A stretch of DNA of 64,000 nt, taken from positions 32,001 through 96,000 of IMG/VR virus record IMGVR_UViG_3300033073_000160. The stretch is one strand, 5' to 3'. Position numbers and translations under genes: made by a program. This stretch comes from a virus. Lineage: Duplodnaviria; Caudoviricetes. This document shows positions 1 through 64,000 of this stretch, piece after piece. Within the stretch, counting starts at the first letter, position 1; each line of letters starts with the position of its first letter. The notes below the pieces were generated by a model. The model made no database searches, had not been told where the DNA came from, and was given only the letters and a program-made list of their open reading frames with translations.

Positions 1-2
1 TA

Positions 3-566
3 CAGATGATGGATAATGGTTTTATTACTGGTAGCAATGGCAAACAAGCCGACTGCCGTAACTTGATCCTTATTCTTACTACTAATGCTGGCGCACAATC
101 TGCTGAAAAGAATGCTATTGGCTTTGGGTCACAAGAAAAAGCCTACAGTGACGCAGATTTGAAAAAGTTCCTAACACCTGAATTCCGTAATCGTTTAGAT
201 GGCATCATTACCTTTAACAAGCTGGGCAAGCCAACTATGACTAAGATTGTTAATAAATTCTTAGACGAACTACGTGAACAAGTTAAAGAAAAAGCCATTC
301 GTATCAAAGCTGACAAAGATGCAATCGAATGGCTGATTGAAAAAGGATTTGATAGCAAGATGGGCGCTCGCCCACTACAACGTGTTATCGACAAGGAAAT
401 TAAGCGTGATCTTGCTAAGATGATGCTGTTCGGGGACTTGAAGCAAGGGGGCTGGCTAACTATTAGCGTAGTCGACGACAAGCTGGTGTTGGTTGCAAAG
501 CCAAAGACTCCAAAGGTTCCGCTATTAGTTTCAGAAGTAAAAGAAAATGCTAGTCAAGAAGACTAA
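3..566 (+). CDS. ClpA/ClpB-family AAA+ chaperone, C-terminal part (5'-truncated by the window)
   Basis: QMMDNG..TG..G..ADCRN.ILILTTNAG, IGFG loop, PEFRNRLD, MGARPLQRVI motifs of the Clp D2 domain; frame is open to the window edge. Confidence 0.9.
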   Translation, partial: QMMDNGFITGSNGKQADCRNLILILTTNAGAQSAEKNAIGFGSQEKAYSDADLKKFLTPEFRNRLDGIITFNKLGKPTMTKIVNKFLDELREQVKEKAIRIKADKDAIEWLIEKGFDSKMGARPLQRVIDKEIKRDLAKMMLFGDLKQGGWLTISVVDDKLVLVAKPKTPKVPLLVSEVKENASQED

Positions 567-1164
567 AAGGCTATTTCACGGGAAATATCAATACAAAGCT
601 GTATTGATAGTTCCTGCAGCCGCTTGGTTTAGAGGTTGTAATTTAGACCACGCAATCGAAAAGCTAATGTCGTTTAGCTTTTCAAATAAAAAGACATTTG
701 ACAACAAACTAAAGACGCCGGAAGATTTAGCCTACTGTGTTAAGCTAGCCAAGGCGCTTGATAAGTTAGAAAACTTTGAAATCCGTGTCGAAAGTCCACT
801 TCTGAGTTTTTATACAAATAACAAAGCAGATGTTGACAAACTAGTTAAACTAGACGTCGATCGTGTAAAATATACAAGTGAACCCGAAGATTCTGCATCG
901 TTAGTTGCAGGAACTATTATTCTTCCAAAGATTCCATTTGATTACCGAGTAACTATGGGGAGGACTCGTCAAAGTCACGATGCTTTTATTGAATGGGCAG
1001 CAGCTACAGATAAAGTAAAGCTAACTAGGAGTTGCGAGGATGCGCTAAGTCGCAATCATAGCTGGGGCGGCACATATTTCTATGTTAAAGGCGATAACAG
1101 CCTACTTATGGCCCGTATGATGCTTGGCGGAGGCATCAATAAAGTAGAAAAAATCATAAAATAA
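547..1164 (+). CDS. hypothetical protein
   Basis: 205-aa ORF overlapping the clp stop; no motif recognised. Confidence 0.7.
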   Translation: MLVKKTKRLFHGKYQYKAVLIVPAAAWFRGCNLDHAIEKLMSFSFSNKKTFDNKLKTPEDLAYCVKLAKALDKLENFEIRVESPLLSFYTNNKADVDKLVKLDVDRVKYTSEPEDSASLVAGTIILPKIPFDYRVTMGRTRQSHDAFIEWAAATDKVKLTRSCEDALSRNHSWGGTYFYVKGDNSLLMARMMLGGGINKVEKIIK

Positions 1165-1190
1165 TAACTGATTGCACGATTTGCTTACAA

Positions 1191-1198
1191 GATAAATA
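1191..1198 (+). promoter_or_regulatory. putative phage late-type promoter (GATAAATA)
   Basis: Intergenic TAAATA core resembling the T4 late promoter TATAAATA; the motif recurs before other genes in the window. Confidence 0.55.
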
Positions 1199-1240
1199 CT
1201 CTAAGACATCGGCTTATTGTCAATTTATAGCGGGCAAAAC

Positions 1241-1585
1241 ATGCGTATCACAGAATTAGTAGAAAATATAGATTTAGAGCTAGATAAAAAAGACGGATTA
1301 GACTTCGATCTAGTTGACGATCTATTCTTTTATATGAATCACGACGATGACACTTATCGTCGCCACACGTATCCAAGCATTGTAAAATATAAAAAAGCAA
1401 GAACTAACGGTGACGATACTGATCATTTATTGTTTGGATCAGCTGTTACAAACGCATACAAGAAATACTGCGAAGAATTTAAAGAAAAGCGATTACCTGA
1501 AAAGTTACCGCGTGATGTTTTAAATAAAATTTGCCATAAGCTTCATACTGAAGAAGGCAACAATATAGACGACGGTGCTTATTAA
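1241..1585 (+). CDS. hypothetical protein with MRITELVE N-terminus (putative head-internal protein)
   Basis: ATG at 1241 preferred over TTG at 1217; N-terminus shared with neighbouring ORFs. Confidence 0.7.
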   Translation: MRITELVENIDLELDKKDGLDFDLVDDLFFYMNHDDDTYRRHTYPSIVKYKKARTNGDDTDHLLFGSAVTNAYKKYCEEFKEKRLPEKLPRDVLNKICHKLHTEEGNNIDDGAY

Positions 1586-2811
1586 TGCGTTTAAGAGAAC
1601 TTTTTTCCTTAATGGAAGCTAAGAAGGATGCAGGCAATGATGTCGGCATGGAAAAATACGGCCGTCCATTTAATCACCCAGAACATTTAGTCTTCTTTAA
1701 AGGCTCAGAGGGAACACTTGAAGCATTAAACCACTTTAAAGAAATTGCTGCTGAAAAAGCAGGCTCTACTAGCATCCGTCGTAAATGGGACGGCAATCCC
1801 CAAGTATACTGGGGTAGAGAAACAAAAGGTGGTCCACTAATCTTAGCAGGACACAATCAATGGAGCAGAGGTGTTAAAGCAACTAGCGCTGAACAAGTAT
1901 ACGACTTTATTGCAAATCAAAGTGGCAAACCTCCTAAGAACGTTGATGAGCAACGAGCTCGTCAAGCGTTTGCACAAAACTTTTCTAACCTATATCCACT
2001 ATTTGATGCAGCTACGCCTAAAGACTTTGTAGGCTACGTCTATGCAGATAGTTTATACGGTGTTGATCCTAGCCTAAACAAAAAGTTAGGTGGTGCTAGT
2101 AAAGAATATCCTAAGGGCATATGGACGTTTTGTCCTAACCCTAATAGTAATACTTGTTATCACGTAGATGCAGCAAGTGAACTAGGTCAAAGAATTGCAC
2201 AGGCTAAAGTTATGGTCGTCGGTCATGCAACCTTTGATACGTTTGGTGCACCAGATAGAGAACAACAACCCCTTGACGACTTCGAAATGTTTAATCAAAC
2301 TCCTGGTTTGATTGTTCAAGGTCCAATCTATACAGATGAAGCCCCTGGCATAGATTTAACACCAGTTGACGAAATGATAAAATATGTCAATCAACACGGT
2401 GCTGCTATAGATGGATTTATGAGTAGTTTACCTGATCCTGATAAGAATGGTATTTTTTATCCATTCTTTAATAGCATGAGTGGTTCACACGCAAGAGGCG
2501 AAGCAGACTTTAATGCAATCTCAGGACATACATTTATGGACTGGATGACAAAGAAAGGTGTTAGTCCAAAGAAACAACAACATATTGTTGATATGATTCA
2601 GCAATACCCCGGCGGGTTAGATGCTATATTCTTTTTAATTAAAGGTATACGCAACATGAAGGATCAACTTGATGCTGCAATTAAACAGCAACCACGTAAG
2701 GAAATTTGGGATACTAACGGAGAAGGACACGTTCGTTATCCGCAGGCTCATCACAAATTTGGTGCAATGAAATTTGTTCCAACTACTTGGGCACCAGGAA
2801 GAAAAGAATGA
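1585..2811 (+). CDS. KxDG-motif ligase/nucleotidyltransferase-like protein
   Basis: HPEHLVF and RKWDGNP motifs (motif I KxDG of ATP-dependent ligases); N-terminus MRLRELF. Confidence 0.55.
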   Translation: MRLRELFSLMEAKKDAGNDVGMEKYGRPFNHPEHLVFFKGSEGTLEALNHFKEIAAEKAGSTSIRRKWDGNPQVYWGRETKGGPLILAGHNQWSRGVKATSAEQVYDFIANQSGKPPKNVDEQRARQAFAQNFSNLYPLFDAATPKDFVGYVYADSLYGVDPSLNKKLGGASKEYPKGIWTFCPNPNSNTCYHVDAASELGQRIAQAKVMVVGHATFDTFGAPDREQQPLDDFEMFNQTPGLIVQGPIYTDEAPGIDLTPVDEMIKYVNQHGAAIDGFMSSLPDPDKNGIFYPFFNSMSGSHARGEADFNAISGHTFMDWMTKKGVSPKKQQHIVDMIQQYPGGLDAIFFLIKGIRNMKDQLDAAIKQQPRKEIWDTNGEGHVRYPQAHHKFGAMKFVPTTWAPGRKE

Positions 2812-4793
2812 AATTAAGACAATTATTCAACACTAGACAAAACGAATCAGTTGCATCGGCTGCAATCGGCGGTGCAATTGGAAGAGAAGTCGGTAAAGAA
2901 GCTGGTAAAGAAGCCGGGAAGGTTGCAGGTAAAGTTGCAGGTAAAGAAGCCGGCACAATGTCAAAGACAGTATCTAGGGCAAAAACTATAGCAGGGGCAG
3001 ATACTCTTAGTAAAGAAAAAGAAAAAAATAGCACATCGATTGGTGTCTGCTTTGGTCGTTGGAATCCTCCCCACAAAGGGCATCGTGCTGCTTGGGAAAT
3101 TGCAGCAAGGAATGATACATTCTATGTTGGCACTAATAAGAATACAGAAGGCCCGAATGATCCGTTACCTTATGATGTAAAACTAAGTTGCATGGAAACA
3201 ATTTGGCCTGAGATTAAAGGGCACGTTGTTCCCGAACAAAGTTTGTTTACCCTAGCATCTAAAGTATATGCTAAACACGGCGAAGACGTTCATTTAAAAG
3301 TAGCAACAGACGAAGATTGGTTAACTAGCTCTCTTGTTAAGTATAACGGTGTAGCAGGTGCGCACGGCTTCTACAAGTTTGCTAGTATTGAGCAAGTTCC
3401 AACACCTCGACTAAGTAGTGCAACACAACTACGTGCGGCAGTTCGTGCAGGTGACAGAGATGCGTTTGCAGAAGCAGCAGGTGTTGATGCAAACACACCA
3501 ATTCGTGTTGGTGCAAAAGCAGTTCCGTTCTTTGATCTAGTTGCACACTATCTTGCTAAACATCCTGAAAAAGTTAAGAAGGTTAAGAAAGTAGACGAAG
3601 TAACTCCGGTGCAACCTGCCTCAGTTCCTGTTCCAGCACTACCAGCTGACCAAAGGCCTTATCAAGGAAGCTGGGCTAAGGTAGTGCCTAATAAAGATAT
3701 CGGGTTTGATGTTGTAGACTTTGACGGGAATGTTTCGTTAAAAGGTGCAAAATTAGCTGATGCAAATGCTGAAGCAAAGATTGTTGATAAAGAAATCGGT
3801 AAAGTTGCAATAGAACTAGGGTCATCGATTCGAGTAGATGAACATAAGAAAGGTGTTCGTGCAATGAAATATACTAAGAAGCCAGTTAATCCTTCTGCAC
3901 AACATCAAAAAGCAAAGGAAAAGTTTCAGCCGATTAAGCCAGGTGTTGAAAAGCAAACTGACGAATGTGCAGGCGTTGGAACTATTACAAAACAAAATTC
4001 AACTGCCGATGTAAACAAAGGCACGCCTTATAAGAATCTAAAAGCCTTTAATTTAGTTAAGGAAGGTCGTGCAAATACAAAGGCAGTTAGAACAGGATTG
4101 TCAAAGCGTGAAAAGAAAGCAGATCCAACTATGGATGCAAAGAAACAATCGGAGCAGGATGCCGCTTGGGAACGTTTACAAGCACACATGAATAAGCCAG
4201 AAAATATGGATGTGTTGAAACGTCTAGCAACTAAAGAAGGCATTTTCGATAGTAAACCTAAAGTAGACTTCAAATCTCGTGCTAAAGAGTTGTTTGCTAA
4301 AGGATTAACAGAACAACAAGTATTACAGCAATTAATCAAAGAAGGTTGCCCGCCAAATCAAGCGGCTGTATTTGTGCAAGGAGCACAATTAGAAGAATCC
4401 TCACTAGACACTTATATGGCAGAAAGAGCAGCGTATCTTGCAGAAACTGGCATGAAAAAGATTGACAAAGCTGCTAAAGGCGCTATGAAAAATGCGTCGA
4501 CGTTACCAGCATTGAACCAATCAACTGGTAGTGCTTATATGAATTATCGCATGAGTATTGCACTAGCAGGTGCTCCCGATTATCCTACAAAGATGGAAGC
4601 AGACAACTGGATCGGCGGTGACCCATTATTGTCTACATATACTGAAGAAGAGTTTGAAATGATTAAAAAAGCAGCGCAACAAGTTGGCGCTGGCACTATT
4701 CAAAACTGGTCAGGTAAGCGTAGTCAAGAAATGGCAGATGTTAATAAGACCAGTGCGGTTGCAAAGATTAAACGTAACAAATACGGTGTGTAA
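2808..4793 (+). CDS. cytidylyltransferase-like (HxGH) nucleotidyltransferase with a long modular C-terminal extension
   Basis: FGRWNPPHKGH, NDPLPYDVK and SSATQLR motifs; ATG at 2808 overlaps the upstream stop (ATGA). Confidence 0.75.
   Translation: MKLRQLFNTRQNESVASAAIGGAIGREVGKEAGKEAGKVAGKVAGKEAGTMSKTVSRAKTIAGADTLSKEKEKNSTSIGVCFGRWNPPHKGHRAAWEIAARNDTFYVGTNKNTEGPNDPLPYDVKLSCMETIWPEIKGHVVPEQSLFTLASKVYAKHGEDVHLKVATDEDWLTSSLVKYNGVAGAHGFYKFASIEQVPTPRLSSATQLRAAVRAGDRDAFAEAAGVDANTPIRVGAKAVPFFDLVAHYLAKHPEKVKKVKKVDEVTPVQPASVPVPALPADQRPYQGSWAKVVPNKDIGFDVVDFDGNVSLKGAKLADANAEAKIVDKEIGKVAIELGSSIRVDEHKKGVRAMKYTKKPVNPSAQHQKAKEKFQPIKPGVEKQTDECAGVGTITKQNSTADVNKGTPYKNLKAFNLVKEGRANTKAVRTGLSKREKKADPTMDAKKQSEQDAAWERLQAHMNKPENMDVLKRLATKEGIFDSKPKVDFKSRAKELFAKGLTEQQVLQQLIKEGCPPNQAAVFVQGAQLEESSLDTYMAERAAYLAETGMKKIDKAAKGAMKNASTLPALNQSTGSAYMNYRMSIALAGAPDYPTKMEADNWIGGDPLLSTYTEEEFEMIKKAAQQVGAGTIQNWSGKRSQEMADVNKTSAVAKIKRNKYGV
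2885..2955 (+). repeat. degenerate 12-bp coding tandem repeat (GKEA/GKVA)
   Basis: ggtaaagaagct/ggtaaagaagcc/ggtaaagttgca units. Confidence 0.7.
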
Positions 4794-5080
4794 TGAAACA
4801 GTATAGGATCACAACACAGGATTTGATACAAGATAGCGACGATGATTGCTACTTGGCGCCAGACGATCCTATCCATGAGATGAAAGCATTAGCTGGATTA
4901 GGTGGACTAGGTGGACAAGCAAGACTGCACGAATACCGTGCAAGTTTAGGTAGCAATATTAGTGTTACAGGCAATGAGAACGGACGTATACAACGAGAGC
5001 AAAATATTAAACCCGGAACTCCAGAATGGTTTCAACTATGGTTTAGTTTGCCTTACATGACTGGAGAAAAGAAAACATGA
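4793..5080 (+). CDS. hypothetical protein
   Basis: 95 aa, coupled by TAATG/ATGA overlaps; HEMKALAGL and IKPGTPEWFQLWF motifs. Confidence 0.7.
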   Translation: MKQYRITTQDLIQDSDDDCYLAPDDPIHEMKALAGLGGLGGQARLHEYRASLGSNISVTGNENGRIQREQNIKPGTPEWFQLWFSLPYMTGEKKT

Positions 5081-5667
5081 AAATCAATGAATTAGTTGAA
5101 GGTATTTTAGACGAAGTTAGTTTAAAAGGCTTTGGCACTTATGCTAAAAAAGCGCAGATGGATAGAGCTCTATCGCAAATGGGATCAGCATTTGCTGCCA
5201 GCCCTGAAGAGCGCGAAAAGAATCAAGCTAGGGCTGCAAGACGTGAGAAAGGGCTTGCTAGGCATAAAACTCGTGTTGACAAATACTGGGCTGAGAAAAA
5301 CGCAAGAGATGCTGCCGAGCGCGAGCAAGCAATTCGCGATAAGTTTGCAGGTGTAGATATCGATGACGAAATTGCAAAATTGAAGCCTGCACAGCAACGT
5401 GCATATCACGATTATCAATACGGTGCTAGAAACACTTATAGTCAAGCACACGATGAATATAACCGTATTAGTGCTAAAATCCAAGAACTAGAACGTGCTA
5501 AAAAAGTGCTAGGTGGGCTAGATGAAGAAGCAACAGCGGGCGGAACTAGCGCAGGCATGATGAGTATAGGTGCTGTGCATAAAAATCAAAGCCCTAAAAT
5601 GCAAAAACCAACAGATAACGCTTTAGACGGTGATAATTTGATGACCGGCGGAAGCATAAAACGCTAA
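5077..5667 (+). CDS. hypothetical protein with MKINELVE N-terminus (putative head-internal protein)
   Basis: 196 aa; shared N-terminal motif; LVE/LDE sites. Confidence 0.7.
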   Translation: MKINELVEGILDEVSLKGFGTYAKKAQMDRALSQMGSAFAASPEEREKNQARAARREKGLARHKTRVDKYWAEKNARDAAEREQAIRDKFAGVDIDDEIAKLKPAQQRAYHDYQYGARNTYSQAHDEYNRISAKIQELERAKKVLGGLDEEATAGGTSAGMMSIGAVHKNQSPKMQKPTDNALDGDNLMTGGSIKR

Positions 5668-5670
5668 ATA
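5663..5670 (+). promoter_or_regulatory. putative late-type promoter (GCTAAATA)
   Basis: TAAATA core about 25 nt before the ATG at 5692, followed by a GGAG Shine-Dalgarno. Confidence 0.45.
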
Positions 5671-5691
5671 TACTAATAACGGAGTTTAACC

Positions 5692-6846
5692 ATGCAAGAC
5701 ATGCAACCAGACAATTCAGCAATGCCAGTCGACAACGAAGGCGCTATGGCCAAGGCTGACCTATATAAATTAGCTAACTATAGTTTCAAACTGTTTAAAC
5801 AGATCGACGGCAACGCTCAACTTGAAGGTTGGGTCCAGGCTAAGATTACAAAAGCTGCCGATTACATCGCTAGCGTATACCACTACATGGAATACGAAAT
5901 GAAGTTTACTGAATACGGTGAACAACTTGAAAATAGCGAAATGTATTCAGAGAGTGAAAAAGCCGTATTAGCTTCTAAACTAATGGAAGCTAAAGAAAAG
6001 GTTAAAGAGCTTAAGAAAAAGACTGCTGATAAATTAGCTAAAAAAGACATGCCAGTTAAAGAAGAAAAATCTTCAACAGGTGGTGAAATTGATCGTTCAA
6101 AGAAAGGTGTAACAAGACACACCCATAATCCTGATCGTTTTAGCGACGAACCTCACGGCGAACCAGCAAGCAAGGCTAAGTCTCAATCTGCTGCTGAAAA
6201 AGCCAAAGACAAAGCTGCTGATAAAGCTGAAGAAAAAGAAGGTAAGAATTGGGAAAAGCGTTTTGGTAAAGGTTCTGTAACTCGTGTTAAAGATGGTAAG
6301 AAAGTAGACGAAGCGTTAGACCCCGTAGGTAAAGAAGACGACGACGTTAACAACGATGGTAAGAAAGATAAATCTGACGCTTATCTAAAGAAGCGCCGTG
6401 CCGCTGTCAGTAAGGCTGTTGGTAAGAAAGGCAAGCTAGAAGAAGCCGACAAAGGTGACATGGATAACGATGGCAAGGATGAACCAGATTCAAAAGAATA
6501 CATGGACAATAAAGATGCTGCTATCAAAAAGTCTGTTGCTGACAAAAAGAAAAAAGTTAAAGAAGCAGTTACTAAAGCAAAGGCCAAAATGGAAGGTTCT
6601 ATTCAAGGCGGTGTTTGGGTAAGTAGCCCAGATAAAGGTGTTGCGCCACCAAAGAACGATGACCAGGGAACTTTGAAAAAAGTTACACCTAAGAAACCAG
6701 CAACTGGCACACCTCCATACGTTCCATCAAAAAAATCAGGGACTAAGAAAGCCGAAACTGAAACTGATACAGCAGTTGCAGAAAGTTTAAAAGAATCAGC
6801 TGACTTAGGTCGTATGAAGCAATTCTTAGGTCGTCTCTTAGGATAA
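5692..6846 (+). CDS. highly charged Lys/Asp/Glu-rich protein, putative head-internal/scaffold-like
   Basis: 384 aa; many VKE/VDE/LEE sites; two DxNNDG/DMDNDG motifs. Confidence 0.7.
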   Translation: MQDMQPDNSAMPVDNEGAMAKADLYKLANYSFKLFKQIDGNAQLEGWVQAKITKAADYIASVYHYMEYEMKFTEYGEQLENSEMYSESEKAVLASKLMEAKEKVKELKKKTADKLAKKDMPVKEEKSSTGGEIDRSKKGVTRHTHNPDRFSDEPHGEPASKAKSQSAAEKAKDKAADKAEEKEGKNWEKRFGKGSVTRVKDGKKVDEALDPVGKEDDDVNNDGKKDKSDAYLKKRRAAVSKAVGKKGKLEEADKGDMDNDGKDEPDSKEYMDNKDAAIKKSVADKKKKVKEAVTKAKAKMEGSIQGGVWVSSPDKGVAPPKNDDQGTLKKVTPKKPATGTPPYVPSKKSGTKKAETETDTAVAESLKESADLGRMKQFLGRLLG

Positions 6847-6852
6847 TCTAAA

Positions 6853-7500
6853 ATGGACATGAAGAAAATTCTACAGGCCTTAGACGGTGCTTCGACAAAG
6901 CCCGTAGAAGGTTCTGCTGACATGTCTAAATTTCTTTCTATTGTTTCCGGGACCAACACTTCAATCTTACAAGAAGGAAAGGGCCCGGGCAATACGCTAA
7001 CTACTGCTGAGACTATGGTGTATATGAATACGCCAAAAGTTGAACCTGTTACACTTAAAGAAGGTCCAAGTATTAGATCATACTTACAATTAGTTGAAGC
7101 AGAACAAGTTTCTAAAGAAGACGAACTAAGAGCTAACTTAGAAGAATTATTAAACGAAGTTAAAGAAGAACCTCCAAAGCCACGTAACTTTGTAGCCAAA
7201 CATGCTAAGACAGGCGGTGCTGGCGCACACAAAGATAAAAAGAAAGCTGAAAAGCAAGGCGATGTAAAGCACAAGAAGCAATCAATTCCCATGGATGAAA
7301 GTGAACTTGCAGAACGTTCTGTAAGCCAAGCACAAGCACATATTATGGCTGCGGCAGCACACAATCCAGAATTTGCTAAAAAAGTAAAAATTAAACCATC
7401 TGTTGCTAAAGAATTTAATCGTGCCGATAAAGGTAAGAATATTAAGAGTTTGCCACAGCGTGTAGTTAAAAAAGAAACATATGACGAAGGCGATGAGTAA
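6853..7500 (+). CDS. hypothetical protein (MDMKKILQALD N-terminus)
   Basis: 215 aa; LQE/LKE/LNE/LAE sites separating short basic modules. Confidence 0.7.
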   Translation: MDMKKILQALDGASTKPVEGSADMSKFLSIVSGTNTSILQEGKGPGNTLTTAETMVYMNTPKVEPVTLKEGPSIRSYLQLVEAEQVSKEDELRANLEELLNEVKEEPPKPRNFVAKHAKTGGAGAHKDKKKAEKQGDVKHKKQSIPMDESELAERSVSQAQAHIMAAAAHNPEFAKKVKIKPSVAKEFNRADKGKNIKSLPQRVVKKETYDEGDE

Positions 7501-7940
7501 TGGACGAACTAAAACAAGCACTTAAAGTAACACACGCTTCTACTATAGCCTTTTACATGAAAGCACACAACTTTCATTTTAACGTAGAAGGTCCTAACTT
7601 TCCTCAATATCACACATTATTTCAAACCATATACGACGAAGTATACGGTAGTGTAGACCAGTTTGGAGAAGAAATCCGTGCGTTAGGTTCTTACACTCCA
7701 ATGAGCCCTGCACGTATTGCAGAGCTTTCAATTTTAGACGAACCTCAAATTCCAATGCCTGCACAAGAAATGCTACAAGCACTTGGACAAGATAATCAGG
7801 CATTATTAGAAGTATTAAAACGTGTATTTGAAATTGCAAATTCAAATAACGAACAAGGTCTTGCAGACTTTATTGCAGGACGTTTAGATGCACATAAAAA
7901 ACATGCATGGATGCTCCGTGCAACTAGTAAACCAGGATAA
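7500..7940 (+). CDS. dps: Dps/ferritin-like DNA protection protein
   Basis: HNFHFNVEG..F..YH..F..IYDE...VD..GE.IR ferroxidase pattern and HKKHAWML C-terminus. Confidence 0.9.
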   Translation: MDELKQALKVTHASTIAFYMKAHNFHFNVEGPNFPQYHTLFQTIYDEVYGSVDQFGEEIRALGSYTPMSPARIAELSILDEPQIPMPAQEMLQALGQDNQALLEVLKRVFEIANSNNEQGLADFIAGRLDAHKKHAWMLRATSKPG

Positions 7941-7943
7941 GAC

Positions 7944-9824
7944 ATGGACTTCAGAAATATACTATCAAAACTTTCTTTATTAGAAGCAATTACAATAGAT
8001 GACGTAAGAGCAGCTATTGGTCAAGAGCAAGACGAACAAAAACGTGCTGCCATCTTAAATGACTTAGCATGGAAAAATAACTTACCAGGTCTTTACGATC
8101 CGGTTAGCGGATATTTTGTGGCAAAACAAAGTCAGCCTACTCCCGGCGAAGGTCGTTATAGTATTGCTGCTACTGCTCGAGAAGCTGACACCCAAGCACT
8201 TGCTAAGATGGGCCTAGTTCCACAAACTGCTAAAACTAGTGCATTAGGCGGATTAGTAGGAACAGGTAGTTTATTTGGTAGCAGCGCAGATAATGCCAAA
8301 GCTGCTCAAGCTGTTAAAGATACAAGTAATAAATTTAATGCAGATGCTACTAGCTCAAAAGTTAACGGTGCAAATGTTAGAAAATTAAACGACTTAGTTG
8401 CTAAACTTACAGGAAAGCCAACCGCTGGGGATAAGATTGCTGCTGATGCCGCAGCATACGATGCTGCCAAAGCAGGAACAGTTCAGCAAGGCGCACAAAA
8501 AGTTCAGCAAGGCGCACAAGCTGCACCCGGTGCAAAATTACCTGCTGATGCAAGAGGTTGGGACTCACAAGTTAAAGAATCATTACACGCTCAGTTGTCT
8601 AATTTACTAAACGAAGAGTTTGGCATTGAGGAGAGAGTTGTCGGCGGGGAAGAAACTCCACCGGGGATTAATCGTTTAACAGGTAAACCTATTGAGCCGC
8701 AAGCTGCGCCATCTGCGCCTGCTGATACACCGGCAGTTGTTCCATTGAGCAAGCGCTTTGATCCTAGATTTAAAAATGGTCCAGAGCCATATACAATCGA
8801 CATCGACGGAACTGTATACAAGTTTGCAGGACGAGACAAGTCTGCACCAGGTGGCGGTGAAGTTATTAAAGTTCCAGCGGCAGTCATTGGAATTCGCGGT
8901 TTAGGTGCAGTTAGCGTAGAGTTAGGCAAAGATGGTTTATACTATGCAGCACCGCAACAAGAATCATTAGCTGAAACAATGGGGTCATTACGTGACTTGT
9001 TAGCAGAGTTAAATGAAGGTCCTGTTGCTAGAGCAACCGGTCGCGAAGTTGCTAAGAAAGGCGCCGAAGTAGCTGCTAAAAACATTGATGACGTAATTGA
9101 CGTTGAAGCAAAATGGATTACAGATCCATCAATGAAAGAAAAACTAAAACAATGGATGGCTGCTAATCCAGGCAAGACTGTTGCTGCTGGTGTAAGCGCA
9201 TTAGGTTTAGCAACTGCGGCCGGTTTAGATGCAAGCGGACGTAAAACTGGAGCCACAGATCCGCGTGTTGCAGGTAATACTCCAGCCGGTGCAACACCTC
9301 CGGCAGCTGGTGCAACACCTCCAGCACAAGGGGCGCAAGCTGCTGATACAGGTGCTGCTACTTCAAGAGGTGCAGCAACAGGTTCGGCTCCGGCTGCAAC
9401 TGGTGGTGCCGATGGCCCAACTGGACAGGCATTAGCTAAGTTAGGCGTTACAAAACAAAATAGACTTGATCAGGCATTTGTTGATAAAGCACTTGGTGCA
9501 GGAAAATACAAAGCAGGAACTGCTCAATCAAACTTAGCACTTCTAGCCCATTTTAAAGCAACCGGTGGTAATAAGCCAGATGCAGCTAAACCAGATGCTG
9601 CGCCAGCTCAAGCCGCTCAGGCAGCACCAACGGGCCCAACACCAGAACAGGCTGAACTAATTAAACAGATTCAAGCTGTAATGATGGACTTGCAAGGTAA
9701 TGACGATGATCCAGTTATTGCCAAAGCATTAAGCGATGCTCAGGCAGCTATTGATAGCGTAGGAAAAGCTCCAGCGGCAGCGGCAGCGCCTGCGGCAGCG
9801 CCTGCGGCAGCACCAGCGCCATAA
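7944..9824 (+). CDS. Ala/Gly/Pro-rich modular protein (MDFRNILSKL N-terminus)
   Basis: 626 aa; low-complexity linkers, LLE/VKE/LNE sites, APAAA tail. Confidence 0.75.
   Translation: MDFRNILSKLSLLEAITIDDVRAAIGQEQDEQKRAAILNDLAWKNNLPGLYDPVSGYFVAKQSQPTPGEGRYSIAATAREADTQALAKMGLVPQTAKTSALGGLVGTGSLFGSSADNAKAAQAVKDTSNKFNADATSSKVNGANVRKLNDLVAKLTGKPTAGDKIAADAAAYDAAKAGTVQQGAQKVQQGAQAAPGAKLPADARGWDSQVKESLHAQLSNLLNEEFGIEERVVGGEETPPGINRLTGKPIEPQAAPSAPADTPAVVPLSKRFDPRFKNGPEPYTIDIDGTVYKFAGRDKSAPGGGEVIKVPAAVIGIRGLGAVSVELGKDGLYYAAPQQESLAETMGSLRDLLAELNEGPVARATGREVAKKGAEVAAKNIDDVIDVEAKWITDPSMKEKLKQWMAANPGKTVAAGVSALGLATAAGLDASGRKTGATDPRVAGNTPAGATPPAAGATPPAQGAQAADTGAATSRGAATGSAPAATGGADGPTGQALAKLGVTKQNRLDQAFVDKALGAGKYKAGTAQSNLALLAHFKATGGNKPDAAKPDAAPAQAAQAAPTGPTPEQAELIKQIQAVMMDLQGNDDDPVIAKALSDAQAAIDSVGKAPAAAAAPAAAPAAAPAP
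8480..8519 (+). repeat. 21-bp-period coding tandem duplication (VQQGAQ x2)
   Basis: agttcagcaaggcgcacaa at 8480 and 8501. Confidence 0.85.
9768..9821 (+). repeat. GC-rich coding repeat (APAAA)n
   Basis: gcggcagcgcct units. Confidence 0.8.
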
Positions 9825-9840
9825 TTAGTTACACTCTAAG

Positions 9841-9867
9841 AATGGCAGATTTATTCTGCCATTTTTT
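9841..9867 (+). terminator. intrinsic terminator
   Basis: aatggcaga-tttat-tctgccatt 9-bp stem followed by a T run, just after the 7944 gene. Confidence 0.85.
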
Positions 9868-9887
9868 ACGACTTTTTATTCTTGGGC

Positions 9888-9916
9888 TTGCTTTTGCAAG
9901 ATAATTAGTATATAAT
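9888..9916 (+). promoter_or_regulatory. sigma70-type promoter
   Basis: TTGCTT-17 bp-TATAAT, then AGGAG SD. Confidence 0.7.
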
Positions 9917-9937
9917 GTTACATCAAAGGAGATACTA

Positions 9938-10195
9938 ATGTCTGGACGTAGTTACGGAGCCGAAGAAAAGGCAAAATTAGAAAGATTAATTAGCGAAGGT
10001 TCTACTGTATTGAGAGAAGTAGAAGACTTGCAAGAAGGGTTAAAAGAAACTGTTAAGGCAGTTGCAGAAGAGCTTCAAATTAAACCAAGCGTTATTAACA
10101 AAGCAATTAAGATTGCCCACAAAGGCGATTGGGCTGCTTACAACGAAGATTGGGAAGAGATTGAAGCTATCTTAGATATTACTAAACGCATATAA
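9938..10195 (+). CDS. small dsDNA-binding protein (T4 DsbA/GapR-like)
   Basis: 85-aa helical protein with an LKE..K.VAEEL.IKPSVINKAIKIAHK pattern; recognised by eye only. Confidence 0.5.
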   Translation: MSGRSYGAEEKAKLERLISEGSTVLREVEDLQEGLKETVKAVAEELQIKPSVINKAIKIAHKGDWAAYNEDWEEIEAILDITKRI

Positions 10196-10491
10196 TGATT
10201 GACACTATCTTTGGGCCAACTATACAATGGATAAAAGATGATTGGGCATCTAACCGTTTACGTTTTATTATTGAGCTCCTTGCTTGGGCTATCTCAATTG
10301 GATGTAGCATCACAATGGCGGTCACGGTTCCCAATCCTCCACTCCTTGCTCTATATCCTATTTGGATCACTGGTTGTGCTATGTATGCTTGGGCTGCTTG
10401 GACTCGTAAATCTTTTGGCATGCTCGCTAATTACATTCTGCTCACCACAATTGATAGTGTTGGGCTGGTAAGGATGCTAAATAATTTATAA
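10195..10491 (+). CDS. small membrane protein (about 3 transmembrane helices)
   Basis: Three hydrophobic segments in 98 aa. Confidence 0.7.
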   Translation: MIDTIFGPTIQWIKDDWASNRLRFIIELLAWAISIGCSITMAVTVPNPPLLALYPIWITGCAMYAWAAWTRKSFGMLANYILLTTIDSVGLVRMLNNL

Positions 10492-10500
10492 GAAAGGTAA

Positions 10501-10545
10501 GCGGGCCATAAACCGCAATGTGGTATTTGCAAGCCATAAATTGCA
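10501..10545 (+). promoter_or_regulatory. tandem RNA hairpins with identical GCCAUAAA loops, putative translational operator of the DNA polymerase gene
   Basis: gcgg-gccataaa-ccgc (10501-10516) and tgcaa-gccataaa-ttgca (10528-10545), directly before AGGAG and the TTG start. Confidence 0.7.
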
Positions 10546-10557
10546 TAGGAGAAAAAT

Positions 10558-13224
10558 TTGAGTTACGTTGACGCATGGTTCAACCGCGATGACGATGTCA
10601 TCAAGATTGTTGAACGCAATAAAAAAGGTGAACGTGAATACAGGGACATCCCCGTAAAGCACACGTTTTACTACAAAGACCCAAAGGGCAAACACCAATC
10701 AATTTACGGAGATCCACTTAGCAGGATTGTCTGTAAAAACACAAAAGAACTACGCAAAGAACAAGCTATCAATTCAGGTAAGCAATTATTTGAAGCTGAT
10801 ATCAATCCGATCTTTGTTTGCTTGTCAGAAAACTATCTTAATCAAGATGCACCAAAACTCAATGTAGCGTTTTGGGATATTGAGGTGGACTTTGATCCAG
10901 AACGTGGCTACGCATCGCCGGATGATGCGTTCATGCCAATTACTGCGATTGCTGTTCACCTACAATGGTTAGACACCCTAGTTTGTTTGGCAGTTCCGCC
11001 AAAAACTATGACTATGGACCAAGCTAAAGAAGCTGTTGCAGAATTTCCTAATACATATTTGTTTGAAAAAGAATCGGACATGTTAGACATGTTCTTAGAT
11101 TTGATTCAAGATGCAGATATCTTAAGTGGTTGGAACAGCGAAGGCTTTGATATGCCGTATACTGTCAACCGCATTACAAAATCACTAAGCAAAGAAGATA
11201 CACGTAGACTATGCTTGTTTGACCAATTTCCTAAGAAACGTGAATACGAAAAGTTTGGTCGCGAGTCAGTTACATACGATCTAGTAGGTCGTGTCCATTT
11301 AGATAGTTTAGAGTTGTATCGCAAATACACATACGAAGAACGACATAGCTATCGACTAGACGCTATTGCAGAATACGAACTAAACGAACGTAAGACGCCA
11401 TACGAAGGATCGCTAGATCAACTATACAATCATGATTTTAAAAAGTTTATTGAATATAACAGACAAGATACTGCGCTGTTGGATAAACTAGATAAAAAGC
11501 TAAAGTTTATTGACCTTGCTAATACGCTGGCACACGAATGCACAGTATTGCTACAAACTACAATGGGCGCTGTTGCCGTTACTGAGCAAGCTATTATTAA
11601 CGAAGCGCATCGTAGAGGATTTCAAGTTCCCAACAGAACTAAAATGGACGATCGAGAAAGCAGCCAGGCGGCAGGTGCTTATGTTGCTTACCCTAAAGAA
11701 GGCATTCACGACTGGATTGGTTCGTTAGATATTAACAGTCTTTATCCGTCAGCTATTCGTGCCCTTAACATGGGGCCAGAAACTATTATTGGTCAGCTAC
11801 GGCCTTCAATGACTGAAGAATACATTCAAGGACAAATGGCTAAAGGCAAATCATTTGCGGCAGCATGGGAAGGTATATTTGGCTCATTAGAGTATACTGC
11901 TGTTATGAATCAAGAAATTGGAACAGAAATTACCATTGACTGGGAAGACGGTTCTAGTGATATGTTGAGTGCCGCAGAAGTATACAGGTTAATCTTTGAA
12001 AGTAATCAGCCGTGGGTAATCAGTGCTAATGGCACTATCTTTACATATGAAAAAGAAGGTATTATTCCCGGATTGCTAAAGCGTTGGTATGCAGAACGTA
12101 AAGAAATGCAGGCCAAACTCAAAGACGCTATTAAAGCAGGTAATAAGATTGAAGAAGAATACTGGGACAAGCGTCAATTGGTTAAGAAGATTAACCTAAA
12201 TAGTTTGTATGGTGCTATTCTTAACCCTGGATGCAGATTCTTTGATAATAGGATCGGACAATCAACTACGCTAACCGGTCGTCAGATTGCAAAGCATATG
12301 GCTGGAAAGGTCAATGAGATCATCACCGGAGAGTTTAATCACGTAGGTAAAGCTATTATTTACGGTGATACTGACTCTTGTTATTTTAGTGCATACAAAA
12401 CATTGCAGAAAGAAATTGATAGCGGGCAATTACCCTGGACTAAAGAAAGTGTTGTTCAACTCTATGACCAGATTGGAGAAGAAGTAAATCAAACTTTCCC
12501 ACAGTTTATGTTAGATGCTTTCCACTGTCCAAAGAGTCGCGGCGAAGTTATCAAAGCAGGACGTGAAATCGTTGGCTCAAAAGCATTGTTCATTACTAAG
12601 AAGCGTTATGCTGTTCTTTACTATGATAAAGAAGGCAAGCGTAGTGACGTAGATGGCAAGCCAGGTAAGATCAAAGCCATGGGTCTTGACCTAAAGCGTA
12701 GTGATACGCCTGAGTTTATCCAAAACTTCTTAAGTGATGTTCTTGAAATGGTGTTAACTGGTAAGACTGAAGAAGAAGTCCTTGATCATATTAGCGAGTT
12801 TAGACTAAAGTTTAAGAGTAGACCGGGTTGGGAGAAAGGTTCCCCGAAACGTGCTAATAAGATTACTGAATACGAAGCTAAAGAAAAGAAAGCAGGTAAG
12901 GCAAATATGCCCGGACATGTTCGTGCTAGCATTAATTGGAATACATTAAAGCGAATGATGAACGACAAATACTCAATGAGTGTTACTGATGGCGCTAAAG
13001 TTATTGTTTGCAAACTTAAACCTAATCCTATCGGGTTTACGTCAGTTGCATATCCGGTAGACGAATTGCGATTGCCGCAATGGTTTAAAGATCTTCCGTT
13101 TGACCATGCAGAAATGGAGCAAACTATTATCGACAACAAGTTAGATAACTTGATCGGTGTATTGAAGTGGGACGTTACTAGCACAGAGGAGAAGAACACT
13201 TTTAATAGCTTGTTCGAGTTCTAA
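10558..13224 (+). CDS. family B DNA polymerase with 3'-5' exonuclease
   Basis: DIEVD, GWNSEGFD, YNRQD (exonuclease); DINSLYPS, KINLNSLYG, YGDTDS, KKRY (polymerase); TTG start with AGGAG SD. Confidence 0.97.
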   Translation: MSYVDAWFNRDDDVIKIVERNKKGEREYRDIPVKHTFYYKDPKGKHQSIYGDPLSRIVCKNTKELRKEQAINSGKQLFEADINPIFVCLSENYLNQDAPKLNVAFWDIEVDFDPERGYASPDDAFMPITAIAVHLQWLDTLVCLAVPPKTMTMDQAKEAVAEFPNTYLFEKESDMLDMFLDLIQDADILSGWNSEGFDMPYTVNRITKSLSKEDTRRLCLFDQFPKKREYEKFGRESVTYDLVGRVHLDSLELYRKYTYEERHSYRLDAIAEYELNERKTPYEGSLDQLYNHDFKKFIEYNRQDTALLDKLDKKLKFIDLANTLAHECTVLLQTTMGAVAVTEQAIINEAHRRGFQVPNRTKMDDRESSQAAGAYVAYPKEGIHDWIGSLDINSLYPSAIRALNMGPETIIGQLRPSMTEEYIQGQMAKGKSFAAAWEGIFGSLEYTAVMNQEIGTEITIDWEDGSSDMLSAAEVYRLIFESNQPWVISANGTIFTYEKEGIIPGLLKRWYAERKEMQAKLKDAIKAGNKIEEEYWDKRQLVKKINLNSLYGAILNPGCRFFDNRIGQSTTLTGRQIAKHMAGKVNEIITGEFNHVGKAIIYGDTDSCYFSAYKTLQKEIDSGQLPWTKESVVQLYDQIGEEVNQTFPQFMLDAFHCPKSRGEVIKAGREIVGSKALFITKKRYAVLYYDKEGKRSDVDGKPGKIKAMGLDLKRSDTPEFIQNFLSDVLEMVLTGKTEEEVLDHISEFRLKFKSRPGWEKGSPKRANKITEYEAKEKKAGKANMPGHVRASINWNTLKRMMNDKYSMSVTDGAKVIVCKLKPNPIGFTSVAYPVDELRLPQWFKDLPFDHAEMEQTIIDNKLDNLIGVLKWDVTSTEEKNTFNSLFEF

Positions 13225-13225
13225 T

Positions 13226-13999
13226 ATGAAAATTATAATCGCAGGGTATGGATTTGTTGGCAAGGCAATTGCCAACGCCCTAAAACCAACACACGATGTA
13301 GTTATTGTAGATCCACAATATACTACAAACGAAATTAAGTATCATCACGATGCAGATGGGTTAATTATATGCGTTAACACTCCTACAGGTGAAAACGGTA
13401 TCATCGATGCTAATAATGTAGCCAATGTGTTAGATAATGTGCCGGTGTTCATGCCGGTGCTGATCAAAAGCACAGTAACTCCGGCAATCATAGATGCATT
13501 TGATGAAATATATCCCGACCTAGCTATTACGTATAGTCCAGAATTCTTACGTGCTAGAACAGCCAATGAAGATTTTTTAAACCAAAAATATGTTGTGCTA
13601 GGCGGAGAAGATCCGGAATGCTTCTGGCAAGAGCTATTCCAATCAACACTACCTAATTGTAAACTAGTTTTAAATTGCACAGCCAAAGAATCCGCTATGG
13701 TAAAGTATACTATAAACTCATTCCTTGCTCTTAAGACAAGTTTCTTTAATCAAATAGCAGACATTTGTGATAACAACGGTTTAGACTATGACATTGTTAG
13801 ACACATTGTTAGCAACGATACACGTATCGGTGCTAGCCACACTATGGTCCCAGGACCAGATGGTGAAAGAGGATGGGGAGGTGCTTGTTTCCCAAAAGAC
13901 ACAGAAGCATTTACACAATGGGCTAGAACTGTTGAACACCCTGTCACTATTTTAGAAGAAGCGATAAATTATAATCGCCGAATTAGAAAAAATGCTTGA
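13226..13999 (+). CDS. UDP-glucose/GDP-mannose dehydrogenase family protein (short form)
   Basis: GYGFVG Rossmann motif, CVNTP, IKSTV, SPEFLR, KY..NSFLA.K, GGACFPKD. Confidence 0.9.
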   Translation: MKIIIAGYGFVGKAIANALKPTHDVVIVDPQYTTNEIKYHHDADGLIICVNTPTGENGIIDANNVANVLDNVPVFMPVLIKSTVTPAIIDAFDEIYPDLAITYSPEFLRARTANEDFLNQKYVVLGGEDPECFWQELFQSTLPNCKLVLNCTAKESAMVKYTINSFLALKTSFFNQIADICDNNGLDYDIVRHIVSNDTRIGASHTMVPGPDGERGWGGACFPKDTEAFTQWARTVEHPVTILEEAINYNRRIRKNA

Positions 14000-14024
14000 C
14001 CTTTGTCAAAAACCTAAGTATAAT
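13996..14024 (+). promoter_or_regulatory. sigma70-type promoter with a TTGAC-N4-GTCAA palindrome on the -35
   Basis: TTGACC-17 bp-TATAAT. Confidence 0.8.
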
Positions 14025-14044
14025 CATAACACATGGAGAATCAT

Positions 14045-14776
14045 ATGAAAGATATTTTACAAGACCTAGTAGCACATACTCACAGCCTAGGTTTCTTACC
14101 ACTAGTTAAAATTACTGGTGCAGAAGATGCAACTCAAATTGAGTCGATGGCCGAAGACCGTTCAGTTGTTGTTACCGCTAAAACTCACACCCCTGTTGAA
14201 GAATTCGAAGGCACATTCGGTATGCCTAATTTAGAAAAACTCAACATTCATTTAAAGTGTCCAGAGTATAAAGAAGATGCTAAGATTAATGTTGTTCGCC
14301 AAACACGAAATAACGAAACTATTCCAACAGGTATTCACTTTGAAAATGCCGCAGGTGACTTTGTTAATGATTATCGTTTTATGAACGCAGAAATTATTAA
14401 CGAAAAACTTAAAACAGTTAAGTTTAAGGGCGCTAAGTGGGATATTGAATTCCAGCCAACAGTTGCTAATATTCAACGCTTAAAGTTTCAAGCAAACGCA
14501 CATAGCGAAGAAACAGTCTTCCAAGTTACAACTAAAGACGACAATTTAATTTTTAGTTTTGGTGACGCAAGCACACACGCAGGTTCATTTACATTCCAAA
14601 GCGGTGTAACTGGTAAACTAAAGCAAACATGGTCATGGCCTGTTGTGCAAATTATGAGTATCCTATCACTGGCAGGTGATGTTACTATGCGTATTTCAGA
14701 TATTGGCGCATTACAAATCACAGTTGACAGCGGTCTTGCTGAATACAACTACACACTACCAGCACAAGCCAAGTAA
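14045..14776 (+). CDS. probable DNA sliding clamp (gp45/PCNA-like)
   Basis: About 243 aa, beta-rich two-domain pattern, YTLPA C-terminus, near polB; ATG at 14045 follows a GGAG SD. Confidence 0.6.
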   Translation: MKDILQDLVAHTHSLGFLPLVKITGAEDATQIESMAEDRSVVVTAKTHTPVEEFEGTFGMPNLEKLNIHLKCPEYKEDAKINVVRQTRNNETIPTGIHFENAAGDFVNDYRFMNAEIINEKLKTVKFKGAKWDIEFQPTVANIQRLKFQANAHSEETVFQVTTKDDNLIFSFGDASTHAGSFTFQSGVTGKLKQTWSWPVVQIMSILSLAGDVTMRISDIGALQITVDSGLAEYNYTLPAQAK

Positions 14777-16311
14777 TGAATAAGAACCTGACAGCAACAC
14801 AGAACGACTACGCATACTTCTTGCCGGCTACGTCAGGTTTCTACTCAACTTTCATAGGTAAACAACGCTATGGAAATTACGTAGATCCTGCTAGAATCCC
14901 GGCAAGTTTTGCTAATGGCGTCGAAAGTCTAAATTACTTAGATCCAGATAAGGGTGCGTTCTACTACGACCATTGTTTGTATTCAGCAGGTCACGCAAAT
15001 TTAGATCTCAACAAGCAAGACGACAGCGAAGATATGTTCCGTAACAGGAACAGAGGAAATAGTTGGGTGTTAGGCGACTCAGGTGGATTCCAGATTGGTA
15101 AAGGTGTTTGGCCTGCTGACTGGAAAGATCCTAATTGCCCTAACGCTATGAAAAAGCGTAGCCAAGTATTAACTTGGATGGACACGCTCATGGATTACGG
15201 TATGATTCTTGATATCCCTGCTTGGGTTGCTCGTAGTCCTGCAGGGTCTAAGGCCACGGGTATTACAACTTACGCAGAAGCTGTTCAAGGAACTTACATT
15301 AATAACGACTATTTTATTAAGAATCGTAATGGCAACTGTAAGTTTTTAAATGTATTACAAGGCGAAAATCATGCGGATGCCGAGGATTGGTATCAACGTA
15401 TGAAGCATTACTGCGATCCTAAAAAGTTTTCTAATCATTTTAATGGTTGGGCAATGGGCGGACAAAATATGTGTGATATACATCTTGTCCTAAAGCGTCT
15501 AGTAGCATTAAGATTCGACGGATTACTAGAGCAAGGTAAACAAGACTGGATGCACTTTTTAGGAACAAGTAAATTAGAATGGGCTGTATTACTAACAGAC
15601 ATTCAACGTGCTGTTCGTAAATATCATAATCCTAACTTTACAATTAGCTTTGACTGTGCCAGTCCATTCTTGGCCACAGCTAACGGACAAATTTATATTA
15701 ACACAGAAACAGACGATCGTGAAAAGTGGGTATATCGTATGCAGGCAAGTGCAGACGATAAAAAATATGCGTCCGATACGAGACTGTTTAAAGATGCCGT
15801 ATTACAAGATGGTATTTTTAATAAATTTGAATCTAGTCCAATTATTGATCAAGTAGCTATAAAAGACATTTGTATATATGGGCCAAATGATGTTAATAAA
15901 CTAGGTAAGGTTGGAAAAACCTCCTGGGATAGTTTTAGCTATGCTATCATGATGGGGCATAACGTATGGATGCACGTTAATGCAGTTCAAGAAGCCAACC
16001 GTCAATATGACGCAGGACGCATTCCAAACATGCTAGTTCAAGAGCAATTTGATCAATTGTTCTTTAAAGATATTGTCGACGCAATATTTGCAACTAGCAA
16101 TCGAAGTGAAGCGGATGCAGTAGTTGAAGAATACAACAAATTTTGGATGAGTATTATTGGAACTCGTGGAGCAACCGGCAAGAAAACGGTTAATGCTCAA
16201 ACATATTCTGGTATTCACTTTGATATCGAAGCAGATTTATCGGACATTAAAAAGCCAGCCAAAGTAGAAACACCAGTCGTTAATACTTTTGCCAATCTAT
16301 TTGACGAATAA
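14776..16311 (+). CDS. dpdA: TGT-fold guanine transglycosylase, DpdA-like (7-deazaguanine insertion into DNA)
   Basis: LGDSGGFQ, MILDIP, NVLQG, GWAMGG, MHFLG, SFDCASP motifs of the TGT family; clustered with folE/queE and replication genes. Confidence 0.75.
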   Translation: MNKNLTATQNDYAYFLPATSGFYSTFIGKQRYGNYVDPARIPASFANGVESLNYLDPDKGAFYYDHCLYSAGHANLDLNKQDDSEDMFRNRNRGNSWVLGDSGGFQIGKGVWPADWKDPNCPNAMKKRSQVLTWMDTLMDYGMILDIPAWVARSPAGSKATGITTYAEAVQGTYINNDYFIKNRNGNCKFLNVLQGENHADAEDWYQRMKHYCDPKKFSNHFNGWAMGGQNMCDIHLVLKRLVALRFDGLLEQGKQDWMHFLGTSKLEWAVLLTDIQRAVRKYHNPNFTISFDCASPFLATANGQIYINTETDDREKWVYRMQASADDKKYASDTRLFKDAVLQDGIFNKFESSPIIDQVAIKDICIYGPNDVNKLGKVGKTSWDSFSYAIMMGHNVWMHVNAVQEANRQYDAGRIPNMLVQEQFDQLFFKDIVDAIFATSNRSEADAVVEEYNKFWMSIIGTRGATGKKTVNAQTYSGIHFDIEADLSDIKKPAKVETPVVNTFANLFDE

Positions 16312-16329
16312 AACCTAGACTGTTATAAT
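16301..16329 (+). promoter_or_regulatory. sigma70-type promoter
   Basis: TTGACG-17 bp-TATAAT; the following ATG at 16336 may give a leaderless mRNA. Confidence 0.75.
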
Positions 16330-16335
16330 CAAAAC

Positions 16336-16581
16336 ATGACATTACCAGACGAAAGATATCGAGCAGTATTATATACTAAGCAGTTCTTACAAGATTTGCT
16401 AGTCATGCCTCGTGTTTCAAAAACAATCAAAGATCATGCTCGGTCTTGTCTTCGACATTACCCCGACACTTGGGATATGCAACAAGCCGCTGAGGCTTGC
16501 CCTCATGTATTTGCAGAACGTATGGAAGAGGTAACTAGACTCTTTAAAAAATACGAACAAGGTAAAATAAATGAAACGTGA
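16336..16581 (+). CDS. hypothetical protein
   Basis: 81 aa, MTLPDERYRA...CLRHYP. Confidence 0.7.
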   Translation: MTLPDERYRAVLYTKQFLQDLLVMPRVSKTIKDHARSCLRHYPDTWDMQQAAEACPHVFAERMEEVTRLFKKYEQGKINET

Positions 16582-17095
16582 TTATGCCGACGGTGTAAAA
16601 GATGATATTATCTTCTTTATTGGCACAGAGATTGAACATACTCCTGCATACGGGTTAAAAACATTGTTTGTCACTGGCGTTCAAGAAGTTGATCAAATTG
16701 CATTCCATGCAATCGGTAATGAGTGTGAGCACATTTTCTTTGGTGCTAATCATAGTTTTAATCCTGCGTTCAACGATTATGCTGGTTGGAAAAAGTGGGA
16801 AGATATGATTGAGTATTTTCTAAGCGAAGGCTATCTGTGTAGTCTTGATATTCCACTAAGCGCAGTCGAAGAGTTTAATGACGGCGGCTTGAACGATTAT
16901 AATAATTTTATTCCACAGATAAGAGTTCCAATTCCGTATATTAAATTATGGAACTATAATACAATGCTTAAAATCGATGACAAAGATTTTAACGCTACTA
17001 ACCCCGGTGTATGGTCACATAGCCTACATACCCTTAAAGACCGTAGCAAGTTCACACCTTGGACAGCCTACAAAAACGATAAAGTATTAAAATGA
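16571..17095 (+). CDS. hypothetical protein within the deazaguanine cluster
   Basis: 174 aa, GTEIEHTPAYG and HIFFGANHSF motifs; translationally coupled to the T-fold gene. Confidence 0.75.
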   Translation: MKRDYADGVKDDIIFFIGTEIEHTPAYGLKTLFVTGVQEVDQIAFHAIGNECEHIFFGANHSFNPAFNDYAGWKKWEDMIEYFLSEGYLCSLDIPLSAVEEFNDGGLNDYNNFIPQIRVPIPYIKLWNYNTMLKIDDKDFNATNPGVWSHSLHTLKDRSKFTPWTAYKNDKVLK

Positions 17096-17481
17096 TTATT
17101 AAACAAGATATCCGTCCTAATAAAATGATTTGGGTTACCTTTCAAAAAGAAGGTATGCACAAGTATCCGGCCGCACTTACAGATCCAGCACTTGCCACAG
17201 GTGATGAATATGATGTAAGTTTTCTAGGCTATCCGCATCGTCACATCTTCCACTTCAAAGTTTGGATCAGTGTCACACACGACGATCGCGATATTGAGTT
17301 TATTCAATTTAAACGTTGGTTGCAAAATCTCTACGCAGATGCTACACTAAGTTTAGATTTTAAAAGTTGCGAAATGATGTCACAAGATTTATATGACAGC
17401 ATTTCACAAAAGTATCCAGGCCGTGAGGTTTGGATTGAGGTCTCCGAAGACGGAGAAAATGGTTCATTTATCAAATATTAA
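17092..17481 (+). CDS. T-fold QueD-like protein, best matching the DpdL (CDG decarboxylase) signature
   Basis: EGMHKY, LGYPHRHIF (LxxxHRHxF), RDIEFI, SCEM, VSEDGENG. Confidence 0.7.
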   Translation: MIIKQDIRPNKMIWVTFQKEGMHKYPAALTDPALATGDEYDVSFLGYPHRHIFHFKVWISVTHDDRDIEFIQFKRWLQNLYADATLSLDFKSCEMMSQDLYDSISQKYPGREVWIEVSEDGENGSFIKY

Positions 17482-17491
17482 AGAGGCTATT

Positions 17492-17770
17492 ATGGCTAAA
17501 AATTATAACGATTATAGTTATTTCGAAAATCGTCCCGACGTTGTTAAAATCTTTGATGATCTAGACAAGCTGTTGGATTTCTGCAGAATCGAAATGCTTC
17601 CATATAACCCCGCTGATCTCTATAACAGAGAGAGCCAAGTATGGAAATCGTTCGAGTGGAGTCGTCGTCCTAAGAAAAACTGGAATGGCGAAAAGAAACC
17701 TTGGAATGGCGAACGCAAGCCATACTTAGGTAAGAACCCTCGTCCAAACTATAACAGACAAGATAACTGA
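17492..17770 (+). CDS. hypothetical protein with a basic WNGE-repeat tail
   Basis: ATG at 17492 after GAGG; KKNWNGEKKPWNGERKP. Confidence 0.65.
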   Translation: MAKNYNDYSYFENRPDVVKIFDDLDKLLDFCRIEMLPYNPADLYNRESQVWKSFEWSRRPKKNWNGEKKPWNGERKPYLGKNPRPNYNRQDN

Positions 17771-17771
17771 T

Positions 17772-18842
17772 ATGACAGTTTTCCTTGTTGACTTAGAATC
17801 AGTTGACACTAGGTATACTGGGCAGTGGAAAACCCATGTGCCTAGTTTACTTAGAAAGGCAGGACACAATGTTCAAATTATATCTGGTCCTACAGATATT
17901 CCTAGTGCGACCACTCCTGGCGCTTTTCTTAATTTTGGTGGCACCAATATATATAAGTCTAGCCAAGTTGAGCAAATGGGCCGTTTATTTTGTAACGGAG
18001 CCGTTCATCCCGGCGATCACTTTATCTTTACTGATGCTTGGCACCCTGGTATCATCAATCTAAAGTATATGAGTGAGCTACTAGGTATTCCTGTAGTTAC
18101 ACACGGACTATGGCATGCTGGCAGCTATGATCCCCAAGACTTTTTAGGACGACTTGTCGGTGATAAGCCGTGGGTCAGACACGCAGAGAAGAGTTTCTTT
18201 AATGCGTTTGATCATAATTATTTTGCTACAGAGTTTCATATTAACATGTTTGGTAAGAACTTACTTGACACTAATATTGGAACTATGTATAACTATAAAA
18301 CATCTGGAAAAATTATTCGCACTGGATGGCCTATGGAATACATGGACTCAACTTTGAACATGTATAAAAATATGCCCAAGCGAGATCTTATTCTATTTCC
18401 GCATCGAATTGCTCCAGAAAAACAAGTAGAAATTTTTAGAGATTTAAAAGAGCACTTGCCTCAATATGAGTTTGTTGTTTGTCAAGATCAATATCTAACA
18501 AAAAACGAATATCATAATCTACTCGGCGAGGCAAAACTAGTCTTCAGCGCTAATTTACAAGAAACACTTGGAATTAGTTGGTATGAGGGCGCAATAGTTG
18601 ATGCTATTCCTATGGTGCCAGATAGGCTTAGCTATAGTGAAATGGCATTTGATACTTTTAAGTATCCTAGCAAGTGGACTGAAAGTTTTGAAGCATATAC
18701 CGTATATCGTCCAGATATTTGTAAGGTAATCATAGAACATATGGAAAATTACAAAACTAGACTGCCAACTTTGCGAAAACAAACGGAGGCATTAAGTGAG
18801 CACTACTTCAGCGCAAGATATCTCATCGATAACATTCGATAA
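17772..18842 (+). CDS. GT-B fold glycosyltransferase (GT4-like)
   Basis: FPHRIAPEKQ and QETLGISWYEG (E-x7-E) donor-binding motifs, PDRLSYSEM. Confidence 0.8.
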   Translation: MTVFLVDLESVDTRYTGQWKTHVPSLLRKAGHNVQIISGPTDIPSATTPGAFLNFGGTNIYKSSQVEQMGRLFCNGAVHPGDHFIFTDAWHPGIINLKYMSELLGIPVVTHGLWHAGSYDPQDFLGRLVGDKPWVRHAEKSFFNAFDHNYFATEFHINMFGKNLLDTNIGTMYNYKTSGKIIRTGWPMEYMDSTLNMYKNMPKRDLILFPHRIAPEKQVEIFRDLKEHLPQYEFVVCQDQYLTKNEYHNLLGEAKLVFSANLQETLGISWYEGAIVDAIPMVPDRLSYSEMAFDTFKYPSKWTESFEAYTVYRPDICKVIIEHMENYKTRLPTLRKQTEALSEHYFSARYLIDNIR

Positions 18843-19191
18843 TCTCGACACAATTACCCTTACAGGAGCAGTTGGCTCTTCTTGGGATACGTGCGGAACA
18901 TACACTATCTCAACTTCAAGTATTCCAACGTCGTCACATACATACTCGTCAGGTATGACTGTTGGTGGTTTAAGTTCTGCACAAATCTGTAGTATTAGCA
19001 GTATATCAATATCGGATATATCTTTAAATTGGCCCGATGAGTGGGTTAACTCATTTCCAGAATGGGGACGCATTGAAAAGATGTGTGAAGAATACCCTGG
19101 ATTGAAAATTGCATTTGAAAAATTTAAAACAGTTTATTATCTAGTGAAAGACGATTATGATACTCCAAAAGATAAAAGACCACGTCCTTAA
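18796..19191 (+). CDS. Ser/Thr-rich hypothetical protein
   Basis: GTG start with GGAGG SD; C-terminal YPGLK motif. Confidence 0.65.
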   Translation: MSTTSAQDISSITFDNLDTITLTGAVGSSWDTCGTYTISTSSIPTSSHTYSSGMTVGGLSSAQICSISSISISDISLNWPDEWVNSFPEWGRIEKMCEEYPGLKIAFEKFKTVYYLVKDDYDTPKDKRPRP

Positions 19192-19633
19192 TTGGTTAGA
19201 AGCGCACGATCGCAAGCGTATAATTATGGATCGGACATGTAACGAGCCATTGCTTACACGTTATTATCTATTTTTGAAGGATCGTAAACTATTTCCATTT
19301 AATGTATTCTTACATAAGTTCCATAAGGGTGATCCTGACGATGTTCACGATCATCCATGGCCGTATGCTACGCTGATCCTTAAAGGCGGTTACTACGAAT
19401 GGACTCCTATCTTTGACAAAGATGGTATTAAAATAGCCGAAACCTGTGCATGGCGGGGGCCAGGTCATTTTAGAATTTGCGGTGCTACTTCATACCACAG
19501 AATTGAATTGGATCCCAATGTTGTTGCATGGACATTGTTTATGCCGGGTCCACAAACGAGAGAATGGGGGTTCCTCGTAAAGAATAAATGGATACACAAT
19601 GAGTTATATCTCCAACAACGGCAGCAGCGGTAG
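19157..19633 (+). CDS. cupin-fold protein
   Basis: HDHPW...LKGGYYE...YHRI metal-binding cupin pattern. Confidence 0.7.
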   Translation: MILQKIKDHVLNWLEAHDRKRIIMDRTCNEPLLTRYYLFLKDRKLFPFNVFLHKFHKGDPDDVHDHPWPYATLILKGGYYEWTPIFDKDGIKIAETCAWRGPGHFRICGATSYHRIELDPNVVAWTLFMPGPQTREWGFLVKNKWIHNELYLQQRQQR

Positions 19634-19979
19634 TTTTCTTACAACTACAGGAATGAATGGATCGAGTTATACTACTTCCTGGGCAAGTCCAAATACCAAT
19701 TTTACTAGCTCAAATCAAAAAGCTATATTAACTATTCCCCACGGGGAAGACAAGGTAGTTTTAAACAAAGAGGCAACACTCGAAGTTAACGGATCAGTAA
19801 AAATTAATGGACTTGACTTAGAAGAACGGCTAAAGACAATCGAAAGACTCTTGCAAATTCCAGAAAGAGATGCTACAATGGAAGCTAAGTATCCTAGTTT
19901 AAAGAAGAAGTTTGACGACTACATCAATACACTAGAAAAATATAAAACATTTGAACGCATTAAAGGCGATTATGACTGA
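19599..19979 (+). CDS. Ser/Thr-rich hypothetical protein
   Basis: 126 aa; C-terminal YPSLK motif. Confidence 0.65.
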   Translation: MSYISNNGSSGSFLTTTGMNGSSYTTSWASPNTNFTSSNQKAILTIPHGEDKVVLNKEATLEVNGSVKINGLDLEERLKTIERLLQIPERDATMEAKYPSLKKKFDDYINTLEKYKTFERIKGDYD

Positions 19980-20226
19980 AGAAAACAAACCCCTCAAAAT
20001 TGAGTTTGCACCTGGGTGCTTTGATAATTTTGAAGGCACACAAGAAGAACTTGATGAGCTAATTGCCGAAATACAACGTATGTTCGAAAGCGGTGAGATT
20101 CAAGAGAACGCAACCGAACTTGATCTTGATGCGCTCATGGAAGAAGATCCAGAGTATGCAGAAAAAGTTATACAAGCTCTTCAAAGCGATGATATCACCG
20201 ACGGTCCTAAAAGAAACTTACAATGA
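19972..20226 (+). CDS. acidic hypothetical protein
   Basis: ATG at 19972; FAPGCFDNFEGTQEELDEL. Confidence 0.65.
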   Translation: MTEENKPLKIEFAPGCFDNFEGTQEELDELIAEIQRMFESGEIQENATELDLDALMEEDPEYAEKVIQALQSDDITDGPKRNLQ

Positions 20227-20765
20227 AAAAAATCTATTACAATTGGTCACAAATTGAAGGAGCAGTATTAGATATTGCTCGTCAATTACAGGCAGATAAT
20301 TGGCGCCCAGATTATATTGTGGGAATTACTAGAGGCGGGTTAATTCCCGCTAATCTTTTAAGCCAATACACTAATGTTAAGATGTATACCCTTAATGTTA
20401 GTCTTAGAGACGGTGACGGTGGAGAAAGCAACCTGTGGATGGCTGAGGATGCGTTCGGTTACATTGATAAAGAACGTCGAGAATACGAGCATATCCCTTA
20501 CAGCATTACTAAGGTAAAGAATATTCTTATCATCGATGATATTAACGACGAAGGCAATACTATTGCGTGGATTAAGAAAGACTGGCAAACTAGTTGTTTA
20601 CCTAATGATGAGAGGTGGGATCATGTTTGGGGCAATAATGTTCGTTTCGCCACACTTACTAATAATATAGCCAGTAAAGAAACTGTTGACTACTCTGTAT
20701 GGGAAGTTAATAAAGCAGAAGAAGACTGCTGGCTAGTTTATCCTTGGGAGGATTTTTGGTTATGA
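20223..20765 (+). CDS. type I phosphoribosyltransferase (xanthine/guanine PRT-like)
   Basis: IVGITRGG, ILIIDDINDEG.T PRPP-binding loop, WLVYPWE C-terminus. Confidence 0.88.
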   Translation: MKKIYYNWSQIEGAVLDIARQLQADNWRPDYIVGITRGGLIPANLLSQYTNVKMYTLNVSLRDGDGGESNLWMAEDAFGYIDKERREYEHIPYSITKVKNILIIDDINDEGNTIAWIKKDWQTSCLPNDERWDHVWGNNVRFATLTNNIASKETVDYSVWEVNKAEEDCWLVYPWEDFWL

Positions 20766-20914
20766 CACGAGATGAAATTCAAGCTAAAATTAGTCAAGTT
20801 GACGTAGACTTAGAAAAATTAAAAGATGTTGAAAACTCCGATAAAAAAGGAGAGATGCTAAGACAGTATAGAGATTATCTACTAGAACAACTTAGCCAAG
20901 TAACAGATGAATGA
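20762..20914 (+). CDS. small coiled-coil hypothetical protein (50 aa; not in the supplied ORF track)
   Basis: ATG at 20762 overlaps the PRT stop; reads MTRDEIQAKISQ...QVTDE* and fills the gap to the HIT gene. Confidence 0.6.
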   Translation: MTRDEIQAKISQVDVDLEKLKDVENSDKKGEMLRQYRDYLLEQLSQVTDE

Positions 20915-21275
20915 TTTAGAAAAGGCACTAGATGAAAAACGAGCACCATGGACTTCAATTGAATTCAGATCAAAAGACTTTTGGATCTTCAAAGATGCAT
21001 ATCCAGTTACCCCAGGGCATTTGTTATTTGTGCCTACCCAAGAGCAAAGTCATAATCTCTGGGAATGCTACAAGGCAGCATACAAATGGGGATTCGAGGG
21101 TATCGAAGGAGAACGGTGGGACTCTTTTAACATCGGACAAAATGTTGGCGAGGCTGCTGGACAAACAGTAATGTATCCTCATGTGCATATGATTCCTAGA
21201 CGCAAGGGCGACATGGAAGATCCTCGTGGTGGAGTTCGCCATGTTATTCCCGAAAAAGGTAATTATAAAAAATGA
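20907..21275 (+). CDS. HIT-family nucleotide hydrolase
   Basis: DAYPVTPGHLL, AAGQTV..PHVHMIPR histidine-triad-like motif. Confidence 0.9.
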   Translation: MNDLEKALDEKRAPWTSIEFRSKDFWIFKDAYPVTPGHLLFVPTQEQSHNLWECYKAAYKWGFEGIEGERWDSFNIGQNVGEAAGQTVMYPHVHMIPRRKGDMEDPRGGVRHVIPEKGNYKK

Positions 21276-21478
21276 CACCAAGTGATCACGAAGTTATTGT
21301 AGATTGGAATAATCAACATAATGAATGGTGGAATGAAACATGTGCGACTATTGTTGAAGTGTTTGGTTTACCTGGAAATCGATTTGTCTATTCTCCGAGC
21401 GTAGACTTCATGACATTTACCTTTAAATCTAAAAAAGATGCAGAGTTGTGTCGGATACTAATAAGTGAAAAACTATGA
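21272..21478 (+). CDS. hypothetical protein
   Basis: 68 aa, ATGA-coupled on both sides. Confidence 0.65.
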   Translation: MTPSDHEVIVDWNNQHNEWWNETCATIVEVFGLPGNRFVYSPSVDFMTFTFKSKKDAELCRILISEKL

Positions 21479-22041
21479 CAGTCTTATTTGAAAACGGTTG
21501 GGAAACTTTTGAAACATTTGATTTTAGTAGCATAATAACTTCTAACGACCAAGAGCTTGCAAAGGCAGATATTAAACAAGTAATCGCCGAGGGCAAATAT
21601 TTTACTAATAGCCCCCGATATCAAACTAACATTAATATCTTTAATTACCCCGGTGAACATTGGCTAAAATTTAGACAAAGTTTTATCATGAGCTGCTTTA
21701 TGTATTTGAAAGCAGAAGTAAAAATCGAGCAAATACAATCGTGGAGTTTTATGACTTCGAACAAGATTGTTGAAAATAGAGATGATCTATGGCACACTCA
21801 TCAATATGGTAATGAGCGCACCTTATCGGGCATTTACTACTTGCACATACCCAATGATGTTAATGATAAAGCAATGTGTGGAACTGAGTTTGCACTAAAT
21901 GGAACTAAGTCGCCAGAAAGATATATTGCACCTGTTTTAGATTATACTTGGTTAATTTACCCTGGTAAGACTTGGCACAGACCAATGCCGCCGCAGTCAA
22001 GTCAGGATCGTTTTGTAATTGCGGCAGATATGGTATTTTAA
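21475..22041 (+). CDS. putative 2OG-Fe(II) oxygenase
   Basis: WHTH...LSGIYYL...GTEF...WH......R.VIA double-stranded beta-helix pattern. Confidence 0.7.
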   Translation: MTVLFENGWETFETFDFSSIITSNDQELAKADIKQVIAEGKYFTNSPRYQTNINIFNYPGEHWLKFRQSFIMSCFMYLKAEVKIEQIQSWSFMTSNKIVENRDDLWHTHQYGNERTLSGIYYLHIPNDVNDKAMCGTEFALNGTKSPERYIAPVLDYTWLIYPGKTWHRPMPPQSSQDRFVIAADMVF

Positions 22042-22051
22042 GGAGAAAGAA

Positions 22052-22285
22052 ATGAAACTACATGAATCAATTGCTCACACTAAAGTTGAAGCTATCATTA
22101 AAGAAAGCGAAGGTTTTCGCTTACGTATGGAGAAATGGGAATCTATTAATCCTAAAGGATTATTTGCTGTCGATTTAATCCAGGAAAGCCTAGACGAAAA
22201 AGGTAACGTAGCTTACACTAGCACATATAATTTTAATATGACTAGAGATGAACTGCAACAACTAGCATACGCTTTAACAGCATGA
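22052..22285 (+). CDS. hypothetical protein
   Basis: ATG at 22052 after AAGGAG. Confidence 0.65.
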   Translation: MKLHESIAHTKVEAIIKESEGFRLRMEKWESINPKGLFAVDLIQESLDEKGNVAYTSTYNFNMTRDELQQLAYALTA

Positions 22286-22500
22286 AATTACCAAATGCAG
22301 TCATTGAAGTATCAATAGTTGTATTTTTGTTCTGTGCAATGTTCGGAACAATGTATCTAGCAGGGTCTGGGCTAGGAAGAAAAGTTGTAATTAATTGCGA
22401 CATTTCTGAGATTAGTCCAGATTTCACCAATGAAATGCGTGAAGCGTGTCGCCAAGCTCGGGCAAATAAGATTAATAAAGACTTGCAAAAACCTAAATAA
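22282..22500 (+). CDS. small membrane-anchored protein
   Basis: N-terminal hydrophobic helix; CDISEISPDF...C. Confidence 0.6.
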   Translation: MKLPNAVIEVSIVVFLFCAMFGTMYLAGSGLGRKVVINCDISEISPDFTNEMREACRQARANKINKDLQKPK

Positions 22501-22511
22501 TAGTGTATACT
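22483..22511 (+). promoter_or_regulatory. sigma70-type promoter for folE with a nested CCTAAATA late-type motif
   Basis: TTGCAA-17 bp-TATACT. Confidence 0.65.
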
Positions 22512-22556
22512 TAATTGTGTATGGCAATCCACTGCCTTATCATCGGAGAAATATAA

Positions 22557-23261
22557 TTGGACACAAGTAAAAATCTATCGCAAGTAATCCGCGATAAAAT
22601 GAAAAGAGATAACAAACGCTTCTGGGCAGGCGACAATATCTCTGACTATCTCGACCAAGACGGTTACGATAAAGAACAACTAATTAACGAAGCAACTGTA
22701 GCATTTGAAAAGGTGCTAGATGCGTTGCTGATTGATCGTGAAAACGATCCCAACTCACACGGCACAGCAAGACGCCTTGCCAAGATGTATTTTAATGAAA
22801 TTATGGCAGGTAGATATGATCCAGCACCAGACGCAACAGCATTTCCAAATGACTCGGAGGACCGTTACGAAGGTATGTTGGTTGTTCGTAGTGAGCTTCG
22901 CAGTATGTGTAGCCATCATCACCAACCCGTTGTTGGCGTTGCTTATATTGGCATTATTGCCGCTCAAAAACTTATCGGACTTAGCAAATACACAAGAATC
23001 GCACAGTGGTGTGCAAGACGGGGCACTCTCCAGGAGGAGCTTTGTAACGACATTGCTAGGGAAATCGAAAAAGCAACCGGCGCAAAAGACTTAGGTGTTT
23101 ACATCCAAGCCACACACGGTTGCTGTGAGAATCGTGGTATTATGGCGCATAGTAGTTTAACACAAACTACAGTCTTAAAAGGTGCATTTAAAGACGATCC
23201 GGGAACAAAGAAAGAGTTCTTTGACAATATCAAAATGCAACAAGAATTTTCACCGAGGTAA
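22557..23261 (+). CDS. folE: GTP cyclohydrolase I
   Basis: SMCSHHHQP, IGLSKYTR, LQEEL, HGCCENRG motifs; TTG start after GGAG. Confidence 0.95.
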   Translation: MDTSKNLSQVIRDKMKRDNKRFWAGDNISDYLDQDGYDKEQLINEATVAFEKVLDALLIDRENDPNSHGTARRLAKMYFNEIMAGRYDPAPDATAFPNDSEDRYEGMLVVRSELRSMCSHHHQPVVGVAYIGIIAAQKLIGLSKYTRIAQWCARRGTLQEELCNDIAREIEKATGAKDLGVYIQATHGCCENRGIMAHSSLTQTTVLKGAFKDDPGTKKEFFDNIKMQQEFSPR

Positions 23262-23263
23262 TT

Positions 23264-23467
23264 ATGGCAACACGTAAAAAGAAAACTGAAGAAGCAACAG
23301 TTGTTAAGGGTAGTCACCTTACTGTAACAACTTACCCAGACGGTCGCACTGAACTCGAATGGGATGACGAAGCACTTATGCGAGATGTGCAAGAAGCAAT
23401 CGCAAGTGTAGAACCAATTCAAGGAGAAACAAATGGCAAAGCTAGAAAAACTCGCAAAAGTAAATGA
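23264..23467 (+). CDS. hypothetical protein
   Basis: 67 aa with GAGG SD. Confidence 0.6.
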   Translation: MATRKKKTEEATVVKGSHLTVTTYPDGRTELEWDDEALMRDVQEAIASVEPIQGETNGKARKTRKSK

Positions 23468-23624
23468 ATCGATTACTATTAATCGTTACGACAACGGTTG
23501 GATGATCGAAATCGGTGGACGCGATAAGAAAGAAGACTGGAAAAATACAAAGACCATGTGTAATACAGAAGACGAACTTATTGCTGTAGTCAAAGAATGG
23601 AACAGTAAAGAACTCGACAACTAA
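23433..23624 (+). CDS. hypothetical protein
   Basis: 63 aa with AGGAG SD. Confidence 0.65.
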   Translation: MAKLEKLAKVNESITINRYDNGWMIEIGGRDKKEDWKNTKTMCNTEDELIAVVKEWNSKELDN

Positions 23625-23634
23625 GGAGAACACT

Positions 23635-24195
23635 ATGGCATGGCCCAACGGACCCGATGATAATCCAGGAACACAGGAAGAAACTGTTACTACTTGGACA
23701 GTAAGAACATACTATAAAAAATCATGTGAACAGCATGAGTATTTTACCCACTCTGACTGGAACGGTCCACTTAAAGTTACGGACGGTTTCAGATCAGCAT
23801 CTTTCTACATTGATACTAATGATGGCAAGATTCCTAACTTTGAGTTTACAGAGGTTCCCGGTGGCAATGGTGCCAAGGATAGTGTAAACTTGTTTAGTTG
23901 CGAAGCTAATAATATTGTTGGATCAGAGCTTATTGAAATGTGGGACGGCGGTTGTTGGGGTGGTTGGGAATTTCCGGAGGACATGCCTGAAGAAGAACAA
24001 GAGCGTCTAGACGAATTTATCAGTGAAAATGGCACATACGCCCTAGAAGATGAAGAAGGTTGGATGCTCGACGAAACAGAATGTTGGGTATGGGGTCCTT
24101 TGGAAATCAGCGATGCAGATGGTAACGTTGTTGCTATCATCGAAGCCGACGATGAAGGCAACGTTGCAATTAAACAGCCTAAAGACTATGAGTAA
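23635..24195 (+). CDS. acidic Trp-rich hypothetical protein (paralogue of 24188-24736)
   Basis: AAGGAG SD; WEFPEDMPEEEQERL. Confidence 0.7.
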   Translation: MAWPNGPDDNPGTQEETVTTWTVRTYYKKSCEQHEYFTHSDWNGPLKVTDGFRSASFYIDTNDGKIPNFEFTEVPGGNGAKDSVNLFSCEANNIVGSELIEMWDGGCWGGWEFPEDMPEEEQERLDEFISENGTYALEDEEGWMLDETECWVWGPLEISDADGNVVAIIEADDEGNVAIKQPKDYE

Positions 24196-24736
24196 AGTAT
24201 ACTTAATTAAACCCCTTGAAAAGAAAAGCATTTGCTGGCACATTGAAATGTTCCGCGAAAATGCGGACGGTAGCATTAGCTGGTTTAATATCGACGATCA
24301 CTATCGTTGGGGGCAAGGATTCATAGAAGAAGATATGGATTGTAATTTGCCCTTAGAAGGTGATCAACAAGCTCATGCTCGAACAGACTGCGGGTGGGGT
24401 GCGGAGTTAGATGACCAACACGCTTGTTGGTTCGAGTTCAGTGATGACATTAGTGAGGAAGAACAAGAAGAAATCAAACGTTGCTACCTAGAGGGCGACG
24501 GTGATGAAGAGTGGGAACGCTCCGGTGCCGCTTGGTTGTTTGACGCAGAACACGACTGGCAAGTTGAAGACGATTACCTGATCATCGATGCGCCTTACAA
24601 AGTTAGTCTTTGTGAAGACGACGGAACAGTAGTTGAAGAAAATGTTAAACTACGCACAAGAGAACAACTAGCTGAAGATGTAAAAAAATGGCAGGCTGAA
24701 AATACTAAATGGCCGTTTGAAGGAGAAGTTAAATGA
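24188..24736 (+). CDS. acidic Trp-rich hypothetical protein
   Basis: ATG at 24188 overlapping the upstream stop; FEFSDDISEEEQEEI. Confidence 0.7.
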   Translation: MSKVYLIKPLEKKSICWHIEMFRENADGSISWFNIDDHYRWGQGFIEEDMDCNLPLEGDQQAHARTDCGWGAELDDQHACWFEFSDDISEEEQEEIKRCYLEGDGDEEWERSGAAWLFDAEHDWQVEDDYLIIDAPYKVSLCEDDGTVVEENVKLRTREQLAEDVKKWQAENTKWPFEGEVK

Positions 24737-24948
24737 ACTCAGTAGACATGGCTAATAATTTAATCTTTAGAGCAAAGAACTTGCAAGAGTTTATTGTTAC
24801 TACAGATGTTCCTGAAGACTTTAGATTCAATGGAACTATTCCGTTTGATATGGAAATTAAAGAAAATGTAATTTATGCAAAAGTGTTTGGAATTGATTTT
24901 GACGAAGCAGTTACTACACTTAACAATTGGCTGGAGACTTGCAAATGA
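24733..24948 (+). CDS. hypothetical protein
   Basis: 71 aa, AGGAG SD. Confidence 0.65.
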   Translation: MNSVDMANNLIFRAKNLQEFIVTTDVPEDFRFNGTIPFDMEIKENVIYAKVFGIDFDEAVTTLNNWLETCK

Positions 24949-25112
24949 ATGACAAAGAACCTTTGTATAGTATTAAATGGACACAGTCTTATCCGGGGTA
25001 TAGTCACCAAGAGGCGATTGATGCTTTAACTGAGTTACTAGTAGAATCATACCTTGAACAGGGTTGGTTCGATGAGGCAAATGCAGAAATAAAAAGGATC
25101 ATGAAGTTATGA
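24945..25112 (+). CDS. hypothetical protein
   Basis: ATG at 24945 overlapping the upstream stop, GGAG SD. Confidence 0.55.
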   Translation: MNDKEPLYSIKWTQSYPGYSHQEAIDALTELLVESYLEQGWFDEANAEIKRIMKL

Positions 25113-25450
25113 AATGGTTTGATAAATGGTTTTACAAACAGGCTAAAAAGGCTTGGGAAAATAAAGATCGCTACGAAATAGAAGAAGAATCAAAGCGAAT
25201 TCTAAGCGCAACAGAAAAAAGGACTCTTAATATGGCAATCGGTGGACAAGCAATGGTAGAGCGCGGTCGCGCTGAAGGTGAAGATCGTGTTACATTCGAA
25301 CTGACATCAGCAGTGGGCGGACGTATTCTTAACGTGCGCCGGTTTGATAATCGTAAAGACATGCACGATTCACAGACTTACGTTATTCCTAGCGGGGAAG
25401 ATGTTGGGGAACGAGTAGCTAAGATTATTAATTTGGAACTGCTTAAATAA
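25109..25450 (+). CDS. hypothetical protein
   Basis: 113 aa, ATGA-coupled. Confidence 0.65.
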   Translation: MKWFDKWFYKQAKKAWENKDRYEIEEESKRILSATEKRTLNMAIGGQAMVERGRAEGEDRVTFELTSAVGGRILNVRRFDNRKDMHDSQTYVIPSGEDVGERVAKIINLELLK

Positions 25451-25794
25451 TGACTCCACAAATTCCAGCAGAAGGCATCCTTAAACGCAACGATTGGGGC
25501 GATTCTAAAATGTATCAAGTCGTCTGCGGATGCGGGCAACCCGATCACGATCATAATGTTTGGATAGAAGCAGATGATGGCAACATTAGTGTCACTATAT
25601 ATGTCACTGCTAAAAGCAAATGGTGGGAATTAAATCGGTTTAAACAACTGTGGAGTTTGCTCAGTAAGGGCTATATCAAATGTGAAACTGATGTTATAAT
25701 GTCAGAGCAGCAGGCCATTAACTATGCGGAAACATTAAAGTCTGCGGTTAACGATAGTAAAGAATTTAGGAAAAAAAGAAATGTCAAAAATTAA
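25450..25794 (+). CDS. hypothetical protein with a CxC...H motif
   Basis: VCGCGQPDHDH possible Zn site. Confidence 0.65.
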   Translation: MTPQIPAEGILKRNDWGDSKMYQVVCGCGQPDHDHNVWIEADDGNISVTIYVTAKSKWWELNRFKQLWSLLSKGYIKCETDVIMSEQQAINYAETLKSAVNDSKEFRKKRNVKN

Positions 25795-26635
25795 AATCGC
25801 AGAATTATTTTATTCAATCCAAGGTGAGGGGCGCTATATGGGTGTCCCTTCGGTGTTTCTGCGCACATTTGGCTGTAACTTTAAGTGTGCCGGCTTTGGT
25901 ATGCCTAAAGGAGAGTTAAGTAATGAAATTGAACCTATTGCACAACGTATTGCAGAATTTAAAAGTTATGAAGAGCTTCCGCTTGTTAGCACAGGTTGTG
26001 ATAGTTACGCTAGTTGGGATCCTCGTTTTAAAGATCTCAGCCCGATGCTTACAAGCGATGGCATTGCAGAACGTATCTGCGAAATCCTTCCGTTCAACGA
26101 GTGGCAAGATGAGCACTTGGTAATCACAGGCGGTGAGCCATTACTTGGTTGGCAACGTGCTTATCCGGACTTGCTCAATCATCCTAAGATGAAGAACTTA
26201 AAAGAGATTACGTTTGAAACTAATGGCACTCAAAAGCTAACTCCAGAATTTAAAGAATTTTTAATTGAGTGGCAAATGCCGCATGTAGATTTTACGCCCG
26301 AAGTTACGTTTAGCGTCAGTGCTAAACTAAGTTGTAGCGGAGAAGCAAGACACGAAGCAATTCGTCCAGACATTGTATGTGAATATGAGGAGGTTGGCTA
26401 CACTTACCTTAAGTTTGTAGTAGCAACAGAAGAAGATGCAGAAGAAGCAATTGAAACAGCAGACATTTACAGAGCCGAAGGGTTTACAGGACCCGTTTAT
26501 CTTATGCCAGTTGGTGGGGTGGAGTCTGTTTATACTCTTAATAATCGCAGGGTCGCTGAACTAGCAATGAAAAATGGCTTACGCTATTCAGATCGTTTGC
26601 AAGTTCCATTATTTAAAAATGAGTGGGGAACATAA
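25781..26635 (+). CDS. queE: 7-carboxy-7-deazaguanine synthase (radical SAM)
   Basis: ELFYSIQGEG, FLRTFGCNFKC...GCDS, ITGGEP, ETNGT, R.SDRLQV.L. Confidence 0.92.
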   Translation: MSKIKIAELFYSIQGEGRYMGVPSVFLRTFGCNFKCAGFGMPKGELSNEIEPIAQRIAEFKSYEELPLVSTGCDSYASWDPRFKDLSPMLTSDGIAERICEILPFNEWQDEHLVITGGEPLLGWQRAYPDLLNHPKMKNLKEITFETNGTQKLTPEFKEFLIEWQMPHVDFTPEVTFSVSAKLSCSGEARHEAIRPDIVCEYEEVGYTYLKFVVATEEDAEEAIETADIYRAEGFTGPVYLMPVGGVESVYTLNNRRVAELAMKNGLRYSDRLQVPLFKNEWGT

Positions 26636-27090
26636 TGATCAAAAAACTTTTTAGAAAAATTACAGGACTCGAGGCACTAGATAATGCCAAAGAGGCAGCA
26701 TTAGAAGAAGCAAGAGCAGCCGTTAAACTTGCGGCACAAGCGCAGGCTGAATTAGAAGCTGCCAAACTAGCAGAGGAGCAGGCAAAATTAAGCCCAAAAG
26801 AGCGTGCAACTGCCCAAGGGATGCCTTATGTAGCTGTTTTAGATACGCACGTAAATAAGGATAACATCCGTAATGGCTTCTTTGAGCTTGACTGGAACGA
26901 GGAATTTATTATACAATTAAAGGCAGCAGGGTATGGCTTTGACGGCGACCCTGAAGAAGAGATTGTAGATAGATGGTTTAGAGATTTGGCGGCTAATATG
27001 CTAGTTGACGAAGGAATGGACCCGTCTAGGCATACAGCAGGTTTTATTAACGTTGTTCCATTATCAAAAAATAGATCAGAGGTTTCATGA
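26635..27090 (+). CDS. conserved-looking hypothetical phage protein
   Basis: ATG at 26635; GFFELDWNEEFI...IVDRWF. Confidence 0.7.
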   Translation: MIKKLFRKITGLEALDNAKEAALEEARAAVKLAAQAQAELEAAKLAEEQAKLSPKERATAQGMPYVAVLDTHVNKDNIRNGFFELDWNEEFIIQLKAAGYGFDGDPEEEIVDRWFRDLAANMLVDEGMDPSRHTAGFINVVPLSKNRSEVS

Positions 27091-28106
27091 CATATATTCT
27101 AGTTGATACAGCTAATACGTTCTTTCGTGCTAGACATGTAGTTCAAGGTGCTGCCGATATTAAACTTGGCATGGCGTTTCATATTACATTTAATAGCATT
27201 AAGAAAGCGTGGAACGACTTTGAAGGCAAACATGTTGTGTTCTGCCTCGAAGGTCGTTCGTGGCGTAAAGACTTTTATAAACCTTATAAAGCTAATCGTG
27301 CTGAAAGCCGTGCGGCTATGACTGTTAAAGAACAAGAAGAAGATAAATTGTTCTGGGAAGCATTTGATGAGTTTAAAAAGTTCATTAGTGAAAAAACTAA
27401 TGTAACAGTCTTGCATCATCCGCAACTCGAAGCTGATGATTTGATTGCGGGCTTTATTCAAATGCATCCAAATTCACAGCATGTAATTGTTAGCACAGAC
27501 AGCGACTTTCACCAATTACTAGCATCAAACGTAAAACAATATAACGGTGTTGCCGACGAGACTCATACTATTAACGGCATCTTTGATAAAAAGGGTAAGC
27601 TAGTTAAAGATAAGAAAACAGGCGAACCAAAAGTTGTTCCAGATCCAGAATGGATTCTGTTTGAAAAGTGTATGCGAGGTGATAGTAGTGATAACGTGTT
27701 TAGTGCATACCCCGGCGTTAGAACTAAAGGCACAAAAAATAAAGTTGGGCTCACTGAAGCGTTTGAAGATCGTAAAAGCAAAGGCTTCTCTTGGAACAAT
27801 CTCATGCTTCAGCGTTGGACAGATCACAACGGCGAAGAGCATCGCGTTCTAGAAGACTACAATCGTAATGTCACTTTAGTAGACTTATCAGCACAACCTG
27901 CAGAAATTAAGCAAATTATTCGTGAAACTATAGATAGCGCAGCCGTTCCTAAAGATGTAACACAAGTAGGCATTCGTATGCTTAAATTCTGTAATACATG
28001 GGACATGAAAAAGATTGCTGATAACATTCAGCAATACGCAGAACCGTTCCAATCTAAATACCCAGAGACAGATGTTACATGGCGAAAACTTACACAGGAA
28101 ATTTAA
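27087..28106 (+). CDS. 5'-3' exonuclease / T4-type RNase H (FEN superfamily)
   Basis: LVDTAN, WRK..Y..YKANR, EADDLI, STDSDFHQL, GDSSDNV. Confidence 0.9.
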   Translation: MTYILVDTANTFFRARHVVQGAADIKLGMAFHITFNSIKKAWNDFEGKHVVFCLEGRSWRKDFYKPYKANRAESRAAMTVKEQEEDKLFWEAFDEFKKFISEKTNVTVLHHPQLEADDLIAGFIQMHPNSQHVIVSTDSDFHQLLASNVKQYNGVADETHTINGIFDKKGKLVKDKKTGEPKVVPDPEWILFEKCMRGDSSDNVFSAYPGVRTKGTKNKVGLTEAFEDRKSKGFSWNNLMLQRWTDHNGEEHRVLEDYNRNVTLVDLSAQPAEIKQIIRETIDSAAVPKDVTQVGIRMLKFCNTWDMKKIADNIQQYAEPFQSKYPETDVTWRKLTQEI

Positions 28107-28107
28107 A

Positions 28108-28590
28108 ATGACAGAGATTCACGCAAAACCAATTATTGATGGCAAGTTTTGGATAGTTGAACAAGACGGAACTAAGGTTGGATTACTACATAAAAAAGAA
28201 AACAATAAATTTATGTTGAGTTCCACCGAAGGTGAGATTATGTTTAATAAAAAAGATGACTTAACTAAAAAGTTTGGTAAGGGATTCTTTTTAAAAAATA
28301 CTAAAGTAAAAGTTAGTGCAACCGAAGAAGATAAAGAATGTCACGGCTTTCCTACAAGTTGCACACCTTATAATGCAATGTATGATGTTAGAAGACGGCT
28401 TCCTCTTTTTACAAAAAGTGATAAGTCGAAGAGTCTATACTGCGCAGGTTATTATGTAATTAAGTTTGATAAAGGTTGGGTTAAATCATTTTGCCCTAAG
28501 GCTATTACAATTGAGCGCTATCCATTTAAAGGTCCGTTCACTAGCGAACTAGAAATGAAGGTAATGTTAGCAAATGCAAAATCAGATTAA
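28108..28590 (+). CDS. hypothetical protein
   Basis: ATG at 28108 after AGGA; SKSLYCAGYY, SFCPK, GPF. Confidence 0.7.
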   Translation: MTEIHAKPIIDGKFWIVEQDGTKVGLLHKKENNKFMLSSTEGEIMFNKKDDLTKKFGKGFFLKNTKVKVSATEEDKECHGFPTSCTPYNAMYDVRRRLPLFTKSDKSKSLYCAGYYVIKFDKGWVKSFCPKAITIERYPFKGPFTSELEMKVMLANAKSD

Positions 28591-28819
28591 TTTAACACCC
28601 ATACAGCAATTCATACAGCAAGTTAGAAGTGCAGAACTAACTAATGCTAAACAAATTACAATGGATATGCAAAAGGCAAGATTATTAACTCTTGCCTTAA
28701 CAGAGTGCATTGATAAGATGAATAGAGACTGGGAAACATTATATCATGCACTTAAACAAAGTGCAAATCCTTCAGTTATTAGTGTTGAAATGGATGGTGG
28801 TGGTTTCGAGGACAAATAG
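28574..28819 (+). CDS. hypothetical protein
   Basis: 81 aa, ends MDGGGF. Confidence 0.65.
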   Translation: MQNQINLTPIQQFIQQVRSAELTNAKQITMDMQKARLLTLALTECIDKMNRDWETLYHALKQSANPSVISVEMDGGGFEDK

Positions 28820-28820
28820 A

Positions 28821-28854
28821 GATAAATATATACGTATATTTCTGGACGTATATA
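28821..28854 (+). promoter_or_regulatory. late-type promoter GATAAATA overlapping an RBS-sequestering inverted repeat
   Basis: tatatacgt (28827-35) / acgtatata (28846-54) directly before the ATG at 28855. Confidence 0.55.
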
Positions 28855-29139
28855 ATGAGCAGACCGAAACCAAAAGTGTTATTAGAGAACATTAATAAAA
28901 AGACTTACAAAGCCGAACAGATTTTGGAAGCAGATGCCATTTGGGCGGTCTTCTACAAGGGCGAACCTTTTAACTTAAAGTCATTTAATAGTCTCACCAG
29001 CTATCCCGGTCCTAAGTATAAGAAAGTATCTTTTAGTAACCCGGGTCATGCACACAATCTTGCCAAGAAATTAAATCTAACATTTGGATCACAGGATTTC
29101 CAAGTAGTTAAATTAACCCAAGGTGAAATTATAAAATGA
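28855..29139 (+). CDS. basic hypothetical protein
   Basis: 94 aa, MSRPKP...GPKYKKVSFSNPGHA. Confidence 0.75.
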   Translation: MSRPKPKVLLENINKKTYKAEQILEADAIWAVFYKGEPFNLKSFNSLTSYPGPKYKKVSFSNPGHAHNLAKKLNLTFGSQDFQVVKLTQGEIIK

Positions 29140-29546
29140 TAGCCCGAGATACATTGACTAAAATATTTTTAGCACAATGGGGTAAGGGCACAGATGATAC
29201 TAACGTAAAGTTATACTCGCGGACTTGGTGGCAGTCAACGAGGGTAGGTAAACAAAATGCCTATCGATTAAGCGAAGCAGGATTTGAATTCTTAACTACA
29301 GAATTAGATCTTAAATGCTACGAAATTCCATTTACAGAACAAATTGAATTGAGTCCTCAAACTATTGTGTTTTTGGAAAGATACGTAGACTGCCCATATT
29401 TTTTAACTAGCCAAAGTATCACAGTATTCTCCGAACGAAAGAGCTTTGAGCTAATGTTGTTTTCAGACGACATTCGCCGATTTGGGCTAGTTAAAGCGAT
29501 GACTGAACGCCAAAAAGAAATGGATAAGCTAGCCCAAAACTCCTAA
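29136..29546 (+). CDS. hypothetical protein
   Basis: 136 aa, RLSEAG wing-like motif. Confidence 0.7.
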   Translation: MIARDTLTKIFLAQWGKGTDDTNVKLYSRTWWQSTRVGKQNAYRLSEAGFEFLTTELDLKCYEIPFTEQIELSPQTIVFLERYVDCPYFLTSQSITVFSERKSFELMLFSDDIRRFGLVKAMTERQKEMDKLAQNS

Positions 29547-29554
29547 AAAAGTTG

Positions 29555-29583
29555 TTGACTGCGGTAGCAAAGATGTGTATAAT
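29555..29583 (+). promoter_or_regulatory. sigma70-type (early) promoter
   Basis: TTGACT-17 bp-TATAAT with an upstream A tract. Confidence 0.85.
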
Positions 29584-29626
29584 AGACACATAGACAGCAA
29601 TTTTTAACTTTTTACACGGAGTATAT

Positions 29627-30715
29627 ATGAGTGAAGTTATTTCCCGCACAGTAGGCCCTAAGGGCGCCAAAAAAAGTCTGCGCAAGGCTTTTAAAAATAA
29701 ACGCCCGGTGTTCCTGTGGGGGCCTCCCGGTATTGGTAAATCGGACATTATCAAGCAGTTGGGTGCAGAGCTTGACGCTCATGTAATTGACGTTCGTTTG
29801 TCTCTTTGGGAACCTACCGATATTAAAGGTATCCCGTATTTTGATAGCAATACAGGCAAAATGGTTTGGGCTCCTCCGCTTGAACTTCCTGATGCCGAGC
29901 TTGCATCCAAACATAAGCAAATTATCCTGTTCATGGATGAAATGAACTCTGCGGCACCTAGTGTGCAGGCGGCGGCTTATCAGTTGGTGCTGAATCGTCG
30001 TGTTGGCACATACGAGCTTCCAGACAATGTTGTAATGGTTGCCGCTGGTAACCGCGAAACTGACAAGGGTGTTACTTATCGTATGCCTGCTCCGTTGGCT
30101 AACCGTTTCGTTCACTTGGAAATGACAGTGGATTGGGATGACTACTTTGAGTGGGCTACTGAGCAGAAGATTCATAAGGACGTAGTTGGTTTCCTTACTT
30201 TCTCTAAGAAAGATCTATATGACTTTGATCCGAAGTCAAGCTCACGTGCATTTGCTACTCCTCGCTCTTGGTCGTTTGTTAGCGAGTTGCTTATTGACGA
30301 CGACACTGACACAGACACTCTTACTGACTTAGTTTCTGGTGCAATCGGTGAAGGTCTTGCTGTTAAGTTTATGGCTCACCGCAAAATTGCATCCAAAATG
30401 CCTAACCCAGAAGATATTCTGAGCGGCAAAGTTAAGAAGATGGATTCAAAAGAAATCTCTGCAATGTATTCTTTGACTGTTAGTCTGTGCTACGAACTCA
30501 AGGATTCAAACGATAAGAAGGCTAAGAACTGGAACGATCAAGTTAACAACTTCTTCGAGTTCATTATGAACAACTTTGAAACTGAGTTAGTTATTATGGG
30601 CACTAAATTGGCGTTGTCTAGCTACAAACTGCCGCTGGATCCAGACGAGATTGCTTGTTTTGATGACTTCCATGCAAAATATGGCAAGTATATTTCGGCT
30701 GCAACTGAAAAATAA
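29627..30715 (+). CDS. MoxR-like AAA+ ATPase
   Basis: Walker A GPPGIGKS, Walker B LFMDE, AAGNR, PLANRF, TPRSW. Confidence 0.9.
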   Translation: MSEVISRTVGPKGAKKSLRKAFKNKRPVFLWGPPGIGKSDIIKQLGAELDAHVIDVRLSLWEPTDIKGIPYFDSNTGKMVWAPPLELPDAELASKHKQIILFMDEMNSAAPSVQAAAYQLVLNRRVGTYELPDNVVMVAAGNRETDKGVTYRMPAPLANRFVHLEMTVDWDDYFEWATEQKIHKDVVGFLTFSKKDLYDFDPKSSSRAFATPRSWSFVSELLIDDDTDTDTLTDLVSGAIGEGLAVKFMAHRKIASKMPNPEDILSGKVKKMDSKEISAMYSLTVSLCYELKDSNDKKAKNWNDQVNNFFEFIMNNFETELVIMGTKLALSSYKLPLDPDEIACFDDFHAKYGKYISAATEK

Positions 30716-30731
30716 ATTGGTATAGCACCAT

Positions 30732-30760
30732 TTGACACCGCCCTGGGGCGGTGTTATACT
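30732..30760 (+). promoter_or_regulatory. sigma70-type promoter whose spacer is a GC-rich palindrome
   Basis: TTGACA-17 bp-TATACT; acaccgccc-tg-gggcggtgt at 30735-30754. Confidence 0.8.
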
Positions 30761-30787
30761 ATATACTATAGCAAATAAGGAATACAA

Positions 30788-31990
30788 ATGGCACACGCAG
30801 ATCCAATTATTGATAAAATTATTGTAGCACGAGTCGGCTTGCTACTTCGCCATCCATTCTTTGGCAATATGGCTACTCGCCTTAAAATTGCAGATGGCAG
30901 TGACTGGACTACTACTGCGGCTACAGATGGTCGCACCATCTACTTCAATCGAGACTTCTTTAGTCCGTTGACTACTAAACAAATCGAATTCGTTATTGCA
31001 CACGAAATTATGCATAATGTGTTTGATCACTTGTCGCGTCGTGAAAGCCGTGACCCTAAACTGTTTAACATTGCTGCCGACTATTGTGTTAACGGACAGT
31101 TGGTGCGTGACCGCATTGGCGACTTGCCTCCTAAAGAGCTTAAAATCTTCCACGATACCAAATACTACGGTAAAAGTGCAGAAGAAATTTATGACGAGTT
31201 GTATGATCAATACGATGACGAGCAGTTGCAAGCACTAGGTCGCTTGCTCGATGACCACGTTGATTGGGGTAACAGCAACGGTCAAGACGGCAATGGACAA
31301 AACGGTAATAAGCCTTCTTATACCAAAGAAGAACTTAAACAGATCCGTGACGAAATTCGCGAAGCTACTATGCAGGCAGCGCAGGCTGCTGGTGCAGGTA
31401 ATGTTCCTGCAAACATTGCTCGAATGATTAAAGAGTTGACCGAGCCTAAAATGAACTGGCGTGAAATCTTGCGTCAGCAAATCCAAAGCACTATTCGCAA
31501 CGACTTTACATTCCAACGTCCTAACCGTAAAGGTTGGCATATGAGTGCAATTTTGCCTGGTATGAATTATGACGAGACAATTGATATTTGTGTATCAATT
31601 GATATGTCAGGATCTATTGGTGACGAGCAGGCTAAAGATTTCCTAAGCGAAATCAAAGGCATTATGCAAGAGTATAAGGATTTTAAAATTAAACTCTGGT
31701 GCTTTGATACTAGTGTATACAACGAGGCAGACTACGACGGCTACTCAATGGACGAGTTCGACGAGTATGAACCTCAAGGCGGTGGTGGCACCGAGTTCGA
31801 TGCAAACTGGGAATACATGAAAGAACGTGATATTCAACCTAAAAAGTTTATCATGTTTACTGATGGTTACCCATACGGTAGCTGGGGCGATGAGAACTAC
31901 TGCGATACTGTATTCATCATTCACGGAAACAACACGATTGTTCCGCCATTCGGTGAGTATGCTTACTACGACAATTCCGATGCAACTTGA
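30788..31990 (+). CDS. HExxH metallopeptidase-like plus VWA domain protein (DUF2201-type), MoxR partner
   Basis: TAATDG, AHEIMH, NIAAD, MIDAS DMSGS, GGGGT, FTDG. Confidence 0.88.
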   Translation: MAHADPIIDKIIVARVGLLLRHPFFGNMATRLKIADGSDWTTTAATDGRTIYFNRDFFSPLTTKQIEFVIAHEIMHNVFDHLSRRESRDPKLFNIAADYCVNGQLVRDRIGDLPPKELKIFHDTKYYGKSAEEIYDELYDQYDDEQLQALGRLLDDHVDWGNSNGQDGNGQNGNKPSYTKEELKQIRDEIREATMQAAQAAGAGNVPANIARMIKELTEPKMNWREILRQQIQSTIRNDFTFQRPNRKGWHMSAILPGMNYDETIDICVSIDMSGSIGDEQAKDFLSEIKGIMQEYKDFKIKLWCFDTSVYNEADYDGYSMDEFDEYEPQGGGGTEFDANWEYMKERDIQPKKFIMFTDGYPYGSWGDENYCDTVFIIHGNNTIVPPFGEYAYYDNSDAT

Positions 31991-32528
31991 TTTAGATTCA
32001 TTTAGCAGTGGTCAAGTAGAAAGTAAGTTGTGGGCGGCCGAGCATTTAGAACAATGCATTAAACAACATAATATCGGCCCTCTAGATATGTATATTCTAG
32101 GGGGCTGGTATGCCCTACTACATTTTATATTACAAATTAGACAACAAGTTACAATTAATAGTTGTAGGAGTTTTGATTTAGATCCGAGTGCGTGTTCTAT
32201 GGCAAATGTTATTAATAATACTTGGGAATCTAAAAACTGGGCATTTAGAAGTTTTCCTCAAGATATTGAAACAATAGATTATCCCTTGCACGTTAACTGT
32301 GTAATTAATACGAGCACAGAACATATTAAATCAAACGAATGGTTTGATCGTATTCCTAAAGGCACCCTGTGCTTGATTCAGTCAAATGACCTAGTGCATA
32401 TTGATCACATTAATACAGTTACTAGCACCTCAGAACTAAAACAGAAATATAATCTTTCAGAGTATTATGTTGAAGATAGCAAAGCTATGGGCACATACAC
32501 AAGATATATGATTATAGGTAAGAAATAA
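31980..32528 (+). CDS. class I SAM-dependent methyltransferase-like protein
   Basis: ILGGWY glycine loop, SFDLD acidic motif, INTSTEH; ATG at 31980. Confidence 0.55.
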   Translation: MQLDLDSFSSGQVESKLWAAEHLEQCIKQHNIGPLDMYILGGWYALLHFILQIRQQVTINSCRSFDLDPSACSMANVINNTWESKNWAFRSFPQDIETIDYPLHVNCVINTSTEHIKSNEWFDRIPKGTLCLIQSNDLVHIDHINTVTSTSELKQKYNLSEYYVEDSKAMGTYTRYMIIGKK

Positions 32529-32815
32529 TGGCGTTAAAAAACGGAAAACCTAATGCTCTAAATTATTTTAATCTACGAAGAGTAGAATTTAGCGCACCAC
32601 ATTTTCGGTATACAACAATAGACAAGTATAGTCCAAATTTAGTAAGATCGTTAGACGAATGGATTAAGCACAATCTCAACGGTCGATATTATATAGGGCA
32701 ATCGCTAACGCTAGACCATACAAACACAATAGTGTATATAACCAAGATTGGATTTGAAACTGAGAAAGAACTCAGTTTCTTCAAGATTGCCTGTCCTGTT
32801 TTAGAAACAAGATAA
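32528..32815 (+). CDS. hypothetical protein
   Basis: 95 aa, TAATG-coupled. Confidence 0.7.
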   Translation: MALKNGKPNALNYFNLRRVEFSAPHFRYTTIDKYSPNLVRSLDEWIKHNLNGRYYIGQSLTLDHTNTIVYITKIGFETEKELSFFKIACPVLETR

Positions 32816-32846
32816 ATTATACTATAGTTTTCGATAAGGAGAATCT

Positions 32847-33065
32847 ATGACTGAACAAGTAGAACAAACACAAGCTCAAGCACCAGCTACAGAAGGTGCT
32901 GATTTAAACATTAACGACCTAAACGCAATGAAGGTTATTATTGATATTGCTAGCTCACGCGGTGCATTTAAACCAAACGAAATGGTAGCAGTAGGTCAAA
33001 CATACACAAAACTAACTACCTTCTTAGAAAGCGTATCTAAGCAAGCCGAGGGGGCAAAACAATAA
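32847..33065 (+). CDS. hypothetical protein
   Basis: 72 aa, AAGGAG SD; IDIASSRGAFKPNEM. Confidence 0.75.
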   Translation: MTEQVEQTQAQAPATEGADLNINDLNAMKVIIDIASSRGAFKPNEMVAVGQTYTKLTTFLESVSKQAEGAKQ

Positions 33066-33703
33066 TGGCTCAAGAAACCAAACACGTAGGTCGGATTGTT
33101 AAGACCGGTAAAAAATGTATTGTAGTTTTTAGAACGCTTCCTGGCGATTCTGACCGTTGCTTAATTGTTCCAACTGAAAATTTACCAGATAGTTATCATG
33201 ATTCGCTCATGAATTTAGTCGAAAGTAATGCAGGACAATATGCATATGAGTTCGGCGAAGTAATGGCTAGAACACAATTTCCAGACGGTAGTATTATGTT
33301 AGCGGCACTACATGTCCAACAACGTATGGCTAGTGTAGGAACTAGTGAAGTTGAAATGATTCCTAGTCCAGGTGCTTCGATTATTCTATCAGAATTGAAT
33401 CAGTTAATTGCAGAACAACGCGGTGTAACAGTTGGCGACTTAGCTATTAAAGCCCCGACTCCTAATCCAAACGTTGAAGTAACCGAAATTGGTTCGGCGC
33501 ACGATATTAGCCCTAAAGTAGGTGAAGACTTACATAAGACTGTGGAAGAGCGTAAAGCAGAAGCAGTTAAGGATGCAACTCCTTTGTCGCCAGAAGACCA
33601 GGCTAAAAAGTTTCGTAGTGATGCAGATCGCCTAAGTAAAGAAGCAGCCGAATTACGTAGACAAGCTGAGGCACTAGTTCCAACTAAGAAAAAGGTAGCG
33701 TGA
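33065..33703 (+). CDS. hypothetical protein
   Basis: 212 aa, C-terminal coiled coil. Confidence 0.75.
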   Translation: MAQETKHVGRIVKTGKKCIVVFRTLPGDSDRCLIVPTENLPDSYHDSLMNLVESNAGQYAYEFGEVMARTQFPDGSIMLAALHVQQRMASVGTSEVEMIPSPGASIILSELNQLIAEQRGVTVGDLAIKAPTPNPNVEVTEIGSAHDISPKVGEDLHKTVEERKAEAVKDATPLSPEDQAKKFRSDADRLSKEAAELRRQAEALVPTKKKVA

Positions 33704-34020
33704 CACAGGCAGGCAAGTCGCTCCCAAAAGATGTAATAGCGCACTGGCCTGAAGTATTTGGAGAAGTAAAACTTAATGTTCTACCCTTACGGTATCTTCA
33801 TGCGGTGCTATTAAATTTTAAAGACGGAAAAACTTGGGAAATAAAAATCACACGACAAGTCAGAAATGGTGGGTGGGAAGCCTTTGAAAAATCTATTTCT
33901 GAGTTGGTAAAGAGCTATGAAGAAAAACTCGATAATGTAGACTTTAAATTAGACACTAATCGAGTTAAGAAAGACATAGAAAAAAATACTGAACGTTTTT
34001 TAAATCGAAAGCTAAAATAA
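33700..34020 (+). CDS. hypothetical protein
   Basis: 106 aa, GTGA-coupled; HWPEVF. Confidence 0.7.
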   Translation: MTQAGKSLPKDVIAHWPEVFGEVKLNVLPLRYLHAVLLNFKDGKTWEIKITRQVRNGGWEAFEKSISELVKSYEEKLDNVDFKLDTNRVKKDIEKNTERFLNRKLK

Positions 34021-34024
34021 ATAT

Positions 34025-34708
34025 ATGAATGTTAAACTCCTTTCATACAGTCAGCCCACTGCAACATTCGCAGAGGCCGGAATTGACGATGCACAAGAAC
34101 TCATCGCCTATTGCGCCAGAGTCTCAAACCCAAGTAATCAGCTCAACACAGACACAAGTGAAAAACTTATCAAGTATCTCATTAAACACGCACACTGGAG
34201 TCCACTCGAAATGGTTTCAGCTTGCCTGGAAATTGAGACGACACGAGATATTGCAAGGCAGATCCTACGACACAGAAGTTTTAGTTTCCAAGAGTTCAGT
34301 CAGCGTTACGCTGACCCAACAAAGGATCTCAGCTTTGTATTGCGAGAAGCAAGACTCCAAGACACCAAAAATAGACAAAATAGTGTAGCGTTAGATCTCA
34401 CATCTGACGAGGGCAGGCGCCTTGCTTGGCAATGGGAAAACATTCAACAGGGCGTTATTGATAAAGCCAAGGAAGCATATGAATGGGCTGTTAGTCATGG
34501 CATTGCTAAGGAGCAAGCCCGAGCAGTTCTACCTGAAGGCAATACAGTTAGTCGTTTATATATGAACGGAACACTACGTTCGTGGATTCACTTTATTGAA
34601 TTGCGCAGCGGTAATGGAACACAGTTAGAGCATCAAGAAGTTGCTATTGCATGTGCTAAAGTTATTGCTGAAATATTTCCAATGACCACTGATCTCGTAG
34701 CCAAGTAA
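34025..34708 (+). CDS. thyX: flavin-dependent thymidylate synthase
   Basis: HWSPLE, RHRSFSFQEFSQRY signature, KEQARAVLP, LRSWIHF, Q.EH. Confidence 0.96.
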   Translation: MNVKLLSYSQPTATFAEAGIDDAQELIAYCARVSNPSNQLNTDTSEKLIKYLIKHAHWSPLEMVSACLEIETTRDIARQILRHRSFSFQEFSQRYADPTKDLSFVLREARLQDTKNRQNSVALDLTSDEGRRLAWQWENIQQGVIDKAKEAYEWAVSHGIAKEQARAVLPEGNTVSRLYMNGTLRSWIHFIELRSGNGTQLEHQEVAIACAKVIAEIFPMTTDLVAK

Positions 34709-35687
34709 AGTCATTTATCTTACTCAATGCCTCCTTATTGGAGGCATTCTTTTGGCCGTAGTCTCTGCCGGCGAGTGCGCCTTTTAAGGCGTTTTTATCA
34801 GTTGTCTCACTACACCATACGGCAAGACGTTCTTCTGTTTCTGCACTATCTTGTCTATCAATGACCTTACTGGCTAGTTTAGCACACTCTCTAAATGCAC
34901 CCTTCCAAGCTTCAAATGGTGACGAAGCAAATTCAGTAGTGTTGCTAACTTCGTCCATTATCCTTATATTATGACTTAGACTAGTAGTCACGTCAACACT
35001 AGCATCTCTGTTAAAAAATAAATGTTTAGGTAATAATTTTATGCCACCATATCCATACTCTAAACCGTTTAACGGATTACGGCTTTTCCATATATGAACT
35101 GCATCAAAATGATCTAAACTAACTTCATACGTAAATTTAAAACTATCTAGTATAACTGCATCTGCATCTACTACCCACATAAAACTTGTAGCACAGGCAA
35201 GAGCAGCCTGTTTGTGGGCTTTAAAAATTCCATCAACCATATCTATACGATTAGCATGTGGAACTTTATTTTTTAATTTTTTCCAATTGTCGTCGGCGTA
35301 TGTTTCACCGTAACTAATAAAGAAAACATCATAACACACTGGAGTCTTTAAATACCTAGATGCAACTAACGGCCTTGCTGTTTCAAAATCTAAAGAACGT
35401 TTAGTAGGAACTAAAAATATTCTGTTCTGCTGTTGATCTTCAAGATAAAATATACTAGTTAAAAAACTAGGAACTATTTTTAAAAAATTAAAATCTAATG
35501 TTTGTATTGTTGGAATAATCCAACACATCTTTGTTCTAACTGTTTTTGAGTGGGTTTGAAATATAGTTAAAAAATCTACATGAGTAGGTTCAACAACTAC
35601 TCTTTTAGATAATGGAAATTTTTGTTTTGCACTTTCTAATGCACTATCTGGCCAATCTGTTTGATGGTAAAATATAATATCATACAT
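34662..35687 (-). CDS. GT-A fold glycosyltransferase-like protein
   Basis: DVFFISYGE, WVVDAD (DxD), YGYGGIKLLPK, SPFEAWKGAFRE. Confidence 0.7.
   Translation of the reverse strand: MYDIIFYHQTDWPDSALESAKQKFPLSKRVVVEPTHVDFLTIFQTHSKTVRTKMCWIIPTIQTLDFNFLKIVPSFLTSIFYLEDQQQNRIFLVPTKRSLDFETARPLVASRYLKTPVCYDVFFISYGETYADDNWKKLKNKVPHANRIDMVDGIFKAHKQAALACATSFMWVVDADAVILDSFKFTYEVSLDHFDAVHIWKSRNPLNGLEYGYGGIKLLPKHLFFNRDASVDVTTSLSHNIRIMDEVSNTTEFASSPFEAWKGAFRECAKLASKVIDRQDSAETEERLAVWCSETTDKNALKGALAGRDYGQKNASNKEALSKINDFTWLRDQWSLEIFQQ
34726..34796 (+). terminator. two tandem intrinsic terminators after thyX, embedded in the antisense CDS
   Basis: aatgcctcc-ttatt-ggaggcatt-ctttt (34726-53) and cgcct-ttta-aggcg-ttttt (34778-96). 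Confidence 0.65.
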
Positions 35688-36610
35688 TACTCTTTATCCA
35701 ATACGTTATTAGAAATCCTAGTTTGATCTGCGTGGACATGTCTAAAAAATCGACTTGCACTTTCGTCTAGTATTGATAGCGGAATATCTAATTGAGGACT
35801 AATTTTATCACCTAAGTCTTTAATATGTTCTAGTAAGTTTTCTTCTGTAATCTTATCAACTACTAGCTCTTCCCATAAAGTTCCTAAGTATTCAAAATCT
35901 CGAACTTGAACGTAGTCCCAGTCAGTGCAGTTTGTCATCCAACAACCTTGTCTAGCACCTAAAATTGCCCATAGACCGTTTTTAACATCTGCGCCTACAT
36001 TCATCCAAATTAATAAACGATGTAAATTTTTCCAATGCACCTGACGTTTAAAGTTAGTGTGTTTAACTCTAACGCCTCGATCTAAACTCATTTTAACGCC
36101 TTCGCGGAATCCTGCTCTCCACGCTTGGTATGGGCTAGCGTTATTGTAAACGTCACTGAAACAACTGTTCATTTGAATGTATTCGGCGTCCCAGCAAAAA
36201 TCAACTTGAGCGTTAGGATCATCTGCCGGAGCATTCTCGTGTGTTCTCATATTGAGCACATACTCTTTTGGCCACAATTTTAAACCGCCGTTTCCATACA
36301 TCAGCCCGTTAATAACATTATGGCCACACCAACTAACTACACACTTGCTTAGATCTTTATTTGCTTCAAAGTCTAACTCTTGATTAAAGAATGCCTCGTG
36401 AACAATGTTATCACCGTCTACTGTAACAAATCGGTCTGTTTCACTTAATTCAGCGCAGGCTTTGTGTGCAGCATCACTACCCTTGACACCATGCACACGT
36501 TTTGCCCAGGGCACCTTGTTTAATAAGTCAGCATAGTTTTTTTCAGCGTTCGGTTCATCGTAGCTGAGATAGATAATATCACAATCAATAATTTTAAATT
36601 TTTGACTCAT
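35687..36610 (-). CDS. GT-A fold glycosyltransferase-like protein (paralogue of 34662-35687)
   Basis: DIIYLSYDE, VTVDGD, YGNGGLKLWPK, SPYQAWRAGFRE. Confidence 0.7.
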   Translation of the reverse strand: MSQKFKIIDCDIIYLSYDEPNAEKNYADLLNKVPWAKRVHGVKGSDAAHKACAELSETDRFVTVDGDNIVHEAFFNQELDFEANKDLSKCVVSWCGHNVINGLMYGNGGLKLWPKEYVLNMRTHENAPADDPNAQVDFCWDAEYIQMNSCFSDVYNNASPYQAWRAGFREGVKMSLDRGVRVKHTNFKRQVHWKNLHRLLIWMNVGADVKNGLWAILGARQGCWMTNCTDWDYVQVRDFEYLGTLWEELVVDKITEENLLEHIKDLGDKISPQLDIPLSILDESASRFFRHVHADQTRISNNVLDKE

Positions 36611-37223
36611 TTAATGTTTTAATCCCGTAGGTGTCGAAGAAGTGTTTAGTTAGAATTGTTATGGCACCGCTTTTTCCTTCGATGTCATGCTCGTGCGGTA
36701 TGAAATGTTTTGTGTTTTTAATTAATTCATCTAACTTAAACGATATAGTTCTAACATGAAAATTTTTATTTTTTTCTACGTATAGATAGAAGTCTAACGT
36801 AACATCAAGGTCTTGTTTAGATAACTTACGAACTACATCCGGACGCAATACAAATCCCCAATGTTTAGTATCAAGGTGGTTTTCAATGATTAGTGAAAAG
36901 TCAGCAGTGGCCGGGGGAACAATGGCTAGTGCATTAAAATTAATGTCTGTTCGAAGTTCCTCGTTCACGTTAATCATTATTAAATCATTTTTTTCTAAAA
37001 TAATTTTAAAGTGATTAAAATTCTGCGTCCCTTCTAAAAACGGACGAACCTCGTGATATGGCATTTTGATAAATGTTTCTAAATCTGAACGAAGTTCGTT
37101 AGTCATGCAAATAATAGCACCAGTTGTTTTATCAAAATAAACAAAGTAGTCGTTGCTAAATGTTCCAACAGCATGTGCTTGTGCTAATTCATCTTCTGTT
37201 AGGTATTCAATCTCTTCTGACAT
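36594..37223 (-). CDS. hypothetical protein
   Basis: 209 aa within the glycosyltransferase operon. Confidence 0.7.
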   Translation of the reverse strand: MSEEIEYLTEDELAQAHAVGTFSNDYFVYFDKTTGAIICMTNELRSDLETFIKMPYHEVRPFLEGTQNFNHFKIILEKNDLIMINVNEELRTDINFNALAIVPPATADFSLIIENHLDTKHWGFVLRPDVVRKLSKQDLDVTLDFYLYVEKNKNFHVRTISFKLDELIKNTKHFIPHEHDIEGKSGAITILTKHFFDTYGIKTLNESKI

Positions 37224-38046
37224 TTTTACCCCCTAATGATGTAATAATAGCATTAGTTAGAAATGTATCAGTTACATAATGAAAGACGCCACGTTGTAAC
37301 ATATTAGAAACCATTAACTGATTGTCTCCGTTAATATAGCAATCCAACACGTTAGTCCAAGTGCTCGGAATTGGGTCAATATTTTGAATATTAGACTTCA
37401 TATGCACAAAATTAAAATCAACAGTTGGATGTATTACTTGTTCTTCTATACCTAATATTTTTACTGCAATAGCAGCACTAACATCCATGCTAACCCATTT
37501 TTGTTTATTCTTAGGTGCAATATCAAAATAGACACGTTCCCAGTTTGCAACTACAAACGCTAACACATTATAGAAATCTAAAGCAGGTTGATTCTTTTTA
37601 AAATAGTGTAGACCGAAGTAAACATTTGGCAGTTGATTTTCAGTAAACATCTTACGATTAACATGGTTTGTTACAACATTGCCTTTAAAATCTAACACAT
37701 TACTTGCAAAAAATACATCATAGTTTGATAGCTGATCCCATAGACTATCAAACGATCTAAAAACTAACATGTCACTATCAAAAACTATTGTTTCGTCATA
37801 AGGAGTTACATGATATAATTTCCAACGATTTTCGACTTTCCATACACTATCGCTTGCTTGGTCGTCGCCGGGGATAGGGATAATTTTATCAAATACTTCT
37901 TTATACTCGTCTGGCACTGGATCATTAGTAACTAAGCTAACAAGGCAACTATCTTGGCTTTTGTGTAAACTAAGTGCAAGTGCATATGCTTGTCTTACAT
38001 AATCAATATCTTCACTATTTTGTGCTAATACCAAAAAGCCTTTCAT
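37207..38046 (-). CDS. GT-A (GT8-like) glycosyltransferase
   Basis: KGFLVLAQN, SLVTN, TPYDETIVFDSD, FVHMK. Confidence 0.7.
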   Translation of the reverse strand: MKGFLVLAQNSEDIDYVRQAYALALSLHKSQDSCLVSLVTNDPVPDEYKEVFDKIIPIPGDDQASDSVWKVENRWKLYHVTPYDETIVFDSDMLVFRSFDSLWDQLSNYDVFFASNVLDFKGNVVTNHVNRKMFTENQLPNVYFGLHYFKKNQPALDFYNVLAFVVANWERVYFDIAPKNKQKWVSMDVSAAIAVKILGIEEQVIHPTVDFNFVHMKSNIQNIDPIPSTWTNVLDCYINGDNQLMVSNMLQRGVFHYVTDTFLTNAIITSLGGKNVRRD

Positions 38047-38903
38047 TATACTGCCCCATCGTCGATTATTCTAGCCATACTATATTTGTTCATTAAATGA
38101 ACATCTAGTCCGTTAGTTTTTAATGCAGTATATTCGCCAGGAAAGTTTTCTTTTTCAACTAGCAACTTACATTTGTTATCTTTGATGTCTATAATAACAT
38201 CCTTATCTATAGCATAATATAGCTTTCCAGGCAACGGACTAACAAAGTCTCCGTTTGGATCTCCGCCGTTCATGATATGAATTGCTATGCTAAAAGAAAA
38301 ATCATTCCTATAGGTAATAGCATCAATGCTATATAACATTCTATAATAATTCCAATTTTCTTTAATGTGTTTAATTAATTCAAAGAATGATTCAGTTGCC
38401 TGACTTTTCTTAAAATAAAACACAGTTGCCCAGTAAAACGGAACACTATACTGATTAATATAATGGTAGGGAACACGCCATCTTGCTAGGTCGTATGCCT
38501 CTTTATATATTGCAAAATCATATGTATTATCCCATATGTTTTTTAAACTCTCTGAACATACTATATAATCACTGTCTAATACTAGTGTTTCATCATAGGG
38601 ACTTAGATCATAGCAATCTGATCTAGAAAAGTTTTTCCATTTTAATATCTTACGAGTAACTGTTCCATCGTGGAATGAACGATTCTGCGCCTTGGTAAAA
38701 TCATTGTTAGAACTAACATCAATAATTTTATCAAACACCTCTTCAGGGTTAATATCAGACTCGTATAGCCATGTCTTGCTATCAGTGACTAATGACACGG
38801 GAATTCCTAAATACTCTTTAACCCGTCGAGCAGCAAAGATTGCAATTTTTACGTAGTCAATCTCGCTATTATTTTGAGCAAAGATTAATGCGCCTTTACT
38901 CAT
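38046..38903 (-). CDS. GT-A (GT8-like) glycosyltransferase (paralogue of 37207-38046)
   Basis: KGALIFAQN, SLVTD, SPYDETLVLDSD, VHLMNK. Confidence 0.7.
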   Translation of the reverse strand: MSKGALIFAQNNSEIDYVKIAIFAARRVKEYLGIPVSLVTDSKTWLYESDINPEEVFDKIIDVSSNNDFTKAQNRSFHDGTVTRKILKWKNFSRSDCYDLSPYDETLVLDSDYIVCSESLKNIWDNTYDFAIYKEAYDLARWRVPYHYINQYSVPFYWATVFYFKKSQATESFFELIKHIKENWNYYRMLYSIDAITYRNDFSFSIAIHIMNGGDPNGDFVSPLPGKLYYAIDKDVIIDIKDNKCKLLVEKENFPGEYTALKTNGLDVHLMNKYSMARIIDDGAV

Positions 38904-39249
38904 ACTTGATTAAATCTTCTACTTTACGTTGTTTTTTTAGATCAGCATACTTTACATAATACTGATTTGCACTTTGATAATATTGATCAAGAATGTTATT
39001 ATAAAAATCCTGCAGGTCTTTAATCTGCACAGGCATATTGTTATCGTCAATTAATACAGTATCTTCCGTATATCCAGAATCGATTAGCATTTTGACAAAG
39101 CACATTAAATCTCTAGTAATTGTAAAACTTGCGCCGCTTTGATAGTATATTAATCCTTGCTGGAATTCTTCAAATGCTAACTTTCGTTGGCTAGTTAATG
39201 CAGCCATAAAATTGGCAGTTTGGAATGCTTTTTCTAATCGTTCATCCAT
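38896..39249 (-). CDS. hypothetical protein (possible tail-fibre assembly/chaperone-like)
   Basis: 117 aa; LIDDNNMPV motif; lies between the fibre genes and the glycosyltransferases. Confidence 0.65.
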   Translation of the reverse strand: MDERLEKAFQTANFMAALTSQRKLAFEEFQQGLIYYQSGASFTITRDLMCFVKMLIDSGYTEDTVLIDDNNMPVQIKDLQDFYNNILDQYYQSANQYYVKYADLKKQRKVEDLIKYE

Positions 39250-39286
39250 AGATAATCCTACTTGAGTTTATCAAGTAATTATCTAT
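39248..39286 (-). promoter_or_regulatory. long hairpin covering the SD and start of the 39249 gene, with GATAATTA in its 5' arm
   Basis: Minus strand: atagataat-tacttga-taaac-tcaagta-gg-attatctat(g). Confidence 0.65.
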
Positions 39287-39301
39287 AATTTTAGGGGGAG
39301 A

Positions 39302-40210
39302 TTAGAATCCTGACTGCGATGCAGACGGAGCTGATACAGATACGTTTGATCCTGAAGGGCGGAACATTTGAACTGTGCTAGTTAATGTTCCGTCGACGTT
39401 TTCGTCGATTGGTGGTCCTGGCGGTTCGCCTGGGCTTGGGTTATTTAAGTCACCTGCATCCTCATCTTCGAATACCATTTCAAGAATTACTTGTGCGCCG
39501 CCAGATGCTGTTCTAGCATAGATAAAATAATCGTTTTCAGCATACACACCAGAAGGTGCTTGTTTTCTAAAAATAAGCTGGTTGCTACCAGTTAATCCGT
39601 AATAGCCAATAGAGCTAACGCTACCTGAACCTGTTACAGAAGCAGAGTTTGCGCCAATAGAAATAATTCCCATTTGGCTAAACATCAATGACCACGTTTG
39701 GTTTTTGTATCCGCTATTACCACCTGAGCGATCTGCACTAATCTGGAAGTTTCCGCCTGCGTTAAAGAAATAACGGGCATGGTCTACGCTACTAAATGTA
39801 ATTGTGCAAGTGTGTGTTAATGTTCCATTCCATGCACTTGTGCGCTGATACGGAGTAATAACGTTTTCTAAAGAACCTTGATTGCTAGCAACTGTTAGTC
39901 TATCAGCAGTAATAGTGTCAGCCATCGAATCGTATTGAGCACGAATTGCTTCGCTAACAACTAAACTAGTAGATGTGATTGTTAAATTGCTACTTTGGTC
40001 TGTTCCTAACTGATGCTGTCTGGCTTTTAATAAATCAGTTCTTAAATTGTTCCATTGGCTAACAAGGATTGAATCGCCGACGTTAACTTGACTGCTTACT
40101 AAACTTTGCCCGTAGCCGTAGTCATTAGAGCCGGTGCCTAGCACTAGGCTAACTTTACCTTGTATTGAATTATAGTCAGCTGCCCTAACTCTTGAACCTA
40201 CACCTGGCAT
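39302..40210 (-). CDS. virion structural protein (tail-associated)
   Basis: Ser/Gly/Thr-rich; YGYGQ, QWNNLR, ARYFFNAGG motifs; in the tail cluster. Confidence 0.65.
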   Translation of the reverse strand: MPGVGSRVRAADYNSIQGKVSLVLGTGSNDYGYGQSLVSSQVNVGDSILVSQWNNLRTDLLKARQHQLGTDQSSNLTITSTSLVVSEAIRAQYDSMADTITADRLTVASNQGSLENVITPYQRTSAWNGTLTHTCTITFSSVDHARYFFNAGGNFQISADRSGGNSGYKNQTWSLMFSQMGIISIGANSASVTGSGSVSSIGYYGLTGSNQLIFRKQAPSGVYAENDYFIYARTASGGAQVILEMVFEDEDAGDLNNPSPGEPPGPPIDENVDGTLTSTVQMFRPSGSNVSVSAPSASQSGF

Positions 40211-40223
40211 AATACTTTCCTTA

Positions 40224-41687
40224 TTATAAAATTAATGCTTCAACAACTTTAACGCCTTCGTCATCGCTAGATTCCAACGCTACTGCAAACACTCCGCTCG
40301 CATGTGGAACTGCCATCATAGCGCATCCATTGTCTGCTGCAATTAATTCATCACCCTTTTTAATGCGACCAATAACTTTAACCGGAACACGGCCTTTAAG
40401 TGCAACTGGTGTTCCGCCTACTAGTTCACTATTCATTAGATACGCAGGATTTGTAGATACTGCGCCAATAGCACGTTTGCCCCACTTACTAGCTGTGATT
40501 TCTTTTTCACCACCAATCATTACAACAGTTCCTGGCTCGTATGTTGCATCTGCTAGATAATTTTCTGCCAAGTCAGCGTAACGTGCTGTAGAAGCTTCAC
40601 CTTGGAACAAACTAGCAAATAAATTGCCACTGCTATCACGGGCTGCAATTGAGTTTTGAGTTGCCGCAGTTGATGCGCTTCTATATTGTCCGCCAACTTC
40701 TAATGTAGTTGCTTTTGATGCAACTCCAACGAAATCATTTGCATAAACTGCTCTAAATTTCAATACATCACTACCAACGTCAGTGCTTTCTGAGACGCCA
40801 GGTAATATATCGTTACCAATAATCTTTAAAGGTGTGCGAGTAACACTAGATGATTTGGTTCTAAAAATAATTTTATTAGTGTCACCGACTACGTTTTCAA
40901 TAACAGGATCAGTAGAGTTTTCAATTGACACTCTTAATACGTTATTATTACCAACAGTATAACCTAAGTCGTTAAAACGAACTAGTGTATTAAATGTTGC
41001 AGAACCTGCGCGAACGTAGTCTGCTGCAAGATAACCGCCTAATCTATCTGAATCAGTTGCAGTTCCGTGAAATCTGTCGTCAGCATTAGCAGTTACGCCA
41101 GTTGGGCTTCCTACAAGGTTAATACCAGGCTTTAGTTGACCGGTAAATCCCTCAATAGCGTTAACTGATGATAATGTAAATGTGTCATTTGCAATAATAA
41201 ACAAAGTTCTGTCGTCGACAATCGCTTCAATAATAGCATGTCCAACAGTATCTGTATCCAAAACGCTACGAGAAAGCATTTGTGTTGTGCCTTGGCCTGC
41301 AACACCTTGTGGACCTACTAGAATAAACTCAGCGCCGTTCCACGCATACAACTGATCGTTAGTAGTATCATACCAAAAATCGCCAGTTGTTAAACCTGTT
41401 GGAGCAGTTGGGGAGATTTCAGCACCGCCAGTTGTGCGGAATTTTGTGCCATCATAAAATTTTAACTTACGTGTTCCACTATCAAACCAGATCTGACCTT
41501 TAATTGGCTTAGAAGGCTGCGTAGCTGCGGCAAAGTTTTCTAGCAAAAATACTAGATTCTCGTTTTGCACTTCACCGTAACCGGCATAGTTTTTACCAAT
41601 AAGTTTGATATCTAGCGTGTTATCGATCGTGCCGTCGGCGATTACCGTAACTTGCGATCCGTCATATTTGTTAATGGTATAGGCCAT
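40224..41687 (-). CDS. tail fibre protein with a possible C-terminal auto-cleaving chaperone domain
   Basis: GKNYAGYGE..NEN..LLENFA N-terminal module; C-terminal YADLAENY...ALKGRVPVKV. Confidence 0.7.
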   Translation of the reverse strand: MAYTINKYDGSQVTVIADGTIDNTLDIKLIGKNYAGYGEVQNENLVFLLENFAAATQPSKPIKGQIWFDSGTRKLKFYDGTKFRTTGGAEISPTAPTGLTTGDFWYDTTNDQLYAWNGAEFILVGPQGVAGQGTTQMLSRSVLDTDTVGHAIIEAIVDDRTLFIIANDTFTLSSVNAIEGFTGQLKPGINLVGSPTGVTANADDRFHGTATDSDRLGGYLAADYVRAGSATFNTLVRFNDLGYTVGNNNVLRVSIENSTDPVIENVVGDTNKIIFRTKSSSVTRTPLKIIGNDILPGVSESTDVGSDVLKFRAVYANDFVGVASKATTLEVGGQYRSASTAATQNSIAARDSSGNLFASLFQGEASTARYADLAENYLADATYEPGTVVMIGGEKEITASKWGKRAIGAVSTNPAYLMNSELVGGTPVALKGRVPVKVIGRIKKGDELIAADNGCAMMAVPHASGVFAVALESSDDEGVKVVEALIL

Positions 41688-41707
41688 TGTTTATTCCTCG
41701 TTCCTAG

Positions 41708-41715
41708 TATTTATC
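41708..41715 (-). promoter_or_regulatory. putative late promoter (GATAAATA)
   Basis: Intergenic, about 20 nt upstream of the start at 41687, with a GAGGA SD. Confidence 0.6.
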
Positions 41716-41721
41716 GTTTGT

Positions 41722-43656
41722 TTATAATACAATCTCTGCTCCACTGGATTCCCAAGTCCAAGCGCCGCCGCTTACAACATAAGTTTTAACAGATCTAGTA
41801 TACGTAATAGTTGCAGCGCCGGTGTTAACCGTGTTAATTACAAAGTCTTCGACTACAGGAACATCAGATCCCGGTAAAACTCCGTAAATTGTTGCTTCGC
41901 CCGAAGGAGTTGTTACTAACGTTCCTGTATCCGACTGCCCTAGCGCTGAGCTATAAGTTATGTCAAACCCTGGCGCAACATTTAGAGCAGGGAAACTTAC
42001 CGTCTGCTTAGTGCATAACACCCTGCAACGAGCTCCATTTGGATATTCTAGCAATGCTGTTTCTGGACTAATAACTGGAAATACTGCTTCTAAAATTGTT
42101 GCAATTTGAGATTTTAGGGTAGATTCAACTGTGCTTAACCCTGTAATGTCGAGTTCATATCCAATAGAAGTAGTAGAAACTCTATCTAGCAAATACTGCA
42201 AATTAACTGCGTCTGTTGCTTGAACTGGGTCAGAAATGCCTCGTATAATACTAGATGATACGTTAACAACACCTGTCCCGTTAGGGCTAATAATAATATC
42301 ACCGTTTGTATTAGTAGAACTAATTGTATTATTTTCTAATTTTAAATTAACAACTTCTAATACATCTAAATTTCCAACTGTTCGTAAGCTACTATCTCTA
42401 ACATATGAACCTAGTCTAGTTGCAGATAACACAGAAATATTGTTAATTTTATATTCTTTATCAGTGTCTAAACTAATATGATCAGTAACTACCCAGTTAC
42501 TATCAGCAACATCAATTGCATCTTTATTCCATAAGATTGTATGGTCTGTTGTTCCCTTAAGAATGATGCCGCCGCCGTCGGCTGTTGAATCTGTAGGAGT
42601 ATCAACTACACCTAATTCAATGTTTAAATCTTTAATTGAAGTATTTGTAGTTTCAATGCTAGTTGTTACACCTTTAACTGTTAAATTTCCTTCAATAATA
42701 ACATTACTATTAGCAGAATTTGCAGAAGTTCCAATATGTAGCATTGCTTCTGGTGCAGAATTAAATACCCCAACATACTCTGTAGTAGGTTTAATATGTA
42801 TTGCCGACTTGATTACATTTCCGCTCTTAGCTTTTAAAACAATTTCTTGTCCAGATTGCAAGGGAGTAATATTAAACTCAGCATTAGTTACTCTAATTTC
42901 AGTCGAAGGGCCAGGGCCCAATGTTAAAGGCAGCGTATTATTAATTGTAACTGCGCCTTGGAATGTTGTAGACTCGTCTGTGACTGATACAAAATCTTCA
43001 GGAACTTTAACTTGTCCTGCTTGATTTAATAATCCCCTTGCCTGACTAATAATGCCTTTAAATTCAACACCAGTTAATGAACTAGTGTTGAATCCTTTGT
43101 AAATTTTTCCAGGCTTTGCGCCAGTGATAGGAGTTGCAGGAGTAAACTCGTCTTTACTCCAGATACCAAGTAGAGCTTGGCCAACATACATCATAGCTAA
43201 TGTATGGCTAATTTGATTTGTATCTAAGTGAGTTTCAATTGTTAGTCCTGTAAGACCTTGTTGATCGTTGAACTGCGGACCTGCTAGTGTTAATTGTGTG
43301 CCGTCGTAGAAGAATAACTGTTTTCTATAGCTGTCAATCCAGATATCACCCTGGACTAAATTGCTAGGAACTTTATTAGACACAATCGTCCCACCGGATA
43401 CTCTAAATCCATTGCCGTCGTAGACTTTTAAACGTCCTTCTGTAGTGTCATACCAAATTTGTCCAGTAATTGGATTATTAGGTGCATTAGTGTTTGCAAA
43501 TGATTCTAGCAGCTTGATAAAGTTTTCATTTAAAAACTCACCGTAACTACTAGAATTTTTACCTACTAGTGTTAAATCAGTTGACGTTTGATCGATTGTT
43601 CCGTCGACTACTTCGGTTAAAACTGATCCATCTGTTTTATTAATAATATAGCTCAT
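41722..43656 (-). CDS. tail fibre/baseplate-associated protein
   Basis: Same N-terminal module (GKNSSSYGE..NEN..LLESFA; GQIWYD). Confidence 0.7.
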   Translation of the reverse strand: MSYIINKTDGSVLTEVVDGTIDQTSTDLTLVGKNSSSYGEFLNENFIKLLESFANTNAPNNPITGQIWYDTTEGRLKVYDGNGFRVSGGTIVSNKVPSNLVQGDIWIDSYRKQLFFYDGTQLTLAGPQFNDQQGLTGLTIETHLDTNQISHTLAMMYVGQALLGIWSKDEFTPATPITGAKPGKIYKGFNTSSLTGVEFKGIISQARGLLNQAGQVKVPEDFVSVTDESTTFQGAVTINNTLPLTLGPGPSTEIRVTNAEFNITPLQSGQEIVLKAKSGNVIKSAIHIKPTTEYVGVFNSAPEAMLHIGTSANSANSNVIIEGNLTVKGVTTSIETTNTSIKDLNIELGVVDTPTDSTADGGGIILKGTTDHTILWNKDAIDVADSNWVVTDHISLDTDKEYKINNISVLSATRLGSYVRDSSLRTVGNLDVLEVVNLKLENNTISSTNTNGDIIISPNGTGVVNVSSSIIRGISDPVQATDAVNLQYLLDRVSTTSIGYELDITGLSTVESTLKSQIATILEAVFPVISPETALLEYPNGARCRVLCTKQTVSFPALNVAPGFDITYSSALGQSDTGTLVTTPSGEATIYGVLPGSDVPVVEDFVINTVNTGAATITYTRSVKTYVVSGGAWTWESSGAEIVL

Positions 43657-45809
43657 TATAATGTTCCAGTATAGATAATATAGTTAATTGTTGTGTAAGG
43701 ATTCATTACATTGAACGGTGTTCCTAAATCAGGAACTGTTAAGTTATCTGTTAAAATACCACCGCTAGTTGCAAGAGCTTGTGCAGAACCAGTTCCACCA
43801 GTAGCGCCCTGTGCAGGAATACCGTCATCTACCGGTGCTCCTGGAACATTGCGTGTTGCATAATATTGATTTCCAACTGAGCCGTCGCCCCGTGTTCCAC
43901 GTAAATCGTGTTCGTGATCCGGAATATTGTTTATTGAAAGATTCTTTTCTTCTCCGCCGGACTTTGCGCCAATAATGTCAGCAGTTACATCTGTAACAAC
44001 ATCAGCAATGCCGCCGCCGGCGTCAACTAAAATAGTGCTGTTATCTTTACTAGGAACAGTTCTACCGTTATCCATGTTATCTCGACCTAACGGGAATCTT
44101 CCACGTAAGTCAGGTAAAGCAAATGTGCTAGATCCAATTAATAAGTTAATGTCTTTGTATGCATATCCGATTACGCTAAACAAAGCAGGAAATTCCGAAA
44201 TCCTAACTTCACTTCCGTCGCATAATAAGTATCCGCCCGGGGCAACTGTGCCTGCATATGGTAAAATTGCACCAGTTGGGACTGTTGCGGCAGAAGCAAA
44301 TAAAGTTTGTTTAGATATCTTGCGTAAACCTAGGCTTGGACGCAACACTAAAAATTGATCTGTTTGGTATGCGCTAGCAACTTCTTCTCTAGCATCAATC
44401 ATATCTTGACCGATTACTGTTTGGAATGTCGCTGTGCCGTCGTTAGTTTGTCCGTTGAAGCTAATTTGATTACTTGTAACATCTCCAACTAGTTGGAATA
44501 ATGTAGGACTTGTTAACCTAGCAGCGGAACCCGAAATGTTACCCGCCAATGATCCGCTAAACGAACCGCTAAACGAACCAATAAACGTTTCAGCGTAAAT
44601 GTTTCTAAAAGATCTTGTTTCTGAACCGATGTCGTATTTTAAATGTGCAGCAGCTGATCCAGGTAATATAACCGGAACGTCGGATCTAGGATTACCGTTA
44701 ACATCTAAGAAATTAATTAAAGTCTGACCATGGGTAGTAATATTGCCGCCGAACGTTGAAACTGTGCCAACTGATAATCCGCCGTCAGTTTGAATACTAG
44801 TAGTTCCTGTTCCAGTAACAATTATACCGCTATCAGATCGAATATTTCCTGTAACATCTAAGCTTTCTGTTGGATTAGTTTTATTAATACCAACACTAGT
44901 TACATTTTCTGTAGAAGTTGCTCTTAAAACAGTTTGTAAATCTCCACTAGCTAATGTTAACTTAAAGTCAATAACACTATTACTGTTTTTAGATTGTAAT
45001 ACTGCGGAGTTAGTATCAGTTCCAATATTAAAACTTAAATCTCCACCAAAACTAATACCACTATTTGAACGAACATTTAATCCATAGTTAGTTGTGCTAA
45101 CTTGATCTGATCTTAAAAAGCTAGTAGACGGAATTGTTGAGCCTGCAACTACTAGGGCATCTGCTTTACTTGCAGTTCCCCACATTTTAATAGGACTAGT
45201 AGAGCTAGTCGCTCCAGTAGTATTGATATTAAATCCGTTACCGATTACATCAAATCCTGCAATGGCAGCTTTTGGAACAAAAGACGTATTGCTTAAGATT
45301 GCAATTCTGTCACCGTCTGCATAAAAACTAACAACACCGTGAGTATTATTACTTGTGTCTACAATAGATTCTACATCAGGACCAGTTTTTAATCCTCCGC
45401 TAAACTGCGGGCCAATTAAAACCCAGTTAGATCCGGAGAACATGTATAACTGTTGGTTATCTGTATCAACCCAAAGGTCGCCTTTAATACTGTTGCTAAC
45501 CGCCGGAGCACTAGTAGCTTTCTTTACGCTACCTGCTGCGGTCCAAGTTGTGCCGTCAAACACTTTAAGTTGATTAACACCAGCAGTATTATCAAACCAT
45601 AGTTGTCCTTGAACAGGGTTGCTAGGTGCAGTTGACTTAGCAAAGTTTTCTAATAAGTGTAAAAAGTTTTCTGCAACAAATTGTGCATATCCTGCGTAAT
45701 TCTTACCAACAAATGTTAAACTTGTTTCACTGTTAAGTGTTTGGTCTTCAACTACAATAGTAGTCTTTTGCGGATTATTAGTTTCTGAATATCGAACTTG
45801 ATATGACAT
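43656..45809 (-). CDS. tail fibre protein with a phage tail collar domain
   Basis: Same N-terminal module; PTGAILPYAG...GYLLCDG...LFSVIG...FALPDLRGRFPLG...NPYTTINYII. Confidence 0.85.
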   Translation of the reverse strand: MSYQVRYSETNNPQKTTIVVEDQTLNSETSLTFVGKNYAGYAQFVAENFLHLLENFAKSTAPSNPVQGQLWFDNTAGVNQLKVFDGTTWTAAGSVKKATSAPAVSNSIKGDLWVDTDNQQLYMFSGSNWVLIGPQFSGGLKTGPDVESIVDTSNNTHGVVSFYADGDRIAILSNTSFVPKAAIAGFDVIGNGFNINTTGATSSTSPIKMWGTASKADALVVAGSTIPSTSFLRSDQVSTTNYGLNVRSNSGISFGGDLSFNIGTDTNSAVLQSKNSNSVIDFKLTLASGDLQTVLRATSTENVTSVGINKTNPTESLDVTGNIRSDSGIIVTGTGTTSIQTDGGLSVGTVSTFGGNITTHGQTLINFLDVNGNPRSDVPVILPGSAAAHLKYDIGSETRSFRNIYAETFIGSFSGSFSGSLAGNISGSAARLTSPTLFQLVGDVTSNQISFNGQTNDGTATFQTVIGQDMIDAREEVASAYQTDQFLVLRPSLGLRKISKQTLFASAATVPTGAILPYAGTVAPGGYLLCDGSEVRISEFPALFSVIGYAYKDINLLIGSSTFALPDLRGRFPLGRDNMDNGRTVPSKDNSTILVDAGGGIADVVTDVTADIIGAKSGGEEKNLSINNIPDHEHDLRGTRGDGSVGNQYYATRNVPGAPVDDGIPAQGATGGTGSAQALATSGGILTDNLTVPDLGTPFNVMNPYTTINYIIYTGTL

Positions 45810-45812
45810 TTA

Positions 45813-46421
45813 TTATACTCCAGCTAGACCAGTTAAACTTTGAATACGCACAGTATAATCAATCTGAATTAGTCTGTTTAAAGATTTTTGAACAGGATGG
45901 AAGATAACGTGTGTTAATAACAAACTTTGATCTGTTGAGCTATACGATTTTAAACCTAACTCATCAAACACATACTCGCCCTGATTATCGTTAGTATTAT
46001 CAAATGCGCTTTGACCGCCGGGTTCACCGTAGTCTAAAAGACACGTTACAAACACATCAGTATAGTTTGTGCCAGTAACGTGACGAGTTTCGATGTAATT
46101 TCTAGTAGGGTCGCTATTATTGCTCGAGCGATCGTCAACTACTTTTGTATAAGTTTGATTATACAAGCTGGCATTACTGCCTGAACTATTCGGAGTTAGA
46201 TATGTAATAATACCAGTTGGATCCACGGCTGTTCCGCCGTTACCAAACGCCATCTCGTATATGAAACCCTGACCGCTGTTTGCAATACTTTGCGCTAATG
46301 CTATACTAATATTTTCATAGTGAATAGCATTGCGTTTGTTTATAAACACTTCTTTGGTTTCAGGGTTCCATATTTTAATATGTCCCTCAATGTTTAGCCC
46401 TGTTAAATCTTTACTTTGCAT
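45813..46421 (-). CDS. baseplate/tail structural protein
   Basis: MAFGNGG, FDELGL, THVIFHPVQKS...IDYTVRI; position in the tail cluster. Confidence 0.6.
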   Translation of the reverse strand: MQSKDLTGLNIEGHIKIWNPETKEVFINKRNAIHYENISIALAQSIANSGQGFIYEMAFGNGGTAVDPTGIITYLTPNSSGSNASLYNQTYTKVVDDRSSNNSDPTRNYIETRHVTGTNYTDVFVTCLLDYGEPGGQSAFDNTNDNQGEYVFDELGLKSYSSTDQSLLLTHVIFHPVQKSLNRLIQIDYTVRIQSLTGLAGV

Positions 46422-46442
46422 AGTAATCTCGCATTATTGTAT

Positions 46443-46450
46443 TATTTATC
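46443..46450 (-). promoter_or_regulatory. putative late promoter (GATAAATA)
   Basis: Intergenic, about 22 nt upstream of the start at 46421. Confidence 0.6.
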
Positions 46451-46470
46451 TACTCATATTATCTGGCAGT

Positions 46471-49400
46471 TTAACTAGTTCTAGTAGGGGTATACCAAAT
46501 ACCTTCTTCTGCTTTTAAGAACGAGTTAATATTATCGTTGCTAGCCGCTAACAATCGCTGATCTCGTAAATCAAACGTAGTTGTGCCTGTATCAAAATCA
46601 GTAGCAGTTGTATCTACAATCATTTCTGTTGGGAAATAAGTAATTCCAGACCATAAACGACCTGTTTTCTTTACAACAGTTACTTTTACACCTTCGTCAA
46701 GTGCGTTTGATAGCTTAATACTGTTAGTAATTCCGTCCACTGTAAAGTCAGCATCGAAGCTAACATCGCCCTCTGGGCTTTCAGGATGGATGCTGACATT
46801 GTGAACTTTGTAATCGTGCTTCTTCAAACGTAGATTTCCAATGAAGAAATTCCATTTGTCAACATCCGCTGAGAACACAGCAGATGAAGTATGCTCTGTT
46901 ACGCATCTGTATGCGTAGCTGCCAACTTGCACAATGGTTCCAACGCTGTATAGCACGCCGGATGCCCAGGTTAATGCGGTGTCATATCCGCCAACAAACA
47001 CTTCAATTTCGTTTACAGATGTAGGAATAAAAGGAATTTCAATATCTAACGATCCAGTTGAAGCAACTTGCTCTATTTGAGTATCATCTCTATACGGAAT
47101 AGTTTCGCTTGGTCCAATATCTTGAACATGGGCACCTGCTGGGTAAACTGGTGCTGCGCCTGTTCCAAGTGTTGCTCTACGTAAACGACTTAAAACATTA
47201 CCATTCTTTGCAAAATATTCAATACGTTCGCCTCGAATTTCAACAACACCTGGATAATTTCTAGCAGGGTTAGGTTCTTCGAAGTTAGATGCATCTTCTA
47301 CTTCAATCTCTGTATCATAGAAATTTAACGGGTTAACTAAGGCAGATTGTTTCTTTTTACTTAGACGTTTAAAGTGTGTTCTATTCAACATATCTTTGAA
47401 TTGCATATAGCTAACAGATGCAGTTGCTATGTTTCTAGAATATGTGATAACATCTATCTTATCATCTAACAACAATGGTTGTTCAAATTTAATGCTTTGT
47501 CTATCAGCATTTAACTTGTAATCAACACTAGGTGTTAACAGCGTTCCGTTTTTGCTTACCCATACACTTGAATCGTTAAGAACTGCGCGGCCAAGGACAA
47601 CGTTTCCGCCAGTTAGCCCAACATAGTTATAATAATTAAACTCATCGGGAGTATAAACAAGCTCAGATTTGATTGTTAGTTGTGTTCGTTGAATGTCAAG
47701 AATGTCGTGCTTATACGCAGTAGTAATTTCAACAATAGAATCTACCGCAGGCGCTGTTACAAACTTAATAGTTGAAGGCGTAGCAGGCACAGTAATAATT
47801 TGTGTTGGATTCTCTGGGTCAACATAGGTATATCCTGCAGAACCAGGAATAATTGAATACTCTTGTCCTGTAGTAATACAGATGATCAACGTCTTATTCT
47901 TGTATGTGTTGTAGACATTTCTGTTAATCTTGACACTTATTCCTGCTGGATCAATATTATAATCTACGTTTACTTTTAACAATACACCGTCAGCATAAAC
48001 TGTAATGTCAGACATATCTGGTTCATACGGTTTTACTTTTGATTGGTCAACAAAATAAGTTAACTTATTCTTATTAATTGTATAGTAGCTTGTATTAGCA
48101 GGACGTAAAATTGTTTGATCAACTCTAACAATTAAATTAGTTGCCAACGGTAGTGAATTACCAATCGGTGCTGATACTAACAGGTCAGTCGAACTACCAG
48201 TTGGGTGCAATCTTTCTGTAGTTACTACAGAGAAATTATTATCAATTCCTTCTACGATAACATAGTTAATAACTTGTCCAACAGCGGGTGCTGTTCCAAA
48301 TCTAATTCCAACACTATTAACGTTTTCGTATGTGCTATCGGTTCTAAATAGCTCATAAGGTTCTGGATTACCATTAATATATACCAACGAACTAATCGAT
48401 TCTAACCAAGGAGACTTTGTAATAAACTCAGTTGTAGTCCCGTTGCCAACAAAGTAGTCAATGTCTAATACATTTGACCCGTTAAATCCAAAATTAAACA
48501 ATGCAACAACTTGACCGGCTGTAGGAACTTCTAAAAGTGTTACAGTTCTATCAGCGTAGTTAACAGTATAATCGTCAACGTTTGTTAAAACAACATTATC
48601 AACTTTTACTAATACTGCTTCTGCACTATTAATATACTGGCTCATTGCAAATGTATCTAATGCTCCGTCAGCAACATGTGTATCTACGCGAACATTAGCA
48701 GCGCCGCTGCCTGGGCGATAAAAGACTTTAATAGCAACTGCATCTACTACTTGTCCTGGAACAACTTCTTCAACATCTGAGCTAGTTGTTGGGGTAACAA
48801 ATCCATCACCGTCTAATAAAATATCATCTGCTGCTAAACCTGTAGCAGTTTGATATCCAATAAAACCATTGGCATCATAACCTCCACTCAAAGCAGTATC
48901 ATAGTCAACTTCTTGAGGTTTGATAGAACCATCGCTTGTGCTCTTGCGGAAGAATAATTTGTTATATCCAAAAGTTAAATTGGTATCTGCAGGAATTTCA
49001 ACTGTAATTGCGTTTGACAATGTTACTAAGTTGGTCACAACATCCACGGCGATTACTGTAGTATTTGTTGGAATTCCTGTTGTTGTGATTCTTGGCAAGT
49101 ATGAACTTACTAAATCGCCAACTGCTACTCCAACTGCGTTGCTAAGAGCAATCTTAGTAGTGCCTTTAACTTGTATACCCGTTGTAAAATTAGTGCCTGT
49201 GCCAACAACTAACTCCGATGCATTTGGTATTGCAGCTAACAATGCGTTAGAGATTTCCATTATAGGAGTAATAGTCATTGGAATTAATGCTACAGACTGC
49301 GGGTCTCCCGTTAACTGTGCAGTCGAAGTAGTTCCTGCAACACCTTCTCTAGATGAAACACTTGCAGAAAAGTTAATGCCAGAACTAGATGCTTGAGGTA

Positions 49401-52400
49401 TAATTGAAACGTTGCCTGCGGTTACATCGTATGTAACTTTGATAGTAGTATCACCGTCTTCAAACAGGTCAATTTCTAATTCTTCAATAGTCTTAGACGG
49501 ATTTGCAGTATTCCAAGCCGCAATAATATCTAATCGCTGTGAAACGATTTTAATAACAATAGTAGCAGCACTTTGTCCAGCGTAAGTATCTTGAACAAGA
49601 TAGTCTAAGAACGTCACTGGTCCAGAAGAAATTCCAGATACTAATATCTTTTGAATTTCTTTTACGCCTGGAATTGCCGCTACAACAGATACAATATAGG
49701 TGTCAGTTGCAACTCCTACACCGCTTACTCGCATACCAACAGCATTTGTAGTGAGACCTGCCGCAGTTAAAGTGTTTCCTGAGATTGTTCCTGTAATGCT
49801 TGCCGGAACTTTATTTCCAGTAACTGAAGTTACTACAGTTCCATCTGGGATAACATCCGGCGACAACACTAAGCTGCCGACTTGAATGTTCTCAACTGAG
49901 CTAAATTCAATAGTATTAGAACCGGCTGTAGTAACAGAAGCCGATGCTTGCGTAGTCGATATTGATGGTAGCACAACTGTGCTGTTAATACCGTCGCCAA
50001 CAAATGTTTGCATTGTTGCGTTTGCATTTTTTTGCTGCGCAGTTCCAAAATTTGGATCATCAATTCTAACACCGTTGTGGTATACGTTGATAACTACTCC
50101 GTATTCTGGAATATATGGTAGGTCGAACGAATTAGAATTTAATCCTGCTCGAATGATGTAATCATCAAATGTTGGATCAATCTCATCCCAGCGATCTGTA
50201 AAGAACGGGAGACTATCCCAACCACTAGACACACTAAAATCTAATCCCGTAATGATAACCCCACCATAGTCGACTCCCGTCATCAACTGTGCTAAATCTT
50301 TACCTAGCTGGCCTGTTTGAGGATCATAATAGTATTGAATACGATCGGCCGCATTTAACAACGACCAGTCTTTAATATATGATATTTCAATTACTGCATC
50401 CTTAGGTGGAGCGGTATCAAATGTCAATGTTCCGTAGTAAGAAGTGTAACCACGTGATATTGACTTATTAATTGTCAACGTATAATCAGCTCTAATTGTA
50501 TCAACACCATTTACAGTCACTGAGCTCTTTCCGATTCGTAAATCAGGCGCCCACTTCAACACAAATTGTAATTTACTACCAGTGCCCACAAATGATGCGG
50601 TTTCTTCTAGTTCAGTAATAAAGAATGTCTTACTGATTCTATCAAACTTCATCTTAATTAAGTTAGATCTAACAACGCTGTTACCAATAATTGCAACTGC
50701 GGTAGCGGGTGTTCCGCCTTCTTCTAAGCCACCGTCAATCACAATCTTAGGAGCAGTTAAGTATCCAGATCCAGGTGTTAATAAGACTACACGGCTTACT
50801 TTTCCGTTAGTAATAAAGGCCCTAGCTGTTGCTGGAACTACAGATTGGTTATTTGAATTCTGATCAATAATTCTAACTACTGGCTCAGTTACATATCCGC
50901 TACCTTGGTCAACTAATTTTAAACTTGTAATTTCAAAGCCGACATTATCTAACCAATGTTTCCATGGATAGGTTAAGATTGCAGGATCGTTAGCCTGTAT
51001 GTCTCCGTCAACGTTATATGTAAACATTGGAGAGTTTACGCCGTCGTTTGATACAGGTAACAAGTCAAAGTCAGTTACAGAAGCCTGAGATGTATCAACT
51101 TTAGTATACTCACTTACATATTCTCTAATTTGAGTTCTGTATGGTTTAACTTCTGCAACATAAGCTTCAAAGTCTGCAAGATTGTCATTGTTATAAGTAA
51201 CCTTTTGTTTTAGTTCACCAACGTTATGCTGAACTCTTACAAAACTAGTCTTAAACGCCCAGTCTAAATATGTCTGTTCTGCAAATGCATATCGTAAGCA
51301 AGTAAAGAACAAATCTAGATATGTTTGTTTTAAAGTGTCAGTAAAGATCTTATTTTTTAATGTGTTAAGAATAATTCTTAATTCAATAACAGCAGTATTA
51401 TCGAAAGCGTCGCCGTCAAACAACGCACCGTCATATCCCAATGTAGTATTTGTAAACTTATAAAGTTCACTACTTAACTGAATAGTTCCGTTTTCTGTTC
51501 CTACAACTTTATAAGATTGTGTCCAGTCAATCGATGTAGAATCTGCATATTTCTGTAACAATTCCCATCCACCGGTCCCATTAGTTCTAACCTTAACGAG
51601 CTGACCAATTTTAACAGTTATCGAATTTAAGTCACTCAATGTGTTAACAGAATGATCTGCAAGCGTAAATTGATTAATACCGGCGGCATACCAGTCAACG
51701 TATGACCAATATCTACGTGTATCGTATGCCTGGGATTGTGTGCGAGACCAAACTTTATAATACGGATCGTATGAGTAAATGCTCCAACGATTTAGTGCTT
51801 GACTATCGCTTCTAACAAGTGCAGAATAATTTCTAACTTCAAATTTAGTTGTGCTGTCGTAACCTTGACCAGCACTAATAATTTTTATTCCTGTTATCTG
51901 TCCTCTAGTATTAATAATTGTTTGTATTTCTGCACCTCGGCCATTGCCTTTAATTTTAATATACGGTGCTGTTAAATACCCGTTGCCTGCATCGACAATA
52001 TCAACTCCGACGATCTCTCCGTCAGATGATACTACAGGATTAATGGTTGGAACTTTGACCGTGCTTACGCTTGCAAATCTTAATTCTGCATCGGTATCAA
52101 ATGCAACGTCATACAACGCAGTAATTAAACTTGGAGCAGGATCAAATGAATTTAATGCAGAAATGTCTCTGCTTTCAACAATTTGATTTTCTAACAAACT
52201 AGAATTTGCACGTTCAACAAACTGTTTTAACGCTTCAAAGCGATTAACAAACATACCTTGACGCGGACGGAATTCTGCACCGTAACGTAACTTAGGTGGT
52301 AAGTTAAGGTCGGGAACTACTTGATTGTTCTGATCTTTTCCGCAAAGACTGTCAAACCATTTTTCTTCAATTGCAGCAGGAAGATTACTGTTAACATCTT

Positions 52401-55400
52401 CGCTGACCAATCTCCACTGACTATGAACGTTTTGATCTGTTTGATCAATTGTCCAATACTGGACTGCTAAAACAACATCTGCGTCTTGTAATAGAGGCTT
52501 AACGTTAACTAGGCTAAACGAGTTTGCACTAGTTAACGCAAGATACTTGTATCCCTCTCCTTTCGGATTTGCAATTAAATTTGCTACGTTGTTAGCAGAC
52601 ATATTTCTACCTTGAGCATTAGGAATAGTCTTCTTATTCTTTACCCAATAGTAATATGTGTTCTTAAATGATCTACTAATAGTATCATATCGCCTTTTAA
52701 CACTATAGACTGTATCTCCATATAGGCTTGTTCCACTGATGCCTAATGTTAATCCTGCATCAGTATCTGCTTGCTTGTCCCATGCACTTGGTAGTAAATT
52801 AGTTTCTACCCATTCATAAACATCAATACTAGCTGTTTTAAATAAAGTGTTCCATGTTGTATTTTTATAAACAACATCGCCACCGTAGCTATCAATAAAC
52901 TTTGCCCTGCGTAAATCCCACCATAGCATACCAACTTTGTCGCTAGTCCATGCCATGCCATCGTCAACTTTTACGTCATCTCCTGTTCCAATTGAATAAG
53001 TTGCAGGGTCGTAGAATGTTTTAAATTTAATTTCTTGCTCTGCAATTCCTGCAATTTTCCCTTGGATAGGATCAATTATATCAATATAAGTTACTAGATC
53101 GTTAGTTGCTTTATTATACAAGAACGCCTTCTTAATCTTACTAATATCTGGTTTAGCAGTTTCTACATATTTTGCAGACCATGATAATGCACCTCGGGTC
53201 TTTTCATAATTGTAAACTACACCAGATCTTAAAGATAAATCTACTGCATATGGTGCGCTAACTAAAATGTTATTACGTCCTACTGCAAAACCAGTTCCGT
53301 ATCCGTCTCCCATTCTAGGGCTGTCGTTAACTGACAAGGTTTCTGAATAAATCCATTTTGATGCGTAGCGGTCAAAAATATCAACTCGACCGCTGTCAAC
53401 TGAATACTCAGTTAACACCATTGTGCCATTATCAAAAATAGTTGCGCCAGAATCAAATTCTGCAAGTTTGTAACTATCACCGTTAGCACTATAAACAACT
53501 AGTGTTTCGTAGTCGTTCATAAAGGCAATCTTTGATCCAAAGAATTCTGCGGTTTCAGGTTTATGACTCTCTACTGTTTGATATAGTGTATATCCGTTTG
53601 CGCCAAGCTCGTATACTAACACACGACCTTGGTCAAGTTTATCACCATCATACAGCGTTGCACCAACTGCAAGATAAGTTGCAGACGATGATAGTGCAAG
53701 ACTATCACCAAATTGCTGTGAAGCTAGTGTAGACGTAATTGTCTGTGCTAGCTCGTAATTTCCATCAGTTAAGTTGTAGACAAACACTTTATTGTCTGCA
53801 GGGGCTGAAATTGAAAGCGTAGTATTGTCAGGATTAACAACTATTGAATCTCCAAATCCTGCGCCTGCAGAAAGTGTAACATCATTAATAGCAGTATCGT
53901 ATGAATACTCCCAGCGTGAAATTGTAAATGTTAATTCACCAAATGGTGTAGAATTAGGTGTTTCTGATATTCTTAGTGTAGAACTGTTAACAACTTGTGT
54001 TACAGTATGTGGACTAGTAAATCCAGTGCCAGTTACCGTCATACCTACTTCAATGTTGGCAGTGCTCGATACTTTTAAAGTTGTTCCCGAACTGCCAACT
54101 GGTTGATATGTTGCAGTTGTTGTAATTGTGTTGTAATCAAGTTGATAAACACAGCCTGTTCCACTGTCATGCCCGGCGGCAGCTACAAACAACTTATTGT
54201 TACCAAAGACAATATTAGATCCAAATAGTTGATTATTAACTATTGTTGGGCTTGTAATTGTAGCTACAAGATTTGCAATTGAAGAAGCATCTTTCTTATA
54301 TAAAGACACAACCCCGTGGCGAGTAGCACCTGTAGAAATTCCATCCTCAGTAGTTTCAATATACTTAATAGGTTTCCAGTAGGCTGTATTTGTAACAGGT
54401 ATCTGTGTATTTTCAAACAACGCAACATAATGTAATGTAGCTGATTCTACAATATCACCTGGCATGTAAGTATCATTAGTCTGATATTCACCTAACCAAC
54501 GAGTTGATGCATTACTTGCTTGAGGAGATCCAAGTGCGATCCATTGCCCGTCTAGGGAGACTGCCACAGTCTCAGCAAAGTATCCCACTTCTTGATCAAC
54601 TATATCTACAGGCTGACAAATAAAAGGAGAAGTAATAGTTTGACGTTGTAGCCAGATTGAGGATCCAGAAGCTTTATCATAAGCAATTACTAAGTTGTTT
54701 GTTGTAGAAACTACTGCATAACCCCCGTTACCACTTAATGCTAACTGACGGCCGTATCCTAAATCAGTCCCCGGGGTAGGGTTAACAAACTGTCGTGTAG
54801 CATACACCGGTGAATATTCCCACATGCACCATTTACCATTACCGTTATCATCAGTCCATAGTTTTTCACCTGCTTTAATTCTTGCTGGAAGTATTTCGGC
54901 AGCAGTATCAATTGATGTTGCACGTTGAGGTGTTAAGAAAAATAATTGAGCAGTTTCTTGATTTACAAACGGTGCATCAGGCGGTGTTGTTAGCGTAGCC
55001 TTAATAGTAAACGTGTTTAGACTGACAGAATTAACTTTATAAAAGCCCGAAAACTTATCAACTTGAACAATACTTACATATGTTCCAGGTGTTAATGTAA
55101 CTTGTTGATCTGTAGTAATTGTTAATGTGTTTGAAGAATACACAGCATTTACAATTTTATAAGACGTAGAAGTATATCTATAGATGTTCCACTCTCTGCC
55201 TTCAAATGCGCACCAGATATAATCACCGTCATTTAAAGGATTTGGATCTTGTGATAAAATTTCCTCAACATTATCTAATACTAATGATACTTCTTCTTCT
55301 CTAACATATCCCGGTGTCCTTAGAAAAGGAGTGAAGTTTTCTGACAGTTTCCACGGTTGACTCTTGTATCCAAGAGGTTTTAAATAAAGATCGTTAGGCG

Positions 55401-58400
55401 TCTGTCTAATAATAAAATCAAATTTATCTTCAGGTAACTGAGTTAACTCAAACCCTTGAGGATTGTTCTTAAACAATGCCTGATCCAAGACAAACTCAAT
55501 GTCCTCAAACGCTGCGCTAGCACCGTATTGGCCAACACGAACTGCCCATTCTTCAAAGAATTTTAAACTCTCTTGGCCTTCTGCACTTAGCACATCAAAG
55601 AGCTTATTCAAGCTGTTTTGAGTCCCTTTCTCAATGATCATTCCTTGATAGAACTTATACTCGCTAACATCGTCTTTAATAATGTTAGACAAGTATTGCC
55701 TTGGTTGATAACCTGTCAAATGCTGAGCCATAGTCTGTTGGCCGACGTCAAAGTTACCACTATCTAGGCTGTAGAAATCTTCAAATTGTGCTGCCTTATA
55801 AGACCAGTTTGGTAGTAAAGCAGGTTCTGGTTTTTCTTTTAACTTTGTCCACTCCGAAGATATAAACTTGTCTGCACCGACTACTGGAGCATTTGCGCTA
55901 TAGTAGAATTCTTTATACTTAACAATGTCGCCTAGCGCATAATCAGTCCAAGTAGCCCAGTCTTGAATCTTTGCTTGGTCAAATATAAAACCGGCAACAT
56001 CGAAACTACCGTCCCACTGTGTGCTAACATAACTTGACGTTTTAATACGTTCTTGTCTATATCCACTTTCTGGATTATAAATTACATCGTTGAATAATGT
56101 TGTATTATCTAATAACAATACTTGTTCTTTCTGAACTAAGAAGAATGAAGCACCAAAGATACCAGAACCGTCTACAGGTGCATAACTTACATAGTTTCCT
56201 GAACGATATGAATTTAAAAAGTTTGGTTCAAGTTTTGATCCGTCAACTTTGAAAATTTCGTAACCGTTAAATTGATTCAATATGTCGTCAACAACTGCGT
56301 ATTCGGTCTTAATAACAATTTTATTTGCGGCTGGGCTCAACGATATTACTGAGCTTCCGACCGTGCTAAGACCGTCTAGCTTTGTATAATTTCTAAAGTG
56401 TGTTACACTATTAATTTCTTCAAAGAATTCTGCGGGGGCAACATTTCTTGCAGCCTTGTAATAATCGCCGTTGTATCGAACAATGCTTCCGTAAGTTACA
56501 GGAGTGTCAGGTAACCAGTCGTCCCATTTGTCTTGACCACTTGACCAGTTCTGTGTTGTCCAGAATAAGAATTCTTTTGCGCTAGTTTCCCAGTTGGTAA
56601 TCTGTGCAAGTGTAGAATTAAAGTCGTCAAATACAAAACCTTGATCCTTTAACACTTCGCCGTAACCAACTAAGAAGTCAACAACTTCTTGAATAGTTCT
56701 AAATTTTGTTCCGTATGGAACTACTATCGGAGACGAACGATCCCATAGTCTTCTTAGTATTGCATCACGTCCACCGATAATAGGAAGTTTAGCAAGACGT
56801 TGGAAGTTTGCTGTTTCAAATGTTGCCGTTGACACATGGCTAACTGTTACTCTATAAAACGAGTTGCTGTAGGAAACTACAGTTCCAGGAACATATCGCT
56901 GGCCAGATGCCCACACACTATAGCTCTCTGAGATTCCGCCCACATTAATTGTAAACCCAGACTGAATCCATGGATAGTATTCAAAGAAGGGTTTGCTCTT
57001 ACTGTAGCCCTTAACTTCATAACCATCCTGAAGTTTAGTAATAATAACTCCGCTGTAGGTTAATTTTTTAACAGGGCTGCTAGAGTTTAAAACAATTTTG
57101 TAATTTTCTTGAGGAACAAATACACCGCCTACTGCTGTTGGATTTTTGCTATCTAATAATAAATTAAATTTTTCTTTACTAGTAAACCCGCCAATACGGT
57201 AACTTAGGTTAAAACGAATGTTGTTAAGATCATATACATATTGATCGTAAGATTTCAAGTTGTCACTTAAAATATAGTCAACAATGTAGTTGATAAGACC
57301 TGCGGTTTGAACTCGAGTATTGCTAGAGTAAATGTTTGGTAAAACTACATCTTCTGCTGTAATTCTTAGACCAGTATCTTTATAGACTAATTGTCCGGTT
57401 AAGTTTCTAACAACCCTTGAACGGTCTAGCAGTTTACCGATAACGTCAGCAGGCTTTAATAATAGTGCAGTAATTAAAACACTAAACGGATAATAAGAAC
57501 TTCTTCTCCATGCTGCTTCAATAGGACTTACATCACCAAACACAAAGTCCCCTTCGGTTGATGTAGTAATAACACCGCTAGCCATGCTAGAGGTAATAGG
57601 GCTCACTACATTGCCGTCTGAGTCAACTGGGATGCAGTTTATCAAGAACGGTCTTGCAAACTTAGCATTTCGAATAATTGGTTTTCCAGGCTCGCGAATT
57701 ACACCGTCTGATAAATCTTGCCACATAACTAGATTATCTTTAGTGTATGGAGCAGTTCCATATACGCTTGCCCACCACGTTGGTTCAATACTATAACCTA
57801 ACATTTCCCAAGGGCACAAGTTAGGGCGATCAGTATCTAGCATCCAGCGATAAATTCCTCTCCAGTATCCCGGAACTTCTCTACCGTCCGGAGCTTGCTG
57901 GCCCCTATAATTAAATGTCATGCTATTAGCTCTATCAAAGCTCAGAGGTTTAGAAAAATCTCTATCTATTAAGCTAGTCCACTTATAAAAATTTGGCGCA
58001 AGAATTTCATTAAATTCTGTTAAAGAATAATCGTTGTCTCGGACATAACTTGGAATAACATCGTGAATGTCAAAGATTGTTGGATCGTATTCAACTTTAA
58101 TAGTGTTAAAAATACGTTTTTCTAATTCTAAAATTAGATTATCTCGATAATCTCCATATGCTAGAATTTGACTTCCGTCGTGTCCTTGGATCATTTCTCG
58201 AGGAGTAATTAAACTTGTATCTAGGTATTTCTTAGGTTCATACTTTGGCCAAATACCTAGCTTAGTTGGTGTTTGTGGAACAAAGCATCCGTCGGTGTTA
58301 TCGTATTCGTAAATTGTAATAACATCATCATTTTCTAATGTTGCAATAACGTTAACAAATCCTTGATCACTAAATGTGTAATCAATACCGTATAACAATT

Positions 58401-61197
58401 GATTAATTGATTCGCCCCTAGTCAAGTAAACGCCCACTGCTTTATTTGACAGGTAATTTACATCATATACTGCTGAAAGCGGATACGTCTTAATTCTATA
58501 ATCAATAACAGGGTATTCATTCTTAATAGCTGATCCATAAGGAATCATGTCGCTAAAATAGTAGGGCGATTTTTTTGGTTTGTCTTTGTTTAATGCTTGT
58601 AACACTAAGTCAACATGTTCTTTAGTGGTTGTCTCAACGCCAAGCGTTAACGCAACTGACATAAAGTTACGTTTAAACTGACCATACTCGTCTCTAGCTT
58701 TTTCAATTGCCCGAATAATGTTATTAGATGGACTTGCAACATGATACATTCCAATAGACATTGGGCCGCTATGTTGAACAAACTTTGTCCCGTATGGTGT
58801 TATATTCCCCATATCGCGAAGATTGTTACTTCCGGGGAATGCGCCAATAAATTTGTTTAACGTATTATCAACAATGCTATTAACGTGATCAATTACTTCA
58901 CCTAATGTAAAATCTCCCATTACAGAATTTAATGGATTATTTTGTAAATTAATAGGAACTTCGTAGTAACCGTTGCTGTTAATTGCTTGTTTAGCAAACG
59001 CCTTAATTGTTAATACATCAGATGTTGTGATGTCAGATGCCAAAACAACTTTTTTATAAACTGCACCGCTAACAATAGACCATAATGCGTTGTCAAGTCT
59101 GACACCGTTAATATAGATCCTTACTTCTAAATCATTTAGATTAGATTGATTATCAAATATGTCAATGTCAAAATTATTAACTAGGCCTGAGTTTTTGTAA
59201 ATTCGTAATGCAGGCTGATAGCTAGCATCAACTAAACTAGTCTGCCATCCGTTTTCGTAAGTTACAGTATTGTTACCTGCTGCTTTAACAAAGAAACCTG
59301 TGCTAACTTTTTTCTGTAAGATCTTTTCAACTTCTTTATACTGGAACGTATCAGTTGCTGCGGTAAAATTAAAAACAATGTCGCCAATGTTGTTAATGTT
59401 TCTGTATGAAAGCGGAAATTTTAAATAAGTATCAGCAGTTCCACTACCTTGCTTATATTCAAAGATACTTGTTCCAACAAAAGTTGATCCGTCATATACA
59501 GTCTTATCACTAAAGCTGATACCATTATCATCTACTACATCAAACAACGGGCTTTGATTTAAACTTGTTTTATTCTGAGCAACATTCCAGGTAGTCCCGT
59601 CATACCAACGCATAGTTCCCTGTGCAGTATCCCCTTGACGAACTACTACGACTTGATTCAATACGGGTTCTGATTCAAGAACCAAATGTATTTGTCTGCT
59701 TCTAGTTTGTTTAATGCTGTCTTGAACGTCAATAAATTGAACACGATAAATTTTATTTTTAACTAGAGTATCATTATCTGCGGTAAACAAAACTTTGTGT
59801 CCGTTAACTAGCGGAATACCGTCCACATTATAGCCGATAGAGCCCTCAATTGTAGAAAATACATCAGTAGTAAACGTATCGATTAAATCTACATCTGTCC
59901 CTGCTTCTAAACCAAAATTAAATAATTTTAAATTTGCTGCAAATTCAATGATAGGCCTAACCGCTCTTGTTGTTTGATCAAGGCTTGGAATATTTCCGTT
60001 GTATTTTGCACTAGCTTCAATAACATCTTTATGGAACCATTTGTTATATCTGCTCCATGGGTTTCTGTCACGACTTGCACGATTAATAACAATATAATCA
60101 ACTTGACCAGAATATGCAGTTGCGTTACTAAATGGGAACTCATCAAACTTAGTATCATCAAATAAGATTGATATTTCTTCGGAATACGAAGTAACTAATT
60201 CTAACGATGCTTCTGGAATTAAAACAATCTTAGATCCAACTCCGTCAACGTAAAATTGTCCTGTAGCATATTCAGTAGGAAGAACGTTACCTCCAAACTG
60301 AATCTTCATACCGTTGCTTAACGCTGTTCCGTTAGGCAACGTGTATGTCTTTTTGCCAATTAATTCAGATTCAACATTGATTTCTGTATTATCTTTAATA
60401 TCTAATACATGAAAAACTCCACCAAGATCAATGTTGTTTTCGCTAACATAAAATAATACATCTGGACAATTTTCAGGAACTGTAAAAGTTACAGAACCTT
60501 TCTGCACAGCATGATTATCAACTGCTAATCCTGGACTATAGCGATTATCTGTTCCTGTAGATCTAACAGTTTTAATGCTAAATGGCTCGCCCGGAGTGTC
60601 AATATCAAAGTGATATGTTTGTCCTCTATACAAACGTAAAGTAGGGTTGCGGGTTAGTCCATTAGGAGTAAACAGATACTGCTTATCGTCAAGTTCAGAT
60701 TCGATCGTAACAGAGTATGTGCTTGAAATTGCACGTTGTTGACCGTATATTGTAATAACATCTGGACCATATGGTAGCCAATAATATTGTTGGAAATTTA
60801 CAAACTTATCCCAGTCAATATGAGGATCCCAAGAATAAAATTCTTGCTTATTCAATCGGCTGTGGTTCTTTACGTTTGCGCCGAACGTTTCTAGTTGATT
60901 AATATAATCTTGATAATCTTTAAAGAACTCAGTATTTCCTAACGTATCTTCAATAGTAATACTCGGCTCTAATTGATAGTTTGTTCTATTTGCCGTAGGC
61001 GCAGATACAAAAATGTCATTACCTGTTGTGGCTTTAGCGTTCTTTCTACCGATATAACCGTTAATCTTTTTAACTGTTCCGGGTTTAACTAATTGCTCAA
61101 TTGTGGCCTGCAAGAACTTCTTGTTAGCATCGGACCTATAAAATCTAGGAAGAAAGTTAGAGATGCCGTCGTCGTTTGGATTGATATTATCAGCCAT
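46471..61197 (-). CDS. giant (4908 aa) virion/baseplate structural protein
   Basis: Uninterrupted 14.7-kb ORF between baseplate and tail-fibre genes; beta-rich with propeller-like and W...Y..G.(I/V)V repeats. Confidence 0.85.
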   Translation of the reverse strand: MADNINPNDDGISNFLPRFYRSDANKKFLQATIEQLVKPGTVKKINGYIGRKNAKATTGNDIFVSAPTANRTNYQLEPSITIEDTLGNTEFFKDYQDYINQLETFGANVKNHSRLNKQEFYSWDPHIDWDKFVNFQQYYWLPYGPDVITIYGQQRAISSTYSVTIESELDDKQYLFTPNGLTRNPTLRLYRGQTYHFDIDTPGEPFSIKTVRSTGTDNRYSPGLAVDNHAVQKGSVTFTVPENCPDVLFYVSENNIDLGGVFHVLDIKDNTEINVESELIGKKTYTLPNGTALSNGMKIQFGGNVLPTEYATGQFYVDGVGSKIVLIPEASLELVTSYSEEISILFDDTKFDEFPFSNATAYSGQVDYIVINRASRDRNPWSRYNKWFHKDVIEASAKYNGNIPSLDQTTRAVRPIIEFAANLKLFNFGLEAGTDVDLIDTFTTDVFSTIEGSIGYNVDGIPLVNGHKVLFTADNDTLVKNKIYRVQFIDVQDSIKQTRSRQIHLVLESEPVLNQVVVVRQGDTAQGTMRWYDGTTWNVAQNKTSLNQSPLFDVVDDNGISFSDKTVYDGSTFVGTSIFEYKQGSGTADTYLKFPLSYRNINNIGDIVFNFTAATDTFQYKEVEKILQKKVSTGFFVKAAGNNTVTYENGWQTSLVDASYQPALRIYKNSGLVNNFDIDIFDNQSNLNDLEVRIYINGVRLDNALWSIVSGAVYKKVVLASDITTSDVLTIKAFAKQAINSNGYYEVPINLQNNPLNSVMGDFTLGEVIDHVNSIVDNTLNKFIGAFPGSNNLRDMGNITPYGTKFVQHSGPMSIGMYHVASPSNNIIRAIEKARDEYGQFKRNFMSVALTLGVETTTKEHVDLVLQALNKDKPKKSPYYFSDMIPYGSAIKNEYPVIDYRIKTYPLSAVYDVNYLSNKAVGVYLTRGESINQLLYGIDYTFSDQGFVNVIATLENDDVITIYEYDNTDGCFVPQTPTKLGIWPKYEPKKYLDTSLITPREMIQGHDGSQILAYGDYRDNLILELEKRIFNTIKVEYDPTIFDIHDVIPSYVRDNDYSLTEFNEILAPNFYKWTSLIDRDFSKPLSFDRANSMTFNYRGQQAPDGREVPGYWRGIYRWMLDTDRPNLCPWEMLGYSIEPTWWASVYGTAPYTKDNLVMWQDLSDGVIREPGKPIIRNAKFARPFLINCIPVDSDGNVVSPITSSMASGVITTSTEGDFVFGDVSPIEAAWRRSSYYPFSVLITALLLKPADVIGKLLDRSRVVRNLTGQLVYKDTGLRITAEDVVLPNIYSSNTRVQTAGLINYIVDYILSDNLKSYDQYVYDLNNIRFNLSYRIGGFTSKEKFNLLLDSKNPTAVGGVFVPQENYKIVLNSSSPVKKLTYSGVIITKLQDGYEVKGYSKSKPFFEYYPWIQSGFTINVGGISESYSVWASGQRYVPGTVVSYSNSFYRVTVSHVSTATFETANFQRLAKLPIIGGRDAILRRLWDRSSPIVVPYGTKFRTIQEVVDFLVGYGEVLKDQGFVFDDFNSTLAQITNWETSAKEFLFWTTQNWSSGQDKWDDWLPDTPVTYGSIVRYNGDYYKAARNVAPAEFFEEINSVTHFRNYTKLDGLSTVGSSVISLSPAANKIVIKTEYAVVDDILNQFNGYEIFKVDGSKLEPNFLNSYRSGNYVSYAPVDGSGIFGASFFLVQKEQVLLLDNTTLFNDVIYNPESGYRQERIKTSSYVSTQWDGSFDVAGFIFDQAKIQDWATWTDYALGDIVKYKEFYYSANAPVVGADKFISSEWTKLKEKPEPALLPNWSYKAAQFEDFYSLDSGNFDVGQQTMAQHLTGYQPRQYLSNIIKDDVSEYKFYQGMIIEKGTQNSLNKLFDVLSAEGQESLKFFEEWAVRVGQYGASAAFEDIEFVLDQALFKNNPQGFELTQLPEDKFDFIIRQTPNDLYLKPLGYKSQPWKLSENFTPFLRTPGYVREEEVSLVLDNVEEILSQDPNPLNDGDYIWCAFEGREWNIYRYTSTSYKIVNAVYSSNTLTITTDQQVTLTPGTYVSIVQVDKFSGFYKVNSVSLNTFTIKATLTTPPDAPFVNQETAQLFFLTPQRATSIDTAAEILPARIKAGEKLWTDDNGNGKWCMWEYSPVYATRQFVNPTPGTDLGYGRQLALSGNGGYAVVSTTNNLVIAYDKASGSSIWLQRQTITSPFICQPVDIVDQEVGYFAETVAVSLDGQWIALGSPQASNASTRWLGEYQTNDTYMPGDIVESATLHYVALFENTQIPVTNTAYWKPIKYIETTEDGISTGATRHGVVSLYKKDASSIANLVATITSPTIVNNQLFGSNIVFGNNKLFVAAAGHDSGTGCVYQLDYNTITTTATYQPVGSSGTTLKVSSTANIEVGMTVTGTGFTSPHTVTQVVNSSTLRISETPNSTPFGELTFTISRWEYSYDTAINDVTLSAGAGFGDSIVVNPDNTTLSISAPADNKVFVYNLTDGNYELAQTITSTLASQQFGDSLALSSSATYLAVGATLYDGDKLDQGRVLVYELGANGYTLYQTVESHKPETAEFFGSKIAFMNDYETLVVYSANGDSYKLAEFDSGATIFDNGTMVLTEYSVDSGRVDIFDRYASKWIYSETLSVNDSPRMGDGYGTGFAVGRNNILVSAPYAVDLSLRSGVVYNYEKTRGALSWSAKYVETAKPDISKIKKAFLYNKATNDLVTYIDIIDPIQGKIAGIAEQEIKFKTFYDPATYSIGTGDDVKVDDGMAWTSDKVGMLWWDLRRAKFIDSYGGDVVYKNTTWNTLFKTASIDVYEWVETNLLPSAWDKQADTDAGLTLGISGTSLYGDTVYSVKRRYDTISRSFKNTYYYWVKNKKTIPNAQGRNMSANNVANLIANPKGEGYKYLALTSANSFSLVNVKPLLQDADVVLAVQYWTIDQTDQNVHSQWRLVSEDVNSNLPAAIEEKWFDSLCGKDQNNQVVPDLNLPPKLRYGAEFRPRQGMFVNRFEALKQFVERANSSLLENQIVESRDISALNSFDPAPSLITALYDVAFDTDAELRFASVSTVKVPTINPVVSSDGEIVGVDIVDAGNGYLTAPYIKIKGNGRGAEIQTIINTRGQITGIKIISAGQGYDSTTKFEVRNYSALVRSDSQALNRWSIYSYDPYYKVWSRTQSQAYDTRRYWSYVDWYAAGINQFTLADHSVNTLSDLNSITVKIGQLVKVRTNGTGGWELLQKYADSTSIDWTQSYKVVGTENGTIQLSSELYKFTNTTLGYDGALFDGDAFDNTAVIELRIILNTLKNKIFTDTLKQTYLDLFFTCLRYAFAEQTYLDWAFKTSFVRVQHNVGELKQKVTYNNDNLADFEAYVAEVKPYRTQIREYVSEYTKVDTSQASVTDFDLLPVSNDGVNSPMFTYNVDGDIQANDPAILTYPWKHWLDNVGFEITSLKLVDQGSGYVTEPVVRIIDQNSNNQSVVPATARAFITNGKVSRVVLLTPGSGYLTAPKIVIDGGLEEGGTPATAVAIIGNSVVRSNLIKMKFDRISKTFFITELEETASFVGTGSKLQFVLKWAPDLRIGKSSVTVNGVDTIRADYTLTINKSISRGYTSYYGTLTFDTAPPKDAVIEISYIKDWSLLNAADRIQYYYDPQTGQLGKDLAQLMTGVDYGGVIITGLDFSVSSGWDSLPFFTDRWDEIDPTFDDYIIRAGLNSNSFDLPYIPEYGVVINVYHNGVRIDDPNFGTAQQKNANATMQTFVGDGINSTVVLPSISTTQASASVTTAGSNTIEFSSVENIQVGSLVLSPDVIPDGTVVTSVTGNKVPASITGTISGNTLTAAGLTTNAVGMRVSGVGVATDTYIVSVVAAIPGVKEIQKILVSGISSGPVTFLDYLVQDTYAGQSAATIVIKIVSQRLDIIAAWNTANPSKTIEELEIDLFEDGDTTIKVTYDVTAGNVSIIPQASSSGINFSASVSSREGVAGTTSTAQLTGDPQSVALIPMTITPIMEISNALLAAIPNASELVVGTGTNFTTGIQVKGTTKIALSNAVGVAVGDLVSSYLPRITTTGIPTNTTVIAVDVVTNLVTLSNAITVEIPADTNLTFGYNKLFFRKSTSDGSIKPQEVDYDTALSGGYDANGFIGYQTATGLAADDILLDGDGFVTPTTSSDVEEVVPGQVVDAVAIKVFYRPGSGAANVRVDTHVADGALDTFAMSQYINSAEAVLVKVDNVVLTNVDDYTVNYADRTVTLLEVPTAGQVVALFNFGFNGSNVLDIDYFVGNGTTTEFITKSPWLESISSLVYINGNPEPYELFRTDSTYENVNSVGIRFGTAPAVGQVINYVIVEGIDNNFSVVTTERLHPTGSSTDLLVSAPIGNSLPLATNLIVRVDQTILRPANTSYYTINKNKLTYFVDQSKVKPYEPDMSDITVYADGVLLKVNVDYNIDPAGISVKINRNVYNTYKNKTLIICITTGQEYSIIPGSAGYTYVDPENPTQIITVPATPSTIKFVTAPAVDSIVEITTAYKHDILDIQRTQLTIKSELVYTPDEFNYYNYVGLTGGNVVLGRAVLNDSSVWVSKNGTLLTPSVDYKLNADRQSIKFEQPLLLDDKIDVITYSRNIATASVSYMQFKDMLNRTHFKRLSKKKQSALVNPLNFYDTEIEVEDASNFEEPNPARNYPGVVEIRGERIEYFAKNGNVLSRLRRATLGTGAAPVYPAGAHVQDIGPSETIPYRDDTQIEQVASTGSLDIEIPFIPTSVNEIEVFVGGYDTALTWASGVLYSVGTIVQVGSYAYRCVTEHTSSAVFSADVDKWNFFIGNLRLKKHDYKVHNVSIHPESPEGDVSFDADFTVDGITNSIKLSNALDEGVKVTVVKKTGRLWSGITYFPTEMIVDTTATDFDTGTTTFDLRDQRLLAASNDNINSFLKAEEGIWYTPTRTS

Positions 61198-61208
61198 TGT
61201 TATCCCGT

Positions 61209-63998
61209 TTAATTACTTGTAATTGATTGTTGTCCTACTGCGTTGCTTGTAACAGTAGTTGAACTAATTGCTTTAATTGTGCTTGCAGTTATACCAGTTA
61301 TAACTTCAATATCGTCAACAGTAGCACCGTTGACAAATAACTCATTACTATTTGCCTTAATTTCAAATAAACTACCAAAGTTTAATCCGTTTGCTTTAGG
61401 AACGATTACAAAATTTGTAATGTTCGGTGCAAGCTGATTCATAACATAAGTTGATAGTTCTGAGAAGTAGAATGTATCTCCAAAGTCCCAGTTTTCTAAA
61501 ACAAAGAATTGATTCATTGCTTGTAAAACTTGTGACTTAATATCGTTATCAGAAATAACCTGCGAAGAATTTTTCACAGCCTTAAAGGTTGCTTGTAAAT
61601 CACTCGATGCACTTGCACCAAATAAAACTTTATATTTTACCGGATGGTAAATGATCTCATCGCTAATTGATTTAATAATATTCAAACTAGGTGCTAAGGT
61701 ATTATACAATGCATCGCTGCTTGGTGGTAAAGGCTCTGTGCTTCTAGCACCTGATAAGTATTGTCTAAATTGTGTATCGTAGGTCTTTGACAAAATAAAC
61801 ACATCAATGATATTGCTTGATCCTGGGTCAATTCTTGACTCATAGTCAGCATTATGAATGTATTGAAATTTAAGTTTATCTCTTCCTAAGAATACTTTAT
61901 AATCTAAAGAAACTGTTAACGTTGATGTTGTTTTATTTAATTTTTTAACAACTCCAGTATCTATAAAATAATAATACTGACCGTCAGTTTCATTAAGATA
62001 AGATCCTAAATCATCTTGGCTTGATAAGATTTTTACAATGTCTGCATCGTTATTAATATAACGATAATCTTCTTGCCCTAATGCAACTTCGTATCGTTCT
62101 AATACAATATACTTTGTTAAAGGATCGCCAACTAATGGACCAACAATATTAGTAAAACTGTCTGGATCATTAACAACACCATTATCATCGGGATCTGCAA
62201 ATGTGACTAATATTTTCTTATTGTCAACATATCCGTCGAGTCCCCTATACTCTGAAACAATATCCCAAAGTAAGTCATTAGTATACGCAGTAGTTGAAGA
62301 TGGTAATGTATTGATATTCAATACTTTAATATTGTCTTTGACAATCGCATTGGACTTGCTGTCATATATTTTATTTGTGCTATCAAAATAGAATCTAACT
62401 TGTTTATCGCTTTCAAAGATATACTGCTGTTCTCTACTTGTCACAGTATAAAACTCATTGTCTGTAGTAAATAATAACAACCAACTTGAGTCAAGTTGTT
62501 GATTTGACACATCACCTTGCTTACCTAAGCTGAATGAATTCTTAGAATCTAAGTTAGATTCAAATATAATCTGCCACGTCTTTGTTGTAGTTTCATAACG
62601 TAATCCAAACGGCTTATTAGCAAAAATAAGGTCGATCATTGTTGTGATTACTGAGCTGCTAATTACAGTTCTCCATTTAGGAATAATTTGAGATACAGTT
62701 GCCCTCGATGGCATCACTGTGTTTAATTTAATAGGGCCAAAGCCTGTTGATAAAACACCAGTGCCGTTGGCAGTGCCGTCACCACTAACTGAAACTACTT
62801 CGGCCCATATATAACTTGCCGATCCTAATGTAGTAGGAGTCCCTGCTACTAGAGCATTGTTGTTGTTAGTATCAAAATAATATCCTGTTGGTGCTAAAAA
62901 CTTAACTAAAGAACCTGCTTCGATATATTTTAAATCAGTTGCAGTATATTGACCAACTTTATATGTTACAGTTGGTGCATCGGCGTCGCCGATATAACCA
63001 GTTGCCATTCCAGAGTCAGTAGTCTTATTATACCATGCAATACTTAGACTTGCAGTTGCTAACTTTAAAAATTTTGTATAGTAATAATTTCTTAAACTTG
63101 CTCGTTTTAAAATATCAAATATATTATTGTAGATAACACCTTCGATGTCTGTTTTAGTAACATAACTAAAACGGAATTTATCAGTAAATTGCTCTTGATA
63201 TAACACACCGTCGTCAGCAAATAAATTTGTGCTAGAATATTTTCCAGTTGGGTCAACTAGATCAAAATAACGACTAATGCCAGAACTTGACCTGTTTACT
63301 GCTTTTATTTTTGCAACTTCTTGATTTGTAGACAGTGGACTAATATTGTAGTCTTCGCCAGTAATCATTCTATTTTGTGTATAATAGTTTTGAGGGGCGT
63401 TAGTCTTAATGCTAGTATTAGATTCAGTTGCAGATGCGTTTGCAACTGAACTTGGTAAGGTTAATGTAATAGTAACTGTTTCAACTTGTCCTAGATGAGA
63501 CGTATAAGGAATTGAAATAGTAATTCCCCTCATGTCTTTAGGATTAATTGTATAAGTTAGTGCATTACTTGTTCTATAATAGGCACGGAATGTTCCAAGT
63601 GGTAAATTACCAAAAGTGCCATCACTGAACACTAGGCTTACTCGATCGCCTGCGCGAGTTACAACTCCGTAAATGTTACGAATACTTTTATTCAAACTAT
63701 TATAGATAATGTTGTTACCTTCAAAGCTAGGAACCTTTGTCCATAATTCTGACTCTAAGCCATTCTGACTTAGTCTGTATAACCATACATCATCGTTATT
63801 AATATTAGTTGCATCAATATCAACTGACTCGTTACTACTAGGTTGTGATATTGCAAACGATCCAGTATTAAGGGTTCCTTGACGGAAGTGCATAAAAAAT
63901 CCAGAGCTTCCGGATGCATAACCTTTACCGTCATCTCTGTAGATGAAGGCTGGCTTGTTTCCAATCTTTGGGGGTTCTTCGTAGATAAACGATTCTCC
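61209..63998 (-). CDS. baseplate wedge protein (T4 gp6-like), 5'-truncated by the window
   Basis: ESNTSIKTNAP..YYTQNRMITGEDY and FF...NWDFGDTFYFSEL motifs; the frame stays open upstream of the ATG at 63893 to the window edge. Confidence 0.75.
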   Translation of the reverse strand, partial: GESFIYEEPPKIGNKPAFIYRDDGKGYASGSSGFFMHFRQGTLNTGSFAISQPSSNESVDIDATNINNDDVWLYRLSQNGLESELWTKVPSFEGNNIIYNSLNKSIRNIYGVVTRAGDRVSLVFSDGTFGNLPLGTFRAYYRTSNALTYTINPKDMRGITISIPYTSHLGQVETVTITLTLPSSVANASATESNTSIKTNAPQNYYTQNRMITGEDYNISPLSTNQEVAKIKAVNRSSSGISRYFDLVDPTGKYSSTNLFADDGVLYQEQFTDKFRFSYVTKTDIEGVIYNNIFDILKRASLRNYYYTKFLKLATASLSIAWYNKTTDSGMATGYIGDADAPTVTYKVGQYTATDLKYIEAGSLVKFLAPTGYYFDTNNNNALVAGTPTTLGSASYIWAEVVSVSGDGTANGTGVLSTGFGPIKLNTVMPSRATVSQIIPKWRTVISSSVITTMIDLIFANKPFGLRYETTTKTWQIIFESNLDSKNSFSLGKQGDVSNQQLDSSWLLLFTTDNEFYTVTSREQQYIFESDKQVRFYFDSTNKIYDSKSNAIVKDNIKVLNINTLPSSTTAYTNDLLWDIVSEYRGLDGYVDNKKILVTFADPDDNGVVNDPDSFTNIVGPLVGDPLTKYIVLERYEVALGQEDYRYINNDADIVKILSSQDDLGSYLNETDGQYYYFIDTGVVKKLNKTTSTLTVSLDYKVFLGRDKLKFQYIHNADYESRIDPGSSNIIDVFILSKTYDTQFRQYLSGARSTEPLPPSSDALYNTLAPSLNIIKSISDEIIYHPVKYKVLFGASASSDLQATFKAVKNSSQVISDNDIKSQVLQAMNQFFVLENWDFGDTFYFSELSTYVMNQLAPNITNFVIVPKANGLNFGSLFEIKANSNELFVNGATVDDIEVITGITASTIKAISSTTVTSNAVGQQSITSN

Positions 63999-64000
63999 TG

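Follow-up and report, generated by a model that had tools for sequence, protein, structure and literature searches.

In the 64,000-nt stretch of DNA analysed here (the window), the segment 1191–9824 is probably a late operon of capsid cargo, encoding internal or ejection proteins that would be targeted by N-terminal leaders, trimmed by an S77 protease and delivered with the phage DNA. The window lies within a 116-kb fragment from an uncultured jumbo myophage of fresh water that belongs to the T4 superfamily and whose polB is nearest to those of Phosso, Atu_ph07 and Rak2-like phages. The cluster is located between replication-type genes, a ClpA-like gene on one side and polB on the other. Genes for the ClpA-like unfoldase and a DnaJ-like protein are immediately upstream, and the ClpA-like gene, ORF 547 and the cluster neighbour one another in all related loci. 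All of the ORFs, N-terminal peptides and hydrophobic-x-Glu sites quoted in the initial annotation, which had read the cluster as packaged precursors cut by the prohead protease, were found in place. Because the products start with a T4-style head-loading tag, they probably end up inside the capsid, and we infer that the cluster proteins are targeted to the head, cleaved and delivered. In the proposed mechanism, the amphipathic leader of most products would dock the protein on the prohead scaffolding core, like the T4 capsid-targeting sequence (CTS); a gp21-type (S77) protease would then cut the leader off after its terminal hydrophobic-x-Glu; and the mature proteins would remain in the head and exit with the DNA. 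The cargo would consist of an RNA-ligase-like DUF6267 protein, an NMNAT-like HxGH enzyme and Lys-rich proteins assembled from small modules that can be exchanged, and Dps may be further cargo. The few invariant hydrophobic-x-Glu-small sites in the 5692 and 6853 families are probably extra cuts that free modules.

The first leader type, 8–11 residues of the form M-K/R-hydrophobic-x-E/Q-L-F/V...E, is common to ORFs 1241, 1585, 2808 and 5077. ORFs 6853 and 7944 have a separate, mutually alike leader (MD..K/R..IL), and the leader types are therefore two or three, not one. The similar start that had been noticed in six ORFs thus holds, far beyond chance, as one leader in four of them, with another type in the remaining two. 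The core leader pattern was found at the start of 6 of the 113 contig genes, compared with 0.17 expected: the four cluster genes, a GH19-like gene and a 79-aa ORF directly after the portal gene, which is the T4 gp67 position, within the head-gene module. Across 25–80 related loci, leader residues 2–9 showed 71–74% identity, compared with only 13–24% for residues 10–18. A single leader peptide was encoded in these loci by up to 22 distinct nucleotide versions that differed by synonymous changes, and orthologues of ORF 1585 with a GTG start kept the same leader. Preservation of the leader through many synonymous changes and two start codons indicates that selection acts on the protein, not on the DNA. 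The leader-terminal (L/I/V/M/F)-x-Glu is present in ORFs 1241, 1585, 5077 and 7944 and, with few exceptions, in the orthologues; in ORF 2808 of the window, Asn replaces the terminal Glu of the relatives. The first fitting hydrophobic-x-Glu site of ORF 6853 occurs only at residue 41, and its first conserved Glu site breaks the rule, with Pro at P3 (a P-V-E-G stretch). ORF 4793 has no leader, and the Dps gene (ORF 7500) no clear one.

An S77 protease gene is located at 114941–115570 of the contig (Pfam PF03420, E = 2.6e-26; PHROG 207, E = 9e-58), and its product shares 34% identity with T4 gp21; the His and Ser motifs of the two align. In T4 this protease depends on the prohead context. The N-terminus of the scaffold protein of this lineage is a near copy of the leader. 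Covariation of leader and scaffold N-terminus was seen in T4 and in the lineage of the window, but it fails in S-CREM2 and was for that reason not used as evidence. In T4 (NC_000866), the N-termini of IPII/III, IPI, Alt, gp24 and gp22 have a leader-like form ending in hydrophobic-x-Glu; the match between the leader and these CTS or propeptides is one of form, not of exact sequence, and the length differs too. Mutagenesis of the T4 CTS linked residues 4 and 7 to targeting and residues 8 and 10 to processing (PMC9026906).

A conserved late-type promoter box, GATAAATA (1191–1198, plus strand), stands 49 nt ahead of the first cluster gene, between the cluster and the ClpA gene. The box precedes the ORF 1241 orthologue in 72 of 77 loci, at a distance of 46–54 nt. 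In the 116-kb contig, ATAAATA occurs in 13 copies, all 13 of them in the sense orientation and no more than 80 nt ahead of a gene, mostly a structural one. The canonical T4 late promoter TATAAATA was not found in the window (0 versus 7.3 expected), and the working form of the late box is N-ATAAATA. A scan for consensus terminators and sigma-70 signals gave nothing above shuffles. As the initial annotation had suggested, the leader is putatively a T4-type capsid-targeting/propeptide signal. This assignment is well supported by indirect evidence, namely the likeness to T4 IPII/III, Alt and gp24, the S77 protease, the head-module ORF, the late promoter and the cyanophage virion homologues described below; the missing terminal Glu of ORF 2808 and the second leader type do not fit it.

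The genes of the cluster all lie on the plus strand. ORF 1241 (1241–1585) encodes a 114-aa acidic protein with the leader in codons 1–8, ending in L-V-E; among 24 distinct orthologues the leader is nearly invariant and the remainder is 35–50% identical, and Pfam and PHROG profile searches gave no match for this ORF. ORF 1585 (1585–2811) encodes a 408-aa protein of Pfam DUF6267 with a leader in codons 1–11 that ends in L-M-E followed by Ala. Its motif I (KxDG), K67-W-D-G70, is invariant in 22 sequences, and KWDG is also found in the Syn19 and Melnitz homologues. The AlphaFold model had a pLDDT of 82.7, with residues 1–20 below 50. When this model was searched against 48,161 chains, the best 14 matches were all RNA or DNA ligases, the matches being weak (Z 5.0–6.9, rmsd 4.1–5.4, 164–195 residues); Foldseek matches were also weak (best E-value, 0.07), and a DUF6267 sequence-profile search of the PDB returned nothing meaningful. 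The modelled fold is closest to RNA ligases, and the protein is a predicted ligase-type nucleotidyltransferase.

ORF 2808 (2808–4793) encodes a 661-aa protein composed of a leader, a Gly/Lys repeat, an HxGH/SxTxxR nucleotidyltransferase (residues ~75–264), ~270 aa of inserted modules and a conserved C-terminal domain (residues ~548–661). The motifs PHKGH and SSATQLR occur near residues 87 and 203, and the enzyme matched the cytidyltransferase families PHROG 3041 (E = 3e-14) and 395 (E = 2e-7). It had no match in Pfam at E 0.01, which makes it a divergent member of the HxGH nucleotidyltransferases. In relatives, the C-terminal domain is mostly fused straight to the enzyme or else encoded by a separate 124-aa ORF, which then bears its own leader. 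The cytidyltransferase of Rak2-like phages such as CBB was considered as a guide to the cassette and rejected, because it consists of the enzyme alone (180 aa) and has a different setting. The 95-aa product of ORF 4793 (4793–5080) is conserved in relatives. ORF 5077 (5077–5667) encodes a 196-aa basic protein whose leader (codons 1–8) ends in L-V-E followed by Gly; comparison with relatives showed a variable middle and a conserved C-terminal module. The 384-aa Lys/Glu-rich product of ORF 5692 (5692–6846) consists of an acidic, conserved 99-aa head domain followed by small basic modules between hydrophobic-x-Glu-Ala/Ser sites. ORF 6853 (6853–7500) encodes a 215-aa modular protein with a 41-residue N-terminal piece (ending in I-L-Q-E followed by Gly), a Pfam DUF7230 module (residues ~106–149) and a PHROG 16759 module (residues ~156–204). 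A search of 50,697 phage records by tblastn with ORFs 1585 and 6853 yielded nothing useful (no match, or one weak match to 201phi2-1). ORF 7500 (7500–7940) encodes a 146-aa Dps/ferritin-like protein (Pfam Ferritin PF00210, E = 1.8e-21; PHROG 3636), and the position of its gene inside the cluster varies among relatives. The last gene, ORF 7944 (7944–9824), encodes a 626-aa Ala/Gly/Pro-rich protein with a 14-residue leader of the second type, ending in L-L-E followed by Ala; in its family the leader type is kept while the length ranges from 278 to 1106 aa.

Enzymes and modules homologous to those of the cluster have been found by mass spectrometry in virions of the cyanophages S-CREM2 and S-SCSM1 (PMC10665884, PMC9602691). 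A genome-wide six-frame scan of S-CREM2 for CTS-like starts, with a search pattern composed after its hits had been seen, gave exactly four ORFs, and all four, the cytidylyltransferase homologue included, are among the 52 virion proteins detected by mass spectrometry. In S-SCSM1, five adjacent genes (ORF89–93) encode virion proteins, including an NMNAT-like homologue and a protein that shares a module with ORF 5692. The authors of the cyanophage proteomes cautioned that co-purification with virions is possible for abundant proteins (PMC10665884, PMC9602691). The likeness between these T4-like cyanophages and the window covers the homologous nucleotidyltransferase (PHROGs 3041 and 395) of ORF 2808, accompanied in S-CREM2 by a SAM hydrolase and a kinase, and the 'non-structural' virion proteins with CTS-like starts and homologous small modules (68–78% identity); in both cases the gene block is outside the main structural region. 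The cyanophage papers, however, give the detection but neither a targeting signal nor the cleavage state, several modules encoded as single genes in the cyanophages are joined into longer proteins in the window, and host and phage family differ, the window being derived from a jumbo phage.

The proposal that the cassette is shuffleable was confirmed by comparison of related loci. In one of them (L063), an ORF 5077-type leader stands directly before the DUF7230 module that sits inside ORF 6853 in the window; this module has hydrophobic-x-Glu on both sides, and its neighbours change between loci exactly at those points. Residues 204–243 of ORF 5692 are 68% identical to part of the S-SCSM1 virion protein ORF92, and the DNA at 6316–6399 is 82% identical to that of cyanophages Syn19 and Syn2. 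The free-standing 69-aa S-SCSM1 virion protein ORF93 matches, at 78% identity, a module that lies inside the 5692-family protein of another related locus (L045), where the module comes directly after a V-S-E site. Homology-block ends were within 2 residues of a site in 22% of cases, compared with 12% for random positions, whereas homology-block starts showed almost no excess near sites and several exchange points in related loci were away from sites. Of the expected swapping of site-bounded modules, then, some cases fall exactly on sites and others lie elsewhere.

Whether the internal sites are cut is the point on which the two more probable readings of the cluster differ. It is plausible, but only plausible, that the cluster proteins would be cut into many small peptides. 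Against this, we give somewhat less than an even chance to another reading in which the proteins are packaged via the leader, only the leader is removed, and the internal motifs are no more than what Lys/Glu/Ala-rich helical or disordered proteins ordinarily contain, so that the multi-module proteins stay whole. T4 internal proteins shed just the leader, and trimming of Alt is confined to its two termini, which agrees with leader-only removal, as do the homology-block starts that are nearly unassociated with sites and the many exchange points off sites. The excess of [LIVM]xE[AGS] over composition that had been anticipated was likewise unremarkable in ORF 2808 (3 versus 2.2 expected) and ORF 7944 (3 versus 1.6), for which further internal cuts are not indicated; it did appear in ORF 5692 (6 versus 1.5) and ORF 6853 (4 versus 1.2). 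Lineage-wide, the site density in the 5692 and 6853 families was 1.25–1.43 per 100 aa, compared with 0.32 in other genes, a 4-fold enrichment per residue, and the ratio of forward to reversed motif was 2.2–2.5, compared with 0.87 in other genes. The sites at residues 99 and 368 of ORF 5692 were invariant in 22 of 22 relatives and that at residue 41 of ORF 6853 was kept in 25 of 25, all three within poorly conserved sequence. These values argue against leader-only removal, as do the site-bounded DUF7230 module and the free-standing cyanophage virion protein that equals an embedded module after a site. Of the initial claim of cutting into many small peptides, enriched and conserved sites remain for two of the four ORFs named, with only some of the exchange points on sites.

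Two other readings deny the capsid address itself. It is improbable that the leader is a tag for another machine, such as the ClpA-like unfoldase, the DnaJ-like protein or a modifying enzyme, as the constant company of the ClpA-like gene, ORF 547 and the cluster might suggest. No ClpA gene adjoins the homologous cassettes with CTS-like starts of Syn19, Melnitz, S-CREM2 and S-SCSM1, the promoter box parts the cluster from the ClpA gene, the leader also occurs on the head-module ORF and mirrors the scaffold N-terminus, and S-CREM2 virions contain that phage's leader-bearing proteins. The flanking replication-type genes would also suit ordinary intracellular metabolic or DNA-binding genes, whose alike N-termini would play no part in the protein and would go back to a shared ancestry of gene starts or act as a recombination handle for swapping cassettes; short conserved sequences at gene borders promote modular exchange in T4-type phages. 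That origin is improbable as well, given a peptide kept through synonymous changes and two start codons, a late-type promoter before the cluster and homologues in virions.

With capsid cargo as the preferred reading, the system resembles T4 IPI, IPII, IPIII and Alt in its short amphipathic N-terminal leader ending in hydrophobic-x-Glu, in the conservation of this leader on unrelated, fast-changing cargo, in the gp21-family protease of the same genome and, as with Alt, in the presence of enzymes among the cargo. Unlike the T4 internal proteins, the window leaders have other sequences and fall into at least two types, the genes make up a single late operon of ~8.6 kb with a fixed gene order and ClpA-like and polB flanks, and the cargo would include RNA-ligase-like and NMNAT-like enzymes and long multi-module proteins with candidate cut sites. 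Tentatively, and with slightly more doubt than belief, we propose that one portable grammar of capsid-address leaders and protease-cut joints is common to the whole T4 superfamily, to T4 itself, marine cyanophages and freshwater jumbo phages alike. An exchangeable head kit of RNA-ligase-like and NMNAT-like enzymes and small Lys-rich, DNA-associated peptides might then be made singly or as polyproteins cut by the head protease, its modules being traded between families (68–82% identity).

If the capsid-cargo reading is true, a T4-type capsid address would explain the NMNAT-like enzymes, kinases, SAM hydrolase and small proteins in purified cyanophage virions, the reason for which several cyanophage papers left open, and the T4 capsid-targeting principle, experimentally established so far for T4 itself, would extend to abundant aquatic and jumbo phages. 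RNA-repair-type and NAD-related enzymes, which would fit a counter-defence role, would enter the cell at time zero together with basic peptides. The combination of leader, S77 protease and late promoter would amount to a simple sequence rule by which injected phage proteins could be predicted from metagenomes, and the leaders would be candidates for directing foreign proteins into phage heads.

Precedents for multiple cuts exist: the T4 scaffold gp22 is cut into peptides by gp21, and the multiple cleavages of phiKZ-like head and inner-body proteins are documented by mass spectrometry, the enzymes favouring another P3 residue. The window is similar to T4 gp22 and to the phiKZ-like giants (phiKZ, 201phi2-1 and SPN3US) in combining proteins that carry several Glu-ended sites with a gp21-related protease. 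It is distinct from the phiKZ-like phages in that its sites are predicted ones and would separate exchangeable modules rather than trim propeptides.

The ORFs of the cluster (window 1241–9824, plus strand; each named by its start position), and all of the peptides and candidate cleavage sites quoted for them in the initial annotation, were located in the window as described. Its proposal that six ORFs begin with one similar N-terminal peptide applied to four of them: a first leader type (M-K/R-hydrophobic-x-E/Q-L-F/V...E, 8–11 residues) was common to ORFs 1241, 1585, 2808 and 5077, but ORFs 6853 and 7944 carried a second, related type (MD..K/R..IL). The leader was absent from ORF 4793 and the Dps gene (ORF 7500). 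The core pattern of the first type started 6 of the 113 genes of the contig, compared with 0.17 expected from the internal frequency of the pattern. Outside the cluster, it matched a GH19-like lysis-cassette gene and a 79-aa ORF directly 3′ of the portal gene, the position occupied by gp67 in T4.

We compared the window with eighty related IMG/VR loci, in all of which the gene order was ClpA-like gene, ORF 547, cluster, DsbA-like ORF and polB; in 25 loci (24 related loci and the window) the cluster was complete and contained the same leader-bearing series of genes. Among orthologues, leader residues 2–9 were 71–74% identical, compared with 13–24% for residues 10–18. The DUF6267 gene usually started with GTG while its leader peptide was unchanged, and up to 22 nucleotide versions encoded one leader peptide, which argues that selection acts on the peptide rather than on RNA or DNA. 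The idea that the leader is a DNA-level recombination handle is contradicted by this preservation of the peptide through synonymous variation. A DnaJ-like protein and a ClpA-like ATPase of 756 aa are encoded directly upstream of the cluster (window 3–566 and contig 29397–32566), an adjacency kept in all related loci, and the leader could accordingly be read as a tag for the neighbouring unfoldase. This is unlikely, because a similar cassette, comprising a DUF6267-like KWDG protein, an HxGH nucleotidyltransferase and Lys-rich modular proteins, occurs without a ClpA-like neighbour in cyanophages of the Kyanoviridae (Syn19, Melnitz, S-CREM2 and S-SCSM1).

The N-termini of T4 IPI, IPII, IPIII, Alt, gp22 and gp24 are all short and amphipathic and end in hydrophobic-x-Glu; those of Alt and gp24 most resembled the window leaders. 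In T4, an N-terminal stretch of 10 IPIII residues is enough for targeting to the capsid; within the capsid-targeting sequence (CTS), positions 4 and 7 determine targeting and positions 8 and 10 processing, and the CTS is the only conserved part of the diverse T-even internal proteins (PMC9026906, PMC3012670). The contig, of which the window is bases 32001–96000, has an estimated completeness of 31% at 115.9 kb and encodes a T4-like head module consisting of the portal, the 79-aa ORF, an acidic protein, a Peptidase S77 (T4 gp21-type) prohead protease and a gp22-like scaffold. The protease shared 34% identity with T4 gp21, and the His and Ser motifs of the two aligned. The scaffold N-terminus was a near copy of the leader, in much the same way as T4 gp22 resembles the CTS, and at the place of L-T-E-Ala in T4 gp23, the major capsid protein encoded by a related contig has an L-M-E-Ser site. 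The initial annotation was partly confirmed in its observation and partly supported in its interpretation; the cluster is best read as a variant of the T4 CTS/internal-protein system, with packaging and cleavage predicted. The closest relatives of the family-B DNA polymerase were those of jumbo myophages (Phosso, 51%; Atu_ph07, 47%; Rak2/121Q-like, 44%). Tail and baseplate genes surround one ORF of 4908 aa (window 46471–61197, minus strand).

The heptamer ATAAATA, mostly as GATAAATA, has 13 copies in the 116-kb contig, counting both strands. Each is in sense orientation to a gene that starts no more than 80 nt downstream, most of these genes coding for tail, baseplate or head proteins. The copy belonging to the cluster (window 1191–1198) lies 49 nt before ORF 1241 and was kept in 72 of 77 loci, at 46–54 nt. 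The T4 late box TATAAATA was not found in the window (7.3 expected). Judging from its position, the ATAAATA box is probably the late promoter of this lineage, and the cluster would therefore be a late operon.

The initial annotation further held that the packaged proteins are cut at hydrophobic-x-Glu-small sites into many peptides. A count of [LIVM]xE[AGS] upheld an excess over composition for ORFs 5692 (6 vs 1.5 expected) and 6853 (4 vs 1.2), but not for ORFs 2808 and 7944. In the 25 clusters taken together, members of the 5692 and 6853 families had 1.25–1.43 sites per 100 aa and a forward/reversed-motif ratio of 2.2–2.5, compared with 0.32 and 0.87 for other genes; the enzymes and Dps were at background. 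Three sites were invariant in 22–25 relatives: those at residues 99 and 368 in ORF 5692 and at residue 41 in ORF 6853. Of the homology-block ends, 22% were no more than 2 residues from a site (12% at random), with little excess for block starts. The suggestion that module boundaries coincide with sites fitted the DUF7230 module, which has sites on both flanks and in one relative (L063) directly follows a leader, but other exchange points lay away from sites. In most relatives, the C-terminal domain of ORF 2808 was part of one protein with the enzyme; otherwise it was encoded separately, by an ORF that began with a leader. Internal processing is thus likely for a few sites in two families, those of ORFs 5692 and 6853, and is unsupported beyond them. 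The predicted fragments of these two ORFs are mostly small and basic, as are the T4 internal proteins. The main alternative is that the proteins lose the leader only and the internal sites stay uncut.

Virion proteomics of cyanophages bears on the predicted packaging. In S-CREM2, for which 52 virion proteins were identified by mass spectrometry (PMC10665884), a six-frame scan of the whole genome found CTS-like starts in four ORFs (cytidylyltransferase, SAM hydrolase, kinase and ORF13), all of them virion proteins, and none in their non-virion neighbours; since the pattern was composed after its matches were known, the fair claim is that no non-virion gene has it. The SAM hydrolase, kinase and ORF13 lie at 3837–13331 of S-CREM2 (OR473000), where the ‘Cas9-like’ ORF12 has a T4-CTS-like peptide about 20 residues in, which suggests a true start later than annotated. 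S-SCSM1 ORFs 89–93 are all annotated as virion proteins (PMC9602691). Among them, ORF91 is an NMNAT-like homologue of ORF 2808 with the same PHROGs, ORF92 contains the module of ORF 5692 residues 204–243 (68% identity), and ORF93, a free-standing protein of 69 aa, shares 78% identity with a module that directly follows a V-S-E site inside a 5692-family protein (locus L045). An 84-bp stretch (window 6316–6399), encoding an Asp-rich, calcium-loop-like module, was 82% identical to marine cyanophages Syn19 and Syn2, a similarity that suggests either that phage families have exchanged the module or that constraint on it is very strong.

ORF 1585 (DUF6267) has an invariant KWDG, and the best matches to its predicted structure (pLDDT 82.7, leader floppy) were exclusively RNA or DNA ligases, RNA ligases first, with modest Z scores of 5–6.9. 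ORF 2808 has HxGH and SxTxxR motifs and matched phage cytidyltransferase families; any part played by the predicted cargo in repairing RNA early or in supplying NAD is speculative. At window 2808–2846, ORF 2808 has Asn in place of the Glu that closes the leader in its orthologues. If the leader is normally removed by cleavage, the product of this copy may still be targeted but stay untrimmed, a behaviour reported for an Asp-10 CTS mutant in T4. In many relatives the Dps gene comes after the nucleotidyltransferase, but here (window 7500–7940) it precedes the last gene; the cluster thus varies in its internal gene order.

Two GH19-like genes, with a holin nearby, lie in the lysis cassette before the window (contig 25945–26577 and 27199–27954; 1946–2578 and 3200–3955 in locus L097). 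Only the second has the cargo leader and may be a packaged copy beside an ordinary endolysin. The leader-bearing 79-aa ORF, flanked by the genes for the portal and the acidic core protein, lies at contig 113756–113995 (locus L001 244–483) and is also present in locus L092 (8761–9000, minus strand). The last 16 residues of ORF 5692 (window 6799–6846) resemble the leader of ORF 6853, the following gene, and also a repeat of that leader about 22 residues further into the same ORF (window 6853–6950), giving three copies of one amphipathic unit across the gene boundary.

Follow-up and report, generated by a model that had tools for sequence, protein, structure and literature searches.

The window analysed here, a 64,000-nt stretch of viral DNA, contains the gene of a family-B DNA polymerase (polB), whose leader carries two tandem structural units directly in front of the Shine-Dalgarno (SD) sequence; the features are listed in Table 1. 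In most relatives, the dsbA-like gene lies directly upstream of the element. Among 155 polB leaders with a recognised start, the start codon is TTG in 35 cases and ATG in 119. The original prediction had described two unlike stems closing one identical loop, and the letters at positions 10501-10545 agree with it exactly; the end of hairpin 2 located 1 nt before AGGAG and the UUG start can likewise be read directly in the window.

Table 1. Features of the polB locus (positions refer to the window).
Feature	Position	Strand	Evidence or remark
dsbA-like gene, 85 aa	9938..10195	+	weak Pfam Phage_DsbA match; phrog_639 transcriptional regulator; synteny
98-aa ORF between dsbA-like gene and element	10195..10491	+	found in a subset of relatives only
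Complete element in the 5' leader of polB: two hairpin/pseudoknot units in tandem	10496..10545	+	score of covariance model R1; conservation in 157 distinct leaders
Proposed 5' strand of pseudoknot helix S1, unit 1: GGU	10496..10498	+	partner GCC 10505-10507; linker AA 10499-10500
Hairpin 1: GCGG / loop GCCAUAAA / CCGC	10501..10516	+	direct reading; covarying pairs; in DNA letters GCGG 10501-10504, loop GCCATAAA 10505-10512, CCGC 10513-10516
Proposed 5' strand of S1, unit 2: GGU	10522..10524	+	partner GCC 10533-10535; linker AUU 10525-10527; near-invariant GGU-RUU
Hairpin 2: UGCAA / loop GCCAUAAA / UUGCA	10528..10545	+	direct reading; 99.3% paired; in DNA letters TGCAA 10528-10532, loop GCCATAAA 10533-10540, TTGCA 10541-10545
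Shine-Dalgarno AGGAG, 1 nt past hairpin 2 (T/U 10546 between)	10547..10551	+	
polB, family-B DNA polymerase, 888 aa, TTG start at 10558	10558..13224	+	Pfam DNA_pol_B and DNA_pol_B_exo1

Taken by itself, the window sequence does not raise the element beyond chance, and single-sequence statistics are uninformative. The 8-mer GCCATAAA occurs four times in the window, against 3.3 occurrences expected by chance. The folding energy of the 91-nt leader is unremarkable (z = 0.47), and its MFE fold favours a pairing of UGUGGU with GCCAUA over the second stem.

It is the comparative evidence, namely compensatory changes in the leaders of relatives, that establishes a real element. We collected 157 distinct leaders from more than 150 related viral contigs; all of the 80 relatives selected by polymerase similarity carry the element. 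For the analysis of covariation, 58 distinct leaders picked by polymerase similarity alone were aligned by means of MAFFT. In this alignment, 92.1% of the stem cells were paired, compared to 16-38% with slid partners; both-sided changes were found in seven of ten stem pairs, and the covariation score was 0.494 versus at most 0.13 in controls. All five aligned pairs of hairpin 1 have changed on both sides, and its stem variants include GCGG, GGCAG, GATCA, GCTG, GCGA, AAACG, GTCC, GATTG, and ACTCA. In hairpin 2, two inner pairs covary (CG 34, UA 22; AU 29, CG 21, GC 7). A wider set of leaders likewise shows covariation in both stems. The linker and the closing pairs of unit 2 are constant in sequence (GGURUUUG..A), with a nearly invariant GGU-RUU among the polymerase-selected leaders. 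The spacing between the two modules is constrained to about 26-30 nt; certain clades have a single unit.

The loop consensus is GCC-NN-AA-N, positions 4-5 being free in hairpin 2 and position 8 variable in hairpin 1. As only GCC..AA. is conserved, the 8/8 identity of the two loops is partly coincidence and particular to this genome. Thus, the original prediction of divergent stems with a common loop is borne out by compensating, strand-specific stems and a shared loop consensus, whereas its emphasis on loop identity has to be narrowed to the core. A loop that varies among relatives had been named beforehand as an outcome that would refute the prediction; with the core conserved, the prediction is not refuted. 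A covariance model (CM R1) fits the window with 88.3 bits at 10486-10565, the second-best match in the window reaching 12 bits; no Rfam family matches. With Rfam 15, a 2-kb scan at E <= 10 gave no match at the element, and a 111-nt scan gave a spurious CRISPR-DR47 match (12.6 bits) alone. The element is absent from Phosso, Atu_ph07, Vibrio phage 2.275.O, and 121Q, four distant relatives in culture whose polymerases are 42-51% identical. Altogether, the leader element is almost certainly a functional structured RNA.

A further structural feature emerged upstream of each hairpin. In 152 of 154 parsed leaders, a GGY triplet located 2-3 nt 5' of stem 1 can pair with the GCC of the loop. The combinations in unit 1 are GGT/GCC (120 leaders), GGC/GCC (26), AGT/GCT (6), and two exceptions, one leader with UGU/GCC and one with GGU/UCC. 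AGU and GCU occur together in six leaders, either change alone in none. Since the GGY triplet is out of register in the MAFFT and CM alignments, the pairing was counted on a gapless subset and by script. In the gapless subset, helix S1 of unit 1 is 99.5% paired, the outer pair changing from G-C to A-U and the inner pair being U.G or C-G. The stems of the six leaders with AGU/GCU are unrelated (GATCA/AATCA or GTCG), and at least three of these leaders are not mutual nearest PolB relatives. Note that this covariation comprises one pair type in six leaders and possibly as few as two events. The GGY pairing and the fact that AGU and GCU are never mixed with the other form suggest, on this limited covariation, that each unit probably folds as an H-type pseudoknot of about 25 nt. 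In unit 2, GGU/GCC is without variation; its putative pairing therefore rests on analogy with unit 1.

The units have the following dimensions: S1 comprises 3 bp, L1 2-3 nt, S2 4-5 bp, L2 0 nt, and L3 5 nt, which are A-rich. In an H-type pseudoknot, L1 crosses the deep groove of S2 and L3 the shallow groove of S1. Judged by this established geometry, loop and helix lengths are sterically compatible, L1 spanning the 4-5 bp of S2 and L3 the 3 bp of S1. One extension of the model was rejected and another set aside. A pseudoknot helix of more than 3 bp was not supported, as the base 5' of GGY showed no association with loop position 4, nor did the next pair out, in either unit. A pairing across the units, between GGU in unit 2 and GCC in loop 1, leaves the AGU change 5' of unit 1 unexplained and has poor geometry.

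These findings alter the meaning of the conserved loop. Its GCC is explained at least partly by pairing with the upstream GGY; consequently, recognition of a free loop by a protein is not the sole explanation. Of the original interpretation, the divergent stems and the conserved loop core stand, but the conservation of GCC must be ascribed in part to the probable pseudoknot. Most of the conserved bases (the S1 pairs and the L3 adenines) could be explicable by the fold alone, without any protein.

In 153 of 162 distinct leaders, hairpin 2 is separated from the SD core by 0-4 nt, and single-unit variants directly abut the SD. The element always heads the polB operon, once per genome and on the coding strand only: the twin-unit CM gave one strong match per locus or genome, and for the single-unit CM the polB leader was the only match in five genomes, including the complete genome G001. 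A second copy was not found in a complete 372-kb relative. The element still adjoins the first SD where polB is preceded by an inserted small ORF or moron; in five such leaders (L104, L105, L121, L096, L238) there is an overlap (ATGA) between the insert's ORF and the start of polB. In leader L177, polB retains a separate SD, 630 nt past the element, so that an operator of the first cistron could not directly occlude the polB SD there.

We infer that the element is likely to act on translation initiation. That it is a protein-bound translational operator is the reading we favour, with a probability of roughly 0.5. In the proposed mechanism, it would act in cis as a leader RNA for the polB operon, with two tandem copies of one small module, each consisting of GGY, a linker of 2-3 nt, a stem of 4-5 bp, the 8-nt loop GCC-NN-AA-N, and the return strand. 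Pairing of the loop GCC with the upstream GGY would convert the hairpin into a compact H-type pseudoknot. A factor binding or stabilising the folded modules would then block access of the 30S subunit to the adjacent SD, and less polymerase would be made, as well as less product of the genes translationally coupled to the first cistron. Because the complete 372-kb relative has no second copy, the most economical factor would be the product of the operon itself, as for T4 gene 43. By this analogy PolB is the leading candidate for an autoregulatory binding factor, if a tentative one.

T4 gp43 represses its own translation via a leader hairpin, and in the review PMC3014915 such control of a replicative polymerase is documented for T4, RB69, and RB49 only; the review also notes that some T4-related polymerases are not autoregulated, a point against PolB in the present case. 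In these three phages a single hairpin serves as the operator RNA, and its complex with the protein has never been solved; the loop core is UAAC in T4 and RB69 and UAAA in RB49, and the top of the hairpin is identical in T4 and RB69 (PMC3014915). For the comparison, the features of the gene 43 operator were taken from this review and from the genome record NC_000866. Gene type (family-B replicative polymerase) and site (leader, just 5' of the SD) are the same as in T4 and RB69, and module size is alike, with a 5-bp stem and an 8-nt loop (18 nt) in T4. Conserved adenines lie toward the 3' side of the loop in both cases. In NC_000866, the T4 leader reads -10 box, hairpin, SD, and start, an order also found in some of the relatives studied here; the likeness of layout claimed by the original prediction is supported. 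In contrast, T4 has one module, whereas there are two here, or one in certain clades; the loop reads GCC-NN-AA-N here and AAUAACUC/UAAC in T4/RB69; the gap between hairpin and SD is 7 nt in T4 and 0-4 nt here; and pseudoknot evidence is present here, whereas the review PMC3014915 states that the gene 43 operator has none. A UAAA of the RB49 type occurs in the loops of the window, yet in hairpin 2 position 5 lacks conservation. The idea of a duplicated T4 operator has to be abandoned, as the loop sequences differ and CM R1 gave no match on the T4 gene 43 leader: the element is not homologous to the T4 operator in sequence or structure, although the layouts are alike.

Another phage replication gene, gene 32 of T4, T2, and RB69, has an H-type pseudoknot in its 5' leader, which serves autogenous translational control (PMC3014915). 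That gene encodes a ssDNA-binding protein, and its single, larger pseudoknot is far from the ribosome-binding site, with an unstructured A/U-rich tract between, whereas two units of about 25 nt abut the SD here. In the E. coli rpmI-rplT leader, L20 exerts autogenous translational repression through two adjacent sites, one of them a pseudoknot (PMC1888825); these sites are dissimilar and mimic rRNA, in contrast to the two copies of one module found here.

Two competing explanations are unlikely, to about the same degree. The first is factor-independent: Located at the transcript's 5' end or close to it, the two compact folds may guard the mRNA from 5'-end-dependent decay or, as an insulator or enhancer by the SD, tune ribosome loading without a dedicated partner. 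It agrees with the above-mentioned ability of the pseudoknot fold to account for most conserved bases and with the promoter-proximal position, which the element retains despite genes inserted before polB. About a dozen leaders have TGnTATAAT at a distance of 5-6 nt before the first GGY, and in these the fold would begin the transcript; these extended -10 boxes were missed by the sigma-70 scanner and read by eye. Directly upstream of the element, the sigma-70 scan of the window gave neither a full promoter nor a clear -10 box, so that a 5'-terminal position is not general. RNA-seq data yielded Logan contigs of relatives at small share; one bridges the upstream gene and the leader, one begins near 10489, and neither can mark a transcript start. 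Moreover, a plain stabiliser needs neither a duplicate module nor the constant linker and closing pairs of unit 2, and it does not need an SD spacing of 0-4 nt.

The second explanation keeps the operator but assigns it to a protein other than PolB, e.g. a different member of the replisome or a small RNA-binding protein of the phage, which could bind the two modules as a dimer or cooperatively. Two equivalent modules at constrained spacing fit this assumption, and pseudoknots do serve as protein operators for E. coli L20 and T4 gp32 (PMC3014915 and, for L20, PMC1888825). However, a single site per genome would be unusual for a dedicated regulator encoded elsewhere, and no candidate gene visibly co-varies with the presence of the element. 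The RegA family (PF01818) had no match in genomes G000-G003, including the complete G001, in a search run without a positive control. RegA-type repression differs also in kind: It acts on many unstructured A/U-rich operators over start codons, and not on a structured, single-copy element.

A tandem small riboswitch is still less probable. In this case, each mini-pseudoknot would bind a metabolite, and polymerase synthesis would thereby be coupled to the supply of precursors; the ligand may be a nucleotide or, as a deazaguanine cluster with dpdA-like matches lies downstream of polB, a 7-deazaguanine precursor. The compact H-type topology, the A-rich L3, and the adjoining SD resemble the small translational riboswitches preQ1-I, SAM/SAH, and guanidine-III, and tandem arrangements are known in some riboswitch classes. 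In contrast to these riboswitches, S1 is limited to 3 bp, the fold does not include the SD, and L2 is missing, leaving no obvious pocket between the helices. The isolated 111 nt had no Rfam match, preQ1 classes included, even at E <= 10, and the element never precedes any gene other than the head of the polB operon. The L214 clade has the element, yet no clamp or dpdA homologue within 1.5 kb downstream. A signal at the level of DNA, such as a promoter or operator recognised by a DNA-binding protein, an origin, or an ssDNA hairpin, can hardly be the explanation, and neither can a resemblance by chance: the site is intergenic and a -10 box is also there in some relatives, but compensating arms with a conserved asymmetric loop are the opposite of a palindromic dsDNA site, the element invariably occupies the coding strand and stays linked to the SD, and chance is excluded by conservation over 157 distinct leaders.

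The proposed GGY/GCC pairing of each unit is new here. It is conceivable, albeit doubtful at this stage, that the element represents an undescribed class of autoregulatory operators, in which tandem pseudoknots of about 25 nt are read by a family-B PolB, perhaps as a mimic of a primer-template junction, and set polymerase levels in a large uncultivated clade of jumbo phages, or else a riboswitch of tandem pseudoknots, the smallest yet seen, through which replication would depend on the supply of precursors. The element is apt for binding, structural, and reporter studies, since it comes in more than 150 natural variants with clear covariation, has a probable pseudoknot fold, and exists naturally with one or two units. 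If nothing binds, it would still be a new structured motif, abundant in the leaders of aquatic-type jumbo phages and absent from Rfam. An operator at this site would be a second, independent RNA solution at a replicative polymerase gene, beside the T4-type operator; if PolB binds, it would be a case of convergent evolution of polymerase-mRNA recognition.

The original prediction described twin hairpins with a shared loop, AGGAG 1 nt further on and a UUG start codon of the polymerase, and the window sequence agreed with this description exactly (see table). The TTG is the start of an 888-aa ORF with Pfam DNA_pol_B and exonuclease domains. In the window sequence alone, without relatives, the element is unremarkable. 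The 8-mer GCCATAAA occurs 4 times versus 3.3 expected; the leader region is not more stably folded than shuffled sequences (z = 0.47), and its minimum-energy fold contains UGUGGU/GCCAUA in place of the second stem. A scan of the site against Rfam 15 matched no family, even at E <= 10.

Features of the polB leader in the window and of insert-bearing or one-unit loci among the relatives
Feature	Position	Strand	Basis
dsbA-like gene, 85 aa	9938-10195		
Sigma-70-like site (TTGACA, 18 nt, TACAAT)	10199-10228	+	
GGY triplet, unit 1	10496-10498	+	
Hairpin 1: GCGG, loop GCCATAAA, CCGC	10501-10504, 10505-10512, 10513-10516	+	sequence reading
Spacer, hairpin 1 to hairpin 2	11 nt	+	sequence reading
GGY triplet, unit 2	10522-10524	+	
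Hairpin 2: TGCAA, loop GCCATAAA, TTGCA	10528-10532, 10533-10540, 10541-10545	+	sequence reading
SD AGGAG, after hairpin 2 and a T	10547-10551	+	sequence reading
polB start TTG, six bases after AGGAG	10558	+	sequence reading
Cys-rich ORF	L105:2039-2227	-	
203-204-aa moron	L177:2817-3431	-	
203-204-aa moron	L238:893-1504	+	
Leader with terminator-like hairpin and T7 run in place of unit 1	L119:87-167	-	
One-unit variant, preceded by an unrelated hairpin	L244:1430-1500; L238:840-892		

The viral record containing the window comprises 115,909 bp. By PolB, its closest cultured phages, all of them jumbo phages and only 43-51% identical, are Sinorhizobium phage Phosso, Agrobacterium phage Atu_ph07 and the 121Q/PBECO4 group. 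A search of IMG/VR with the polymerase protein alone gave 80 loci (82-93% identity). Both hairpins are located directly 5' of polB in 79 of these; in the 80th (L070), the covariance model places the element about 100 nt upstream, before a small inserted ORF. A second PolB-selected set consisted of 53 loci around L112, whose polymerase is 71% identical to that of the window. Here, the twin element was found in 36 loci and a one-unit variant in 12, 11 of them at E <= 1; the twelfth, L241, shares its leader with L238. The element was absent at five loci of more distant clades in this set (L242, L243, L250, L262/263, L266), and Phosso, Atu_ph07, Vibrio phage 2.275.O, 121Q and T4, which were also examined, do not have it. 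Another 120 loci came from a pattern scan that was anchored on unit 2, all with polB, or an insert and then polB, downstream; overall, 157 distinct leaders were gathered. In the Atu_ph07 locus (L082, 1501-4470) the polymerase is annotated as two neighbouring CDSs (1501-3198 and 3217-4470).

Covariation was assessed with a MAFFT alignment (A1) of 58 distinct leaders, chosen by protein similarity only. The two stems were paired in 92.1% of cells, versus 16-38% with the 3' partners slid by 1-3 columns, and 7 of 10 stem pairs showed both-sided changes; the covariation score was 0.494, versus at most 0.13 for slid controls and 0.187 for shuffles. The sequence of stem 1 is almost unconstrained (GCGG, GGCAG, GATCA, GCTG, GCGA, AAACG, TTTCG, GTCC, GATTG, ACTCA and others); in stem 2, the outer U-A and G-C and the inner A-U pairs are kept and the two middle pairs covary. 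The stems thus compensate and the loop consensus is kept across relatives, as expected from the proposed divergence of stems around a common loop motif. Both hairpins share the consensus GCC-NN-AA-N; positions 4-5 are usually AU in hairpin 1, and in hairpin 2 they vary freely. Since the loops vary around it in the relatives, the identity of the two loops in the window is only a special case. These comparisons establish a strand-specific, functional structured RNA, to which a probability of about 0.95 is given.

A GGY triplet, complementary to the loop GCC and as conserved as the loop, lies 2-3 nt 5' of each stem. Unit 1 was parsed in 154 leaders; its 5' and loop triplets were GGT/GCC in 120, GGC/GCC in 26, AGT/GCT in 6, and GGT/TCC and TGT/GCC in one each. 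The three pairs proposed for this helix (S1) were 99.5% paired in a gapless alignment of 61 sequences, one pair showing a double change and another a G.U/G-C alternation. The AGU/GCU leaders have unrelated stems, namely GATCA or AATCA (L078, L111, L167) and GTCG (L223, L225, L227). By polymerase sequence, L078, L111 and L167 are not closest to one another. The change thus seems to have arisen more than once, recombination of leaders being the alternative. A longer S1 helix was rejected, as no extension was found. With S1 of 3 bp, L1 of 2-3 nt, a hairpin stem (S2) of 4-5 bp, L2 of 0 and L3 of 5 nt ending in AA, each unit is probably a classical H-type pseudoknot; for unit 2, where GGU/GCC is invariant, the same layout is proposed only by analogy with unit 1.

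The twin model gave a single strong match at each of the 183 loci searched; five large relatives, one of them a complete 372-kb genome with terminal repeats, likewise had one match per genome. In the record of the window and in four of these relatives, the complete genome among them, the single-unit model matched the polB leader only. Scanning the window's 116-kb record for hairpins revealed nothing further above chance. A marginal single-unit look-alike outside the window (G000:C1:6727-6751, minus strand; GGTAT-ATTTG-GCCACAAA-CAAGT, 13.9 bits, E 0.39) adjoins no start codon and is probably due to chance. That the element occurs once per genome points to a mechanism specific to this gene. Of 162 distinct leaders, 153 have the 3' end of hairpin 2 at 0-4 nt from the SD core, and its distance to the start codon is 10-18 nt; such a location speaks for an effect on translation initiation, which we consider probable.

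In most relatives, the gene 5' of the element is the dsbA-like one, and the element fills the intergenic region of about 85 nt. The order of this gene (also in L081 and L083) and polB is conserved out to Phosso and Vibrio phage 2.275.O. In the window, a sigma-70-like site matching 11 of 12 consensus positions lies at the beginning of a 98-aa ORF 5' of the element. In about a dozen leaders (L003-L005, L013-L022, L053, L055), the first GGY follows 5-6 nt after an extended -10 box, TGnTATAAT, so that the pseudoknot may form the start of their transcript; at the matching position, the window has only TTATAAG.

Autogenous repression by the polymerase is documented in T4, RB69 and RB49, and some T4-type polymerases lack autoregulation (PMC3014915). 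The T4 gene 43 leader (TATAAT, 6 nt, AGCCU[AAUAACUC]GGGCU, 7 nt, AAGGA, AUG) has the same order of parts as the relatives' leaders with a -10 box. The suggested resemblance to the gp43 operator thus extends to the layout, and by analogy perhaps to the mode of action, but not to family membership: because the loop differs, the element's covariance model has no match in the T4 leader, and the element is doubled and putatively pseudoknotted, it is not part of that family. Full-text literature searches found no description of it. PolB itself is the most economical candidate repressor, a tentative proposal limited by the T4-type polymerases that do not autoregulate, by the SD of polB in L177, which is far from the element, and by the fold, which alone could explain much of the conservation. 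The last point would suit a factor-independent leader acting on mRNA stability or ribosome loading, which we regard as rather unlikely, as we do an operator for a protein other than PolB. A small riboswitch is improbable, given that Rfam scans of the site gave no preQ1-class match and that the element occurs in a clade where the 1.5 kb downstream contain no homologue of the clamp or dpdA. The evidence for structure is solid, and the mechanism stands at the level of candidates.

Five loci (L104, L105, L121, L096, L070) have a Cys-rich ORF of 61-70 aa (MEEF..CTECIRPE.C..RCECS...) between element and polB; it matches no Pfam or PHROG family, and in all but L070 its stop codon and the start of polB overlap (ATGA). 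The insert in L177 and L238-L241 is a moron. That of L177 matches phrog_2954, a family annotated 'ferrochelatase', and contains 2OG-oxygenase-like motifs, and that of L238 overlaps the polB start. In L177, polB retains its own AGGAG and TTG. At every insert-bearing locus, the element adjoins the operon's first SD. In L119, the terminator-like hairpin replaces unit 1, and unit 2 and polB are kept. One clade has a single unit only, which directly abuts AGGAG in L244, L246 and L258. In L244 and L238, this variant (GGT-TA-GTTG-GCCACAAG-CAAC) is preceded by an unrelated hairpin; it shows that one module would be able to act alone. Together, these arrangements indicate that the basic part is the module rather than the pair, its constant partner being the RBS that heads the polB operon. 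Absent from Rfam 15, the element is a structured leader RNA at a phage replication gene, putatively acting on translation.

Follow-up and report, generated by a model that had tools for sequence, protein, structure and literature searches.

A C-terminal peptide common to the DNA polymerase and a TGT/DpdA-type transglycosylase of a freshwater giant phage suggests docking of the transglycosylase on the sliding clamp

The insertion of 7-deazaguanines into phage DNA has been taken in published work to be post-replicative, and two points are left unexplained there, namely, how an enzyme that exchanges bases one by one locates and saturates a genome several hundred kilobases long and what substitutes for the ATPase partner required by bacterial DpdA (i.e., the ParB-like ATPase DpdB; PMC10164549). 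The window analyzed here is a stretch of 64,000 nucleotides (IMG/VR record IMGVR_UViG_3300033073_000160, positions 32,001 to 96,000), and its source is a freshwater giant phage. It raises the question of whether such an enzyme may be held on phage DNA by the sliding clamp, since a putative transglycosylase ends in the same short peptide as the DNA polymerase. The features of the locus are as follows.

10558-13224, + strand: family B DNA polymerase (PolB), 888 aa, TTG start (Pfam DNA_pol_B, 2.1e-36; exo domain, 1.7e-18; phrog_262, 3.9e-201)
13195-13221, + strand: PolB C-terminal peptide NTFNSLFEF, candidate clamp-binding motif
13226-13999, + strand: UDP-glucose/GDP-mannose dehydrogenase-like gene, 257 aa (Pfam PF00984, 1.9e-22; PF03721, 2.2e-11)
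13996-14024, + strand: TTGACC-17-TATAAT, candidate sigma-70-like promoter preceding the clamp gene (11/12 matches)
14045-14776, + strand: subunit of a PCNA-type sliding clamp, 243 aa, with another possible start at 14033 (AF2 fold, phrog_12062)
14774-14778, + strand: TAATG, in which the stop of the clamp gene overlaps the start of the transglycosylase gene (read from the sequence)
14776-16161, + strand: TGT/DpdA-type catalytic core, residues 1-462 of the 511-aa protein (AF2 pLDDT 90.9)
16162-16308, + strand: low-confidence C-terminal tail, residues 463-511 (pLDDT below 50)
16201-16230, + strand: TYSGIHFDIE, residues 476-485, corresponding in degenerate form to T(M/Q)FANLFDE(V), the internal motif of most relatives, at the same position after a conserved IIGTRGATGKKTVNA block
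16282-16308, + strand: terminal peptide NTFANLFDE, candidate clamp-binding motif
16301-16329, + strand: TTGACG-17-TATAAT, candidate sigma-70-like promoter that overlaps the final codons and the stop of the transglycosylase gene (11/12 matches, TG before the -10 hexamer)

A sequence-only reading that preceded this analysis had noted that PolB ends in NTFNSLFEF and the 511-aa protein in NTFANLFDE, and both ends are indeed encoded: the last residues of PolB are EEKNTFNSLFEF (stop at 13224), and those of the 511-aa protein, whose ORF spans 14776-16311, are PVVNTFANLFDE. By chance, an NTFxxLF motif should occur within 12 residues of the C terminus of a second ORF of this genome 3.8e-4 times, and none of 2000 shuffles produced one. 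Only 2 of 116 ORFs (i.e., PolB and the transglycosylase) have F..LF[DE]x at their ends. The two tails are encoded by different codons, so the likeness is one of the peptide and not of the DNA. The flexible linker that had been proposed to precede the transglycosylase peptide agrees with the pLDDT of the tail, within which AF2 places short helices at residues 478-488 and 505-509, the latter over the motif. Sequence and AF2 model present, as in a clamp-binding peptide, a flexible linker that carries a short hydrophobic-aromatic motif also found on the polymerase tail.

The 511-aa protein has no sequence match in Pfam (including TGT), NCBIfam, PHROG, or the PDB. Its model has the TIM-barrel TGT fold, as shown by Foldseek (E 2.5e-6, probability 1.0) and VIA (Z 19.7, rmsd 4.5 Å over 306 residues, residues 7-421). 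In 92 diverse family sequences, D101, S102, G104, D146, H260, and D293 are invariant, including the catalytic aspartates of DSGGFQ and of the FDC strand. We take D101 and D293 to correspond to D102 and D280 of Z. mobilis TGT, from motif context rather than from a residue-level superposition. No conserved Cys cluster corresponding to the TGT zinc site (CxCxxC...H) was found, the only common residues being C366 (59%) and H395 (88%). The comparison with DpdA subfamilies covered DpdA3 of phiST only (CGPG_00065; 259 aa), and hhalign gave a weak match (probability of 88%) over 83 columns only; assignment to DpdA3 was set aside, the phiST protein being short, weakly related, and without an LF tail. 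A tblastn search did not reach the Campylobacter phages. The transglycosylase family comprises about a thousand 50%-identity clusters. It resembles bDpdA and DpdA1-4 in its TGT-superfamily fold, catalytic aspartates, and linkage to FolE/QueE-type genes in phages (PMC6884629, PMC10516641) and differs from the known DpdAs in the length of its members (about 510-600 aa) and in lacking a Pfam TGT match and conserved zinc ligands. Fold and invariant residues support placing the 511-aa protein in the TGT/DpdA transglycosylase superfamily, of which it would be a long and as yet unclassified representative, consistent with its initial description as TGT/DpdA-like.

The 243-aa protein, which has no Pfam match, models as a PCNA-type clamp subunit (AF2 pLDDT 92.6, pTM 0.89 for the monomer), and the earlier view of it as a probable sliding clamp gained support from Foldseek, in which PCNA or related clamp chains accounted for 50 of the 50 matches listed (E about 1e-11, TM 0.62-0.71, full length). 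AF2 and Foldseek also agree on two clamp-fold domains in this subunit of roughly 240 aa. The start proposed at 14045 (MKD) is the one conserved in relatives (243 aa). The clamp is accompanied by both a replicative polymerase and a clamp loader, as a clamp-loader-type AAA+ domain (PF13177) scored above the Pfam cutoff in the genome of the window and in four relatives; the shared motif is absent from the ends of the clamp-loader ORFs in this genome. PF09116 (gp45 C-terminal domain) had no match in five relatives and none in any control genome, which makes its silence uninformative; by its model, the phage clamp appears nearer to PCNA than to the Pfam family of gp45. A profile search for diverse clamps returned the freshwater clade alone, and single distant queries against viral contigs gave almost no matches.

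Gene order also connects the three proteins. The clamp gene lies between PolB and the transglycosylase gene, as first described, together with the dehydrogenase-like gene, which that description had missed; the latter is present in some relatives only and in many was not found beside PolB. The reported TAATG overlap of the clamp and transglycosylase genes is present at 14774-14778, and these two genes lie between the two best promoter-like sites in 10300-17200 (13996-14024 and 16301-16329). The clamp gene adjoins or follows PolB in seven distant lineages (PA5oct, Vibrio 2.275.O, Phosso, Atu_ph07, 121Q, L085, and L089).

Conservation of the peptide was assessed in close relatives. The PolB tail is constant as NTFN[SK]LF[DE]F despite synonymous codon changes among its 46 distinct DNA versions, and the LF[DE] of the transglycosylase tail is invariant over 51 distinct DNA versions in which six Leu codons are used; codons vary and residues stay, which indicates selection on the peptide. 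All complete transglycosylase copies among 80 close relatives keep an xxFxxLF[D/E] motif, which is C-terminal in some and about 30 residues from the end in most, where an acidic EF..KLDxLE segment follows it. The PA5oct transglycosylase, EST35_0316, likewise has an internal motif, SFNSLFDV, and then a conserved acidic segment. The expectation that the tail is conserved was thus borne out for the motif, in close and distant orthologs, and not for its terminal position; the acidic segment had gone unnoticed in the first description. In 95 family representatives, the final 60 residues carry the motif at 8 to 32 times the density of the remainder, and about half of the representatives have no such motif. 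One family member without it lies in a bacterial QueC/QueE/PTPS island with neither a polymerase nor a clamp. A degenerate DNA pattern for FxxLF[DE] gave matches at control level in five long relatives; a census of ORF tails, used in its place, found the motif on the polymerase and the transglycosylase only.

PolB tails of a similar type occur in all seven of the distant lineages listed above, and polymerase/transglycosylase pairs with peptides of a common type occur in PA5oct, Vibrio 2.275.O, L085, and L089; the distant jumbo phages with such pairs include two metagenomic lineages. In Vibrio 2.275.O, 2 of 502 ORFs end in this way (1.8e-4 expected), namely, PolB (..NNTDLFDW) and the transglycosylase (..NNNDLFGW), and in Phosso the transglycosylase tail ..IVEGLF loosely resembles the polymerase tail of the same phage. 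For tails counted by hand and aligned on the LF anchor, own pairs are identical at 0 to 4 of 7 positions, no higher than some cross-pairs; e.g., the PolB tail of the window matches the PA5oct transglycosylase motif at 4/7, equal to the match with its own partner. Strict co-variation was rejected on this ground, and we claim a shared motif class instead. Of the proposed co-conservation in PolB/DpdA pairs, the part that stands is the presence of one motif class on both proteins in distant lineages; co-variation of the two peptides is suggestive only.

Among the closest known parallels is the gp45 clamp of T4 and RB69. The similar hydrophobic-acidic C termini of T4 gp43, gp55, and gp33 bind gp45, are interchangeable, and function also when internal (PMC2988020), and likeness to the gp43 tail is what revealed the gp45-binding loop of T4 ligase (PMC6212786). 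In the gp45 clients as in the proteins described here, a flexible linker bears a short hydrophobic-acidic peptide, terminal or internal, that the polymerase has in common with others (EKASLDFLFG in T4 gp43 versus EEKNTFNSLFEF in the phage PolB), whereas the proposed client here would be a base-exchange DNA-modifying enzyme, a kind absent from the known gp45 clients. The shared motif N-T-F-x-x-L-F-[D/E] resembles, and matches neither of, the PIP box QxxLxxFF and the T4 LDFLF. By this analogy, and because its tail bears the same short peptide as the polymerase end, the transglycosylase probably docks on the phage sliding clamp.

In eukaryotes, modification and repair enzymes such as DNMT1 and UNG2 are tethered to PCNA by a short linear motif, the canonical PIP box. 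The arrangement proposed here would be alike in that such a motif brings a base-editing enzyme acting on new duplex to the clamp of the replication machinery and unlike in its chemistry (methyl transfer and uracil excision in DNMT1 and UNG2), in having no canonical PIP box, and in being viral rather than cellular.

Deazaguanine genes lie near the transglycosylase gene both here and in relatives. Those of the window are as follows.

22557-23261, + strand: FolE, the GTP cyclohydrolase I that initiates 7-deazaguanine synthesis (Pfam PF01227, 6.7e-39)
25781-26635, + strand: QueE-like radical-SAM protein (weak Pfam Radical_SAM/Fer4_12 matches)

The position in PA5oct that corresponds to the QueE-like gene is annotated as 7-carboxy-7-deazaguanine synthase. 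PA5oct virion DNA is resistant at G-containing restriction sites (PMC12191111), and a DpdA-family protein has been reported in every phage known to carry 7-deazaguanines in its DNA (PMC10516641). We infer from this setting both a DNA substrate and the identity of the inserted base.

Other explanations of the shared peptide have to be weighed against clamp docking. The tRNA-guanine transglycosylases are the best structural matches of the enzyme, and it could accordingly dock on the clamp and yet act on tRNA, or serve as a regulator that competes with the polymerase for the clamp; a clamp that encircles DNA is a tether for DNA enzymes, and together with the phage-wide occurrence of DpdA-family proteins (PMC10516641) and the apparent G modification of PA5oct DNA (PMC12191111), this makes a role other than DNA modification improbable. 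The peptide might also dock both proteins on another hub of the replisome (i.e., a single-strand-binding protein, a helicase, or a primase). The link from peptide to clamp is drawn here from sequence, and the second acidic segment (EF..KLDxLE) of many relatives suggests more than one partner. Nevertheless, the homologous position of the family B polymerases of T4 and RB69 is a clamp-binding tail (PMC2988020, PMC6212786), and the clamp gene sits between the PolB and transglycosylase genes and overlaps the latter; we consider another hub unlikely.

A role unrelated to docking (degradation, localization, or a packaging signal) would be in keeping with the annotation of the PA5oct clamp homolog as a virion structural protein by mass spectrometry, and the peptide might here be a mere by-product of a -35 box, as TTGACG overlaps the codons TTT GAC GAA. 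The caveat that the last transglycosylase codons also encode a -35 box was correct (site at 16301-16329), but the PolB tail contains no such box, the tail codons differ, the residues are kept through synonymous changes, the motif is internal and far from gene ends in most relatives, and it is found on the polymerase and transglycosylase only. Codon difference and synonymous change led us to reject a promoter in these codons as the reason for the shared peptide, and we give the non-docking roles as a whole little credence. Finally, the motifs are short and simple in composition, so that their likeness could be coincidental; against this stand the expectation and shuffles given above and the recurrence of the likeness in independent distant lineages, which reduce coincidence to a negligible prospect.

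The reading that we prefer, to which we assign a probability of about 0.62, is that of a clamp-docked TGT/DpdA enzyme exchanging guanine in phage DNA for 7-deazaguanine. In this model, NTFANLFDE, carried on a tail of ~50 residues, would dock in a hydrophobic pocket of a trimeric PCNA-type clamp, as in T4/RB69. A clamp left on, or moving along, the new duplex would hold the transglycosylase on phage DNA; the tethered enzyme would scan for target guanines and swap them for 7-deazaguanine supplied by the FolE and QueE-like enzymes of the phage. Binding of the clamp by the peptide and timing at the fork are expectations of this model, as is the trimeric state of the clamp. A more far-reaching version is tentative and, in our estimate, rather doubtful: clamp docking would let jumbo phages exchange bases processively and in step with replication, replace DpdB, and permit dense guanine replacement, with EF..KLDxLE as a second handle for another replisome protein and the transglycosylase as an integral part of the replisome rather than a free post-replicative enzyme.

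We found no paper connecting any DpdA to a clamp. A clamp-docking peptide would offer a concrete and testable mechanism, and PA5oct is a cultivable member of the family. If the proposal is true, DNA hypermodification would be one more process that phage sliding clamps organize, beside the polymerase, ligase, and late transcription.

The polymerase and the transglycosylase encoded in the window end in peptides of the same type. The C terminus of PolB is EEKNTFNSLFEF, and that of the 511-aa transglycosylase is PVVNTFANLFDE, as the sequence-only reading had reported. The genes concerned and their neighbors are as follows.

10558-13224, + strand: PolB, first in the gene order
13226-13999, + strand: short UDP-glucose dehydrogenase-like gene, between PolB and the clamp gene
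14045 (or 14033)-14776, + strand: clamp gene (243 or 247 aa)
14776-16311, + strand: 511-aa transglycosylase gene
17772-18842: 356-aa gene with no family match, which together with the dehydrogenase-like gene flanks the clamp-transglycosylase pair
22557-23261: FolE, downstream of the transglycosylase gene
25781-26635: QueE-like radical-SAM gene, downstream of the transglycosylase gene

An F..LF[DE]x end occurs in 2 of 116 ORFs, namely PolB and the transglycosylase. A second ORF with NTFxxLF within its last 12 residues was expected 3.8e-4 times and was seen in 0 of 2,000 shuffles. The earlier caveat that the last transglycosylase codons double as a -35 box holds, as a sigma-70-like site (16301-16329) overlaps TTT GAC GAA. 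This site and another at 13996-14024 are the best two in positions 10300-17200 (11/12 matches each) and exactly bracket the clamp-transglycosylase pair, in which the stop and start codons overlap as TAATG, the arrangement previously read as translational coupling. The PolB tail is encoded by AAC ACT TTT AAT AGC TTG TTC GAG TTC, which differs from the transglycosylase tail, and encodes no -35-like box.

The tail motif is conserved in orthologs: among the 80 closest loci, every complete transglycosylase copy keeps xxFxxLF[D/E], and the PolB tail NTFN[S/K]LF[D/E]F is kept throughout close relatives. In both proteins the codons vary synonymously (four for Thr and six for Leu) while the residues remain fixed, which indicates that selection acts on the peptide. 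The model has low confidence over transglycosylase residues 463-511 (pLDDT below 50), where it places short helices at 478-488 and 505-509. The motif occurs in two layouts. In the internal layout, that of most relatives, T(M/Q)FANLFDE(V) directly follows a conserved IIGTRGATGKKTVNA block and precedes an acidic EF..KLDxLE segment; in the terminal layout, to which the window's copy belongs, a degenerate HFDIE-like remnant occupies the site of the internal motif. The second conserved segment, an acidic stretch of the form [DE][DE]F..x(5-9)..(K/A)L(D/E)xLE, comes after the LF motif, toward the C terminus, both in most relatives and in distant family members (e.g., L005:7995-9545, PA5oct [L082:6998-8620], P0121, P0125, P0127, P0130, and P0143); the window's own enzyme is without it. 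In a 223-kb relative (G001), this segment is found on the transglycosylase only. In the same genome, an insertion 3' of the transglycosylase gene encodes a 191-aa protein (G001:C1:160228-160803 in L179, minus strand) that ends in STYTSLFEETV, a tail of the same type; its D..EVK pattern recalls PD-(D/E)xK nucleases, and no homolog was found in the window's genome.

More distant lineages pair their tails as follows.

PolB tails and transglycosylase motifs in distant lineages
PA5oct: HFDSLFGW; NSFNSLFDV, then an acidic tail
Vibrio phage 2.275.O: NNTDLFDW; NNNDLFGW
Metagenomic lineage L085: AMKLFNY; AKSLFEF
Metagenomic lineage L089: LSTFFEF; NLSLFEF
Phosso: TTFNDLFTF; IVEGLF

Of the 502 ORFs of Vibrio phage 2.275.O, only those for PolB and the transglycosylase terminate in this way (1.8e-4 expected). 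Across 95 family representatives, the density of the LF motif in the last 60 residues exceeds that in the rest of the protein by a factor of 8 to 32. Strict covariation of the two tails was not demonstrated, some cross-lineage pairs being as similar as pairs from one lineage. In PA5oct (L082:608-5834) and L085 (3955-8154), an intein or Hef-like homing-endonuclease insert interrupts the polymerase gene, and in Atu_ph07 (L093:972-3941) this gene is annotated as two pieces; in all three, the C-terminal piece carries the clamp-type tail.

The 511-aa protein had no match to any Pfam, NCBIfam, PHROG, or PDB sequence model. Its predicted structure (pLDDT 90.9; alignment with 92 diverse homologs) matches tRNA-guanine transglycosylases (Foldseek E, 2.5e-6; VIA Z, 19.7, with about 306 residues aligned), and D101-S102-G103-G104 of DSGGFQ, D146, H260, and D293 (FDC-type strand) show no or almost no variation among these homologs, supporting the proposed TGT/DpdA-like assignment. 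The family comprises 968 representatives at 50% clustering. The TGT zinc ligands are not conserved in it, and its relation to phiST DpdA3 is only weak. The 243-aa protein likewise had no sequence match in Pfam, NCBIfam, or PDB. Its model (pLDDT 92.6; 28-sequence alignment) has two beta-alpha-beta domains, and all 50 Foldseek matches listed were PCNA and related clamp chains (E, about 1e-11; TM, 0.62 to 0.71), so the predicted fold agrees with the probable sliding clamp suggested earlier. In PA5oct, Vibrio phage 2.275.O, Phosso, Atu_ph07, 121Q, and the two metagenomic lineages, a homolog is encoded after the polymerase. A gene for a clamp-loader-type AAA+ protein (PF13177, score above the cutoff) lies in the same genome some 10 kb before the start of the window, and four relatives encode such a protein as well. 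The PA5oct clamp homolog (L082:5915-6661) is annotated as a structural protein from virion mass spectrometry, which is unexpected for a replication clamp.

The source record is 115.9 kb long (CheckV completeness, 31%), and its relatives are abundant uncultured phages, with matches to at least 599 related stretches in IMG/VR and clamp homologs on contigs of up to about 356 to 363 kb. The UDP-sugar dehydrogenase-like gene is absent from the corresponding place in many relatives, and in PA5oct and Vibrio phage 2.275.O the 356-aa gene is conserved beside the one for the transglycosylase. Small genes and genes for a phosphoribosyltransferase, FolE, the QueE-like protein, and a FEN/RNase H protein lie 3' of the transglycosylase gene. 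Positions 29627-31990 encode a MoxR-type AAA+ ATPase (362 aa) and then a DUF2201 metallopeptidase/VWA protein (400 aa). A motif-less family member lies in a bacterial genome (L138:5343-12135) with QueC, QueE-like radical-SAM, and PTPS genes, no polymerase, and no clamp; flanked by resolvase, integrase, and 1528-aa NB-ARC protein genes, this looks like a mobile or defense-type island. A distant relative from Vibrio phage vB_VcorM_GR7B (L137:2674-4290), a "TGT domain-containing protein," has a Lys-rich basic tail of about 45 residues in place of the LF motif, which may be an alternative way of staying on DNA.

The proposed role of the peptide follows the reasoning applied to T4. The similar hydrophobic-acidic C termini of gp43, gp55, and gp33 bind gp45, can replace one another, and also function at an internal site (PMC2988020). 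The resemblance of a loop in T4 ligase to the gp43 tail EKASLDFLFG led to the prediction, later confirmed, that this loop binds gp45 (PMC6212786). Bacterial DpdA requires the ParB-like ATPase DpdB (PMC10164549), published work places the action of phage DpdA-type enzymes after replication (PMC10516641), and PA5oct virion DNA resists cleavage at G-containing restriction sites (PMC12191111); these reports would fit a role on DNA and the need for a partner that loads the enzyme onto it. Full-text literature searches returned no paper connecting DpdA or deazaguanine insertion to a sliding clamp, and a clamp is mentioned in neither of the two key papers on DpdA. We infer clamp binding, the timing at the fork, and the identity of the inserted base. 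Most likely, the transglycosylase would dock on the phage clamp through its LF peptide and would thereby be held on newly made phage DNA.
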